DNA of 64,000 nt, taken from the NCBI GenBank assembly GCA_965637545.1, contig OZ281494.1, forward strand, positions 4,650,001-4,714,000, in the 5' to 3' direction. The notes beneath the pieces are model-generated. The model ran no database searches. It was not told the DNA's origin and saw only the letters and a list, made by a program, of their open reading frames with translations. Both the position numbers and the translations under genes were made by a program. Source of the DNA: Phallusia mammillata (Eukaryota). Positions 1-64,000 of the stretch are shown here, piece by piece (position 1 is the stretch's first letter; each line of letters starts with the position of its first letter).

Positions 1-616
1 CTTAGCAGTCACTAAATGTCGCAACTTACCTGTATCGTAAAGATTGAAATTAGCATTTGATCGGTGTATTGGCTGAAGAAGTTCGAGTTTATCAAACTCA
101 TTCTTAATGATTTTTGATCTGAAATAAACAAGCATTTTTTTACTTGTAATTTGTGCTTTCTCTTACCATCCTGCCAAAACAATAAAAGATATGTTAAATA
201 CTCCTATGCAAAGAAACACTTTAGAAATCCGAAATAAATTACAGATGTCAAACATTTTTCACAAATCTAACGATCCCAAAGGATTCGTACCACAAGAAAA
301 AAAAAAAAAAAAGACAAAAGGGAAAGAATTACTAATTGACCTTAACACGGTTCTTATTTGAAAATCCCATAAAAGATAAAAAACAAACCGAAAATATTTA
401 CAGTTGATCATTTTCGAGTTGCTGGAATTCTGCCCAGGTTCTGTCCGTGTTCGGAGTGTAATAATGTTCAACAAGCAGACGATGGACGAAAACATATTGT
501 TCCTAAAATGAAGAATACATATATATATTTAGTGCCCACTATCAAAACTAACAATGCCATAACAGATCAAAAACCCCAGTAATTTTGATTTTATTTCAGT
601 GACCCCCCCTTGTGTT

Positions 617-796
617 CAGTACTGGGATTCAGCCGGTTCGCACCGGTTCTATGGAACCGTCTCACGAAATTGTATGAGATCAGCGAACCGGTTAGCATTA
701 CTGCTTGCTGTCAATAGACTTTTTGTAACAGAACCGATTGAAAAATACGACTTTTGTGATAAAACCGGCGGACAAAAAAATTGAATCCCATCCCTG
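617..796. mobile_element. hAT-type MITE, 180 bp
   Basis: Termini CAGTACTGGGATTCA and TGAATCCCATCCCTG (imperfect TIR). Perfect 8-bp TSD CTTGTGTT at 609-616 and 797-804. Internal AACCGG/CCGGTT subterminal motifs. Confidence 0.9.
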
Positions 797-1940
797 CTTG
801 TGTTGTAAAAGCATACAAGACCCTACAAAGTCAGCTCACTATTAAGGTGAAAACAAAAGCAAACTGGTTTAATTTGGAACGGCGTAACTTTGCTTCAACT
901 ATTTAAAACGCGCAAGAAATAACCACGTGGTGACCTACACCCATCATAGGTTAGTGCCGACCATTAACGCATTATCGTAGTCGGCCACGATGTGATTTGT
1001 TTGCAGATATATTGATCCCTCATATTGTCAGGCATAAACTTGTCAAAACTTTTAGAATAGACTATACTTCGTTATTGCATGACTTGGAGCTACTAGCAAA
1101 GCACATACTGATATAAACTTGTTAACTTTAAAAAGCTTGTGTTTTATTACTTATAACTTTCCTTGCTTAGGTAAATAAGATCTCTATGATTTTACCAAAC
1201 TTTGAATCATGTCTGATCGAGTGTCTCTCATTTTCATCGTCGCCCGCATAACATTCACTTGGTCTGTGTCCGACATCTCATTGATGAGAACATCCATTGC
1301 TATGTAGGTGCCCGTCCGACCTGCTCCGGCACTAAAACGAAACACATAGTCAAAAATGGCGTCAGGCAAAACATGTTGACATGAAATTAAGGCCAAATGG
1401 TAAAGCAGATGTCATTATTGAAAACCACTCATATCAAGACTCTTTGCTCATTATATTTCTTAGTGGAAAACACTTCTGCTTATTACACAACGTAAGATAA
1501 AGCAATCAGTAAAAAAAATTCCAGAGGCGATCAAGATTGCGAAAATGGGTTCGTTTACTGTTTAAGAATATAATCATCATCAACACGGCACTACCTGCAG
1601 TGTACAACTATTGGGTTTCCGTCTTTAAGTTCCTCAACCATGTGACGTAGATACATCATGTTTGACGTCACATCTGGGATTCCGTGATCGGGCCAAGATG
1701 TGAAATGCAGTTGGTAGATTGTTCGTTGCATCTAGAGTCAAGAAAATGTTGCAACTATTTTGGATATGGCGGAAGTTGTATCACAATGCACGATTTTCCT
1801 GATATGATGACATCGATTGTGCAACAGTAAGGTTAAAAAACACAGTTTTAAGTTAAAAGCACAGAGGAATTTGAAAAGCATTAGTAGGACCACATAGACA
1901 TACACTTTCCAACCTTTTTTAATAAGTAAGAAGTTTATTG

Positions 1941-1956
1941 ATTCTATTTGAATGAG
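1941..1956 (+). other. Spliced-leader-like 16-mer (15/16 match), antisense to a PTP intron
   Basis: ATTCTATTTGAATGAG versus SL ATTCTATTTGAATAAG. Lies 25 nt into the intron after exon 2110-1982. Not followed by GT. Confidence 0.7.
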
Positions 1957-4900
1957 TAGTAAAATTTACAGGATGACTTACGTTGTGGCAGGATAGCGTC
2001 ATTTTTCTTCTAATAATTCCACTCATATGATACTCATAATGTGTTTCAATACAGAATCCACCAAAGTTTAAAGTTTCAGCACAATCAGGCCAATACTTGG
2101 AACATACTGTCTGCAAATCAAAGACGAAAATCTTTATTGGTCCATATAACACATCAAATTGATATGTCTACAGTATTCCAACACTCATATTTAACTGCAT
2201 TGAAAATGTTGAACTACTATACAAGGTTGCATATATTGCTTGTTAAAGATAAGGGTCAAACAGGTTTGAAAGAAGGACTTTTCGGGTCGATCCGAGTTCG
2301 ATCTTACGTTTGAATGTTGTAAGCTTATTCAGGCCAGACATTCGGCTACATTTGTGTTGTATGTGTACCTCTGACTTTGAGGTATGTTTTTGGCTTTTTG
2401 TAATGGATTTGTACCAAGTTTTTGACCTGTATAAGTGGTTCCATGTCTGTTTAAACAGTAAAACATTTTTGGGTCTCACCTTTCCTGATTCCACTAGGTT
2501 TGTGAGCATAACAACTAATGTTGTGCCGTTTTCCCAAATCATTCTCCAAAAATCTTCCAGTGTTTCAGGCTTGGGTCCTTGTGCGGCGATGAACTTCCGT
2601 TCTTCATAATAACCCTGACGAAATGACAACAATGTTATACATAGTAGTTTACAACACAAACTGTGCCCAATATCGGTAGTGCCTTTTAAGAATCAATTTA
2701 TTTGTTTGATGTCTTGTAATATCGGCAGGGTGTCTGGCAGCTACGGTTCTGATCATACTGCTTTTCGAATCCCGGTCCATTGTTTTTGTTTTTTACAAAT
2801 TGTTCAAATTGAATAAAAAAGTTTTTCTTGACAAAAACATACCACCTAATTTCTTGCAGAAAAAATATTGCAATACCACACATGTTGTTTATAAATTGTT
2901 AAATGATTATTGTAATAGACTAATAAAAAATCATAGTCTTACAGGAATATACGATGCGTTGATGTAACTGGTTTCTTTGTCTCCGCTGAACACGACTCTC
3001 GAATGATCATCTATTTATTAACAGGAAAATCAGGATTGTTCATTTTTCCGCAAAAAAAACCCGCAAAAAATCACATTTTTTCAGCATAAGTCAAACAACA
3101 AAAACATTCAAACCACACGATATTTAGTTGCTTGTCAAACTGCTATTTCTTGTAGCATTTAAAAAAATAACAACGTGCTTTTCAAAATCTAACATATATG
3201 TTAATTTACTCACATGGGAAAACATGGTTGAATCGGTTTTTCTTCGTGTTGCATTGCATCTTTGCTACTTCTCTGGTTCGTGCACTCGACTTGCTAACAC
3301 GACAGATTTCCTGAAGAACAATCTCATAACATTTTAGGATTAGTCAGTAAAACTTTTTGACATTCACCTCACTGGGTTGTACAGCAAAGTCAAAGAAAGC
3401 AGAAGTAAATTTAGTGGTGTCAAATTTTAATCGAATATTTGGTACGCTCAAAAAATGTATCAAATTAGCTAGTGTTGCACATAAGGCAGATATGCTGCAA
3501 GGCATGTTTATAATTTAACAAGATATAAAAATCTTAAAAGGGGCAAAATAGATATTTGCGTTAACTGGGAATACCTCATATTGCAGTTCCCATGTTTTAA
3601 ATCCATCCGATGAGTTATCAATGAAGGATTATAGCAAATGTTTATCTTTGCACGATTGTTTCTCCAAGTTTGCCAAATGATCAGCTACATACAAAAAATG
3701 TAGATTTTCTTTACATACAAACTGACCTTGTTTAACACTAAGTTGGAACTTCTACTTACCAATAAAGCTTTCGCTTTGATATTGTCCCTGGTGTTGATTA
3801 TGATGAGAATTATCTTCAGTAATTTCAATCATGTCATCAACCTGCAAAAATAAAATGAAACTTATTAGCCTTCTCTCATACCTTTTGCCTGCAGGTTTAT
3901 TGTCTTATCCGCTTTGTTCTCATGAGATTTGGGATTCTAATCCGACCTCGGTTACTATTCTTAGAAAAAAGTTAGATTGCTCCAACACACAGTGGAGCCT
4001 GGTGTGATGAAATAAATCAAAGTCACCAACTGCCCAAGTCAAAAAACAACACACAAAAAAAAAAACAATTCAGATTGCAATAAACCTTGCATCTCGAGGA
4101 ATTATTGTTAATTACACTGTGAGACGTTGCTCGCCCATCGAGGTTAAAAAATAAAGTAACATAGAAATTTACACTTACGTTTTCATATGTATTCTCTTCG
4201 TCTTGTACAGTGGTCGTAGTGTGACAGTTTCCTAACATAACATTCCTAACATAGCAAAATTCACAAATTGTATGTTAGATTCTTCGGATATAAAACCATA
4301 AACCTACCATATAAGTGACAGCTGCAACATTTTTGATCATTGTTGGTGTGGTTTTGCCTTTAAACGACAAAATGATTCATAAATCTGTATTTACAGCATC
4401 GTACAATATTTAAAATGTTGCACTACTAAACAGATCATCATGGTTGTAATAAAAATTCCTAGGCTTAATAAAAGAAAAATAAAGGCATATATCTCAGCTA
4501 AAATATGCAGTTGTAATTTTTATTTTATGTAAGCGAAAAATTTAGTACGAACCTTCTAAAGAAGAGCAAAGTCAGGGCGATAACAACGATGAGAATCAAA
4601 ACAACCGCAATCAGAGGACCGGTCAAGTTCCAAGGATTGCTCCGTGTTACTGCAAACAAAAAGTTAGCTCTTTTATGTACGATTGTCATTGTTTCACTTT
4701 GTCAACCAACACTGAAGTAGTATTTTTTTTACCTTGGTTTGTGATAAAACCTGAACAAGCAACAGTTGTCGTTTGTTGCGGAAAAGATGTAAAAGATCCG
4801 TAAGCAAGAACCTGAAATATTTAATGTTGGTAGTAAATATAATCTAGCATTAACGTTACATTTAAAGCTGAAGAACTAAAACATTTCTATCATGTTAACT

Positions 4901-7900
4901 GAGTTAAGAAATGTAAACAAAAATAAATTAACCAAACACTGATTAACGTTGGATAAAACTATTTCAAATTATATTTTGCAAAGAGACTTAATAGACATGC
5001 TAAGCAAAAATAAAGATTGACTTGGACATAGGAGTAGAGATACTTTTATGAACAGAAATATTTACGCGCAAATACATTTGAAAGTTACCGAAAAATGTAC
5101 TGTCGACCCAATTTTGTTTTTATCCATCTGAAACCTGAACGTGTTTTGCCTTTGATTGATGTTGAAGTTTTGAAGAGTTTGGCCCTCTACATTGAGCTGT
5201 AAAAAAACACAAGGTTTATTTTAACAAACCCAAAAAGTTGACAGTTTAAAATTGACGATGCCTTTATAGCAGTGTAGTAAAAACCTGGCGGATATATTGG
5301 TTGCCTGGCAAATAATGGCCTAATCTTTTCATTTCTGTTGTATATTAATGTTGTTTGAGTGTTCTTTGAGCAATAGTGAAGATTTAAAGAATAAATGACT
5401 TGATATTTTTTTAAATATGAATCTGTTAGAATCTAGTATGTGCAAAGCGAGTTTAATCTCCGAACAAAATGTATACACAGTCGGACCTGAATTTTGCAGA
5501 ATCCATTTTTAGACGACACGTCCCCTAACATGGTCAAGACGCAATCAGTCTGTTTGATTTTAATCTTGCCTTCTTTCAAAAGATAAGAAACACGGCTCGA
5601 TTGTTGACCACGTTGTACTGGAACTGGAACTTGAATTGTCTTGGATGCAACGACTTCAGGGCAAGCAATCAAAGTTGCTATTGTCTGTAATAAGTGATTT
5701 GAATAGGGAAAAAATACACAGTCATACGCAGATCAAAATGACCCCTAATATTACCAAGCTTTTGATGAATTAAAAAGTAGTTGGCGTAAACAAAAACAGC
5801 GCTGCCATCATTCAATGGAAAAGAACACACCAATATCTCGTTGAGGTTTTGATTAGATACTTTGAACATTTCTATTTTCTATTTTCCAGAAAACCTTACC
5901 TTGACTCGATGAGACACATTTTTAGGCAAACCGTCGGTAATGATGTAGAACTTGTCATTGTAAGGAAATGACTTTCTAATGTTTGTGTTTAAAACTTCCA
6001 CCTGTGATATTTTCTTAATTTAGAAATCCCTTTTAAGTAAAAGCAATTGAACACATATAACTGATATGATTAAATATAATCGTATCATAGCCTTATTTCT
6101 ACATTTTCAAGTCGTTTGTCAAAGAGAACTTTGTGTTATTGCACTTTCAGCTCTACCAAATCACATTTAAATTAATGTTAAATTTTTTTAAAGTTTAAAT
6201 AACTGATAAATAGGGTAGATAGATTTCGAAAGTGAAGTCTCTGCGATGCAGCGATTTAACGTTGCGGATTTGTGACCGTTAAACATCCCCTGTTTAGTGA
6301 ATCTGTATTTGTTTACACTTGTTAGTGAAACACTGTTCAAATAGACACAATAAAACTTACCCTACATTAGTAAAGGAATGGACAAACTACTAGTTTTACA
6401 ACAGTTTGCACCAAGTTCGTCTTTTTAATCAATCAACAACGTAAATAGACGTTACTAAAGAAAACAACGAAGGTAAATTCCCACCTCAACTATGATTCCG
6501 CGTCCGTTTCTTGAATTTGTCGACTGATGTAAATTTCCGGACCAGGACACAACCAGTCCTTCACAGTTGTATATCGCAGTCGCGTTTACTAAACAGAAGG
6601 AAGTAAAAACAAAATCAAAGCTAGAGTAGCTGAAACAGTTTTGTTATTTAACAAATTGCCATAAACCGCAAGTTTTGTGTGAAAATCAATTTGAGAAATT
6701 AAAAAAAAAAAACGTTTTTACTCCAAACTTACGTGTAAACTGACAAGCGTAAAAAGCTGTTGTGTTGACATCAATGTTGCAGTTTGGCGTCCAACCCTAA
6801 CCGTAGTGTAAAGTAGATGGGGAACATGATGACGTTGATCCCAACCAAATATTAACATCTGTAATGTTTGCAGTAAATGTAACCAACTGTTTTAGGAAAG
6901 AGATTTTTGTACATCGCTATTACGATTCTTATTCCTACTTTTGCAACAGATTTCTGCAAATATTTTTGTACTAAACGGTACAAAGAAAAAAAATTATGAA
7001 GAATTTTGAACCATTTAAACCTACCAAACACATGCAAATCTTTTTTAGACATAATGAACCCGTTGTCTTCTTTTACTGGCCATAACTTTGTGTTCAAAGG
7101 ACTCGGAACAGCATAACGATATAATGTCTTGGTTCCTGGTCCACCTGTACTCGATGCGTACAATTCGAACCTGTTTTTCCAACCTAACAAAGAATTGTAA
7201 GCTGTTAGCTGTTATTGCAAGACATAAAGAATGAACTCAACAACGCTTTATGGCAAATGCATTGCCTACGTTTGCAAGAGAAGCGTTATTGAGTTAAAAT
7301 TGTCTGAACAAGCAATAACACAACTGTAAAACAAACACATTTGCCACACCAATTAGAAGGTAAAACAAGCATTTTGCTACACAGATTAGAAAGTAGTAAA
7401 CGCTTGTTTAGAGCGTATTCGAAACACTAAAGATCCAATAGCATAAAAATAGACAAAATATTGTACATTTTGTTGCTTGTTGAAATATATTCTAGGTATG
7501 CATATTGTTGCATGAATCTTACCTTTGCCTTCGGGGCATGGAATTCTAAGTAGAATCAACCATCTTGAATCAGGTTCGCCAGCTGGATCACAGAAATACA
7601 CTGGTATGCTGTTTGCCGAGGAATTGCTGAAACAAAATCATTTTCCTGATATTTTCAAAATTATATTAACTTATTTACTTTTGTGTTTTGAAAAACATGA
7701 GAATGTTTTCTATTGTGTTATTCAGTCAGTTACTATCTTACTGTTAAACATTTGCTGATGGTTGGCGCGTTACAAACAGTACTGACCTTTTGTGCAAGTG
7801 AAAATAGAAATGTGCACCGTTGTACAAGACAGGTTTCCAAACGCTTGGCTGCGTCATCTTTGTCTTAGAATATTTAAATATGTCACGAGTAGAATATACT

Positions 7901-9584
7901 TTGCTGTACATCCACATAATTTGCAAATCTGCATCAAAATGAAAAAAAAGAGACAGCGATGCAAATTTCTTAGTTTTCAAATGATATTCTATTGTTGCAA
8001 AATGATTTTACAGAATACTTTTTTATTGAAATTTCATAGAAATGTTTTTTCACATTTTTGGGGTCAAGTAACCCAATATTGGTAAAATCAACATTATTCA
8101 ACCTTCAGTGAACAGTTTAGTTGCAATCGAGGATACTTGATTAATGCTGCTTTGAAAATCTAATGAAGCAAGTTGTCCTCCTTTCACTTGACAAGATGTT
8201 TGCGCGGATTTCACGTTCTTCTGGTCATTTGAAAGAAAGATCACCTTTTCATTAGAGCTGATGTATCTTGAACATTCTGAAGAAATGAGTGAAAGTGAGC
8301 GGTGGAGTAAAAAGTTTATGCTTTGTAAACAAAATTTGACTATGTTAGTCCAAGTTTTTCACACCAGTATGAGGTTTTAATGTGCATGCAAAAAAATGTT
8401 ACATACGAGTATCTTACCCTGGCCCAGGAGTAGTGGAACAAAGAGAACAAAAATTACTAAAAGCGTGCCCATGTATTTGATGCCCATCGTTGTGATCAGT
8501 GCAAATTGTTATCAAAACCTAACAGCAACAGAACAAAAACCATTGCAAAAAAGCTGGATGTAGGCTTATAAAACATGAAAATAAAACCAAATTGCTCGTT
8601 TACTTTGAATCACGGACTCAGTTTAAACTTTAATACATTACTTTAACAAAAACATAAAACAGTGCGTACTTTAGCTATATTTATCAAACCAGCAACATTA
8701 CTTATAATTGCAACACAGTACCGAAGTAAAACTAAATCTATAACAGACTTTTAATAGCATAGATTTACACCTTACAGCTGATAACTTGACGGAAACAAAA
8801 GTGTGGGGCAGTTGCTGTTTGTCAGAAAGTCATGAGGTTGCCTTTGTCATATTGCCCATTCACCTCTTGGGTACTTCGGTCTTGTGTTTTTCGTTATACT
8901 CCGTTGGCTTTAATTTGGCAACCGTTCGTTTTTGGATTTTCTTGTTTCCTGGACATTGTGTTTCCTCCTTACTGCCCTTACAAGAAAATATCCCAGCAAA
9001 ACTTTGTTTAGTTGAAGAAACCGGTGATAAACAATCATGAATATTTTGAATTACGTATTAATTTGCATTGGACAATTTTGGCTTGTATTCTGATTTTTGC
9101 TGAAGTGAAGTTTTGAGTTGGTCTTATAAAAACGTGTTTACTCACGCTGCGCTTAACTCACTAGCTTTGAGTTTCTCGCATAACGCTTTATATCATGCTG
9201 TAGCTGCAGCGCGTTTCGCCAATATGCACCAATTGTGACATCAACTATTCAAGGCAAAATAGGTTTAACTCTGCCAAAATCAAATGCACTAGCTTTTTAC
9301 TCAAAATAGGTTAAGAGTTATGCAAGAACTAAAAGTTTGGCGCAAACAAGGGCCCGGAGAAAAAGTACATGCAGAGTTGGATTTGACTGGAGGCCAGTTC
9401 AAGGACACAGTAACGTTATTTCCTTGTCGAATGACGCTGGTAACACGAATGTTGGCTCTTTGTTTTGTTTGTGTGCGCTATAGCGTATAGGCAACGTAAC
9501 TCATCCTTTGACTTTCGTTGTTTGAAAACAATTGAAAGTTTTTTCAACAAATTTTCTTTTTCAACATTCAACTTGAGAAATCAC

Positions 9585-9748
9585 AGTACGCCAGGCCCAT
9601 TGAAGGCGCTATACCGAATCAGCCGGTCACCAAGCATTCACCACCATATGGCAAGGCGTAGGCTAGAAAAATCTAGCCTGCGGTGGGATTCGAACCCACG
9701 ACAGGAGTCTTTCCGGGACTTGCGCTCTACCAACTGAGCTACACAGGC
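9585..9748 (-). mobile_element. tRNA-derived SINE (tRNA-like head 9748-9676 plus ~90-bp tail)
   Basis: Head GCCTGTGTAGCTCAGTTGGTAGAGC...GTGGGTTCGAATCCCACCGCAGGC has full acceptor, D and T stems and intact A and B boxes. The anticodon arm is non-canonical (extra base, C33, loop CCGGAAA). Related copies at 15515-15650 and 16942-16980 also share the tail, which argues for a SINE rather than a tRNA gene. Confidence 0.7.
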
Positions 9749-10257
9749 CCAGTGGAGAATCCGCCGAAAGTCGAATCACAAGCACCGTTGCCTGCACTTG
9801 AGAATGTTGAATTAATGCAAATTTGTGGTAGTAGCCAATGATGTATTGTGTTTCATATATCCAGCTTACGTATTGCTTTGTTTTAACGCACACTTTTAAG
9901 AAATTGGGTATTTGGTGACCCATGTTCTGTCTAAATTGAAAATCTTTTTTTTACTGAGATCTACATATCCTACTACTCTCCAGATCCAAGGTAATTAATA
10001 ATATAAATTTTTGTGTCCTATTAATCGATCTTGACTAATTCTGCGCAGGATTTATGGTGCTAGTTCAATTCTAGCACCATAAGTAATTTTTGCTAATTTC
10101 TTGCCATATTTCGCCCTCACATTAACTTTTAGAGACCGGTTTAAGTTGCAAGGTTTTCTTAAGCTTTTTTTCAGTCGTGTTTGGCAGTTGGTAACATTTT
10201 ATTCGTTTTTTTTTTTTTTTTCAACAATGTGTAAGTTGCATTGATATTAGTGTAGAC

Positions 10258-11422
10258 CAGGGGTGTCCAACACGTGGCACGCAGAGCGTGTGAAAATGGC
10301 ACGCGAGCTTTTGCACATTCAGATAGTAAACATTATAATTTTTCACGCAATTAATTTTGTTTCTATTGATTCTTCTTGGTCTTTATTCTAACTTCTGTAA
10401 AGATTACCAGTGGTAAAGTTACACAACCCACTAATTGGATTGTTCGTTTTTTACAAAATTTAAAGCCTCCTTGCCATAGGCGTAGAGTTTTAAAAAAATG
10501 CCAGATGTGCGACTTTTGATCTATAGCGCCGATACCTATACCATGTGCAGTATATATGTACCCGTACGATACTTCGGCGGTATGCGACTATATACCAAAA
10601 CCTTTTCTGTGTTTTAGCCTGTAGTTTCAGTCACATTATTTTGTAAATAGTCACTTGATACATTTCTTTGTTTGGTTGGGGTGTTTGCTGTGCGTCTAAT
10701 AACGTATGCACATACCGAAAAGACGATTTGCCGAATCATTTTAACAACGATTTAGTTTTTAAAGAACTTGTTACACAGGAAATAAAAGTAAACCCAATTC
10801 ACGTTTCAAATATAGCTGACCGTGTATTGTTGACGCCTAAACTTAGGTCATCTTGAATCAAGTTTGGGCCGTTGCAGTGCTTTACAAACGGACATTGAAC
10901 ACGGCTTAGGAATCGGTAATGCAAACCTACAACATCTAAAAGCGACTATAAACCCCTTGCATTGTTTAATGTCGGCCCATGGAATTTAATAACAAAAAAT
11001 TACAATTATTTTTATTTCAGAAAGTTATTGCGCCACATAATACTAAAACGTTAGTGAACGTGCCATGTTTATGTCGCAATAAAATGCCCGTTTATTTCGA
11101 AACAATTGTAATTGTTGCATTTCAACCGATGAGCTGTTCAATTAATTACGTGACTACAAACGCATTTGTGTTTAGTTGGAAAAATATTTTAAACCGACGT
11201 AACTTGAACAAAGATAAGTTTTTGACGCACACAAAGTACTCCAGTGTCCCATTTTTTTCTAACCGTTTAGTAGGATTCTACATATTGGCCAAATATTCGG
11301 ATTGATATCCCGTCCCGTTAAGACGTTTAAGACATGGTTTGGAAAAAGTACCAAAGGCTGGCACGCGAGTATATTTTGAAACCAAAATTGGCACGGCGGT
11401 GTGTTCGAGTTGGACACCCCTG
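10258..11422. mobile_element. hAT (Charlie-like) non-autonomous DNA transposon, 1165 bp
   Basis: Perfect 14-bp TIR CAGGGGTGTCCAAC / GTTGGACACCCCTG. Perfect TSD GTGTAGAC at 10250-10257 and 11423-11430. No intact transposase ORF. Confidence 0.95.
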
Positions 11423-11967
11423 GTGTAGACTATGTTTCGCACAAAATCTTTACAAATTCACGAAACTATCATGAAGCCGGATAATGTACGAACATTAGGC
11501 ACAAATAGTGTAAGACTAACGCCTTGCTACTTTAGACACCTTTACTACAAGGCATTATGTAATAAAATTGACGTATTGAGTAATAAGCATTTTCTATACT
11601 ATTAATCATCTTAATATTTACAAAAAATGCTTTGCAAATCACCATAAATGTGATTACTGACGTGTTTGTGTTTATGGTTTCTGACGAGCAAAGCTGAATT
11701 TCCGTTATCGCTTGCAACAGACAACACTCTCGCGTTGAAGGAAATACGATACTAAACGAGCGAAGCGACGCGTTATAAATTGGTTGTTTTTTATTCATGC
11801 TACTGAGAAGGCTACATTAACAAACAGAATCCGTAAAAGGGAATGTAATCGTTTTTTACGTTTTCCACCAGTTAAGGCGGTAGTTCAAGAGGTCGCCTTT
11901 TTCGCAGCAAGATTGCAAGCTGTTTGTGAAAACTGTTGATTGTCTTCAAAATCCCACGTCAGTACCT

Positions 11968-14900
11968 ATGGAGGAAAATAATTGGTCTTCGGAAAATACA
12001 AAAAACAAAAATGGGGACATTAGAGCAGACAATCAACAAGATAAAAAAGATCGTGCAAAGTGGAAGAAATCTTTGGATTTTTTAATTTCGGCGGTTGGTT
12101 TGAACGTAGGACTCGGAAATGTTTGGAGGTTTCCTTATCTGTGCTTCAAAAACGGCGGAGGTAGGAAGATGTGTTGAGTATAGGCCTGCCATACGTCCTC
12201 TTTTTGGAGGACATGTCCTCCTTTTTAACAAAAACCAAGTTGTCCTCCGAGGACAAGAAATAGTACCAAAATGTCCTCCTTTATAAAGAATTTCTGATTT
12301 ACCAAATAAATATGTAACAATTATATATGCCTTTGAAAGAAGCCAAATATACATCTTCAGCTTATTGTTCAGAGAATAAAAGTTTTACATTTTTGAAAAT
12401 ACAAGCTTATTTTAGTAATGTGATGTGATAAATGTTAAACTTTATCCAAGCTAGTGAACACCGTCTAATTTCTGAAGCTTTTATTTTTGGGTTGGCCTTA
12501 AAGTATTTTTTCATGTTCTTTTAACCATGTGTCCTCGTTTTGGGGGTGGAAATATAGTAGACTTAGTTCAGTAGCACGACACAATGAGAGTGTTTGAGCC
12601 TTAAATAACTTGCTTCGGTTCGATTTCGCTGTTTTTGATCACTATATTCCTAATGGTCCTGCTATTACCTACGTTCAAAACGTTTGTTCATTATTTCTCA
12701 TTTCAGGAGCATTCCTTGTTCCTTATCTTCTCTTTACTGTGCTGATTGCGATTCCTGGCAACGTCCTTGATATTTCCTTAGGGCAGAGATTTAGACAGGG
12801 ACTCTTGAAGAGTTGGAATATAACCCCAATAATGAAAGGTAACTCAGATTGCCATGAGTCAGCAAAAAGTTATCTACTGTTTTATAAGTGATGAAGCAGC
12901 AAACATTTATGTATTTTTTGCAGGTATAGCAATTGCCCAAGTAATTTTACTAATAAATTTCTCGATATCCTATCCCATAATATTGGTGTGGGGAGTAAAG
13001 TACATCGTGGCCTCCTTTGCCAAAGAACTGCCTTGGTCCACTTGTCACAACGATTGGAATACTGTGAACTGTGTCACACCGAAAGATGTGAAGTTGAACT
13101 ACACACAGTTGCCTGGCAACCAAACGGCGGGAAATTTTAGCGGGAAAGTGTCTGCGGCCACAGAGTTTTGGAAGTAAGAAACGTAGTAGTGAGAATTATA
13201 AAGTTATTGATATTTTCTTAACAACTTTTTTCGCAACAAAAGATTTTGAACTCATTACATTTGACATTTAGAATAAAATGTATCGTTTTAAGGGAGTATT
13301 TTTTAAAAAGAAGTGTACATATGGATGACAGTGCTGCTGTTTTGTTTACAAGCATATGTTTATCGGAATAGCAAACATTAATACAAAGTCAAAACAATAC
13401 GTAATATTCCTCATACTCACTACAAACTACATTTGAAGACATTTTGAGTTTTAATTAACAATCTTAAATCGTTTCAGCTTCAAATTTAATGTTCACATGG
13501 ACATTTTTTGGGCTGTGACGACATGCACAGAAGTAGTAGTTTCGAAGTGTTTACATGCATCATCGACGTTTCTTTGTTTACATGCATCATCGACGTATTC
13601 AACAATATTTTCTTTGTTTACATCCGATCATCGACGTATTCAAAATTATTGAATTAATTAAAACAACATGCCATACCACAACTAAGTGCTTTAGTTTACA
13701 AACGATCTTACGTATTTCCAGCCTTAAAGTTCTTCAGAAATCCGCCGGTATCGAACAAATAGGAGATTTGGTTCCCGATCTGAGTGCTTATCTTCTTGTT
13801 ATATGGATCGGACTTTACTTGTGCATCTTTAAAGGAATTAACTGGTCAGCCAAGGTAAAATTCAAAAACAATTTTTCATTTGCATTCAAATTTATTAAAC
13901 CACAGTTACACGTAAATTTGTTTTACATCATAATTCAGATTGCCTACGTCACAGCTACACTTCCTTATGTTTTTATTGTCGTCATCCTTATACGTGGTCT
14001 GCTGCTTGAGGGCGCTAGTGAGGGAATTAAATACTTTTTAATCCCTGACTTGAACAAGTTGTTGGATCCTGGGGTAAGTGTAAAGGCAGCGAATTGCCCA
14101 AAAAATCATTGATCTGTTTACCGTTTTCGTTGCAACTGTAACAAAATACAATTTAGTTTTATCAGTAACATAAGTCTATTTTTCTTTGTGATTTTGTGGT
14201 AATAAACTATTTATTCCAGTAGAAGAAACTGTTGGATGTGATAATGTAGAAATGTGGTATGTCAAAGCTTTTGTGTTTTTTCAGTGTGGTCAAGTTGTTA
14301 AACACTGTTTTAAATGGATAAAAGTTAGGTGATTTGTTCAAATGGGTTACTTTGTCGTAAACCTTTACCAAGTTTGCATCAGCCACAGTGTATCAGCGTT
14401 CATTTATATAAGTTGATCTAAAATTGTGAAGCAGCCATGAGTTCGAATCATGCCGCAAATTATTTTTTACAATCTAATTCTTTGCTAAAAGGAAATGGTA
14501 AAAAGGCAAAATCCTGATTTAGCACCAGTCCAAAATAAAGCCAAGATGTAACTAAAGTTTTCTTGGTGTCTTTTCTTCCCAGAAAATAGTTGATCATTTG
14601 ATTCGATGTTTTGACAGGTTTGGGTCAGTGCTGGATCCCAGGTTTTATTCACAAACGCTCTGGCCTCGGGAGCACTTACATCACTTAGCACGTTTAACGA
14701 CTATCACCACAACCTGTGGAGGTACGTCTGTACTTGTGGTGGTTATGTAAAAATTAAAATTTTTGTTCCCTTTGTTAAGTCATTTAAAATATTTGGTCGT
14801 TTTGTAATAACCCCGCATGTTGTGCAAGCAATCGTGGCCTTTGTGTTACTGGTAAATACAATAAACAATCTTCTTATAAAGCAGGGTTTAAACAACAAAT

Positions 14901-16862
14901 GTTTAATTTTTTAAACAAATGTTTTTCAATATTTGTTTTTCGTTTTACACAGAGATGCTTTTTATATTGTGGCAGCAAACCTTATCGCAAGTTTCACTGC
15001 CGGGTTTGCTGTTTTCTCTGCTTTGGGTTTCATGGCAAACTACCAGGTAAGAAATGAATCCTCGAAATTGAGTAGTAGCTGTGTTAAGTTTTTGAGTTGT
15101 AACTTAAATGAGTCAAGTTATGCTCACTGTTGTTTTTACACACAAGCTTTTTGTACATTTGTAAAGTTACATTTTTTTACCAAGTTTGTAATTTTGTTTT
15201 GCTGTAGATTGTTGTATTAAAGCTCGCCATTACGTTCACAGAACAAAACCTTAGATGAAGTCGCCTCTTCCGGTCCGGGCTTGGCCTTCATAGTTTACCC
15301 CGAAATCCTTTCACTTCTACCAGCTCCACAACTCTGGTCCGTTCTATTCTTTCTCATGATTCTGTTCCTTGGATACGACACACAGGTCGGAAGAAAATGA
15401 CTTGAAACGTATGATTATATAACTTCCAATGCTGTTAAATAAGCTGGCAATCTCCCAACAAAAATCGAAATGTGCTACATATTGTGATCTAATTTTGCTG
15501 GGCCTTACCTTAAAGCCTAAAAAGTCAAATAGTTGAGCGCCAGCCCCGGATAACCCCCTGTCGTGGGTTCGAATCCCATCGCTGGCTAAGTGTTTTCACC
15601 CTATTCTGCATGGAGGTGCTTTGAGACCAGCTCGATTTGCTAATGCGTCCCTTTGTTAAATATTCTTGTCAGTTTGAACATTTTTTGCAACACAATTCAT
15701 ACCAGATGAATAGTAAGCTCTTAACTTTTGGTGTGTTCAGTTTGTTTGCTTGGAAGCAGTTATAACGGCAATCATGGACAACTGCCGGATGTTAAGACAC
15801 TATAAATATGGCAGGAGCATAACACTAGCGATTCTGTTTGCTGTTTTCATGTTACTCGGTCTTTCCATGGTCACACAGGTTTGTGTTTCTATAACTTTTT
15901 AGTCATGGTAGAAAAACATTGAAAATCAAATCAAACCAAATTCAGTTGATTTGCTTTGTTACTTTGTCATTCATAACTGTTAAACGGTTTTTATAGCAGC
16001 AAGGACACCCAAAAAACATGACTTAATTATCAAGTCAACTAATAATGTAAATTCGCACCTTGGGGTTTTCTTTTCAAACTCTGGTAAAAGCTGCTTAAAA
16101 TTAAACTAAGAAAAACTTAACCAAAGCACTTCAGCAAAGTGTCCAAAAGGCGACAATTTAAAGCTGGTATGTTTACTCAGGGAGGTGTTTACATCTTTGA
16201 ACTGCATAGCTCTTACGGTGTCGCGGGTTGGTGTTGGCTTGTGATGGTTATGTGTCAGTGTGTGGCCGCCTCGTGGTTCTACGGATTCGACAGATACTGG
16301 GAGGATTTGGTAAAGATGATTGGCGAAAAGAGAGGAAAGATGTGGATCAAAATATCATGGAAGTTCATCTCACCTATAACTTGCGGGGTTCAGTTTTGTA
16401 ATTGTTATGCATGTGTGTGATATGCTAAAGATGTGTATTTTACAAACAGACGATGGCAATCTACTTAATGGCGAACATCAAACGTCCGACATATGATGAC
16501 TATACTTACCCTGTATGGGCTGAATGTATTGGACATCTCACAAGTCTAAGTTCAATTGCGTTTATACCTGGTTATGCAATCTACAAACTTGTGAAAACTT
16601 GGCGAAGCGGTGAAAACATTAAACAGGTATGCATAAATAGATTTGTGGAGCAAATCTAGTTTTGTTGAATAGAATACAGGTTTAAACATAAAAATAAAGA
16701 ATCCTTTCGTCTAACAAACATCATTTGCTAGCTGCAGCTCCATTGTTCATAATAATATTTTTTGTTTGTTTTTAGTTGCTGGCTGCGCAGAAGATTGACG
16801 CCGATCCAACATCCGGGTTACCTACTACGTCTACACACGAAAACTTGGAAACGCTGCTTTGA
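11968..16862 (+). CDS. SLC6 (neurotransmitter:sodium symporter family) transporter, ~597 aa, substrate unassigned
   Basis: 12 exons, all GT-AG with consistent phases: 11968-12160, 12707-12838, 12924-13173, 13722-13854, 13939-14073, 14618-14721, 14953-15046, 15242-15385, 15741-15878, 16181-16387, 16450-16626, 16776-16862. Motifs [58 protein letters not shown]. Ends ETLL-stop. Confidence 0.95.
12181..12565. mobile_element. Older hAT-type MITE in SLC6 intron 1
   Basis: Left end TAGGCCTGCCATAC; degenerate right end AATATAGTAGACTTA. Flanks GTTGAGTA and GTTCAGTA form an 8-bp TSD with one mismatch. Repeated TGTCCTC(C) subterminal motifs. Confidence 0.7.
13549..13641. repeat. Three imperfect tandem copies of GTTTACATGCATCATCGACGT
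   Basis: Copies start at about 13549, 13576 and 13616 in SLC6 intron 3. Confidence 0.8.
15515..15650 (+). mobile_element. Diverged copy of the 9585-9748 tRNA-derived SINE
   Basis: GAGCGCCAGCCCCGGATAACCCCCTGTCGTGGGTTCGAATCCCATCGCTGGCT aligns to the 9748-9676 head, and the following tail is also similar. Located in SLC6 intron 8. Confidence 0.75.
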
Positions 16863-16941
16863 CCTTAAATTGACCTTCAGATAAATCCAACAACTATATT
16901 TGGACATTTTTACAAACATCACGGTTATTATTTAGCTTAAT

Positions 16942-16980
16942 AGTGCGCCAGGCCAATTAAAGGCGTTATGCCGAATCACC
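16942..16980 (-). mobile_element. 3' tail fragment of the same SINE in the SLC6 3' region
   Basis: AGTGCGCCAGGCCAATTAAAGGCGTTATGCCGAATCA versus 9585 AGTACGCCAGGCCCATTGAAGGCGCTATACCGAATCA. Confidence 0.7.
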
Positions 16981-17209
16981 AACTTAGTTTTTTGTCCCTA
17001 AACTAGCCATAATTTTTTTCAACAAACAACTTATTTACTTAAAACTATTGATATTCTTTGAAAATTTAGCCATTTGTTTAACTTAGTCTCTCACTTGTAC
17101 GCTTTGCATATTGCTGTGCTTCACATCATATTTCATTTTAAAAACTTATTTATAAAATCGCAAGGTTTCACATATTGTTTGAATGTTAAAAATATTGCTT
17201 CGCATAACG

Positions 17210-17529
17210 CAGGAGTGGGCAACCTTTGTTAATGTGAGGCCAAATACAATACCCAATATTAGATCGCGGGCCGCACCTGTGTATAACACAAGGTGATTTT
17301 ACTTCGTTGCTTAACAAATATACTTAATTACAAGTAAAATTCGCTTTTGATTCTAGTCACAAAACGCCTGGTCGCAGACAAATTGCATCGGGCGCATTAA
17401 TCTGCTTAAAAATATGTAATATTTGGACTCGTTTATCAGTACATTTCAAATTCAATCGTCTCTGCGGACCGCACAACCTTTACATTAAGGGCCGCATCTG
17501 GCCCGCGGGCCGCAGGTTGCCCACCCCTG
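17210..17529. mobile_element. hAT-type MITE, 320 bp
   Basis: TIR CAGGAGTGGGCAACCT / AGGTTGCCCACCCCTG. Perfect TSD GCATAACG. Subterminal GCGGGCCGCA motifs. Confidence 0.95.
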
Positions 17530-19166
17530 GCATAACGTATGCTTAAGCGATATCAGCGACAGAAAGTTGTTAACCAGATTTCTGTGAACAACGGCAAATA
17601 TGGGTTTAACGCCGTACGCTTTATCATCATTAATCGAATAAAATAATGTTGCACAAACATTTCTTGATTCAAATGCAAGACAAACCATTTGGTTACATTA
17701 TACATTGTTTTGGTACAACTCTGTGTTATAAGTTTGGAGAAATGACTGCAACCACAAGGAAATAACAAAACCCGAAACCGAACAGTTGCCAAATTAAAGT
17801 TAAACTAAAGACAAACAAAACCGAGAAAATCTAGCTGGGTTTGTGAAATCGTGACACAAGTAATAACACGAATTTCCTAAGCAACGCGTCAGCCCTTCAG
17901 CAACTACGCAACACTATTATCGCTTCCGACAAGCTGTCAGTCTTGAGGCAGAAACTTCTGCTAGTGTGAGAAGGCAGCAGTAGAGTTAGTTTAACTTGAT
18001 GTTGTTCTTATGAGACATTAGCAGCAGTAGTATACTACTAAATAGTAGCTATAGTAGCAGGGATGTTTGTTAAATTAAGTAAAAAGATAGCATAGATTGC
18101 CTCTATAAGTCGATATCAGAGTTTGCCTCTGAACCTGGACATGTCTAGCAGTTGGACAGGCAAGAGCAAAGTTTGTACCTATTCCGGTTAGCCGCAGTGT
18201 CATGTTCTGTTTACGAACAGTTTTTGTTATTAACAGAGGTATAAATATGTAATCATACCAGAGACAAAAAGCTTAAAGATACGGTTTTATTAAGCACATT
18301 AATACCAATTGTGTTTTTCTATATTTAGGTATTGTTTGTAACTACAGTCAAAATGCATTGTCATGCTGATTTTTGTTTTGAATATATGTTTATCTTTACG
18401 TCAACAAAAAAGATTCTGTTGAGATATAAACTTTATCAGGAAAATTAAATTTGTGATTTATGAAATATAATACTGCCAAAATTAGACATTAGATAAAAGG
18501 CAATAAATGTAGGAACGAAACTCATTTTAGAGGTTTTTGGCATTTATTTAATTATAACTTCATCACTGCAACAATATTAAACTGTTCACAACCCAGTTTA
18601 AGTCAAAATTCATGCTTTTAAATTCGCCAACCGGCTCCATTCATTTGATCAATGAGATTCATTAGACTAGAACGAGCATGACGTCATCCTGTATACGACA
18701 AATTGCAAATTTCGTGACGTCGACTCAATGTTCGTGTTGTCTTGTTAAACTAGAGATTGATCTGGATGTCTGGAAGTCCGTATTTAATCGACGCTCGTTA
18801 TGTTGATAAATTGCGTTTATTTAAAACTTTGCAATTGGCATAACTGCTCCGTTATCGTCAACAATCGTCAACAACCGTTAGTATTGAAAACATTGATATT
18901 AATTGTTTCAATCTACAGTCGCGTGGGAAGGTTCAGTAAATTCGGACAAGTTAAATTGCCGCCTTACATTGTTTGTAAACTTTTGCCTTTTTCTTGTTGA
19001 ATAAGGAACAGATAAAGCTAAAATTTTTAGAAAAATGTATATCCTGTGAACAAAGCACTGTATAAAACTTAGTTTTTTAATTGTTTTAACAGATTACATG
19101 TGGAAAAATATGTAAGCTTAGCAAAAATGTAACTTTAATAATCTCTCCACTAACTTATCTGCAAAG

Positions 19167-22100
19167 ATGGATAACATGTTTATAGTCTTAATCCTTTTAT
19201 TTATTCCCCAACTTATGGGTCAAGGTAAGACCGGTAATATTTTTGTTTTGTTTTCGGGGTGCATAAAAAAGGTATTTCATGTTAAAAGGTATATAACGGC
19301 ATTAACAGAAAATATTTGCGTTATATGCACAAACATTTTTTTACAAATGGGATTTCTAAAACAATATAAACAACAACGCTTTTGTTTAAGTTTTGGAATG
19401 TAGCCAACCAACCAAAGTTCATTTAATTAAACCTTTATGATTTTCAGAGTGCTCAAGATACATTAGTTCCAATGAAAGGGTGATCGTTCTTTCAAATGAC
19501 CAGAAGAACGTAAAATCCGCGCAAGCATCTTGTAAAGTGAAAGGGGGACAACTTGCTTTGTTAGATTCTCAACCTAGCATTGATCAAGTTTCATCGATTG
19601 CAACTAAACTCTTTACTAAAGGTAAAATGGTGTTTAACTCAAATTGGCAAATTGTTTGTATTAGATGTAACGCCCGTTTTATGGACATAAAATTGACCAT
19701 TTGACCAGGCACTGACCATCATGAAGCCATAGTAAAGCTAAGACAAAGGGTGCGAAATGCAAAAGTTTACAAACATGCAACTTGCATCAGCTTAGAACAA
19801 TTCCTGATTTGTCTAAAAGTCTTCATTAACAAATGCAAAGAATCGTTTAGAATGTACATTAGTTTTTGTTCTATTTGTCGAATAGGGCAATCGCGTTGTA
19901 TCTATAGGTTCCACTTCCGCCTCAATTGCATTGGTTCACAACTTTGCCCCTGTCTTTTGATGAACACTTTTAACTCAATCTATCAAAAAATACACACGAA
20001 TTAATCTGACTGTTACGCATCAACTTTGCAATCACATACGACTGATTACTTTTTTCAGATTTGCAAATTGTGTGGATGTACCAACAAAATTCTAATCGTT
20101 TTAAATACTCCAGGATAAAGATAACTAAGGGGAGTTGGAAACCTGCCATTTATAATGGTTTACATTTTTATTTTCATTTGTATAAAAGGTTAGTACTTTC
20201 ATCGGTGACAAATACCGCAGAACTCTAATAAAAAAGTATTGACATAACATTTATTTTAACAAAACTTTTTCCATCCTGAGAGTAATTTAAGTACTTGAAA
20301 CATTACCCTCTACAGTTTCTCAAACAACAGAATACCAGTATATTTCTGTGTTCCTGCCGGATCTGATTCAAGATACTTGGTACAACCAAGAAATACATGC
20401 GAAGGCAACGGTTAGTGTTACTTTTCACAGCTGTGCGCATGCATTACAAAATTTCCTTTAATTTCCACCAGCATTGTGCGTTTGACACATATCTTTAAAC
20501 TTATGCATTTGATATTATGATTGCTGTTATTGTTTGTAGGTTGGAAAACCAAATTTAAATTGTATGCATCAAATACGAGTGGACCAGTAACTAAGACGTT
20601 GTATAGTTATAAAGTTTCCCAACCTTTCAACACAAAGTTATGGCCAGTAAAAGAAGACAATGGTTTCGAATTGGCGAAGAGCAAAAACAATTTGTATGTG
20701 TTAGGTAGGTAACTCTGGTCGGACAAAATATGTCGGAATCAATATGTTAGGCAGTTCTTAAACCAATCAAAACTTTTTTCTCAGTAGGACTAAATGTGTA
20801 TATGTGTTGCGTTTGGTATGTAGCAGTCACAAATAAAAAGGTACAATTTAAATTATAAAATAGCCGCTAACCCCAGAAAATAAATTTTTGTTTAGTTATA
20901 TTTTTTACTGCACGTTACAGATGTTAATATTTGGTTGGGATCAACATCATCATGTTCCCCATCTACTTTACACTACGGTGAGAGTTGGACGCCAAACTGC
21001 AACATTGATGTCAACACAACAGCTTTCTACGCTTGTCAGTTTACACGTGAGTTCTCAGTAAAAGATTGTTTTCATTTTCACTGTTTTTATAGAACTGATT
21101 GCTATTCTTGCTATTTCAAGTGTTACTGAACAAAAAAATATTTCTAAAAACGTTTGGCGTTATTACAGTTTTATTAGAGTTATTATAGAATGTTTGAAAA
21201 ACACAAAAAATAATAAATCACTTGAAACTTAGAAGTAGTGCTGATCCATTGGCTGTAATCTTAAATGAATGCGTTTTTTAAGTTGCGACTGCAAATAAAA
21301 TAAAACATAACAGCAAAGTTAAATTTGTTGTTATTTCTTATTTAGTAAACGCGACTGCGATATACAACTGTGAAGGACTGGTTGTGTACTGGTCTGGAAA
21401 TTTACATCAATTAACCAATTCAAGAAACGGAAGAGGGATCATAGTTGAGGTTACAAATTGTTTTTGTTTTTTTATAATCCAACTCTGAAATTCTGAAGTC
21501 CAACTTTTTGTAACCTTTTAAAGCGTTAAACTGTTGTGAGATCAGTAAATATGTTTGTTTTTTATGGATGTAACTTTTACTTAGACAGTGTTTGTTTTTT
21601 TACCAACAAATGCACTACAAAAACTGAACTACTAAAACAGGGTACCTTTAGGTGCTTCAAATGCACAAAGTTAATATGCTAAACGTGCGTGTATGTTACT
21701 ATTGCTTACGTAATATGTTTCAAAAACAACTGTTAACGTTAAAATATGACAGGTTGAAGTTCTAAACACAAACATCAAAAAGTCTTTTCCTTACAATGAC
21801 AAGTCTCATATCATCCCCGACGGTTTGCCCAAGAATGTGGTTCATCAAGTTAAGGTAAGGTTTTCTAGGACAAGTACAATTCTAAAATAATAATGTTCAG
21901 GGCAACTAAGTATTAACTTAAAAGTATTTACTATTCAGAAGTTTTAGTTTTGTCGAGCCGCTTTAGACAAACTTACAATTAAAGAAGCTTAACTTTCCAC
22001 CTTGTAGTGCTAAAACACTATTTTTAATGTTTTGTCATTACCCTGATGGGCAACTACTTGACAATTCGACTGGCAAAATATTAGAAGGATTTTAATATAA

Positions 22101-25100
22101 GGGGTTATATAAGGGTTCATATTTTAAACATGTCAAAACCTTATGGCAGGTAACAGCAAAGTTGACTGCTTGCCCCAAAGTTGTCGCATCCAAGACCATT
22201 CAAGTTCCAGTATCACGTGGTCAACAATCGAGCCGTGTTTCTTATCTTTTGAAAGAAAGCTGGATTAACATCACAAAAAGTGATTGCGTCTTGACTGTTG
22301 TTGGTGATGTCTCATCTAAAAATGGATTCTGCAAAATTCAGGTTAAACTGAATTTCATTCGTTAATGTATTTTTTCATGTGTGTTGTATGTATGTGTTCA
22401 AAAGTTTTACGTTTATTGCAGCTAAATGTTGAAGATCAAGCTGTTCAAACTTTTAACATCAATCAGAGACAAAACTTATTCAGGTTTCAGACGGATCAAA
22501 GCAAAATTGGTTCGACTCTGAATTTTTCAGTAAGCTTCTTGTCATCATTATCTTGCTGTGTTGTTTATACACAATTTTTACAGGTCTATTTTACCATTAA
22601 CGGTGCCGTTTGCACATTCCAGTAGGGATTATGTGTTTTGATTTTCATATCTTAGTTTTTTTTTTTAAATATGTTATTTGGACGCATAATTGTATTCTAC
22701 GGTATTGTAACCACAGCAGATTGATGTGAAAGTGTTTTTAACAAACACACTGACAATTTCAGGTTCTTGCTTACGGAACTTTTACATCTTTTCCGCAACA
22801 AACGGCAACTGTCGCTTGCTCAGGTTTTACAACAAACCAAGGTGATAGATGTTTTCAAGTTGAATACTTTTCACTAAATTGATAAAATAAATTCATTATT
22901 ATTATGAGAATGACCCATACTAAGCTAGCTTTTGTTTTATTAAACATTTTTGTGCGTAAGTTTTTTGATATGACACGTGTGGTACACCAAGCAATAATGC
23001 TTATCTTTGATATTTTATCTTTATAGGCATATAAACGACTTTTTATTCGCAGTAACACGGAGTAACTCTGGCAGTTTGGCTGGAGCTCTGGTAGCAGTTG
23101 TTTTAATTCTGGTCGTTGTTATTGCTCTGGCTGTGTTCTATTACAGAAAGTTAGTTTTTTGCTAATCTTTTTCAAATTTTCAGAGATGTAAAAAATTAAT
23201 CATATTTACCTAAAACCTAATTATCCGCAACACATATACTCATACACTCAAAAGTAAATAGTTTAAAATTTGTAATTTTCTTTTTTATATAAAGGCGCAG
23301 GCGCAAGAACAAACTCCCAACACTTTCAATTTATCGTCCAAATGGTGAGTATGTGGGCTTTGTAAGAAAATTAACATTTTGAATTGTATGTTTATTTGTT
23401 TTTTATTTTTTAGGAAACAATCGAGCATCTTCGATTTTTCGCCACGAAGAAAACCCAAACGAAAACGTAAGTGAAACATATTAGCCAAGGTCACAACACC
23501 ATTAATTGAAAAGAGAAAAAAGAAATTGTGTTTTTTGTAGGTGATAAACATTATTGAAATCCCCCCTGTTACTATTCAACCCCAGCAACAGCCAGAAACT
23601 GAAACATTCAATGGTAACTAGCGTTATAAATTACCTTTCCGACTTTTTGTCCAAAACGTTTACACAATAATAACAAAAAATAATAAGAGAAACTATTAAT
23701 AATTTTCTGGTTTGCAGCCATATCATTTTTATGTTTTGTAGCCATTGTGTCCACAAACTGGGATGACAAATCGATCAAAGACAAACATTTGCTGCAAGCT
23801 TACATCGATAATTCAGTGGATGGATTTAAAGCATGGAAACTTCAATACGAAGTAAATACATTTATTTGTTTGTACTTTCCTCCGTCGGACAAAGCAGAAA
23901 AGAAAGAATTTAACTAAGAATTCCGGAACAAACTTCACTTCAAATCATTTACGTTACTCTATAGTCTCTGCAGAGATGCATGTTTTCTCAAAACTAGTTA
24001 CTATTGTTGAACATACTCAAAATGCTTTAGAAATGTAAAAACCAGGCAGTTTCATTTTTGAACAAAATTACATCAAAGCACTAAACAAAATAATTGTGCC
24101 CCAGTCATGCACTCACCTTAAACATAATTACCACGAAGAGCATCATGGAGCAGCTTTTAAAATATCATTTTAGGTCACTTTTGACTTTTCACTTTAAAGC
24201 TAAAGTTTCTGCCTGCTTTTTTTACTGTATTTCTATTTTGCTTTATTGTACTTTCAGGAAATATGTCGAGTGAGCAAGGCAAGTAACAGAACCAATAACG
24301 TGGCGAAGAAGCCATCCAACAAAAAAAGAAACCGCTACAAAGACATTTACCCTTGTAAGTTGGTTTTTGTTTGCATATTCCATTCAAACAAGTCAAACAG
24401 GAAATAACTTTAACTCTAAGAATCGGCCAAAATTAAATAAGATACAGAGTATGCTTATTATTTAGGTGAAATATACACATCTCAAAAAACGTCGAATATC
24501 TTTTTTTGGAACTAATGTGTGTTGTTTAACCAAAATCAATCGTAGTATCTGACTATAAATATATTCGGGTTTGCCAATCTATGGCAAAGTGTTAACATAT
24601 TTTTCCATATTTACATATAGACGACAACGCGAGGGTCGTTCTAAGCGGAGACGAAGAACATGATTACATCAACGCATCCTATATACCTGTAAGGTTACGT
24701 TTAACTTATTATTAATCTATTAATTGTCTAACAACCTTATACTTTACCATTTCACGTTTCAAGAAATTTTTTATTACGCCGGTTGTGTTTGCAAATGCTG
24801 TTAGCCAATCAAACAAAAATTTTGCAAAGCAACGTGTTTTTTTAATTTGAAAAAACATAAAGGTGTTTAAATGGAAAATCTAAAGACAATTTTATAAAAA
24901 GTTTAAGCACTTTATATCTTAAAGCAGTGCCTTTTGGTGTCATATTTTGGGCACTGCAATTACAACGTCGTCGCTCTTTTGTCAGGGTTATTATGGAGAA
25001 CGGAAGTTCATCGCCGCACAAGGACCCAAGTCTGAAACACTTGAAGATTTTTGGAGGATGATTTGGGAAAACGGCACAACATTAGTTGTTATGCTTACAA

Positions 25101-28100
25101 ACCTAATGGAGTCAGGAAAGGTAAAAATGGGAAATGAATTTACTGTTTGAATGGACCGTTGTTCCACGCCCAAATTGGGGGCAAAACAGCAGGCAGTTAA
25201 AAATGTTAAAATTAAAAAGTCATTGTGGAAAATTTTGCGGTCCCGAGTCATGGGCCAAAAAGTCCTAAACATTCTTGCATGTTTGTTTACTTTGAAGCAC
25301 CCATGATATTAAAATCTTATTGCTTTAGTTCTGGCCGACTCTCGACTATTAATATCTTTTCCTGTGGGAGTGTGATGTTACGGGTTTTGTTACATTGGAT
25401 ACCAAATAGCGATTGGATTCAGAAATTGCCAGCCTAAGTAACTGGATCTAAAACGTAAATTCTACATGACGTACTAACTTGCAGCATTTGAAAATTTCAA
25501 TATCTTCTCTGAAGGCAAGAATGTTTCACTCCAATACAGCCATACTTTTTTGAGATGTTTAACCAAACACGCTGCATAATAAGCTTCTGGCCAGACTATA
25601 TACCCTTTATGTGTAGGCAAAGCTCCTCATATCTTTTAGTCTGGTTTATACCAGGGTATTAAATTTTGTTTAATGTGATTCGAACATAGGATACCCACGA
25701 GAACTAGCCTTATTTATTTTATTATGATTTTAAATAAATCAGGCACTTCGGAACATGAGGCCAATTTATTTACCCACGTCAATAGTTGTGAGAAAAAAAC
25801 TGTTTCATTTTTTAGAATAAATGCGCGAAGTACTGGCCAGATTGCGCTGAAAGGTCAAACTTTGGTGACTTTGATGTTGAAACACGCCAAGAATATTACA
25901 TCGGTGGAATTATTAGAAGGGAAATGACTCTCTCGTGTGACAAGGTAAGTCGAATGTACACTAATTCTTATTCAAATAGAATCAATAAACAAGTGACAAA
26001 AATAGTTAGCTCAAACCGCAAGCAAACTTAAACTCAATACAACATAATACTGTCATGAGCTAAACAGAATTAGTTACAACTCATGTGTAAACCGTTTCGG
26101 CAAACAAAAATACATTGAAATGCAACTAAACTCTAATAAATATAACACGATTTCTCTCGCCATATTTGGCTGTTAGTTATTTGTTAACGGATGTGTCTTT
26201 GGGATCACCTTTAACCAAGCCAACTATACAAACACAAACAGTATATCTTCGGAAAATCTATCCACTTTGCGCCAAGACTTGTCGGCTATATTTACATTTT
26301 CGATGACGTCATACTGGGAAAAGCTTGTGACATGAATTACTTCCGTCATACGCGATGGAAGATAGCTAGTTTGATTTCTAAAACAAACTTAGAAACAAAC
26401 TTTCCAGACGCAAGGGACTGTCTTTGAAGGCAATGTGTCTAAGTAAAACAGTAGACATTGATATGAAACTAATATAAAAAGTTAATGAAGTGGCATATTG
26501 TCAAACAAGGAACAAGACATAATAACTGGAATATGAAAATACATTTTAACAAGAAGAATTCGTAAACTTCTAAACTCTTTTAAAGCTGATAAACAATAAA
26601 GACGTTTTACATCTTTACAAGAGCAAAATATTGTCACGTAGCTAATGAGGCATCATTAGCTAGTGACGCATTTAAAACACTTGCAAAATGACAGAAACAA
26701 TTTGGTCATGACTTCCTCTTAATTCCAGATGCACCGAACAATTCATCAACTACATTTCAAATCGTGGCCTGATCATGGCATTCCAGAAGTGACGTCAAAC
26801 ATGATGTATCTACGTCACATGGTTGAGGAACTAAAAGACGGAAACCCGATTGTTGTACACTGCAGGTCAGAGGCGTTTGTGTTGATTACGTTCTTTACAT
26901 TAAACTCAAACAATTTACCTTTAAAAGCTTATTTAGGAAATATACTGGCCAAAATAACCGTAAAAACAACACGCTTTGTTTATCAAACGTAGCAGAAAAC
27001 GTTCATGCCATTATTTCTAACTTTTCTCATGTAATATTTAAAGGAAAATTTCATGAACAACAGCTGGATTTCATACTTTCATGCTTTACAATTATGTCAC
27101 ACTCAGTCCATTTAAGGCCAAAATTTGCTAAACATGTCGAAATCGGCAATGAATTTGGACTTCATTGTATCATGACATGTTTTTACAGTTGCGATATTTC
27201 AAACTGTGTGTATTGTTTCAGTGCCGGAGCAGGTCGCACGGGCACCTACATTGCAATGGATGTTCTCATCAATGAGATGTCGGACACAAATCAAGTGAAT
27301 GTTATGCGAGCGACGATGAAAATGAGGGAAAATCGATCAGACATGATTCAAACTTTGGTAAGATTCTTTAGTATAAATTTTAACTGGACAATACAGATCT
27401 TTATTAAATAAAAAATTTTAGAATTATCAGCGTAACTTATTTTATTTCTTACAATTTTTATCAAAAAAGTTTTGTGATTGCGTGCGTCATTCCGATAGAA
27501 AAATCACAATCTGACCAATAGGGAGCAATGTTGTAAATGTCGACGATGGCCTTTAACTCACATAATCCTCCTTTACCTAGAAACAATACGTGTTTGTCCA
27601 TCGTCTCCTCGTTGAACATTATTACACACCAAACACCGACAGAAGTTTGGTCGAATTCCAGCAATATGAAAAGAAAAAATGGTAAGCACATTTGTTGCTT
27701 TGTTTTCGTAAGGTTCAAATTTGTGACGCTTTCTGTCGAAAAATTTTTTTTGGTTTTATGTTGGTCAAATGCTTAAAAAACATTCAAAAAGTGTTTTCTC
27801 CGCGGGAATCGAACCCTCGGTGCTCAATTGTATCACTTTTTGCTCGATTTTTATTGACTTTGAGCTTTGTACTTTAGACCGTTTGAGACATTTTTGTCCC
27901 CAAAGGAAGGGACACAAGCTCTACATTTTGTTTAATATTTTTATAAACATTTTGCGCTTATTTGAAAAGGAACTTTAATTAGGCCCAAATTTTGCTTCAT
28001 CGATATAAAATAAAAATTGTTTTCCTCATATTTTGTTCTGTTTCAGGGCAAGCACTATTAGGGATGAGTTTGTCCGACTTGAACTTCTTCAGTTAATCCA

Positions 28101-30620
28101 TAGACCTTCTCCTGATTTCAATCTTCAGGATATAGGCAAGTAGCAACACTAAGTAACTACCTCAAATGCCTTTTGGCACCTTTGTTTGTCAGGAGACAAA
28201 AGATCTGTTTTCATTGGTTATTTGCATTTTTTGTAGTATTGGCTTGTTGTATCCCATGTATTTGCAAATAATCACTATGTAAATTTGTGCTCACAGGTCA
28301 AGACCCAAGTCATGTTACTGTGGTTAATCCCACCACAAACGAAGAAGTTGGGGTTAATTCACACTACATTGAGGTAAAAAAGAAGCAAAGTTTGTTAATT
28401 ATAGTCGTTTCAAAGTACAGATTCCTCATAGCTCTTACTTATGCACAGTAATAAAATATGGACCATAGTCAAACTATTTTAACGAGGCTGCATCAATTAT
28501 TTTATCATAAAAATAAATAAAACATTTTCCAGGATCGAAGTTTTTCTCGTGTCTTTATCGCAAGTCAAGGACCTGATTACGACCCCGAACTTTTCTGGAC
28601 AATGGTAATCCAGTGCAACGCTCTTACTGTCTTCGAACTTGAAGAACCAGTGAGTTACTCTTTTTTATTTTATTTTTACCGTTTCCCTGATCTCATAAAA
28701 TTTCGTGGGACGGTTCTTTAGAACCGGTGCCAACCGGCTGAATCCCACCAATAATGCTGACATAACAACAATATTTTCAAGTCAAGTTCATCGTTTTTGT
28801 TTTTAAAACTTTTCGATTAGGTTGAACTTGTATCGTTTATCACCATAAGTTACAAAAGCATATAACCATTGTATGATAAAGCAGCTGCTGAGAGTGCTTA
28901 CTGTTTCGAATATAAGGTATCGTCAGTGCAGCTGTTGGCGAGACATTGGTCGTATAGGCTAGTTACGGCAGTGCAGTTTGTTGGAAGTAACAGGGTGTAA
29001 AGTCATAACAAACATGTTCAACTGTAATTATTTTTTCAGAGTAAAGTTAAAAAAGTTTCGTCACTATTCGAAAACGACCGCGTCATGTTTGGTGACGTAA
29101 GCATTGACGTCATGTCGATTCATTATCGCGAGGGATACACACTTCAGGAGCTTTATATTCAACTCGCAAGCGGATTGGCTGTAAGTAACAAATTCTATTT
29201 GACTGTGGCTAATAGCTAATTCTGAACGTTTTTCTCGCTGTAACCTTACATTTCACCCCAATTTTTTGACACAAAGGCACAAATAATTTTTTTCTTGCAT
29301 TTGTCGCATGTTTAGTTTTTTAGATTTCTTAGAGTTGTTTTTACTCCTAATTGAGCCCAACTGTTATAGAACATTCTTGTTTACCCATATGTTAGTTAAT
29401 GTGTGTTCACGTCTGTTAATGCATGATGAGTAAAAATATTGACTACGTTCACTTTCTTGCTCAATAAAAAAATTATATGCATGTTCCTTAAAGCCCTGTT
29501 TACGGATTTCGTACAACACAACACTTTATACCATTCACCGTACAACACAACACTTTATACCATTCACCTATAGAGATGCCGAATGGACAAATGCGTTAAG
29601 GTTTCCAAGTGTTTATGACGTTTGTGACTACTTGTGTGACCAAGTTCTTGTTGCTTAATTAAAAATTTTCTGACTTATATAGCGTGTTATATCATAACAT
29701 GACGTAACACCCTTTTTGTAAGTTACGGCGTCAAAATAAATATCCACGTGTTGGTTTAATTTGCAGCAACCTGTCATCGTCACCCATATTTGCGGGTTAA
29801 ACTGGAAAGAAGATCAGAATCCTCCCCAGCCTGCCACTTTACTTGATGCCATTGATTCCATTGACATCTTTATGCCAGAAAACCCACCAAGAAGACCGAA
29901 ATTACTGGTCCATTGCAGGTACAAGTTTGTAAATCAATGTTAACAACTATGTTCCATTTGAAAGTGTGTCGAAGGGGTTTTGTTTGCAAAACCTATCCTA
30001 CAAAGTCTTTACCTAAGTGATTACAAACCGATTGATATTAACACATAACTTACACACCGTTGTTAAATTAATTGGAGTTGGGTTGAGTTGATTGTTTTGA
30101 GAATATAACTGTTGTAGTCAATTTATCTGTTTTAATGCATTTTATTGCGCACAAACGATAAACTTGGATTATAATTATTTTAACAAGCCGTGTACGTAGG
30201 AACGGTTGCACTCGTTCTGGAATGTTGATTGTTCTCATCAATTGCATCGAGCGTCTTAGATCCCAGGAGCGCATCGATATTTTTCGGGCAGTTGAAGATC
30301 TACGCAGCCTGAAATCAAACATGGTCAACAGCCAGGTATTTAATATTATTGTGATATTAAAGGAGCCAAATGGAACATTAATGAAATGTGTAAACAGTTT
30401 TGGTTTATTTTCTCATCATTGTTTTTCAATCAACTTTCAACTTTTCAAAAGAATGTGCGAAAATAGAAATGTTAACACAAATTTTCATTCATCTATTTTA
30501 AAGTATGGGGCTTGCACTGACACTTTTTCAAAACTTTTTCAGATTATGTACAAGTACATTTACGACGTGATGAGGTTCTACGCATCAATTTTCAACAGCA
30601 CCTACGCCAACTTGAGTTAA
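19167..30620 (+). CDS. Receptor-type protein tyrosine phosphatase, ~1102 aa: signal peptide, C-type-lectin-like domain with insert, two FN3-like domains, TM, active D1, degenerate D2
   Basis: 30 phase-consistent exons: 19167-19224, 19448-19621, 20059-20188, 20316-20410, 20540-20704, 20921-21046, 21346-21449, 21753-21854, 22150-22341, 22422-22529, 22763-22841, 23053-23149 ([25 protein letters not shown]), 23295-23344, 23414-23466, 23541-23613, 23742-23851, 24258-24354 ([11 protein letters not shown]), 24621-24688 (DYINAS), 24986-25120 ([14 protein letters not shown]), 25816-25944 (KYWP), 26729-26865 (WPDHG), 27222-27357 ([11 protein letters not shown]), 27581-27681, 28047-28135, 28297-28373, 28533-28649, 29040-29180, 29767-29918, 30200-30335 (D2 [11 protein letters not shown]), 30543-30620. 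Total 3309 nt, one open frame. Confidence 0.92.
25967..25982 (-). other. Perfect (16/16) spliced-leader sequence, antisense to PTP intron 20
   Basis: Plus strand CTTATTCAAATAGAAT is the reverse complement of ATTCTATTTGAATAAG. Lies 22 nt after the exon-20 donor. Not followed by GT on its own strand. Confidence 0.75.
28674..28752. mobile_element. Terminal fragment of the 617-796 MITE family, opposite orientation
   Basis: TGATCTCATAAAATTTCGTGGGACGGTTCTTAGAACCGGTGCCAACCGGCTGAATCCCA closely matches the reverse complement of about 620-700. Confidence 0.8.
29510..29567. repeat. Exact 29-bp tandem duplication
   Basis: CGTACAACACAACACTTTATACCATTCAC twice, intronic. Confidence 0.9.
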
Positions 30621-32705
30621 GAAAGAAACAACGTTCATATTCATGGCGAATGTCTTGGGTTTTCTTCGCATCCAATAAGAGTCAAAATTATCTATTTCAA
30701 ATACATATTCAAAATGGGGAAAAGGACGAGCACCGTTATATGGACTGTGAACTCAACATCAGGACAACATATAGTCACGAAATTCAAGACCAAATCATTA
30801 TCAACAGACATAAAAGAATCCAGTTATAATATGAATCCAGTATGAAGAGAAATATTATGACATCTTTGTTTCCCTCATTCTCGTTGGATAGCAGCACTGT
30901 GAATCTGTGATATACAACAGCAATTTACTGTAACAATTTTCATCAACATATGCCCTGCACAAACATATGTAACGACAGAAACAATCTTTTATTCCATTAA
31001 TTTCAACAAACATCATGAAAGTGAACTACGGAAAAATGTAATATCACTTCATTTAACGTCGTCTCACTTGGCTAATAGTTTTGTGTTTTCAACCAACAGC
31101 CACTGTTTTCTTAACGTATAGCACTTATCACAAAACTGGCATAAGAAAGTCAGAGGTCTTATTACAGACAATGTTTCCAGTAATTTCTTTGCAAAATCTT
31201 ATTTTCAATCACATGCGTGTTGTGTTGTCACAAGGTGTTGCACAAAACACAAATTCGTCATCAATGAAAAAAAAAACTTTTATCAGTTTGTGCAGTAAAA
31301 TGTCAACGATTCATCTTTCCGATTCCGGTTCAAACCGGTTTAGAGGATCAAAAGGAGGTAGAAACCGGCCAAAACCAGATTAATGCTAGAATATTCCGGC
31401 GAAAACTCACACAAAACCGTATTTTTCTTCCAATTTTCGGGGCTCAAAAACTGAAAATTTGGAAAGGCCTTTGGGTTTTTCCAAAAGTCAGGTCTAAATT
31501 TTGTCTTTCTGATTCCGGTTTAAACGATTCCGGAAAGTGGAATGTTCGGACAAAAACCCACCCAAATATTTATTCGATTTTTCACTTCTCAATACCTAGA
31601 ACTTGTAAAAGACTATGGCTTTGTTTTTTTCGGTTGATTTATTTCCTTCTTTGATAATTTCCGCAGCTACGCAGCATTACTATGAACTGAAGTAATGAAC
31701 ATGGTTAGTTTTGCAAAAGCTAAAACAGATTTGTTATTTAACGAATCTCCGGCAGACAATGAAATGTAAAAAAGAAAAAATTCTTGCTTCTGATGAGTAG
31801 AATATTAGACTGTTTCATAAAAAAAACAGGGAAAAAGTATAAATCCTTCAAATAACAGATAAACATCGAGAATGACAAAATTATATTGTAAACCAATATT
31901 TTTCATATTGCACTGACGACGCAAATTGTGAAAAGTGGCAAGTTTGAAATGTGTAGGTTTACAGCGGAATAAAAAAAGTGAATTGATACATTAAAAAACA
32001 AATAATAGACTCAATTTTGTTTCATTATTACGTTGCGAAATTCCTGCAATTTTGAAATGGAGGCAATAGTTTTTTTTCGAATCATATGAAAGCAATATTT
32101 TTGAAGAATTTTGCAAAAATCAAACGTGAGCAACAGTGAATGATACAGTTTACCTTCAAAATAAAACTACAACTGATGTAAATAAGCATGAAAATCTTCA
32201 AAACAATAGTCTACATTTGTTTACGGTTACTCTGAAATTTTAAAGTAAAATTTATTTCCAAAGTTTCTTACACACTCACATGGCATGCGTGAGTTTAAAA
32301 GTATCTGTGCTTTAGGACAAAGTTTTATAGAAAGACACAACACAAACACGACAGTGGCATCAGCAAATTTAACATAAGCAAACGTTGCTACTTTCAGTAA
32401 CCAAAAAAGTTTAGATATCATTAATTTATATCAATAAATAATTACAGAAAATTATTATGTCAATGAATGTATTTTGCATTTCCCGGATATTTCTAAATAA
32501 GAAATGCTTTCTTTGAGGTCACAAACCGACGAAAAGTTGCTCATTTGTTGACAAACTTTTAAAGACACATAAAAGACATATATGAGAATAATAACAGTTT
32601 TGATAAAAATAAAACCAACTATGCAAACGAGTACATAGCAAAAACTAAAATAAATTAAAAATAAATCAGCCCATTTCCTGATGAACTCCGATGCCATCAA
32701 GCGGA

Positions 32706-35700
32706 TCACACAAGTTCCCACGATGGGTCGTCAGGTGATGAATCACGTGACTGTCTACCGCTCGAAACTGTGTCATTTTCCAGCTCGAAGTCGTCGCACA
32801 TCGCTTCCACCATCGGAGGGCGGTAGAGGTGTGTCACGTGAGCGCGAAGTTGGTGATGCGTGTCGAGTGCCAGCAGTTCGTCGTAAGGTGTCGCTGTAAG
32901 CAACATAATTGCGTCGTAAACAATTTCAACAGAAATCCAAGTGTATTGGACGCTAAGAAACTCCTGACTTATAAAGTTAGGTGGGTTGACCTTTAGTAAT
33001 GTACAGTGTTGATTGTCTTATGACTGAATCGCTGCAAATAACTTTTACGATTTTTCGTTACTTGTTTAATTACAGTACCAAAACATCTTTTAGCGATTCG
33101 CGACCTTGTTGAGGGGTTCACGACCTTGTTAAGGGGTTCACGACCTTGTTAAGGGGTTCACGACCTTGTTTAGGGGTGCCCGACCGGGGGTAGTGACAAA
33201 GAGTATTTGACTGTAAATATGTACGTTAAAATGTATGTACTGGCAGCCGTATATTAATTTAAACTCGTTTTCAAGATGTTTGACAGGACTGTATAGGTTT
33301 AAATAAAAATATAGTTTTATATGTTACAGGTCAGCTTGACCGAATTGCACAGTTGCTTGACGTTTTATTTCGAAATGGGTACATTGGCGCCCGATATTGA
33401 AAAAATCCATATTGTTAGGTTGGAAATCGCCATAAGGTTAGAAAAAGTTCAACACCTTTTACAAAAAAATGTGTATTTAGTGCAGCTCGATGCCAGTAGA
33501 ACCACAGCTTTACTTTATTAAATATGCAACCCGGTATACGAAACTTTATTGATTAACTGTAAACAGTTTTTACCCCACTAGGTTAGTTTGTCAGGAATAG
33601 AATTATTTCTGTGCTTTCATTTCAGCGCGTTTGCTTACCAGTGAAGCGTTCAAAATGTCCTGGTGCTTTTTTCCAGTAATCTCCCACACTGTCGTTACGC
33701 GTCATCCCGTATCTCCTTAGCAACGAGCCGTCGTGACGTAATGCCCACACCGAGTGGTTGCTGATGGAAAGTTGTTTGGCTGTACAACCTGGAACACGGA
33801 ATCAGTACGTGTGAATGTAAGATTGTAAGCAAATTTGCAAAATACAAAAAGTAAAAGTAATTTGATTAAAAAAGTAAAAGTATAAGTTCAAGATTCTAGG
33901 GCAAAGATTTAAATCATCTTGTGCATAAAATCTTCCTTTTTGGAGGAAACATATTTGAAATGATAAGGTAGAATTATTTTCACAGGCATTGTGATCACTA
34001 GAAAAATAACAAGTTGCACCACAGGGAACTTATTTGCACTTAGTTTCTGCAACATTTTTTTTTAAATTAGTTTGTTCAGGAAAAACATGATTGTAAATTT
34101 TACTTTTACAGTCGATTAATGAGACCAATATACTTAACAGCATCTGGTTAAGGAAATTAAAAAAAAGAAAAAAAAGGTTAAAGTAGCTTACAAAGTAGAG
34201 TAGTACTTAGTAGCGTAGTATTGTGAAACCATTCTTACCTTCGACCAACTTCCATCCCTCACCAACAAGCATATCCACCGTCACACCGATTCGAGCGTAA
34301 ATGTTTCCGTAATTATCCAAAGCCCACACGTTCAAGTCGGATGGGCCGCATGCGATCTGTGGATATAAAGGTTTGGTTGTAAAAACTAAACTTGTATAGA
34401 GTCCTGAATGAAAAGTTAAGGTACTTTAGGCTAAAGAATTCTAGTTAAATTGAAGAAACAAACCTTATTTTTCTATACGCCTAAATAATGTTTCAATGCA
34501 TCCAGGGATGTGCCAAAACTGCAAATGTTTTGTTTGGTCGAGCACCGATCATCTCACTTTAATGCTCGGTGCTCGGCCGAGCACGCTCGGTGCATTATGA
34601 CGTCACAAAAAAATCCCCTTTCTACGTTTTAGCTCTACAAGGCCTCTTACGTCACCGGCGGTGTTTTATTAAGCTGTGCCTGTCAATAAAATACGCGTTT
34701 TTCCACCATCTAGTCCATTTGAAAAATCATTCGTTTTTGTTCATAGACACCGTTTAGAACACTAGTTACGTATGTTAGCAGGGCATGAATATGCAAATTT
34801 AACGCTCGGGTCAGTTTGTGCAACTGCTCGGCCGAGCACCGAGCATTAAAAACAGCGATGCTCGGTACCGAGTACTCGGGTTCTGGCTCGGCTCGGCCCA
34901 TCCCTAAATGCATCTAAACAGTAGTTTGTTTTGGTCCAAATACTTGTTTTACGATTATCACTTGGTCAACTTATTAAGTCTATATGGCAGGAATGTAGGC
35001 AAAGCTCGGCCATTTACAAACCGAGTATAAGTCTAAAATGGTTCAGCGTTTTGTAAGGTACCTGAAGGTATATAGGCCCGGAAGGTAATAAGGCCCACTA
35101 CTCATATTTTTTGATATACAAGTAAAAATGTTTCCGTTTCGATATAATTTTTAGATTTATACGAACTTACAATGATTTGAAAAGTTTTGGACCTATAAGT
35201 TCAGTGTATTATTTGCTACCACCAATCCAAATTCAAAAGTGTTTGTTTGCAACTTTTTATTATTTTTAAAAAAATTTGGTTACAAAAATGGAAAGGTTTT
35301 GTTTTTTCGAAATGAAATCCTGTTAAGATATATCAGAAAGGGGTCATTTTAGCTTAATTTGAGCATCATCCAATCTGAAAAAAAGAATTACCTCAAATAA
35401 ATTTTATTATAGTTTTGTTTGTCAGTCATTGCTGGCAATAAGGCCCAACAAATTTTCGTCTTTTTCTATAGTGTTTTTTATGGCAGAGGCGACTGGTATG
35501 CAAAAAATTGCTTTTTTTCTTTATTAGGAATGAGAGTTTTAACAATAAGTTTTTGTTTAAGTTTTTGGAATCTGATCTTTCTTTTGGTGTTATTGGTGAT
35601 CTACTGTCAAGTGGTTGTTTATTCGTTGTTGTTAGTACCTTTAGATTAACAGTTATATGTCTTAAAGTTAATAACGATGCTTGGTTGAACTTGATTTGGA

Positions 35701-38700
35701 CCGAAGCAAAGCATAAAATAGTCTGATTGGTTTCTTGACCTTTTAAGAAAGCATAAAAATGTTGGGCCTAATTAACAGCATAGGTATTTAATAAGGCCCC
35801 AGTTTTTAATTTTTTTAAACTGCCATATTACAAAAACAAAACTTGCAAACGCCCTTAAAGTCTGATGGATGATTACAATTGACCGCTACAACCATCATGC
35901 CAAATTTGGCCTGAAACTCTTAAATGGTTTGTCAGTTATGCCCAATAGTTTTTTAAGGGGCCTTGTTAGCTGCAGGTACCTTATAAGACGAAATCAGTGT
36001 TAAAAGATATACTAAAGATACATATTACTAAAGACAAAATATGAGTACATCTAAAACAAAACGGTGTACAAATTTAGACATTTAAATCTATCTGTTTTGA
36101 AAAAACATTTTTGAAAAAAAATTTTTTTTTTATCTTTTAGTTGAAACGTCACAATTCACCTGTTCCAATTTAAGTTCCGCTCCATTGAACTTTGGTGAAT
36201 CGATTTTCAGCCACGCTGGTGTCATGATCACGTGACTTTCGCTGTGTGACGCCCCCAAGCGGACGTAAGCGTTGCCGATGTCATCGAGCGCCCAAACACT
36301 CTGCGAACCACAGCTCACGTGCACCATCTTGCGGTCGCCTTAAATTTATATTTAAGTGATTAAATTATTATTTGGAGATTTGAATTATTTTTGCAGGTAA
36401 TAAGCTTAAATTATCGTTTTAAAATTAAACTCTTATTCCATTACAGTTACGTTGGTTGAAATATGTATTTGTTTACAAAATAATTTTGATTGGAATGAGA
36501 TTAAATAACTCGTAGTCAAACCTAAATAAACATGAATTCAGTTTCAAAGCTACTGTAAAGTAGAGGAAAATATTTTTTAAGTCGGCAAATTTCATTTATT
36601 GCAATTTGACCTTTCTCTTCTAAACATGTTAAAATTATTTAAAATTCAGTTCCACTTATTTCAATGCAAAAAAATAAACGCTTCTAAAACTCATTTCATT
36701 CATACGAAAAGTACAGCTTTAGTGTTCTAGAATATTCTGGTTCACGTTTGGCTTTGTCTTACCTAACTGTGCGCTGACGTCAAGTCGGTTCCAAGCGATT
36801 CCTATCGGATTCGAACCGGATACTCCGGATCTTACATAGATTTCTCCCGACGACAAAATCATCCACAATGCTTCACGCGAGGCGGAGAAACACGTCACTT
36901 CTGATGACGTAACAGTTGGTGGTTCGAGAGATATTGCGCGCTGTGGATGAGTGCTGTGTTGTGAGATAAATCGGATGACCTCTCCGTTGCCACGTGCTAG
37001 CCATACGACACCTAGTGGAAAAAGTAGACAGGTTTTTAATCACCATGTTACAAAATCGGAACTATGTTGAAAAAACAAAAAAAATATAATTAACAAACAT
37101 ATTGCAGTAAATAAATTATATTTTTAGTTTAAAGTGAGCTTTAGTTATGTCAAGCTTGTAGACGTTAAACAATAAGTAAAAAAAGAAAAAAGTTTCAAAA
37201 CGGTATAGGCAGCAAAAACGTATAGGCCGGAATAATTTTGAGACAAACTTCAAATATAGCGACTGAACAAAATTGCTGCCAAAATGGCGAGGTCAGGATT
37301 TAAATGTCGATGAAAAAAAACAGACATAATTTAGTAACTTTACCCTCCCATCCTCCGTCAGGTGAAAAAATCGAAGAAGATGTGATGTGGCTCCATCTAG
37401 TGGAAGGTGAAATGCCGGTAATCTTGGGAACTTCCCAAGCATTTCCTGTCAACAAAAATGTAATGTTATTCATCACTGAATACTGTTACGAAATGTTCCC
37501 CATAATATTCTCAATAGTCATGCCATACACGTAAGCTTCCTTAGTACAGGGGTCCGCAAATAGTGGGTCTTTGGGTCGCGAGACCTTCCAGTCTGGGTCG
37601 CGAATAACTTTTACATTGTTACGTATATGTGACTATATAACTGTTACATACAGTCTATGTAACAATGTAATAAATTAAGCGCACCTGTGCAAGCTTGCGG
37701 TTCTCGTTTGTTAGAATAAATACGTTCGTTTACCTACTGTTTTATGTGAAAATATCAACTGACAATAGCATAATACTAATCTTAATATTGACATTTAGTT
37801 GTTTGGTATTTTCCACAAACCTACATGCCAACAAGATGTTCGGGTCGCGAGAATTTAGAGCAATTTTTTTAGGGTCGCGTCAAAAAGTATTTGCGGCCTT
37901 AGTAAACTGAGAGCAGAATTACATATGCATGCTGTGGCCGCACATCAGTTAATGAGCAACATAAAATTTTTGATGCACTGAGAATATATGCGAGTAGTGG
38001 GTATTTGCAACAGCTTGTAGATTGTTGCTGTACTACTCTGCACACATTTTGGAATAGAGCAAACCACGCGCATGCTTAAAGCAACACTTCCAACTACAAC
38101 GTACACGTACCTGTTACTGGTCCTTTTGCGACATGAATTTTATTGTTAACCGATGCAAACCACACAGCACCCATGCTTACACCGACACAACGAGCGTTCG
38201 ATGTCCCATAAACCCATTCACTCATCTGTATAAAAAACATAGAAGTTTTGGTTAATGTGTTACGCTAAATCAGACCTGGGCATTTTACGGCCCGAGGGCC
38301 ACATCCGGCCCATTGGCTTTCCCTGTCTGGCCCGCGTGAGATTTATGTAACTTAAAACATCAATCCAATATAGGTCTATTTATGCTATGCATGAAATACG
38401 GCAATTTCGCTGTTATTTTAAAAAAGCCATTTGTTATATATATGATTACGTAGTGATGCACGTGCGTAGGCGAACAACGTGTGATGCTGGTTAAAAGCGT
38501 CATAAAACACAAGTTGTTCAACCCATTGTTACGCGATAAAGCCTATAGTACTCTTTTGTGTCAAAATAATACAGCGGAGATGGGAAAAACACATAAATCT
38601 GATTTTACAAACTAGAAAGATCAACCTAATTGAATAAAAACTTTGGGTTTTAACATTTCAGCGTAATATTGCAAGCTAAATTGCTATTTTTCATGTCAAT

Positions 38701-41700
38701 TTGCCCGCTTATTTTTTATGCAAACTATAAATATTTGCATTACAACGCTCAAATGTAGAATAAAGTTTAACCAAATTATGGTTGGTAAGTCAGGTTTCTT
38801 ATGTGGCCCCTTAAAAATTAATTGCCCACCCCTGCGCTAAATAGATCCTCTCACCATTCGCATTGTTTGTTGCGCCACTGAATCTTTTGGTTTCTGCAGA
38901 TATTCGTTTAAATACATCTGATGGAAACAAAACAGATTTGAATTAGATTTGAATTTGCTATGCTAGCAGGTAAGGCTTTATATAACGTGCTGTAACAGAA
39001 TCCCAGCGACAAATAAAAACTTGAAAGTCACAAAAAAGAGTAAACCTAAAAATACTAAAACAGCTGCAAAATTCAGAAATCGAAAAGAACGTTTCTAAAA
39101 AGGTGTAGTATCATTAGCAGCACCGGGGTAGTATGATATCTAGATGCTAAACAATACAAAAGAATTAAAAACTAGAATAGTGGTTTTCCTATATATTGCC
39201 GGGTTATATATACTACATCATATTTAATGATGTATCACATATTCCATTTACTATATTCATAATGGATATATATTTGGCACCTACATTTCATTGGGTCCCT
39301 ATCTTTTTCCTGGCACTTTATAACCTAATTGTTTCTGCAAGCATAATCTAATGGGTCCCCACACATATGCATATGCGATTTGGTAACAGTAAAAATAGGA
39401 CACAATCACTGTTAGATATTTACCAATTTACTATACACATCATTTGATCTACACACATGATTGTTTTTGCAAGCAAAAACGAATGGGTCCCCACACGCGC
39501 GTTTGTGCGGATTTATGGTAAACAAACATCCTGGTTATTTTTAGATTCTTAAGGACAAGCTTAACCAACTTTAGCCTTAACCCAAAAGGTTTTGTCCGTA
39601 TTGTTTTTGCATCATTATTGTCATATAATTACAAAAAAACAGTAAATAGGAACAGGAAAAATACTTTTAATTTATTCTCATGCTTTGACCTTGATATTGT
39701 CGTTCAAGGTCAGTTTTTAAACACAATTTTCCAAAACTTAAAATGTGCTTGACAACTTAATAAAACGACATAGCATAGCTGCGCAAAAACAGCTGATTTC
39801 TAATCACCGACACGACTGCCTCATAAAACGTCGGTCCGGACGTCAAGCTGAGCACTCCCGCTGCATTCACCCGCCTTAATCGTAAACAAGTGAATTACTC
39901 CCTTGAGAGTTGAGACTTCTATCTGACTGAGAAAATGGTCACGTAACGACTGCGTTCATGCGTGAAGCAGAGGCATTTTTTTCTATGCGCGACTATGGTC
40001 AATCACTCCCATTGCGTCAGCTGTGCACTGAGCGACAGGCAAATACGGTCATGACGTCATACGCATCGCCTGTCCCTGCCGTGACCCCGCAGCGTTAACG
40101 TTTACAGCGCAATATCACTAACACCGTATCATCTTAATTCCAACCAATGAGAAAATGGTCAAGTGACGACTGCGTTCATGCGTGAAGCAGAGGCATTTTT
40201 TCCATGTGCCACTATCGTTAATCACTCCCATTGCGTCAGCTGTGCACTGAGCGAGCACAAATATGACAGAAGACAGCATGTAAAACCATATATTTACTAT
40301 TGCTGAGCCGATTGCACTGAAATTTTTACCAGCCAACAAGGAGCACCCTATCCACAGCTGTTAAAAATTTCAGCAGTTTAAGTCTTGTATTTCTGGCCTC
40401 CATAACATGTGAACAAACAAACAAATATTTGGGGGTAAAGGGGTGAAAATGGATATATACAACTTCAAGTTACAAAATAGTTTAAAATACGCTGCAATGT
40501 ACCAATCAAAACGTATGTAACTCCAGAAACATCTGCTTTAGCAAGTATAGCCGTTTTAAAAATTTCACGTTTTGGGGGGCTGTGGGTGAACCAAGAGGTC
40601 AAACGGGGTCAAAATTCACATGGACCATCTTTTGACCAATATCTATAATAAGTGTAAATTTGAAAAAGTTTGAACCATTCTTTCTTGACCAAAACGTGGG
40701 AACAAAGCTGCGTTAAAAAATTCACGTTTTGGGGGGCTGTGGGTGAACTGAGGGATCAAATGGGGTCAAAATTCACATGGACCATCTTTAGACCAATATC
40801 TATAATGTGTGTAAATATGAAAAAGTTTGAACCATTCTTTCTTGATCAAAACGTGGGAACAAATCCGCGTTAGAAAGAAAAAAAGAAAAAAGAAAAAAAA
40901 ATATAGACAAAAACAATATGTGTCCCCTTCAGGGAAGGGGACCCATAATAAAAACTGGGATCTGAACTAAAAAAAATGAGCTTAATTATTTCCAGAGCAA
41001 AATGTTAAGACGGCCGGGCATTTCAAATTAGGGCCTGACTTTAAACTGGGCCTTTTTTCTGCTGCACATACACCAACTTTCAGGACTTATTTTTGATTTT
41101 GGGCCATGTTACGGGCTGGTACATCTATAGACTCGGACCCAAAGGTGTCAGGACCTCTAACAACTCCGATCCGGGGATTTGAAGACTTCAACCAGTTACA
41201 TGTCTTTCTACCTGCCACCATTGTTTCCCACAAGGGTTGCCTGCGGACAAACTGGATCTGAACCAAACTTCTCCGACATCGTTAACAGTCCACACCGTGC
41301 TTTGTGAATCGCTTGCAATCAGCTTCAACGTGTGCCCAACTCCGTCAGTTGAAACTGGAGGGTTTACTAAAATCAGTTTAGTTGATCAGTGAGCCGCCGA
41401 AAACAAGGTACAAATTGGAAGAAAAAATATGGACGTAAACAATATGTGTCCTCTTCAAGGGAAGGGACCCAAAATTCTTATAAGTGTTGCCTTAACGCAT
41501 TTTTACCTTTTCACCTATAAAAAAATTACGAAGCACTTTTTGCTTATCATTTTTATATCATTTTGTGTCGAGCATTTATATTTTACAATCGTCTGTAGGA
41601 AGTTTACCTTTAGTCCATGGAGATATTGAGTCAACATCCGCCAATGGTTTGCAGAAAGTCGTTCCATCATGCAGCAACACCCATGCAACATCCGTTGTTA

Positions 41701-44700
41701 GTACAACTTGACTGACCTGAAATTGACACCAAAAGTAAGTACATTCATGTAAATGTATACTGAGAAAAATCCCTGTTTTTGAACAAATAAACCTATTGCA
41801 AGTTCACAACCTACTGCCGTGACTCCTTTGTTGATGTTTGACTTTTGAAACTAGTCTAAATGTAATGATGGTCCATGAAGAAACAGAATTATTTTATCAC
41901 ATACTACAAATAAATGTACGTCCGGATGCAAGTCTTTTAATTTATGCCCATTGGACCTGGATAAATAAGAACAAATAATGTGACGGCGAAACAGTTGCTC
42001 CTACTTTATTTCCCTGGACACCGGCAGATAAATGTCCAAAAGGTGCAAGAGTTTGATACTTTTCTAGTCTTGCCATACTTTGATGGAGCAAATATAATTA
42101 ATACAGTATTTTTAGGGATTCAGAAAAACAAGTGTCCTTTTTCTTGCCCTCACAAAAAGATGTAATTCCCTACGCCATCGTAAACTGATACTTATCGACA
42201 AAACCTTAGTCATCCTCACCTTAACATCTTTAACGATCCGTCCCTCCCTCACAACACGCACAGGGACAGTCGCCCCACCCTGCATACAACACTGCGATCT
42301 GGACAAGCCAACTTGTCGTGTAATTTTCCCGTAGCTGTCCACTAGCCACGCCTCCGACACACCCACTGTGACGTCAGATGCCCCGCTTGAGACAAGCTTC
42401 CAGTTCAATGCAACCTCACATTTACTGGCTGGAGGAATTTTAATTGGCCACTGGGTGGCGTAAACGTTGCCACTTTGCGTCACGATCCAAGCAAAATCAC
42501 CTGTGAAATAGATTGAGTAGGAAAACAAAGATACACTCTATTGCAGGGCTACTCAAATGGCGGCCCGCGGTCCAAATCCGGCCCTTTGGGGCGTTGGATT
42601 TGGACCCCGACGGTCTTTGGATTGCGGCCACATACGCTATATTGTGTGTTAATTTCTTGATCGTTGCTATGTAGCGACAGTTAACTCGAGTCCGCATATC
42701 GATTCTCGGAGTACTGCTATGAGCATGAAGTATTTCCAAACTCCAATAAATTATTAACGAAACGGCGATTGTTTCCGCACAATTGTATCTATAACGCAAT
42801 AACTGAATTTTAAATTACTACCTTAGGGCTTAGGAAGTAATCCTGCAAAACTAGATAAACTGTATTTTGTATGTCGTCGTGCCAAAACTTAATTTATGGT
42901 CAGTGCCCAATTCAAGCTTTTGTTTTGCTGACAGAAACATTTGGCTTGAAGAAATGTGTTAATATTGTACCACTATTTTCCTCATTACCTACAACCAAAG
43001 TTGACTAAGACATGTTGCATTATTTACAGATGTGTCTGGACCTTTGGTATTTTTACCTTTTCTATCTGGACCTTTCACAAAACTAATTGAGTAGCCCTGC
43101 TCTATTGGTTTGTTTCATTTTTTAATCATCTGTTGGCGGGCAACGCCGTAACGGGTTATGCTCACAATGAGTGCTCTTTCGAGCTGCTTTTTATGTTTAT
43201 TTTTTGATTGGGGGTATTTTAATTTAGTTTCACCCATTCGGTTGGAGCAATGTCACTTCAGTTTTCTTGCTTAGGGGAGAACAAATGACCGAGACAGGGT
43301 TTGAAACCACAACCTTGCAAACACAAAGGCAGTTGCGCTTACCACTCTTCCGCCCTGACGAAGGCTAAGTTTCTGTACTACTCATTAATAGTGCTGTTAC
43401 CGATATTACAATGGTCTACAAGCAAAGCAACGATAAAACCCTTTTCCAGCCCTCTCAAATAGAAATAAAAGTACAGTACTAAAAAGGTTTACGGGGTAGC
43501 TGTAACGCGTTTAGCAATTATCCACCAACTGTGCCCTTCACTGTTTTGCACTCCTTAACGTTTCAACGTTGCGCAGCTTTTTCTAGCTTGGTGATTGTTT
43601 TAGTGATGTTGTGTCGCTATGTGTTCTTCCACCAAGCGAAATAAATCAACTTAAACTTAAGTACAGGACCCATGTGCATTAAAGTCTTAATTTACCTGAC
43701 GGAGACACAGAGATTCGAAATGCACGCTTGGATAATTTTCTCCACATTATGTTGTGTACGTCACGGTCCATCGATGATTCTTCCACAACATAAACTCGGT
43801 TTCGAAATGTTGTGTGGCATATAAAGTTTCCAGATGCTGCAAAAACGTTTAATTTTATCAACAAATTTATAAAGCAAGAGAAATTAATTCAAACATTTAT
43901 AAAAGTCACAACAAAATCCCACTAAAACTGGCCAGGTACTTTTGTGGTAAGTGTATAACTACTTGTTTTTTCTTCTTCTTTGAATTGAACTAAACAGTAA
44001 AGTGCTCCTGGTATGACCATTTTGACGTTTTACATTACCTACCTGAAATAGAAGAAACTGTGTACCCCGGTGGGTTCAAAACTTCCCACACATCTGCCAC
44101 CTTGTGTGGAACAAAAACTGAGGTCAGATATTTTGCATGTTGTTTGGCAAGCTGAAAAAGAGCCAATTCCACATTTTTAAATGTAATATAGCTGTATTTA
44201 TTAGTTCATGTTTTTCAAATCTTACAGCAAAGTATTCTGAATCTCTTGTGTTGATTTCAGCATCATCTGTTGGTTGAATAATTTGAGTTTCTGCCCCATC
44301 AGAATCACCCTGAAAATAACTGACATGTTTAACTATAAACTAATAAACATGGTATCAATTAACAACTAAAAATCAACTCAAACATAGTTGTTTTATTCAG
44401 GCGCTACAAACCAACAACAAAAACAGCTACAAAAAAGTAAATCTGTATTTGTGATAATAAAAACACTTATTCTTGGTCAACATTTGGTATTAGCTTTTCT
44501 CTACAACTTTCCATTAAAATACATTTAGTTGAAGAATATCAGTTTTGTTTTGTTTTTATTCAACATCACATACATTGCAACATACCTCTTCATCTGTTTC
44601 ATTTTCACTTTCAAAGTCACAGTTTGCTGGATCAATGTCATAAATATCAGGGGTCTCTGGCTCTTCATGTGCATTCTGTGTGAAAGCTTGTCTTTCTTGA

Positions 44701-47700
44701 AGATCAAGACTTAGAGAGGCTTCCTTTTTGTGTGACATATCAGATGCGGTTTGTTTGTCAAAACATGGGGTTTCCAATTTTGTTTGAGCTTCATCAGAGG
44801 TTTCAAAATTACCATTTTCACTTGCTTTATTATGAGATGTTTCAGAGATATCATTGTCACTTGCTTTATTAGGATTGGTTTCAAAGATATCATTGCCACT
44901 TGCATGAAGACTTATAGGAGTTTTGAAAGGGTTTGGACTAGGTAAAGGAGATTGTTCGTCTTCTCGAAAGACATCAGGGAATGTATCGTTGTGGCAACGC
45001 TGAGGTATGTTTGAATGCAGATCATCTTCTGCATCTTCATTCGCTGTCTGTTGCACTTCAGACAAATGATCATGTGTAATTGTTGGGGAATCTTTGCTAC
45101 CACAAGGAACTATTTCTTTGCTGCCAGAGGTTTCAAGGGTGTGTGGTATGTCATTTAATGGAATTGATATAGTTTCTGGAGAATGTTTTGAGTGAGACTG
45201 GTCTTCACTGGGTTTTGTAGTATGATCTTTGTGGCTTGGCTCACAGGTTTCAACTGGTAACTCTTTGGCTCCTAGAAGTTCTGCTACCTGCTCTTCATGT
45301 CTCTGTCTTGCTTCGTCGTCATGGTGAAGGAAAAATTCATCTAAAGATTCACAAGATCTCTGAAAAACAACAATTAAAAATCAAAATTGCCTCCAACTAA
45401 AAGATTCAAAAAACTCAAAAACATAAATCAAAAGCTAAAAAATGTATGTACAATGTAAGTTAAATAATGTTTTTCAACAAAATTACCAGTTTGTAAAACA
45501 TGAGTTTTGAGAATGGTTTTGTTAACGTTCACTTTCTAATAACTAATTAAAATGTCTATCTTTGTGGTTACTTATAATACAAATCAAGAATATGGAATTA
45601 GTATTAAATTAAATTGACAATTGGAATATTCTAATCCAATTGATGGAACTATGACTTAACAAGACAATGGTTATCTTATCCATTTGCCATGACAGGATAC
45701 CACACTTTTCTGATACAGATTAAACTTATTAATCCAATAATTCAAACCTGATGAGAATGTAGATCACTTGTTGACAAGCTACTGCTGCTGCTGCTGCTGC
45801 TGCTTGTCTTGTTTGTGTCTGTGAAAGTAAAAATAGAGCATAAAAAACAATGGCACAAAGGCATACAGACTTATGTTCAGAATTTCCATGCATTGAAATA
45901 GAAAACGACCAGCAATACCTTTGCTTTTTTTCCTTTTGGGTTTTGACTTTGGACGAAACACAATTTCTTGGGGGTTTTCTTCAGCAGCGATCAAACTAAT
46001 TTCATCAAAGCGACGAATTTTCTGTTCTGTTTCTGGACTTGGTGCAAGCTGGGGTAATTTTATTTCACCCTTCATACAAAAAGTAATCTTGTATTGCTGT
46101 AGTCGTGAAATCTTGGGTCACAATCACTTGATTTAATTAGTTTTTGAAACAAAACCAATATATATTTCTCTTAGACAGTGGTTAAGAATCCTTTTAAAAA
46201 AACGCAAAAAATTACCTAAATGTTTTAAACATAAGGTTTGTTTCATAAATTTTATGAGAAAAAAGCCATTAGTATTAGCATTTCAATAATACTGCAACAA
46301 AGCTATACAATTTTGGGATAAAAAACGCACAATAAAAAACTATAGCAAAGCCAGGTGTGCTCCATATTGTAAACCCTATGCCTACCTGTGAATGTAGTGA
46401 ATCCTGGCATTCCAACTCATCAATGCAATTTAACATTTCCTTCAACAATTCTCTGACGACTAAATATTCGTGAAAATTATTTTGTTCCATATCTCCATCA
46501 GTTTCAGTCTTATCTCCGCTGTTCATATGTGCGATATTGTCAGATTCTTCTTTATTTGGTGACAATGGGCTTTGTTTCAGTTCAATGTCACTTTCTTGTT
46601 TGGGGTTAGAAAACATAAAGTTTTCAGCAATTTCCACAACTGCCATTGATGAGACTTTTTGCTTCAATTCTTTTGCCTAAACAAACAAAGCTTTTGTTGC
46701 AATATAAAGAGTTAAAGTGTAAGGAAGGGCAACAAAACTGTGATGAATATTGCGTTTTCTAGTTTTGTAGTAAATTTTTGTCGGAATAAGTGGAGACAAA
46801 AAATTTTACCATCGACTTCATGTGAACACTACACACAAATTAGTTAAAAATTAAAAATAACTAATGTCGCCTCACAAATCACTGATGATAGCATCAGCAT
46901 TTGCCAAAATGTTTGAATTACAACTTTTTATGTCTTTTCTTCATTAAACTCATGTGTGTTTAATTACAAAATCACTTAAAATATTATGCTAACATGAATA
47001 TATTCATACTGGGATCAGCCCTGAAGCGCCGATGCAGACCTGCAATCACGGCATATTTATCGATAATTCACAGTATGCCAAGGCTATGCCTTTAATAGGC
47101 TTGGCATACTGTGAATCACTTAAAATATGAAGTAGTTTCACCCATTTCCAACTCAATATGCAAAGAGGCTGTAACATATACCTTGCTAGTTAAACTTTCT
47201 GTGCTGACACTAATGTTGCTCATTTTGGATTGCAAAGCTCCAACCAGTGGGGTAAAATTCTTCTTAAATCCAAAGAAAGAATTTTTTACTCCCTTCAAAA
47301 GAAATAAAGTAATTTTTTAAACAATGAAAAAAGCTTAATCTTGAGGCAAATGTACTTTAAAATTGCTTGTTGTGTCTTTTTCTTGTCGAATGTAACTTCC
47401 ACCTGTAAAAAGCTCATGTCAAAAAATGTTTAAATAAAAACACATCGAACCATAAAACCACTAACAATACATATTTTATGAAACAGTCTACAGTTTTTAG
47501 TTGTGTATTCTTCTGTTTAATGAGTAACACATCACATTTACTAACCTTTACTGTCAGGCAGATCAGATAGTCGGTGAAGGATTCGTTTTTTGCATAAAAT
47601 TAAAATCTCATTTTTAGTCACAGCCACATCCATCAACCCACTTAAATTATGCATCACACCAGACACTGTGTTGCTACGTAGATCGATGATGTACAATGAG

Positions 47701-50521
47701 TTCTCTATAACACATAAATGAAGCATTAAAAATCACTTAGTCCACTGAAGCAATTATTGCCTAAAACTGTTTTCATTTGTTGACATTGATTACTAAAATA
47801 GGTTAAATTTTGCTTAATGCCTACTATAATTTAACCAAGCTTCTTTGGCACTTCACAGTGATATTTAAGTTTGATATTGAGTATGCAATAAAAAGTAAAT
47901 TTGTGAAAAACCAGATGCTATCAGTTAATATCAAAAAACTTGGTAGCATGAAATGTTTAAACTTCCCTTCTGTGGGCAAAAACCTATAATAACCAATGAC
48001 CATGTAAGTTTTTATATTTACTGAAAGCTTAGCAAATTGACATTGTGATTTAGGAGACTTAGGTTTCATATAAATTTTGAATTATATTCTTAAAGATATA
48101 ATCACACCCATATGTCCATCATGTTATCCAGTTTCAGCAATAAATTAGTCTAATCCAACAATTATACACCAGTAAAAAAAATAAAATAATGCACTAACCA
48201 TGATATGAAACAAGGTAAACATCTTGATACAAAAGAACACGACCAAATTCCAAACAGCCTACATTTTCTGTGTCAATTGTGTCAGCATTGGACAGCTTAA
48301 TAACATGGCCAGAATTAAGAATCATTTCTTTAAGCTTTAGAGTGGACAAAACAGTTCCATCAATTCCAGCAAGCCAAACTCGGAGACTTGGCCGAGCCGA
48401 GTAGATTTTCAAATCCACTTCACTCAGAGTGTTTTCATTAAAGCAAGCACCATACTCACCACTGTACAAAAATATATGTTATTTATTTACAGAACATAAG
48501 CTGAAGCTAAGTTTTATGGATTGTTTGGAAAAAATAAAGTGACATTACTACACCAAAAGGCGAATAGCCGCATATTGTTGCTTTGTGTAAATTAAATCTG
48601 ATTGATGGTACTTTTATGTCAAACTAGTCTGTTTTAAGGCAAGTTTAATTAGACAGTCTTAAAAGACACAACAAAGATTTGTTTATTTTGCAAATAAAAC
48701 ACATTTATTCTTCTTTGTAATGATAAAACCAAATGGAATTCAAAATTTAGGCATTTTCACCTTCTTGTTGGTTTCTTTCCAATGTCATAGGATTTATCAC
48801 TTGAATGTACAATAACCTTCTCAGTTGTAGCAACAAGCAGAGATTTGTGTTTGTATTGCATCTGAACAATCCGACTTCCTTCTGAATATGCTTTTGTAGC
48901 GTTGCAAGTGTTCTGAAAACAAAAACCTTTCGTAAAAAAAGTTGAAAGAAAAAATGTCTCTGCATTTTCTCAACATTCCAAATAACTTGCAGCTAATTTT
49001 TCATGAAGTTTATTGCAAAAAGACTTGTAACATACATTGATATTGTTAACCCTAATAATGAGGCACTGTTCAAAACACAACAAATCAGTTTAGAATATAT
49101 ATGTGACATATGTACATTAAATTCTAACATAACCTAAATCAAGAAAACAAGCTTTTTTTGTAAATTATATGCTACAAATCACACAAAATCTAGATGCATT
49201 TCTAGTACATTTAATATCTGACTATATATTTTGACAGCTCACTGTGGGTCATTAAGAACAAAAACGATGTTACTATGACAGAACACAAGTGTAAATCTTG
49301 GTTCACAAAGACTTACCAGGTCAAAGTTAACGCTGGAGCAAAAAATTTCCCCATTTGCATCACCAGAAAATAACTTCATCCCATTCAGACTCCATGCCAA
49401 GGAACAAACTTCAGAGGAATGAAGTTTTCCCAAACTGAATTTCTTTACCTATCAGGAATATTTAAGAATAAAGTCAAAATAATTTTAATGCTGGGTCCAA
49501 CTTGAAAGAGTGTATTTCTGCTTATTAGGGCATATTACTTCATGTGATAATACAACACAGAAACAATTTCACAGGCCAAAATAATACGCTGTGCAGCTAC
49601 AAATAATTGGTTTTCAATAAGAATACATTAATAATAATAAATTTTGCACATATTTCAATAGCCAGATATAAAATGAGGATTTTAGTTTTGCTTAATGCCT
49701 ACAAAAACCTATCCTTTTTCATGTAAACCTTTTACTTATTCAGCTGAAGACTCAAATACTTACCTGCTTTGTCGTGCCAGTTGTAGTGGTAGAAAATATT
49801 ATGATGACAACTCTCCCTTCACTTGTTCCGAGAGCAATTTGATAATCTAGCCCTACAAGTATCTTGGCTGATGTCACAATGTCATAATTGCTCTGTAGAA
49901 AAATAAAACAAATTCAAAGACTGCTGTCAATTTTAAATGAGTTAGAAACCAGCTTTTAAAGGTAATCAAAATCTCTACATTTATTAGGTCCTGAGCAATT
50001 CCAAAACAAAGTGACACAGTGAATTCATGAACAGCTTGTGCAAATGTACATTTTTTACTGGCAAAGTTTTATTTATCAAGCATATGTAGAGATTAAAACT
50101 GCTTTTGAAACAAGTAAAGTGACTAATTATGGCAAAAGCATTTTTTTAAATATACTTCACAGTGTGTGTTAAATAAACAATGTTTTATTGCAATTTTTCC
50201 AAATTTGCACGTCTCAAATGTACGGTTTCACTTACTTTTCACCTAATAGTTTGTACAATTGACAGAATGTATCAAAAACAAAAAGTACCAAAAACACTAC
50301 ACAACACTTACATTTGTAACAATCTTGATGACAGAACCTGCTTCACGATTGTGTAGAAAAGCACAACCTGCATTTGTACCAAATACAATGTGACTTTCAG
50401 TTGCATCAAAACTCGTTACTTCAAGTTGACTGCTTTTCAGTCCGTGATAAAACTTTTCTGGGATATTTTTAAAGACGTCGTGGGCAAGAGGGTATTCTTG
50501 CACGAACGTGTTCTCACTCAT
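32706..50521 (-). CDS. TECPR2: Tectonin beta-propeller repeat-containing protein 2, ~1485 aa
   Basis: 25 phase-consistent exons: 50521-50312, 49892-49764, 49448-49317, 48912-48761, 48461-48199, 47704-47546, 47402-47356, 47292-47182, 46676-46386, 46096-45919, 45818-45748, 45359-44586, 44309-44226, 44151-44043, 43836-43696, 42500-42220, 41716-41608, 41366-41212, 38917-38855, 38225-38111, 37011-36763, 36338-36160, 34356-34239, 33788-33639, 32893-32706. N-terminal WD region (GEYGACF...YSARPSLRVW), lysine-rich EIVFRPKSKPKRKK segment, acidic middle region, TECPR repeats (VWALDNYGNIYARIG), and C-terminal LIR DDPSWELV-stop, all as in vertebrate TECPR2. Confidence 0.93.
33101..33185. repeat. Four tandem copies of a 20-bp unit CGACCTTGTTAAGGGGTTCA
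   Basis: Units start at 33101, 33121, 33141 and 33161. Probably the subterminal array of a decayed hAT MITE in the last TECPR2 intron. Confidence 0.9.
34503..34906. mobile_element. hAT-type MITE with Ac-like termini, 404 bp
   Basis: Ends CAGGGATGTGCC and GGCCCATCCCTA. Perfect TSD AATGCATC at 34495-34502 and 34907-34914. Palindromic GCTCGG/CCGAGC subterminal arrays at both ends. Confidence 0.9.
35056..35981. mobile_element. Non-autonomous TIR DNA transposon, ~926 bp, superfamily uncertain
   Basis: Termini AGGTACCTGAAGGTATATAGGCCC and GGGCCTTGTTAGCTGCAGGTACCT, flanked by TA on both sides. Internal AAGGCCC repeats. Confidence 0.75.
37547..37896. mobile_element. hAT-type MITE with truncated right TIR
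   Basis: Left end CAGGGGTCCGCAAATA; right end TATTTGCGG lacks the terminal ACCCCTG. TSD CCTTAGTA is perfect on both sides. GGGTCGCG subterminal motifs. Confidence 0.85.
38271..38834. mobile_element. hAT-type MITE, 564 bp
   Basis: Ends CAGACCTGGGCA and TGCCCACCCCTG. Perfect TSD CGCTAAAT. Confidence 0.9.
39928..40254. repeat. Two ~108-bp direct repeats 220 bp apart
   Basis: TGAGAAAATGGTCA...CTGTGCACTGAGCGA at 39928-40035 and 40148-40254, within a transposon-rich TECPR2 intron. Confidence 0.85.
40335..40949 (+). mobile_element. Helentron/HINE-like non-autonomous element with internal 157-bp tandem core
   Basis: Starts AACAAGGAG. Two ~157-bp core units (40558-40714, 40715-40871), an A/G-rich tract, then the 3' hairpin GTCCCCTT-CAGGG-AAGGGGAC followed by CCATAAT. 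Related hairpin remnants near 41445-41470 and 27890-27915. Confidence 0.6.
42544..43099. mobile_element. hAT-type MITE, 556 bp
   Basis: Perfect 13-bp TIR CAGGGCTACTCAA / TTGAGTAGCCCTG. Perfect TSD CTCTATTG. Confidence 0.95.
43120..43354 (-). mobile_element. Degenerate tRNA-derived SINE (second family)
   Basis: A-box-like GAGTGGTAAGCGC and B-box-like GGTTTCAAACCC, followed by CTAAGCAAGAAAACT...ATTGCTCCAACC, which resembles a SINE central domain. Confidence 0.55.
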
Positions 50522-50650
50522 GCTGGCTTTGTGCCTGAGTAATATTTTTCAATAAGAAACCTAGTCCCATCTGCAAGTTTGCAAAAATTGTTGTTTGAGG
50601 AAGACGTTTGGAAAAAACAAAAGCAGAACCGAAGCGTCATATGACTGACA

Positions 50651-50661
50651 GGGGATTCCCC
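50651..50661. promoter_or_regulatory. Palindromic NF-kappaB-type site upstream of TECPR2
   Basis: GGGGATTCCCC, about 130 bp upstream of the TECPR2 ATG. Confidence 0.45.
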
Positions 50662-51125
50662 ACGATAGTACCAAGATGATTTCGGCAACAGAGCGTGAAG
50701 CAAAACTTTAGAATATTTTTTTGTAATTATTGTTTTGTTGTTTAGAGGTTTTTTTTTCAAGTTAAATCGTGCTTATCAATGCGTACTACTTTTGCGTTAG
50801 AAATAATTTGTAAATGCAAGGGTAAATGTTGGGGTTAAAATTTTGAATTCTTAAAATACTTTTATCATCCGTGTGTCTGTGAAAGTGAAGATAAAACGTC
50901 ACAAACCTTTTCAGGTATTTATTGAAAAATGCAATAAAAACAGCTGCGCAAAAAAAAACGCAATGTGGGAAGTGTGTCCAAAAGAAAGTAACCGTAAAAT
51001 ATCATTTTGTCCAAAAAAGTTGTTTTTCATGCTTTGTTGTGCTTACATGCTAAGTCTGTGATGATCCAAAAAGTATAACCCCCTTCAAAATCTTACGCAG
51101 CAAAACAATAAACAAGGAAACAGCA

Positions 51126-54100
51126 TCAATACAAACAGAACAAAGATCTTTGGTAAGTATGATCTGAACCCCGCCGGAGGGCGTTGTTGAGCGGATGATC
51201 ATACATGAGATTATTGACCAAATCTCCAATGAGCGAAGTAATTTCAGTTTGATTTAAGCCTAACCGTTCTTGGAGGAAGGTCAAGTAATTGGCCCGAGCA
51301 TATATCAGGTCAATTTGGGCTTCGTTTTCGCTTCGAACATCTGGTAAAACAATTTAGGTTAAGGATGGCTTCATCGTAGGCTAGTCTTGGTCAAGATAAA
51401 GCCTATTAGTCTTTTAGCATAAAGGAAATGCCTAACCTGTTTGGCTTCAAACTTGGTAGTTTTGCTTAATGGAGTGTTAAGATATAGTTAAAATTACATT
51501 TACATGCATAGAACCCTGTTTATATTTTAAAAGTTTGTGGACAACTCATTTTGCACACAAAATGAAATGTGTGTCATTGGAGATATGACTTATTGACAAG
51601 CTTCTAAAAAAGATATAAAGAATCGTAATAGAAGCTTTAACATTTTTTATCACTTTTTGACTAAATGATAAAGATATGCTTTTTTTCATATTGTTTCCAG
51701 TCAGTGATATGGATGTTTTTAAATTGTATTTTACCTTCGGCGGGATCAAAGAAGGAGTCGACGACCTTGATGCTTCCACTGAGAAGTGCAGAATTTTCCA
51801 CAAACGTGTAACTGGTTGCGTGCGGAGTTCCAAGGGTTCGGAAATAGTTGGGGGGATTCGGAATACCAAGATCCTACGAAAAATATAAAATGGTAGCCTA
51901 CTTGACACTGGCCATTTTTAACAGAACTTTTGAGAATAAGAAAAACAATATCTGATGTGTTTCTGTAATTGTCAGAATTTTTGTCCTTTCATAGATTTTA
52001 AGTTATTCATCTCTTATTAGTTTAGCCACTAATATTTACCTTTTTCACCTAATTATACGAAAGTGTCTTACAATTAGACAGTCAAGAACAAAACAAAACT
52101 TAAACTGGTTTGAAACAACAACTGTTTGAATAGAAAAAGGTTCAAATTTCTTTCAAAAAGGTTAAGTTCAAATTCATCCCAACACTTACATCAAACACAT
52201 TTTCGTATCCATACTGAAGAATTCCTGCGTAAGTTCGGAATCCAACGTAGGTATTAAAGTCGCCTGACCAGATAATTTGCGCCTGTTTGTTGTTTCGTTG
52301 ACGTGATTTCATAATCTGCAAACCCTCGTGAATGTATTTGATCTGCAAAAATAAAATCAAACTATCAGATTTTTCCTAACAGGTGCAGCTTAATTACATT
52401 CATGTTCCTTCCAAGTTATGTACATTTGCAACTTCTTAGTGATCAATACTAGAATATCGAGGCTTAGCACAAGCTGGTATGTGGTCACAGTGGCCGTCGG
52501 TGCACTATGGGAGCTTGTGTATATGCCCAGACACGTGAAAATATATGCTACACATAAAATGGTGTGTGGTCACAGCGTACACATCTAATATAGCTCACAG
52601 TGGTCCTTAGGAGTTTGTGCATGCCTTCACAAGATGGTTTACATTTATACGATATCAGAGTTACGACCCAATTTTAAACCTTCTTGCAACTCTCACATAA
52701 ATGTCCATTATATTTATCAAGCAAAATAGGTCCAAAAAAGCCTGATCATAAAATAATCTATGAAAATCAAACCTGCGATTCGCGGACGAAAAATCCAAGG
52801 AGACCGCGTTCCAACTGTCCGTTCGCCACAACAACACGAGGTACGTCATTTCGTACAAGGTTATTTTGCTTCATTGCAAAGGCTGCCAGGGTTACAATAT
52901 TCCCACTGCCGGTAGTTTTAATGCTTCGAGCTGCCGTGCGAAAAAGCTTGTTCGAGCGATAAAACGTTACTGGTCCGTTATTCTGAAAAGAAATAAAAAA
53001 AAACGATTTTTGGCGAATTTTATTTAACTGAGGTGAAGGATATTACTAATAGCAACGTTTTTAACATATATTTGAAATGAAATGATCGAATTCACACATA
53101 TTAAGTTTACTGTCCATGAATTGTAAGTAACTGTTGACACTTTGGGTTAGAGATTATATGAACAGCAAAAGCTATTGCACTGAATATTAAATTAGTGTAT
53201 GTCAGTTTGTGGGTCCATGAATCATCGGTTTGCCCACCTAAGTTATAAACTTTTCTAGAACAGACTAAATATTTGCAGTGGCAGGTGGTAAGCTGAACTG
53301 ATACCTGGAAAGAAACAGTCGCAAAATGCCTCAAGTGATAAGCACCGCCTTCATTAAACCTACATGCGGGTGGTCGACATAAAATTTATGAAAAATGATA
53401 TCTTGGTAAATATTACAGCGATAAATTTTAATACACCACATGATTAAGCTTGTCGTTGTTTAGGCGCGAGTTGCATAACAGTTGCGCAGTGAATCCAAAT
53501 AAAGCGATTAACCTGTCGAAGTGTCGCTTATCATCAAGTCATTATGGTTCATCTCAAGGGACGAGTCGGCTGCAAAAATGCCCGGAGGGCGAAACATGAA
53601 CAGAAGAAACGACCAAAACAATATCAAGTCTGGTTCGACTCATGCAGCGCTGACGTCAATGCTCACGTGGTTTATGCTCTTTCGTCATGTTTGCATAATT
53701 TGCATTTGTTTGTCGGGGGTAGATAAACTTACGTGACGTATAAACCGTTTTACGTCATCAGATGACGTTGATTAAACAATTTACCGAACAAATTTCGAAA
53801 TAAAATTTGTGGTAAGGCTTTGAATAAATAAACAAAGGCAAAAGCAAAGCTGGGCAGCCCTGTAGCGTTCAAGACACGCTATTTTCACATTTACTATGTA
53901 CAAGGAGGCGCAGTACTGAATCAAGCCGTTCTTGCGGATCAAATACAATGCATGATATAACGCTTTTATGACGTTTAAAGTTTCAAACTTGACCATGTAA
54001 ATTATTTTTGTATGGTTTAAAAACAATTGTTTAGGGTGATTTAGTATCTTGTAAATTATGAAGTGTTACTTTACTTGGAGTATAATTTTGCAGAAACTTT

Positions 54101-55372
54101 TGCAAGAATATATGACTCTCAAACAGAAACAAGAACGTCTGTACTGACCTTGTAAATTCGATATCTTGGCAAATGGGAACTCCAGTATCTTTGAAGATGT
54201 GGACCGTAAATTGCCAACGAGAAATCAGGGCTTAACGCTTTTTGAAGGGGCTGCAACCAATCCTGCTGAACCTAGAAGCAAAGTTAACTACATCAAATCT
54301 GGCAAGATGTTCGTTTATTCTTATTCACAATAAATTTACCCAATGCACAATAACATATTATGCTAAATTTTATGAACGTAATGAAATTATGTTTTGATTA
54401 CGTAATTGTGTAATACTTTTTTGCAGGTTGGTAGATTTGCTAATTAAACCCAATTGTTAGTGTTAGTATTATTTCAATAGAAATGAATTTTAACAAAGGT
54501 GAAAGAGTAGTTCGTGATTTTTTTGAAATGAGCTATTTTATTTTTGAACAATTTTGTTGACTCAGTATAGCACTTAGTAAAACTAGAGATTCATAAGCCA
54601 ATGTTATTTGTGACTTTTAGGTCTTTTACCTCTTGCAAGAGAATAATGTCAGAATTCGACTCCTTCAAAGCTTTTACAATAATATTGAATCTTGTAGTTG
54701 CATTCAACAATCTTCGATCAATGATGGCCGCATGGAATGAAGTAGGGTCAGTCCACATTGGAGCCATAATATTCCAGTTTAAAACCCGAACCTGAAAGTT
54801 GCAATGAATGCATGCTTAAAACCCGAAAGTTAAGTGTTGCAATCAGTTAAGGTGTATAATTTGTCTGGCCTATGCCAATTGCCACATGTTGAAATGCTTG
54901 GTCACCAGCCCAATCGGCAACGCAATCAGTAGGCCTGGCTTGCTACAATTTGCGTTGCAATTACAGTAGATTATGGCATCTTTTAAAATACGGATTTGCA
55001 AAAAAATACGTTGCTAATCAAAGCCACCATCAATAATATTATATCTTTTGTCCATGCATTTTCGTTTAAAGTAAATAAAAATTCGTTTAACATAACCTAA
55101 TTCGTTTGTTAACCACAAACGTATGCAAACATTAAAGGCAAACAAATGACAGGATTAGGTCTACCGTTTTCCAGTTGGTTATTTGTAATACAATCGCATC
55201 AGATCAGGCAAAATTAGCAATACTCTAATGGGCAATATATAATGCTGTCCAGATAAATACGATTACTTACAGATTGTGATTCGGTGCAATCCTTAGGCAG
55301 ATGATCGTTCGGTGAAGAGAACACATAGCTCAGGCAAACACACAACAAAAGAAGAAACCTAAAGGCAATCAT
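51126..55372 (-). CDS. Signal-peptide-bearing exonuclease-endonuclease-phosphatase (EEP; CCR4/nocturnin-like) protein, ~367 aa
   Basis: 7 phase-consistent exons: 55372-55271 (MIAFRFLLLLCVCLSYVFSSP...), 54791-54630 (VRVLNWNIMAP...DIILLQE), 54271-54149, 52982-52773 (NGPVTFYR, VVVANGQL), 52342-52190 (IIWSGDFN), 51873-51735, 51340-51126 (QIDLIY...GSDH...LFCLY-stop). Total 1104 nt. Confidence 0.88.
53651..53768. promoter_or_regulatory. CRE/E-box/octamer motif cluster in EEP intron 3
   Basis: TGACGTCA 53651, CACGTG 53664, ATTTGCAT 53698, TGACGT 53734, ACGTCA 53752, TGACGT 53763, in a locally CpG-rich island. Confidence 0.4.
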
Positions 55373-57358
55373 GTTTCAGATTGCAAAATTTTTCCAACTT
55401 CAAGGCAGCAATATCTTCAGCGACCACAGCTTGGGTTATGAATGCAGTTAAAGCTACCGTTGTCTGCTTTTAAAACCACCGAACATAGCCGGAGGGCTTA
55501 GCGAGAAAAGCAATGTCGATATTGAATGCTGCATCGTAATTTTTATCGCTTGTTGATGCTCCTGAAATGAAAAATAGGGTTTCGGACTTGACCTTGACAT
55601 GCAAGAAGGATGTAAATAACAGTTAGAAGTCGTATGCGTGACTTTGAACCTGATTGATCTTTAGCAGATTTCTTGGTTATAAAGTTTGCTGATGGTATCC
55701 TGGTATCCTATTTGTCATGGAAATCCTAATTTAGGAAACAAAGATAACTCAAATAGTTTTGGTTTTATTTCAACTGTTGTTAGTGCATGCCAAAATGTGC
55801 AAAATTTAATTGGCATTTTCCAATGTTCAGCAAGTTCACGAATTCCACAAAAAGATCCGTAATTGTCATTCTTGACCGAAACACTCCTCTATAATCGGCA
55901 CTTGCTGGGAGACACGTTGTTTGACAAATAGTGCAACATGTCTGAAATAAAGTTTTGCGCAGTCAGCGCAAATTTGAAATATTTTCATGCTTCGCCCCGA
56001 AACGAACTTAACTTCAAATTATCCAAAATTGGATTTTAGCGTGCCTCCCAGCAAAATCATGTTTCGCTAAATATGGTCGTCTTAAGAATGAAACCAGAAG
56101 AACGGGTTAATTGCTGAATTCGCAAATATGCCTGAAAAGTAGGCCTGGTAGAAGTGGTGGTTGGACTTTCTAATCACAAAGAGCCACGATAAAGCTTTTC
56201 GAAGATTAATTACAATAGCCTACAACCTCACAAACATTCAAAAACTATTTAGCGAACAAAGTTATTGTCAATACCCATCAGACAGACATCCAGACACAAC
56301 ATAGTAAAGTGTTTTTATTTGGCTAGCTGCATTCTATGGTTAGAAGTTTTAACTTAGAACGCATGTTCGGCCAACAGATTGGTCCATAGTAAAAGACAAC
56401 AACAACGATTAAACATTTAAAAGGGCAAACATATCAGCCAGACAGATAGTATTTTAACTGCACAATATATGCAACCTATGGTGGTCAGTTGAAGGGTGCT
56501 ATGTCAGAAAAATCTTTAAAAATTTAAGTTTTTTTGCACTTGCAAGGGTTCGACAGAACGTCAACAACAACATAAAAACAACCAATGCACGAAATATTTA
56601 ACACCAGTATTAAAATGTTTACTGGAATAAATTGTTGCGTAAATGTGCGTATATAAGTTGTTTACATTTATCTCCTATCAAAGTTGCCCACTAACCGGCC
56701 CGCACGAAAACCACAAAAACAACCTCCCAAAGTCACGTGGTAATCTTGGACAAAAATATTTTGACACTTAAGTGGATGAGTGGATAATAAATGGATTCGC
56801 GGTTCGATTGCTTTAAAATTAGCATAGCCGGGTTTAAGTGGATCAGACAATTAAACGTGTTTTTCAACATTTTCGGGGTGGGTAATAATTTCAAGGTTTC
56901 GGTCATGACTTATAATTAGCCTAACAAGTTCACCTAATAATTTAAGCTATTTGTGAAATGTAAACACCCAAAATAAGTCACGTAAATGTTTGGATGTAAT
57001 GGGTGGTCTAATTGTGATATCAATCTCAAAATAAAGTTTGACACAAAAATAAGTTTTGTTATGAAGTCGCGTCTGTATTTTTTCCAAATTTGAACGCTTT
57101 TTGGACAAAGATTGTTCCATAGTAAAACGGTTGAAACAATCTAAGAACAAGACTTAATTCTAAAAGGAATTGAATCTCACGAACTATGTCTTGTCATCAA
57201 GCCAGTATGTCTTATATTTTATGCAAAACCATAAAAGATAAAGAACATCATTGCGAAATCACTTGAGTAGTTAAGACAATTGACTGCAAACTAAAATCTT
57301 GTTTTCGATCAATCAAACAATCATGTTGTCTGTTCTAAAATAGCTTTGCCAAGGAACT

Positions 57359-57404
57359 TACGGAGCGGGGAGCAAATCTGAGTAAAACCTTATTCAAATA
57401 GAAT
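57359..57404 (-). ncRNA. Spliced-leader (SL) RNA gene candidate; 3' end approximate
   Basis: Exact Ciona-type SL exon ATTCTATTTGAATAAG (57404-57389), immediately followed by a GT donor. Nt 6-15 pair with nt 20-29 (9 of 10 pairs), placing the G|GU junction in the loop. Sm-like AGAUUUG follows. A CpG-rich promoter-like region lies upstream. Confidence 0.8.
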
Positions 57405-57615
57405 GGTTTTAACTCGTTTTGTCAAAATCACGTGTCTCGCAAAAAGTCTGTTGACGGATCGTCTACGTCATCGGTCAATGACGTCATCAAAAGTTCAGAG
57501 TTTGTTGCTTTTGCCATTTTTGGCCGCGGTTCCGTTTCGCTCTGGTGACTCGATGACGCACCCTCCTGCACTTTACGCTTTGCTGCGTCTCCCGATTTGT
57601 TCTGTGACGTAATAG
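57405..57615 (-). promoter_or_regulatory. Putative promoter of the SL RNA gene
   Basis: CpG-rich block with CACGTG 57429, ACGTCA 57465, TGACGTCA 57479 and TGACGTAA 57605, directly upstream of the SL exon. Confidence 0.5.
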
Positions 57616-58402
57616 GAAGTTGTTGATTGAATTGCTTGAGTTAATCAAGTACTTCCACAAAAGGTTCATTATATGCGACAATTTACTCAAACAAGCTTAT
57701 ATGCGCGGTCCAACTATTTGCTAAATACATTTTTTACCACAAATATGATTTAGAAACAAATCATTCGGCTTTTGTAATTTTTTTTTATTGAATTCAATTA
57801 AATGTGTCGGATGCTTACAAATCCTTGGTGATCAATAACTTAGTTAGTTCTGCGTTTACTTGCAGTTAAAAAAACCAAAAAATGAAAAAAAATCACCTTT
57901 TTGTCAAGTTGTTGATAAAGATATCGCAGAAGAACGTTACTTCGATCCTTCTTGATAACTACAGAAAAATACTAGTGTTAAACATAATTCATAATATTCA
58001 TTTTTAGTCCCTATTTTTACGACTGTTTAAAGTATGTTAAAAGCCAGTTGAGGTGACAGGCAAAGCCCTATCTAAAAAGTAGCATTTTTTCAGGCAACCT
58101 ATAAAAACTGACATGTTCTAAAACGAAAACAAGTCAGTCATAGTACTAGGAGACCTCAATATAGGATGAAAACTACAAAGTAAATTGATCTGTTCTGGAA
58201 AACAAAAGACTGTACAGTCATAGTACAGGGAGACGACCTCGACATTTTCTACAAAACTTGCCGGAAACGAAACAGTAGCAAGAAATTTCTCGCTACAAAT
58301 CAGGAGAATTCAAGGCAACAAGTCGATTGTAGGCGATTTGAACGTCGAAATTTACGTTGAGCAAACAGCCGAAGCGACTCCCAATATTACTTCCGATTGG
58401 CT

Positions 58403-58416
58403 GTTGCCATGACGAC
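58403..58416. promoter_or_regulatory. RFX X-box-like motif with adjacent CCAAT box
   Basis: GTTGCCATGACGAC (12/14 match to GTTGCCATGGCAAC), preceded by ATTGG, about 430 bp upstream of the discoidin-CUB ATG. Confidence 0.4.
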
Positions 58417-58844
58417 AGCGCCAAGGCGGTTCTGCTGTTGAGGAACTATTGGCGGAAACGGTTGGTGTGTTACTTTTCAGGTCAGTCTGTGTTTGGTTCG
58501 ACGGCTGAAAACTGGTGCAGTTTGAACAAATATTTTTTGCTGATTGATTCTGCGTGCTAAACAGTGACGCTACAACGTCCACCTACTTTATGTGTACTTT
58601 CTAAACCTGCATAATATTTCATTTATTTTAGTTTAAATCTGTTTCGTTTTTAAAAATTGAAGCAAACAAATGTGGCGTAGCTATTTTGTGCTGAACAAAA
58701 TATTGCTTGATTCCTGCAATTGTTTGAAGGTTTTAAGAAGAGTTTTAAAGAGTGTTACATCAACCTTTCTTACTCGTCTACACAGCTACACATTTTTGTA
58801 CTTTAACTTATCTTGAAAGAAGAAACCATACAACAGTGGCAAAC

Positions 58845-61800
58845 ATGAAACCAGCGTTCGAACGAGTATGGATTTTGACATTAGCTACATTCTATATGAC
58901 AGCCGAATTAGGTTGTGGATCAGGCAACGAAGACACAGAGACAGAAGAACTACCTGGTAATCTACAGACGAGCCAATGTATGGAACCACTGGGTATGGAA
59001 AGTGGGAATATAACCGACGATCAAATCACTGTCTCTGCAAGTATTAAAAGCCACGTTTACGGCAAAGAGAACGCCAGATTAAACAGCGATAGCGCTTGGG
59101 TGACACAAGCCAAAGTGGGCCCACATTGGATACAGGTACAATTGATTAATAACAAAAAAATGCAATTTTTGGGTATGTTAGTTAAGCGATGGGCAAACTT
59201 TACAAAACACAAATGCAAGTACATGACTTTCAAGCGAGTAACTTGTAAATGTAAACACTACTCTCAAAAGACCAAACGCGAAGAAAAAACTGTTAATTTT
59301 TTTCATTAGAAAGAAAAATATTTCAATTTTGGATTTGGTGTATTGATTACTGAAAATTGCAATGCCTACTATGAATAAACGCTTGCCTAAAATAATGTTG
59401 TGCAAAAAAACTGAAAACTAAAGCAATCGACCGTTTTTGTAAGTTAACAAAAACAATGTCAACTTCTCGGAATAGGAACAAAAGTCAAAATTTCGCTATT
59501 GGCTCAAAAACACGCCAGTATAAATAGTATAAGAATGCAGTGTTATTACCATGTTTTTGGCAATTATAATTGCCGGTGTAGCAAGAAGGAAAGCTTACAA
59601 AAAGCATATTTTTTGTATTTTTATTTTTATCAGATCAATTTTGTGGGTCAACGCATGGTAAGTGGAGTGAGCACACAAGGCAAATCATTCTACAACACTC
59701 CATCTTGGATATCAGAATACCAAGTAATATACAAAGTTAATCTTGAAGATATGAACTGGAAAACTGTCACCCACACTTCAGGGTAAGACAGAAACATGTT
59801 TTTTGGTTTCTTTGCTAATTTTTAACAAGTCGGTTAAAACGAGCATTGTACTGATTACTTAGTCCAAATTACGAACAGCGGGAAGAATCAGACCTACCAT
59901 GTTTTCAATCCCGCCCACCGAGGCCAAGCTCTTTTTTACAACTGTAAAATAAATTCCGAAAACAGGGTGAAATTATGTGTCTGATTATAAACGAAATGTA
60001 TCATGAACCAATTAATGTTTTAAACAAGTGCCCTGTTATCAATAATTCAAAACAGTATACTATTTTTTTTCATACACAACAAAACTTGAGTTATCCAGTT
60101 TAATGAATTTAACAGAGCTCCGAGGACGTTTTCAGCAAACACGAATGAAAGAAGAATTGTAACTCGAACATTCGACAAACCGGTGCTTGCTGAGGTAGGT
60201 GTTGGTTGATAAGTTTGTTGGAAGTGACTGCTGGTAATATTGAATGCAAAAACAGTTTAAAACCTGTATTTTGTACACGCTAACTGATGCTTTATTGGAG
60301 AAAAAAAATTACAAAAAAACTGCACGAACAAACATCCTTAATTTTTTTAAAACGTGATAACAAGACGATTTTTTTTAATATTAATTTTGTGCTTCTATGT
60401 GTACAATTTGGCTTTTTGCTACTTTATTGGAACCGTTTTTTTAAAGTTACATTGTAAATACAATTAAGGCATATGAAGTTTCTTTTTTATAAAATCAAAG
60501 AACAAAAACAAAAAAGCAACAGTGCTCGTATTATGGTTGATGTGTTTATTTGTGGTATTTGTGTAAAATGTGACATTTTCTGTTTCTTTTTTGGAACCGA
60601 TTACTTGTTTTACTCTCAGGTAATCCGAATCATTCCTACTGCTTGGCCGCGAAGTCTTAGTAGGATTGCACTGAGACTTGAATTGTATGGATGCCAAGTA
60701 GCAAAATCAGGTAACAGAGTTTTCAGGCCAAAAACAGCCAGAATTGACGAAAAAGGACACTGCTCGTAATAAACGTTAAAACTAAGGTTTAAAACAAAGA
60801 AGTTTTAGTCATACGTAACGTTTTAAAGTCAGGTATTTTGACTTGGTAAAATTGCCATCATACAACAGTGTACAAACAGTAAAATAAAGTTTGAACTGGC
60901 AACTTATTGACCCGTTACAACTAATATATGTTGTTTGCTCGAAAAGAGCTACTGCTCGATATCCGTGTCAAAACATGGCCTGAATTTGTTTGCATATTTT
61001 CTTTAAATCTCTTACACACACACGAGCCACTTGTTGAAATAGAGTTTTTATGTATATTTCACCACAGGTTGTGACAGTCCAAGAGTTCTGACAAGACGAA
61101 GCGGTTTCATTTCAAGTATGAACCATCCAGGAAATTACAACAACAATGCGAACTGTGTGTGGGAGATAACTGCACCGAAAACACAAGCTATCGTGTTGAA
61201 GTTTGAAACATTCGCCTTGGAAGGATTTAACAACTGCAGACTTGAATACGTAGAGGTGAACGATTAAGACTTTAAAACACAATTATCGCCCAAAGTCGCA
61301 TATGATATTGTTGTACAACCAAAAACCAAACCTAAAACGCAGTTTATGAACGAAGTTTTTAGAGGCAACCTACTTTTCGTCAGATTTTGAAAGATTTTTC
61401 AAAAACCAATGAAATTAATTTACGAAAACTAATGTGTCTAAAACATGTAAAAATCCGTTAAAACGTGTTTACTAAACGTTAGATGTTTCGAATTGAGGTG
61501 TAACGTTGCCTGGGCGCATGGTTTAACGATTGTAAGACGATTTTAAGTGAACAATTTGATTGTCCATTCGATGGTAAAATATAACGTTGCTTTTTGATGT
61601 CCTCTGTGCCAAGCAAGCTGTTGTATTGCACTGGTCAATCAATTTTTAGCATGTTTATGATTTATTCCACGCACATTAGAGTTTGATTTATTATACATAG
61701 TGCAAGTTGATAGCCACTGCTGTATACAATTTACTGTGTAATAGGTTTACGATGTGATTGGAGGCAGAGAAATTTCACTGGGCAAGTACTGCGGCAAAGT

Positions 61801-63749
61801 CACCCCGCCCAAGTTCGTCTCTGGTGGCAACTTATTGAAGGTGATTATGACATTATCCGCATGCGGGTCGCCAAGTTGAACTCGGGTTCAAGGAGATGAA
61901 TTTGGCGAAACAAAAGTTTTTGCTGCCTTTGTCGGGAAACCGTTAAGTCTGTGGCAAGCTTGGGGAATTGTTAGTGTTTTTTTAACGACTTATGGAAGTA
62001 TTCTTAGTTGTCATAGTAAACATATGTGTTTGTTAGTTTAAAACATTGCATTGGAAAAAAGTGGGTTATTAATGAAGTGAATTGTATATTGAAGGGCTAT
62101 ATACAAAGCTATCGCTGTTTTAGTTAAAAATCATTTGAAGTGAAGTAAATAAGAATCATCTCACCATGAATCAATGAATATTCTTATATTTTCGTTAAAA
62201 AAAAAAAAGTCCAGAAACAATGTGATAACAACCAGAGGAATTATGCTAAGTGAATTGTTTTGTGACATTGATCGACCAATGAGACCTTATTATTAGATAC
62301 ACCGCACCACTAAAGCATGTTTAGACGGTGGCAATAACATTTAACTGTTTTACAGGTGCATTTCATGTCTGACCATTTCGAATCCGACGTCGGTTTTAAA
62401 GCCCATTATCAATTCTACAACGGATCAGGATGCGGAGGTCCTCGAGTAAGTAAATGACTTCTAAATTTTAACGCCCGGCGAAGGTTCAACATAACGAAGG
62501 CATATAACGACGTGTTTACAAGGTGTTCTACTTATAAGTTATCGCGTACATGTGATATACGTAAAGCTATGAAACTTTATGAGATGTAACGGACGGAACG
62601 CATCAGGTCAAGGTCAAAAGGTTAAAACTAGTACATGCGCCAACGTTGCACATAAAAATTGAAGTTTAGTATGATACGAACATCTTTGAAACGCATCTCG
62701 TAGTGGTTTTGCAAAGACCTAAATACTGCACCAACTTAGCAAAACATACATTATCATCTGTATAATTTGTTCAACGTGTAAAAAGGTAACAGGCAACAGG
62801 GTTAAAAACACAGCTTTAGCACAATACATCCTTTTGGTATCACAAATCAATACAGTGCTGTGCTCATTGCTTGTTAATGAATTTCTAGTGAATATATGAA
62901 ACTTTATTGAACTAGTAATGATGCTATTCAGCAGACATAAATATAGTCTGAACGTTTCTTGGATAAAACCGCCTGACAAGCCTTTGTTAATTGATTACAG
63001 ACACTCAACGACCCTGTAGGTCAGTTCCACTCGAACAACTATCCCCAAAACTACGATGGGAGCCTGAACTGTGAGTGGGACATCACAGTTGAAGAGGGAA
63101 ATGTGAGTTCATGTTTCTTTGATGCAAATTTTATGAAAAACGGTTTTGTTAAGAGGCTTGCAATTCATACTTTAACGCGTGTATACACGTTCCCTGATTA
63201 GTCAACTTTCAACAACACCGTAAAACAGTGGTCGGCAACAGCCGGTCGGTGAGGAGTTCGTTACGGGGCCGTATAGTTTTTAAGGTTAAATGCATTGAAA
63301 CATTTTCTTTGTGCATCCTGGGGTTTATAAACTAATTTAAGCGTTTTTGTTGCTTAATACTTCTAGCTTTTTAAAGGTCGGTCCGCCATAAAATTTTAGT
63401 TTCAAAAATGGTCCGCAGTACAAAAAAGGTTGCCGACCCTGCCGTAAAACATTCGTGCGTCAAAAAGCATTACCAGTTTTTCGCCAATCGTAACTAAATA
63501 CAATTAAATGAACCTATAGATAGAACCACTGCAACTACAGCACGATTAGAATCTAATATATAACATACAAACTATATTAGTCGGTTAAACCTGGTATTTC
63601 GCAAATGCTGTTGTGTCACTGTTGCTTACAAAGGCTACCATGTTGTGCTGCAGCTCATAGAAATCATGTTCGATGACCTTCAAATAGTAGAGGGGTCAAG
63701 GGAAGGGAGTGACCGCGACAGACCGAGATGTGGACGTGACAATCTGCAG
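58845..63749 (+). CDS. Secreted or cell-surface discoidin (F5/8 type C)-CUB-CUB protein, 3'-partial
   Basis: Exons 58845-59135 (signal peptide; CMEPLGMESGNITDDQIT...ARLN), 59634-59782 (VSGVSTQG), 60116-60194, 60620-60710 (IALRLELYGC), 61068-61255 (CUB1, HPGNYNNNANCVWEI), 61745-61840 (GKYCG), 62356-62445 (GFKAHY), 63001-63102 (CUB2, YPQNYDGSLNCEWDI), 63654-63749. Phases are consistent; the gene runs off the right edge. Confidence 0.9.
63226..63441. mobile_element. hAT-type MITE, 216 bp
   Basis: Ends CAGTGGTCGGCAAC and GTTGCCGACCCTG. Perfect TSD CCGTAAAA. Confidence 0.95.
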
Positions 63750-64000
63750 GTATTCATACTTACGACGTAGCTGCGCTAAATATCAAGTCGCACAATTGAC
63801 TCTCTAGCGACCACGTTTGTCGTATTTACATCCTTTAAAATAAATGTTTAGTTAACGAGTATCGTGAGATGCAAGAAAACGAGCCAGCAACAGTTCATGT
63901 CAACAAAGCGCACTTTTATTCTTTAAAACCAAATAGCGTTTTCGTGATAACCTCAATCTAACAAACGTTTTTGGTCTAGTAATGTTTCAATGGGATTTCT

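What the first reader, a model, noticed from the sequence alone, without database searches (positions are those of the whole stretch)
25945..25990. SL-complementary element kept at the same intron position in both phosphatase paralogs
Seen in sequence: 22 nt after the exon-20 donor, the pre-mRNA contains CTTATTCAAATAGAAT, the exact reverse complement of the 16-nt spliced leader, followed by CAATAAAC. The minus-strand paralog has CTCATTCAAATAGAAT-CAATAAAC 25 nt after the same donor (plus-strand 1933-1956). This 24-bp block differs at one base, while the flanking intron is clearly more diverged. Neither copy is followed by GT, so neither is an SL gene. Inference, three alternatives: (a) an intronic site that base-pairs with SL RNA or SL-capped mRNA beside a 5' splice site, which would be an undescribed kind of splicing regulation; (b) the fossil of a trans-spliced antisense RNA written back into the genome; (c) an intronic polyadenylation or intron-retention isoform. 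For (c), the block contains AATAAA and reads in frame as (Y/H)SNRINK in both copies, since the 3-nt spacer difference preserves frame. It would truncate the receptor before the WPD loop and catalytic Cys.
Basis: partly seen in the sequence, partly recalled or inferred. Interest (0 to 1): 0.8.

Follow-up and report, generated by a model that had tools for sequence, protein, structure and literature searches.

The report
Backwards spliced-leader copy conserved in intron
A backwards copy of the sea squirt's 16-base spliced leader, followed directly by a poly(A) signal, is the only intron sequence still shared by two old copies of a receptor phosphatase gene, so it is probably functional, but what it does could not be tested here.

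Summary
Window 25967-25982 (+) is the exact reverse complement of ATTCTATTTGAATAAG, followed by CAATAAAC. It lies 22 nt after the donor of a phosphatase-domain exon. The inverted paralog carries the same 24-mer with one change at 1933-1956, 25 nt after the homologous donor.

The 24-mer is the only intron stretch the two genes still share. All other intron flanks look like shuffled sequence (best 24-nt window 16-19, null maximum 20, block 23/24). It is not a leader RNA gene, and it has no body, poly(A) tail or target-site duplication of a retrocopy.

New here: paralog B has two in-frame nonsense codons. The conserved extension is essentially just AATAAA. The backwards leader reads as branch point, pyrimidine tract and AG.

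My best reading (about 0.35): an old leader-derived fragment kept as an RNA-processing signal, a premature poly(A) site or decoy acceptor, beside the donor. Pairing with the leader is physically possible (-17 and -13 kcal/mol) but has no specific support (about 0.12).

The scan has met lone backwards leader copies in introns of this genome before, none reported as conserved.

The parts
25967..25982 (+). Copy A: exact reverse complement of the 16-nt spliced leader. On the pre-mRNA it reads as a pyrimidine tract plus AAATAG, with the AG at 25978-25979.
   Evidence: leader sequence from PMC1488885 and PMC7986045
25983..25990 (+). Copy A: conserved extension CAATAAAC, with AATAAA at 25984-25989. 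TAA at 25986-25988 is in frame if a phase-0 donor were joined to the AG at 25979.
25945..25966 (+). Copy A: 22-nt spacer starting with the consensus donor GTAAGT. It contains the branch-point-like CACTAAT. It is not conserved with B beyond the first 7 nt and ACTA.
25816..25944 (+).
   Evidence: Y_phosphatase profile positions 82-123
26729..26865 (+). Copy A: next exon, with the WPD loop and VHC. It begins with ATG directly after the acceptor.
   Evidence: profile positions 132-176
1933..1956 (-). Copy B: the same 24-mer with one transition (CTCATT for CTTATT), 25 nt after the homologous donor at 1981.
1982..2110 (-). Copy B: the homologous exon, 74-76% identical to A at the nucleotide level.
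1595..1731 (-). Copy B: the next exon (WPD loop), which also begins with ATG.
6797..6799 (-). Copy B: in-frame TAG where A has GAG (A 20980-20982).
3629..3631 (-). Copy B: in-frame TAA where A has CAA (A 23795-23797).

Best explanation
Before the receptor phosphatase gene was duplicated head to head, a short piece of DNA copied from the spliced leader came to lie backwards about 20 nt inside this intron. It has since been kept by purifying selection as part of a 24-nt RNA-level signal in the pre-mRNA.

Read on the sense strand, the signal has four parts: a branch-point-like ACTAAT or TACTAC, a pyrimidine tract, AAATAG, and then AAUCAAUAAAC. That is a 3'-splice-site look-alike fused to a stop codon and AAUAAA.

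I infer that it acts as a premature cleavage and polyadenylation site, or as a decoy acceptor, next to the donor. Either would divert some transcripts away from the full-length, catalytically complete phosphatase. On this reading the identity to the leader records where the sequence came from, not what it does.

Shown: the sequence, its leader identity, its unique conservation, and its position in the gene. Inferred: the retro-derived origin, the selection, and the processing function.
For: Unique conservation: 23 of 24 matches, against a null maximum of 20 in 840 shuffles and 19 or fewer in all other homologous intron flanks.

Exons are colinear, so the position is homologous.

The conserved part beyond the leader complement is C+AATAAA+C, essentially the poly(A) hexamer alone.

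The only substitution is pyrimidine to pyrimidine inside the pyrimidine tract. It costs 4 kcal/mol of leader pairing but leaves the splice-site look-alike intact.

ACTA just upstream is kept in both copies.

The leader is demonstrably written into DNA in this genome: there is a leader gene in the window, and earlier scan notes report leader-headed retrocopies (leads only).

No conserved intramolecular helix and no Rfam family competes as an explanation.
Against: Both donors are strong (AAG|GTAAGT and AAC|GTAAGT). From general knowledge of U1 telescripting, a strong donor should suppress a poly(A) site 40 nt downstream.

Copy A lacks a GU- or U-rich downstream element, though B has one.

The AG lies 35 and 38 nt from the donor, probably too close for cis-splicing.

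Conservation rests on only two sequences, and one of them (B) now carries two nonsense codons.

No retrocopy hallmarks support the proposed origin.
Confidence: 0.35

Rival explanations
1. Leader-pairing element. The intronic 16-mer base-pairs with free leader RNA, or with the leader on trans-spliced mRNAs, beside the 5' splice site. It would then modulate use of that donor. Alternatively it would tether the leader particle so that it is trans-spliced to the next acceptor, whose exon begins with AUG in both copies.
For: Perfect 16-bp complement in A and 15 of 16 in B. Predicted duplexes are -17.0 and -13.0 kcal/mol, the strongest leader-binding sites in about 10 kb of each pre-mRNA (background mean -2.9, sd 1.7). 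The downstream exon starts with ATG directly after the acceptor in both copies. The block is under constraint.
Against: The conserved CAATAAAC cannot pair with a leader whose first base is the capped 5' end. The only substitution creates an A-C mismatch. A product starting at the downstream exon would be half a phosphatase domain. The papers library holds no precedent. Identity to the leader follows from origin plus any kind of constraint, so it is not specific evidence for pairing.
Confidence: 0.12
2. A functionless relic, which includes the reader's b. On this view a leader-bearing fragment was captured before the duplication. It survives in both copies by luck, by a local mutational cold spot, or by a very short gene-conversion patch.
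For: Earlier scan notes report lone backwards leader copies in other introns of this genome that were judged relics (not tested here). Exon identity between the paralogs is mosaic, 70-97%, with four-fold-site differences of 2/18 and 2/20 in some exons and 5/6 and 6/9 in others. That suggests ongoing exchange between the copies. B is now a broken gene.
Against: All other intron sequence is at the random level, while this block scores 23 of 24. The adjacent exon is among the most diverged at 74-76%, so a conversion tract would have to be about 24 nt long and would have to spare that exon. Independent insertion of the same 24-mer at the same position is very unlikely.
Confidence: 0.2
3. Function at the DNA level or on the opposite strand. 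The 24 bp would be a transcription-factor site or intronic enhancer (CAATAAA resembles posterior Hox/Cdx sites, from memory). Alternatively it marks the start of an antisense RNA that carries a genomically encoded leader.
For: Perfect nucleotide-level conservation with no synonymous-type variation fits a DNA or RNA signal rather than a peptide. A function of this kind could persist in B even though its coding frame is broken.
Against: No promoter-like or motif evidence was obtained. No ORF or conserved fold exists on the minus strand: the fold z-score is -2.1 in A only and -0.1 in B. The motif resemblance is from memory and untested.
Confidence: 0.13

Closest known systems
Antisense Alu exonization: retro-derived sequence supplying a pyrimidine tract and AG inside introns (general knowledge)
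   Same: A retro-copied host RNA sequence, inserted backwards in an intron, happens to read as a 3'-splice-site-like signal and can be co-opted.
   Different: The source here is the 16-nt spliced leader, not a SINE. The AG lies only 35-38 nt from the upstream donor. No exonized transcript has been shown.
Decoy 3' acceptor of the caspase-2 In100 intronic element (general knowledge, not checked in the papers library)
   Same: A branch point, pyrimidine tract and AG lie downstream of an alternative exon's donor. There the element engages the splicing machinery non-productively and shifts isoform choice.
   Different: In100 lies further into its intron and is not leader-derived. No binding or isoform data exist for this block.
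Premature intronic polyadenylation held in check by U1 snRNP (telescripting; general knowledge)
   Same: AAUAAA sits just inside an intron, downstream of a 5' splice site. Using it would truncate the receptor before its catalytic half.
   Different: Such cryptic sites are usually not conserved as sharp islands. Copy A lacks a clear downstream element. No 3' ends were observed.
Leader-headed retrocopies and lone leader relics noted elsewhere in this genome by this scan (s1-375379, s1-375378, s1-375406)
   Same: The same 16-mer is written into DNA, sometimes backwards in an intron.
   Different: Those copies head a recognisable element body or were judged species-specific relics. This one has no body, carries 8 conserved extra bases, and is retained in two paralogs whose introns are otherwise randomised.
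Engineered pre-trans-splicing molecules (SMaRT) that use an antisense binding domain to an intron (general knowledge)
   Same: If the pairing reading is right, complementarity between an intron and a trans-splicing donor RNA would guide the reaction.
   Different: There the binding domain lies outside the exon that is donated. Here the donated exon itself would be the paired part. No natural case is known to me.

Membership tests
Spliced-leader RNA gene | Leader exon immediately followed by a GT donor | tested here: not met
   On the minus strand the leader is followed by AATTAG in A and TAGTAA in B. The true gene-type copy at 57389-57404 has GT.
Spliced-leader RNA gene | Sm-binding motif downstream of the donor (AGCUUUGG in Ciona, PMC7986045) | tested here: not met
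   The 22-25 nt after the leader run straight into the antisense of the phosphatase exon. No such motif is present.
Retrocopy of a trans-spliced RNA | Leader at the 5' end, followed by a body that matches an expressed RNA or element | tested here: not met
   Only 22-25 nt separate the leader from the exon. That stretch is not conserved between A and B and matches nothing else in the window.
Retrocopy of a trans-spliced RNA | 3' poly(A) tail and target-site duplication | tested here: not met
   No A-run or T-run and no flanking direct repeat is seen around either copy.
Intronic polyadenylation site | AAUAAA hexamer | tested here: met
   AATAAA is present in both copies, at 25984-25989 in A. It forms almost all of the conserved extension.
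Intronic polyadenylation site | U- or GU-rich downstream element within about 40 nt | tested here: inconclusive
   B has TTCTTACTTATT followed by GGTTGGAAAGTGTATGTCTATGTGG. A has an A/C-rich stretch with no GU run.
Intronic polyadenylation site | RNA 3' ends with untemplated A at the site | not testable with these tools
Decoy or pseudo 3' splice site | Branch-point consensus, pyrimidine tract and YAG in the right order and spacing | tested here: met
   A reads CACTAAT-TCTTATTC-AAATAG. B reads TACTAC-TCATTC-AAATAG (by eye; no position weight matrix was built).
Decoy or pseudo 3' splice site | Non-productive U2/U2AF engagement that changes isoform choice | not testable with these tools
   This needs binding or minigene experiments.
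Intramolecular helix (editing-site complementary sequence or exon-looping stem) | A partner sequence in the same pre-mRNA that is kept in both paralogs | tested here: not met
   The best partners differ between A (start of the upstream intron, -11.8 kcal/mol) and B (inside the exon, -14.0 kcal/mol). Fold z-scores on the sense strand are 0.8 to 1.7.
Conserved non-coding element under purifying selection | Identity far above the neutral background of the same alignment | tested here: met
   23 of 24 matches, against a null maximum of 20 in 840 shuffles. All other flanks are at the null level.
Conserved non-coding element under purifying selection | Retention in orthologs of other species | not testable with these tools
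   No ascidian genome is in the searchable collections. Protein routes gave nothing. The metagenome scan gave two chance bacterial hits.

The most novel reading that the evidence does not exclude
The intron keeps a full-length complement of the spliced leader because it pairs with leader RNA (or with the leader on mRNAs) next to a 5' splice site. That would be a natural, sequence-guided control of cis- versus trans-splicing. It might direct internal trans-splicing to the next exon, which opens with AUG in both paralogs.
Probability: 0.12. Interest if true: 0.85.

Novelty: new variant of a known kind. Interest (0 to 1): 0.45.

Why it matters
If the block is functional, it would be a case of a host's own spliced leader being copied back into DNA and then recruited as an intronic control signal. 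That source of regulatory sequence exists only in trans-splicing organisms, and I found no paper in the library that describes it.

It also gives a concrete, small target for asking whether leader RNA ever recognises pre-mRNAs by base pairing: 24 nt, two natural variants, and one gene pair.

If it turns out to be a lucky relic, it is only one more of the many leader copies scattered through this genome.

Tried and rejected

Orthologous introns, all blank:
- Word searches with the exon plus read-through ORF of A, of B, and with the next-exon ORF found no candidates.
- The one large HMMER search, with the 43-aa exon, returned 0 hits at E <= 0.001.
- Exact-product look-ups of two window ORFs were blank.

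Full-length relatives were therefore out of reach of the length-limited search.

A metagenome scan for the 22-mer gave two hits inside what look like unrelated bacterial coding regions, which I take as chance matches in a very large collection.

Structure: sense-strand folds are no better than shuffles. A minus-strand hairpin exists in A only. No conserved partner exists within the pre-mRNA, and the upstream-intron pairing seen in A is not kept in B.

Rfam gave nothing at gathering score near the block, and only E > 1 noise with lax thresholds.

Rejected readings:
- Alternative donor after the block: in frame in A (48 nt), but B has no GT there and hits a stop.
- Micro-exon: no donor in B.
- Conserved peptide tail: only SNRINK is shared, without any synonymous change, and the stop in A lies 39 nt past the hexamer.

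Full report
**What is there.** In copy A the exon 25816-25944 ([10 protein letters not shown]...LSCDK, phase 0) ends at a consensus donor, AAG|GTAAGT. After a 22-nt spacer comes CTTATTCAAATAGAAT (25967-25982), then CAATAAAC (25983-25990). On the minus strand, copy B has the homologous exon 2110-1982, the donor at 1981, a 25-nt spacer, and CTCATTCAAATAGAAT-CAATAAAC at 1956-1933.

The 16-mer is the reverse complement of ATTCTATTTGAATAAG, the spliced leader published for Ciona intestinalis (PMC1488885 Table 1; PMC7986045). From base composition about 0.0003 exact copies are expected per window. The window has two exact copies and one with a single mismatch.

The third copy (57389-57404, minus strand) is followed by GT and sits behind a GC-richer, CRE-like island. 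It is a leader-RNA-type gene, so this species does use this leader. An earlier scan note calls the genome 'Phallusia-like'. I could not identify the species. The intron part of the in-window leader gene lacks the Ciona Sm motif AGCTTTGG within the 25 nt after its donor.

**Gene context.** The two genes are head-to-head inverted duplicates. They align exon by exon, A 19443-28158 against B 8281-7. Four consecutive exons map colinearly to the Pfam tyrosine phosphatase profile at positions 38-81, 82-123, 132-176 and 178-221.

Copy A shows no defect in the exons I examined. Copy B has two in-frame nonsense codons. One is TAG at 6799-6797, where A has GAG. The other is TAA at 3631-3629, where A has CAA. 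B's phosphatase exons are otherwise open and 83% identical to A in protein. I read B as a recently inactivated gene or a null allele.

**Is the conservation more than chance?** Yes.
- Across 19 colinear intron pairs, the longest shared exact run is 21 nt here. It is 13 or less elsewhere, which is what shuffles give.
- In alignments of every exon pair with 100-nt flanks, this is the only intronic window with at least 22 of 24 matches.
- In the phosphatase half, the best 24-nt window of the other 13 homologous intron flanks scores 3-19 (most 16-19). Non-homologous flank pairs reach 18, and 840 shuffled pairs reach at most 20. The block scores 23.

So the introns are at the random level, and the 24-mer is a sharp island next to one of the most diverged exons (74-76% identical).

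One caveat: exon divergence is mosaic. Differences at four-fold degenerate sites are 2/18 and 2/20 in two exons, but 5/6, 4/8 and 6/9 in others. One ectodomain exon is about 97% identical. Some exchange between the copies probably occurs. A conversion patch of about 24 nt that spares the adjacent exon is nevertheless hard to credit.

**What it is not.**
- It is not a leader RNA gene. There is no GT and no Sm motif.
- It is not a recognisable retrocopy. Only 22-25 unconserved nt separate the leader from the exon, and there is no tail or target-site duplication.
- It has no Rfam match.
- It has no stable or conserved fold on the sense strand, and no partner within the pre-mRNA that both copies keep.

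First, the conserved extension is C+AATAAA+C, essentially the poly(A) hexamer. It cannot pair with a leader whose first base is the capped 5' end.

Second, on the sense strand the backwards leader reads as a 3'-splice-site look-alike. A has CACTAAT (branch-point-like), TCTTATTC and AAATAG. B has TACTAC, TCATTC and AAATAG. The single difference between the copies is a pyrimidine-to-pyrimidine change within that tract. It costs 4 kcal/mol of leader pairing (-17.0 to -13.0) but leaves the look-alike intact.

Third, after the AG the sequence is AAT CAA TAA. Joined to a phase-0 donor, this gives Asn-Gln-stop, with the stop inside AATAAA.

Set against this:
- The AG is only 35-38 nt from the donor, probably too close for cis-splicing.
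- Both donors are strong. By general knowledge of U1 telescripting, that would suppress a poly(A) site 40 nt downstream.
- Copy A lacks a GU-rich downstream element, though B has one.
- In A the read-through stop lies 39 nt past the hexamer, so a read-through mRNA could even lack a stop codon. A selected peptide tail is therefore unlikely. The six shared codons (SNRINK) also show no synonymous change, which points to a nucleotide-level signal.

**Most likely account (about 0.35).** A leader-derived fragment was captured backwards in the ancestral intron before the duplication. It was then kept as an RNA-processing signal beside the donor, acting as a premature poly(A) site or decoy acceptor that diverts some transcripts from the full-length enzyme. 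The origin and the function are inferred. Only the sequence, its leader identity, its position and its exceptional conservation are shown.

**Rivals.**
- Leader pairing, about 0.12. It is physically plausible, and it is the strongest leader-binding site in each pre-mRNA. Both downstream exons begin with ATG. Nothing observed is specific to pairing, however.
- A functionless survivor, about 0.2.
- A DNA-level or opposite-strand role, about 0.13.

**Limits.**
- No orthologous intron could be reached.
That is why the length-limited protein search could not reach full-length relatives.
- The papers library never prints the reverse-complement 16-mer. It gave no paper on leader-complementary intron elements.
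- This scan has met lone backwards leader copies in introns of this genome before, and many leader-headed retrocopies. None was reported as conserved between paralogs.

**Verdict.** This is a real, statistically exceptional, leader-derived intronic island of unknown function.

Noticed in passing
window 6797-6799 and 3629-3631 (minus strand): Paralog B carries two in-frame nonsense codons, TAG for GAG and TAA for CAA, in otherwise well-kept exons. It is probably a recently dead gene or a null allele.
   Followed up: yes
window 20905-21063 vs 6877-6716; 24984-25120 vs 2616-2480; 27222-27358 vs 1331-1195: Exon identity between the paralogs is strongly mosaic. Some exons are 93-97% identical with almost no four-fold-site changes, others are 70-76%, and all introns are randomised. 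This looks like homogenisation confined to exons (gene conversion limited to conserved segments, or templated by cDNA).
   Followed up: partly
window 57340-57404 (minus strand): A leader-RNA-type gene: the exact leader plus GT, behind an island with repeated TGACGTCA. Its intron part lacks the Ciona Sm motif AGCTTTGG within the 25 nt after the donor, so the species or the gene variant differs from the published 46-nt Ciona leader RNA.
   Followed up: partly
window 9674-9749 (minus strand) and 15525-15603 (plus strand): A tRNA-Ser(GGA) gene lies upstream of paralog B. A decayed mirror copy (77-84% identical, not called as a tRNA) lies upstream of A. The inverted duplication therefore included the tRNA gene.
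   Followed up: partly
window 28678-28747 and 623-692: A 70-nt element, 90% identical between the two genes, lies at non-homologous positions: downstream of the last aligned exon in A, and inside an intron in B. It is probably a small dispersed repeat. It is not a tRNA or an Rfam family.
   Followed up: partly
window 13555-14112 (plus strand): An open frame between the two inverted paralogs matches the sodium:neurotransmitter symporter family (Pfam SNF, E = 4e-21). It is an exon of a transporter gene or a fragment of one.
   Followed up: partly
window 25139-25155: In copy A only, the start of the upstream intron holds ATTTACTGTTTGAATGG. This is loosely leader-like in the sense orientation and can pair with the block (-11.8 kcal/mol). 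B has TTTAAAC there and the pairing is lost, so I treat it as chance.
   Followed up: yes
window 39928-40254 and 40549-40862: Short tandem and near-tandem direct repeats: units of about 220 nt and 157 nt, 91-96% identical. They lie in a GC-richer stretch and were not examined.
   Followed up: no
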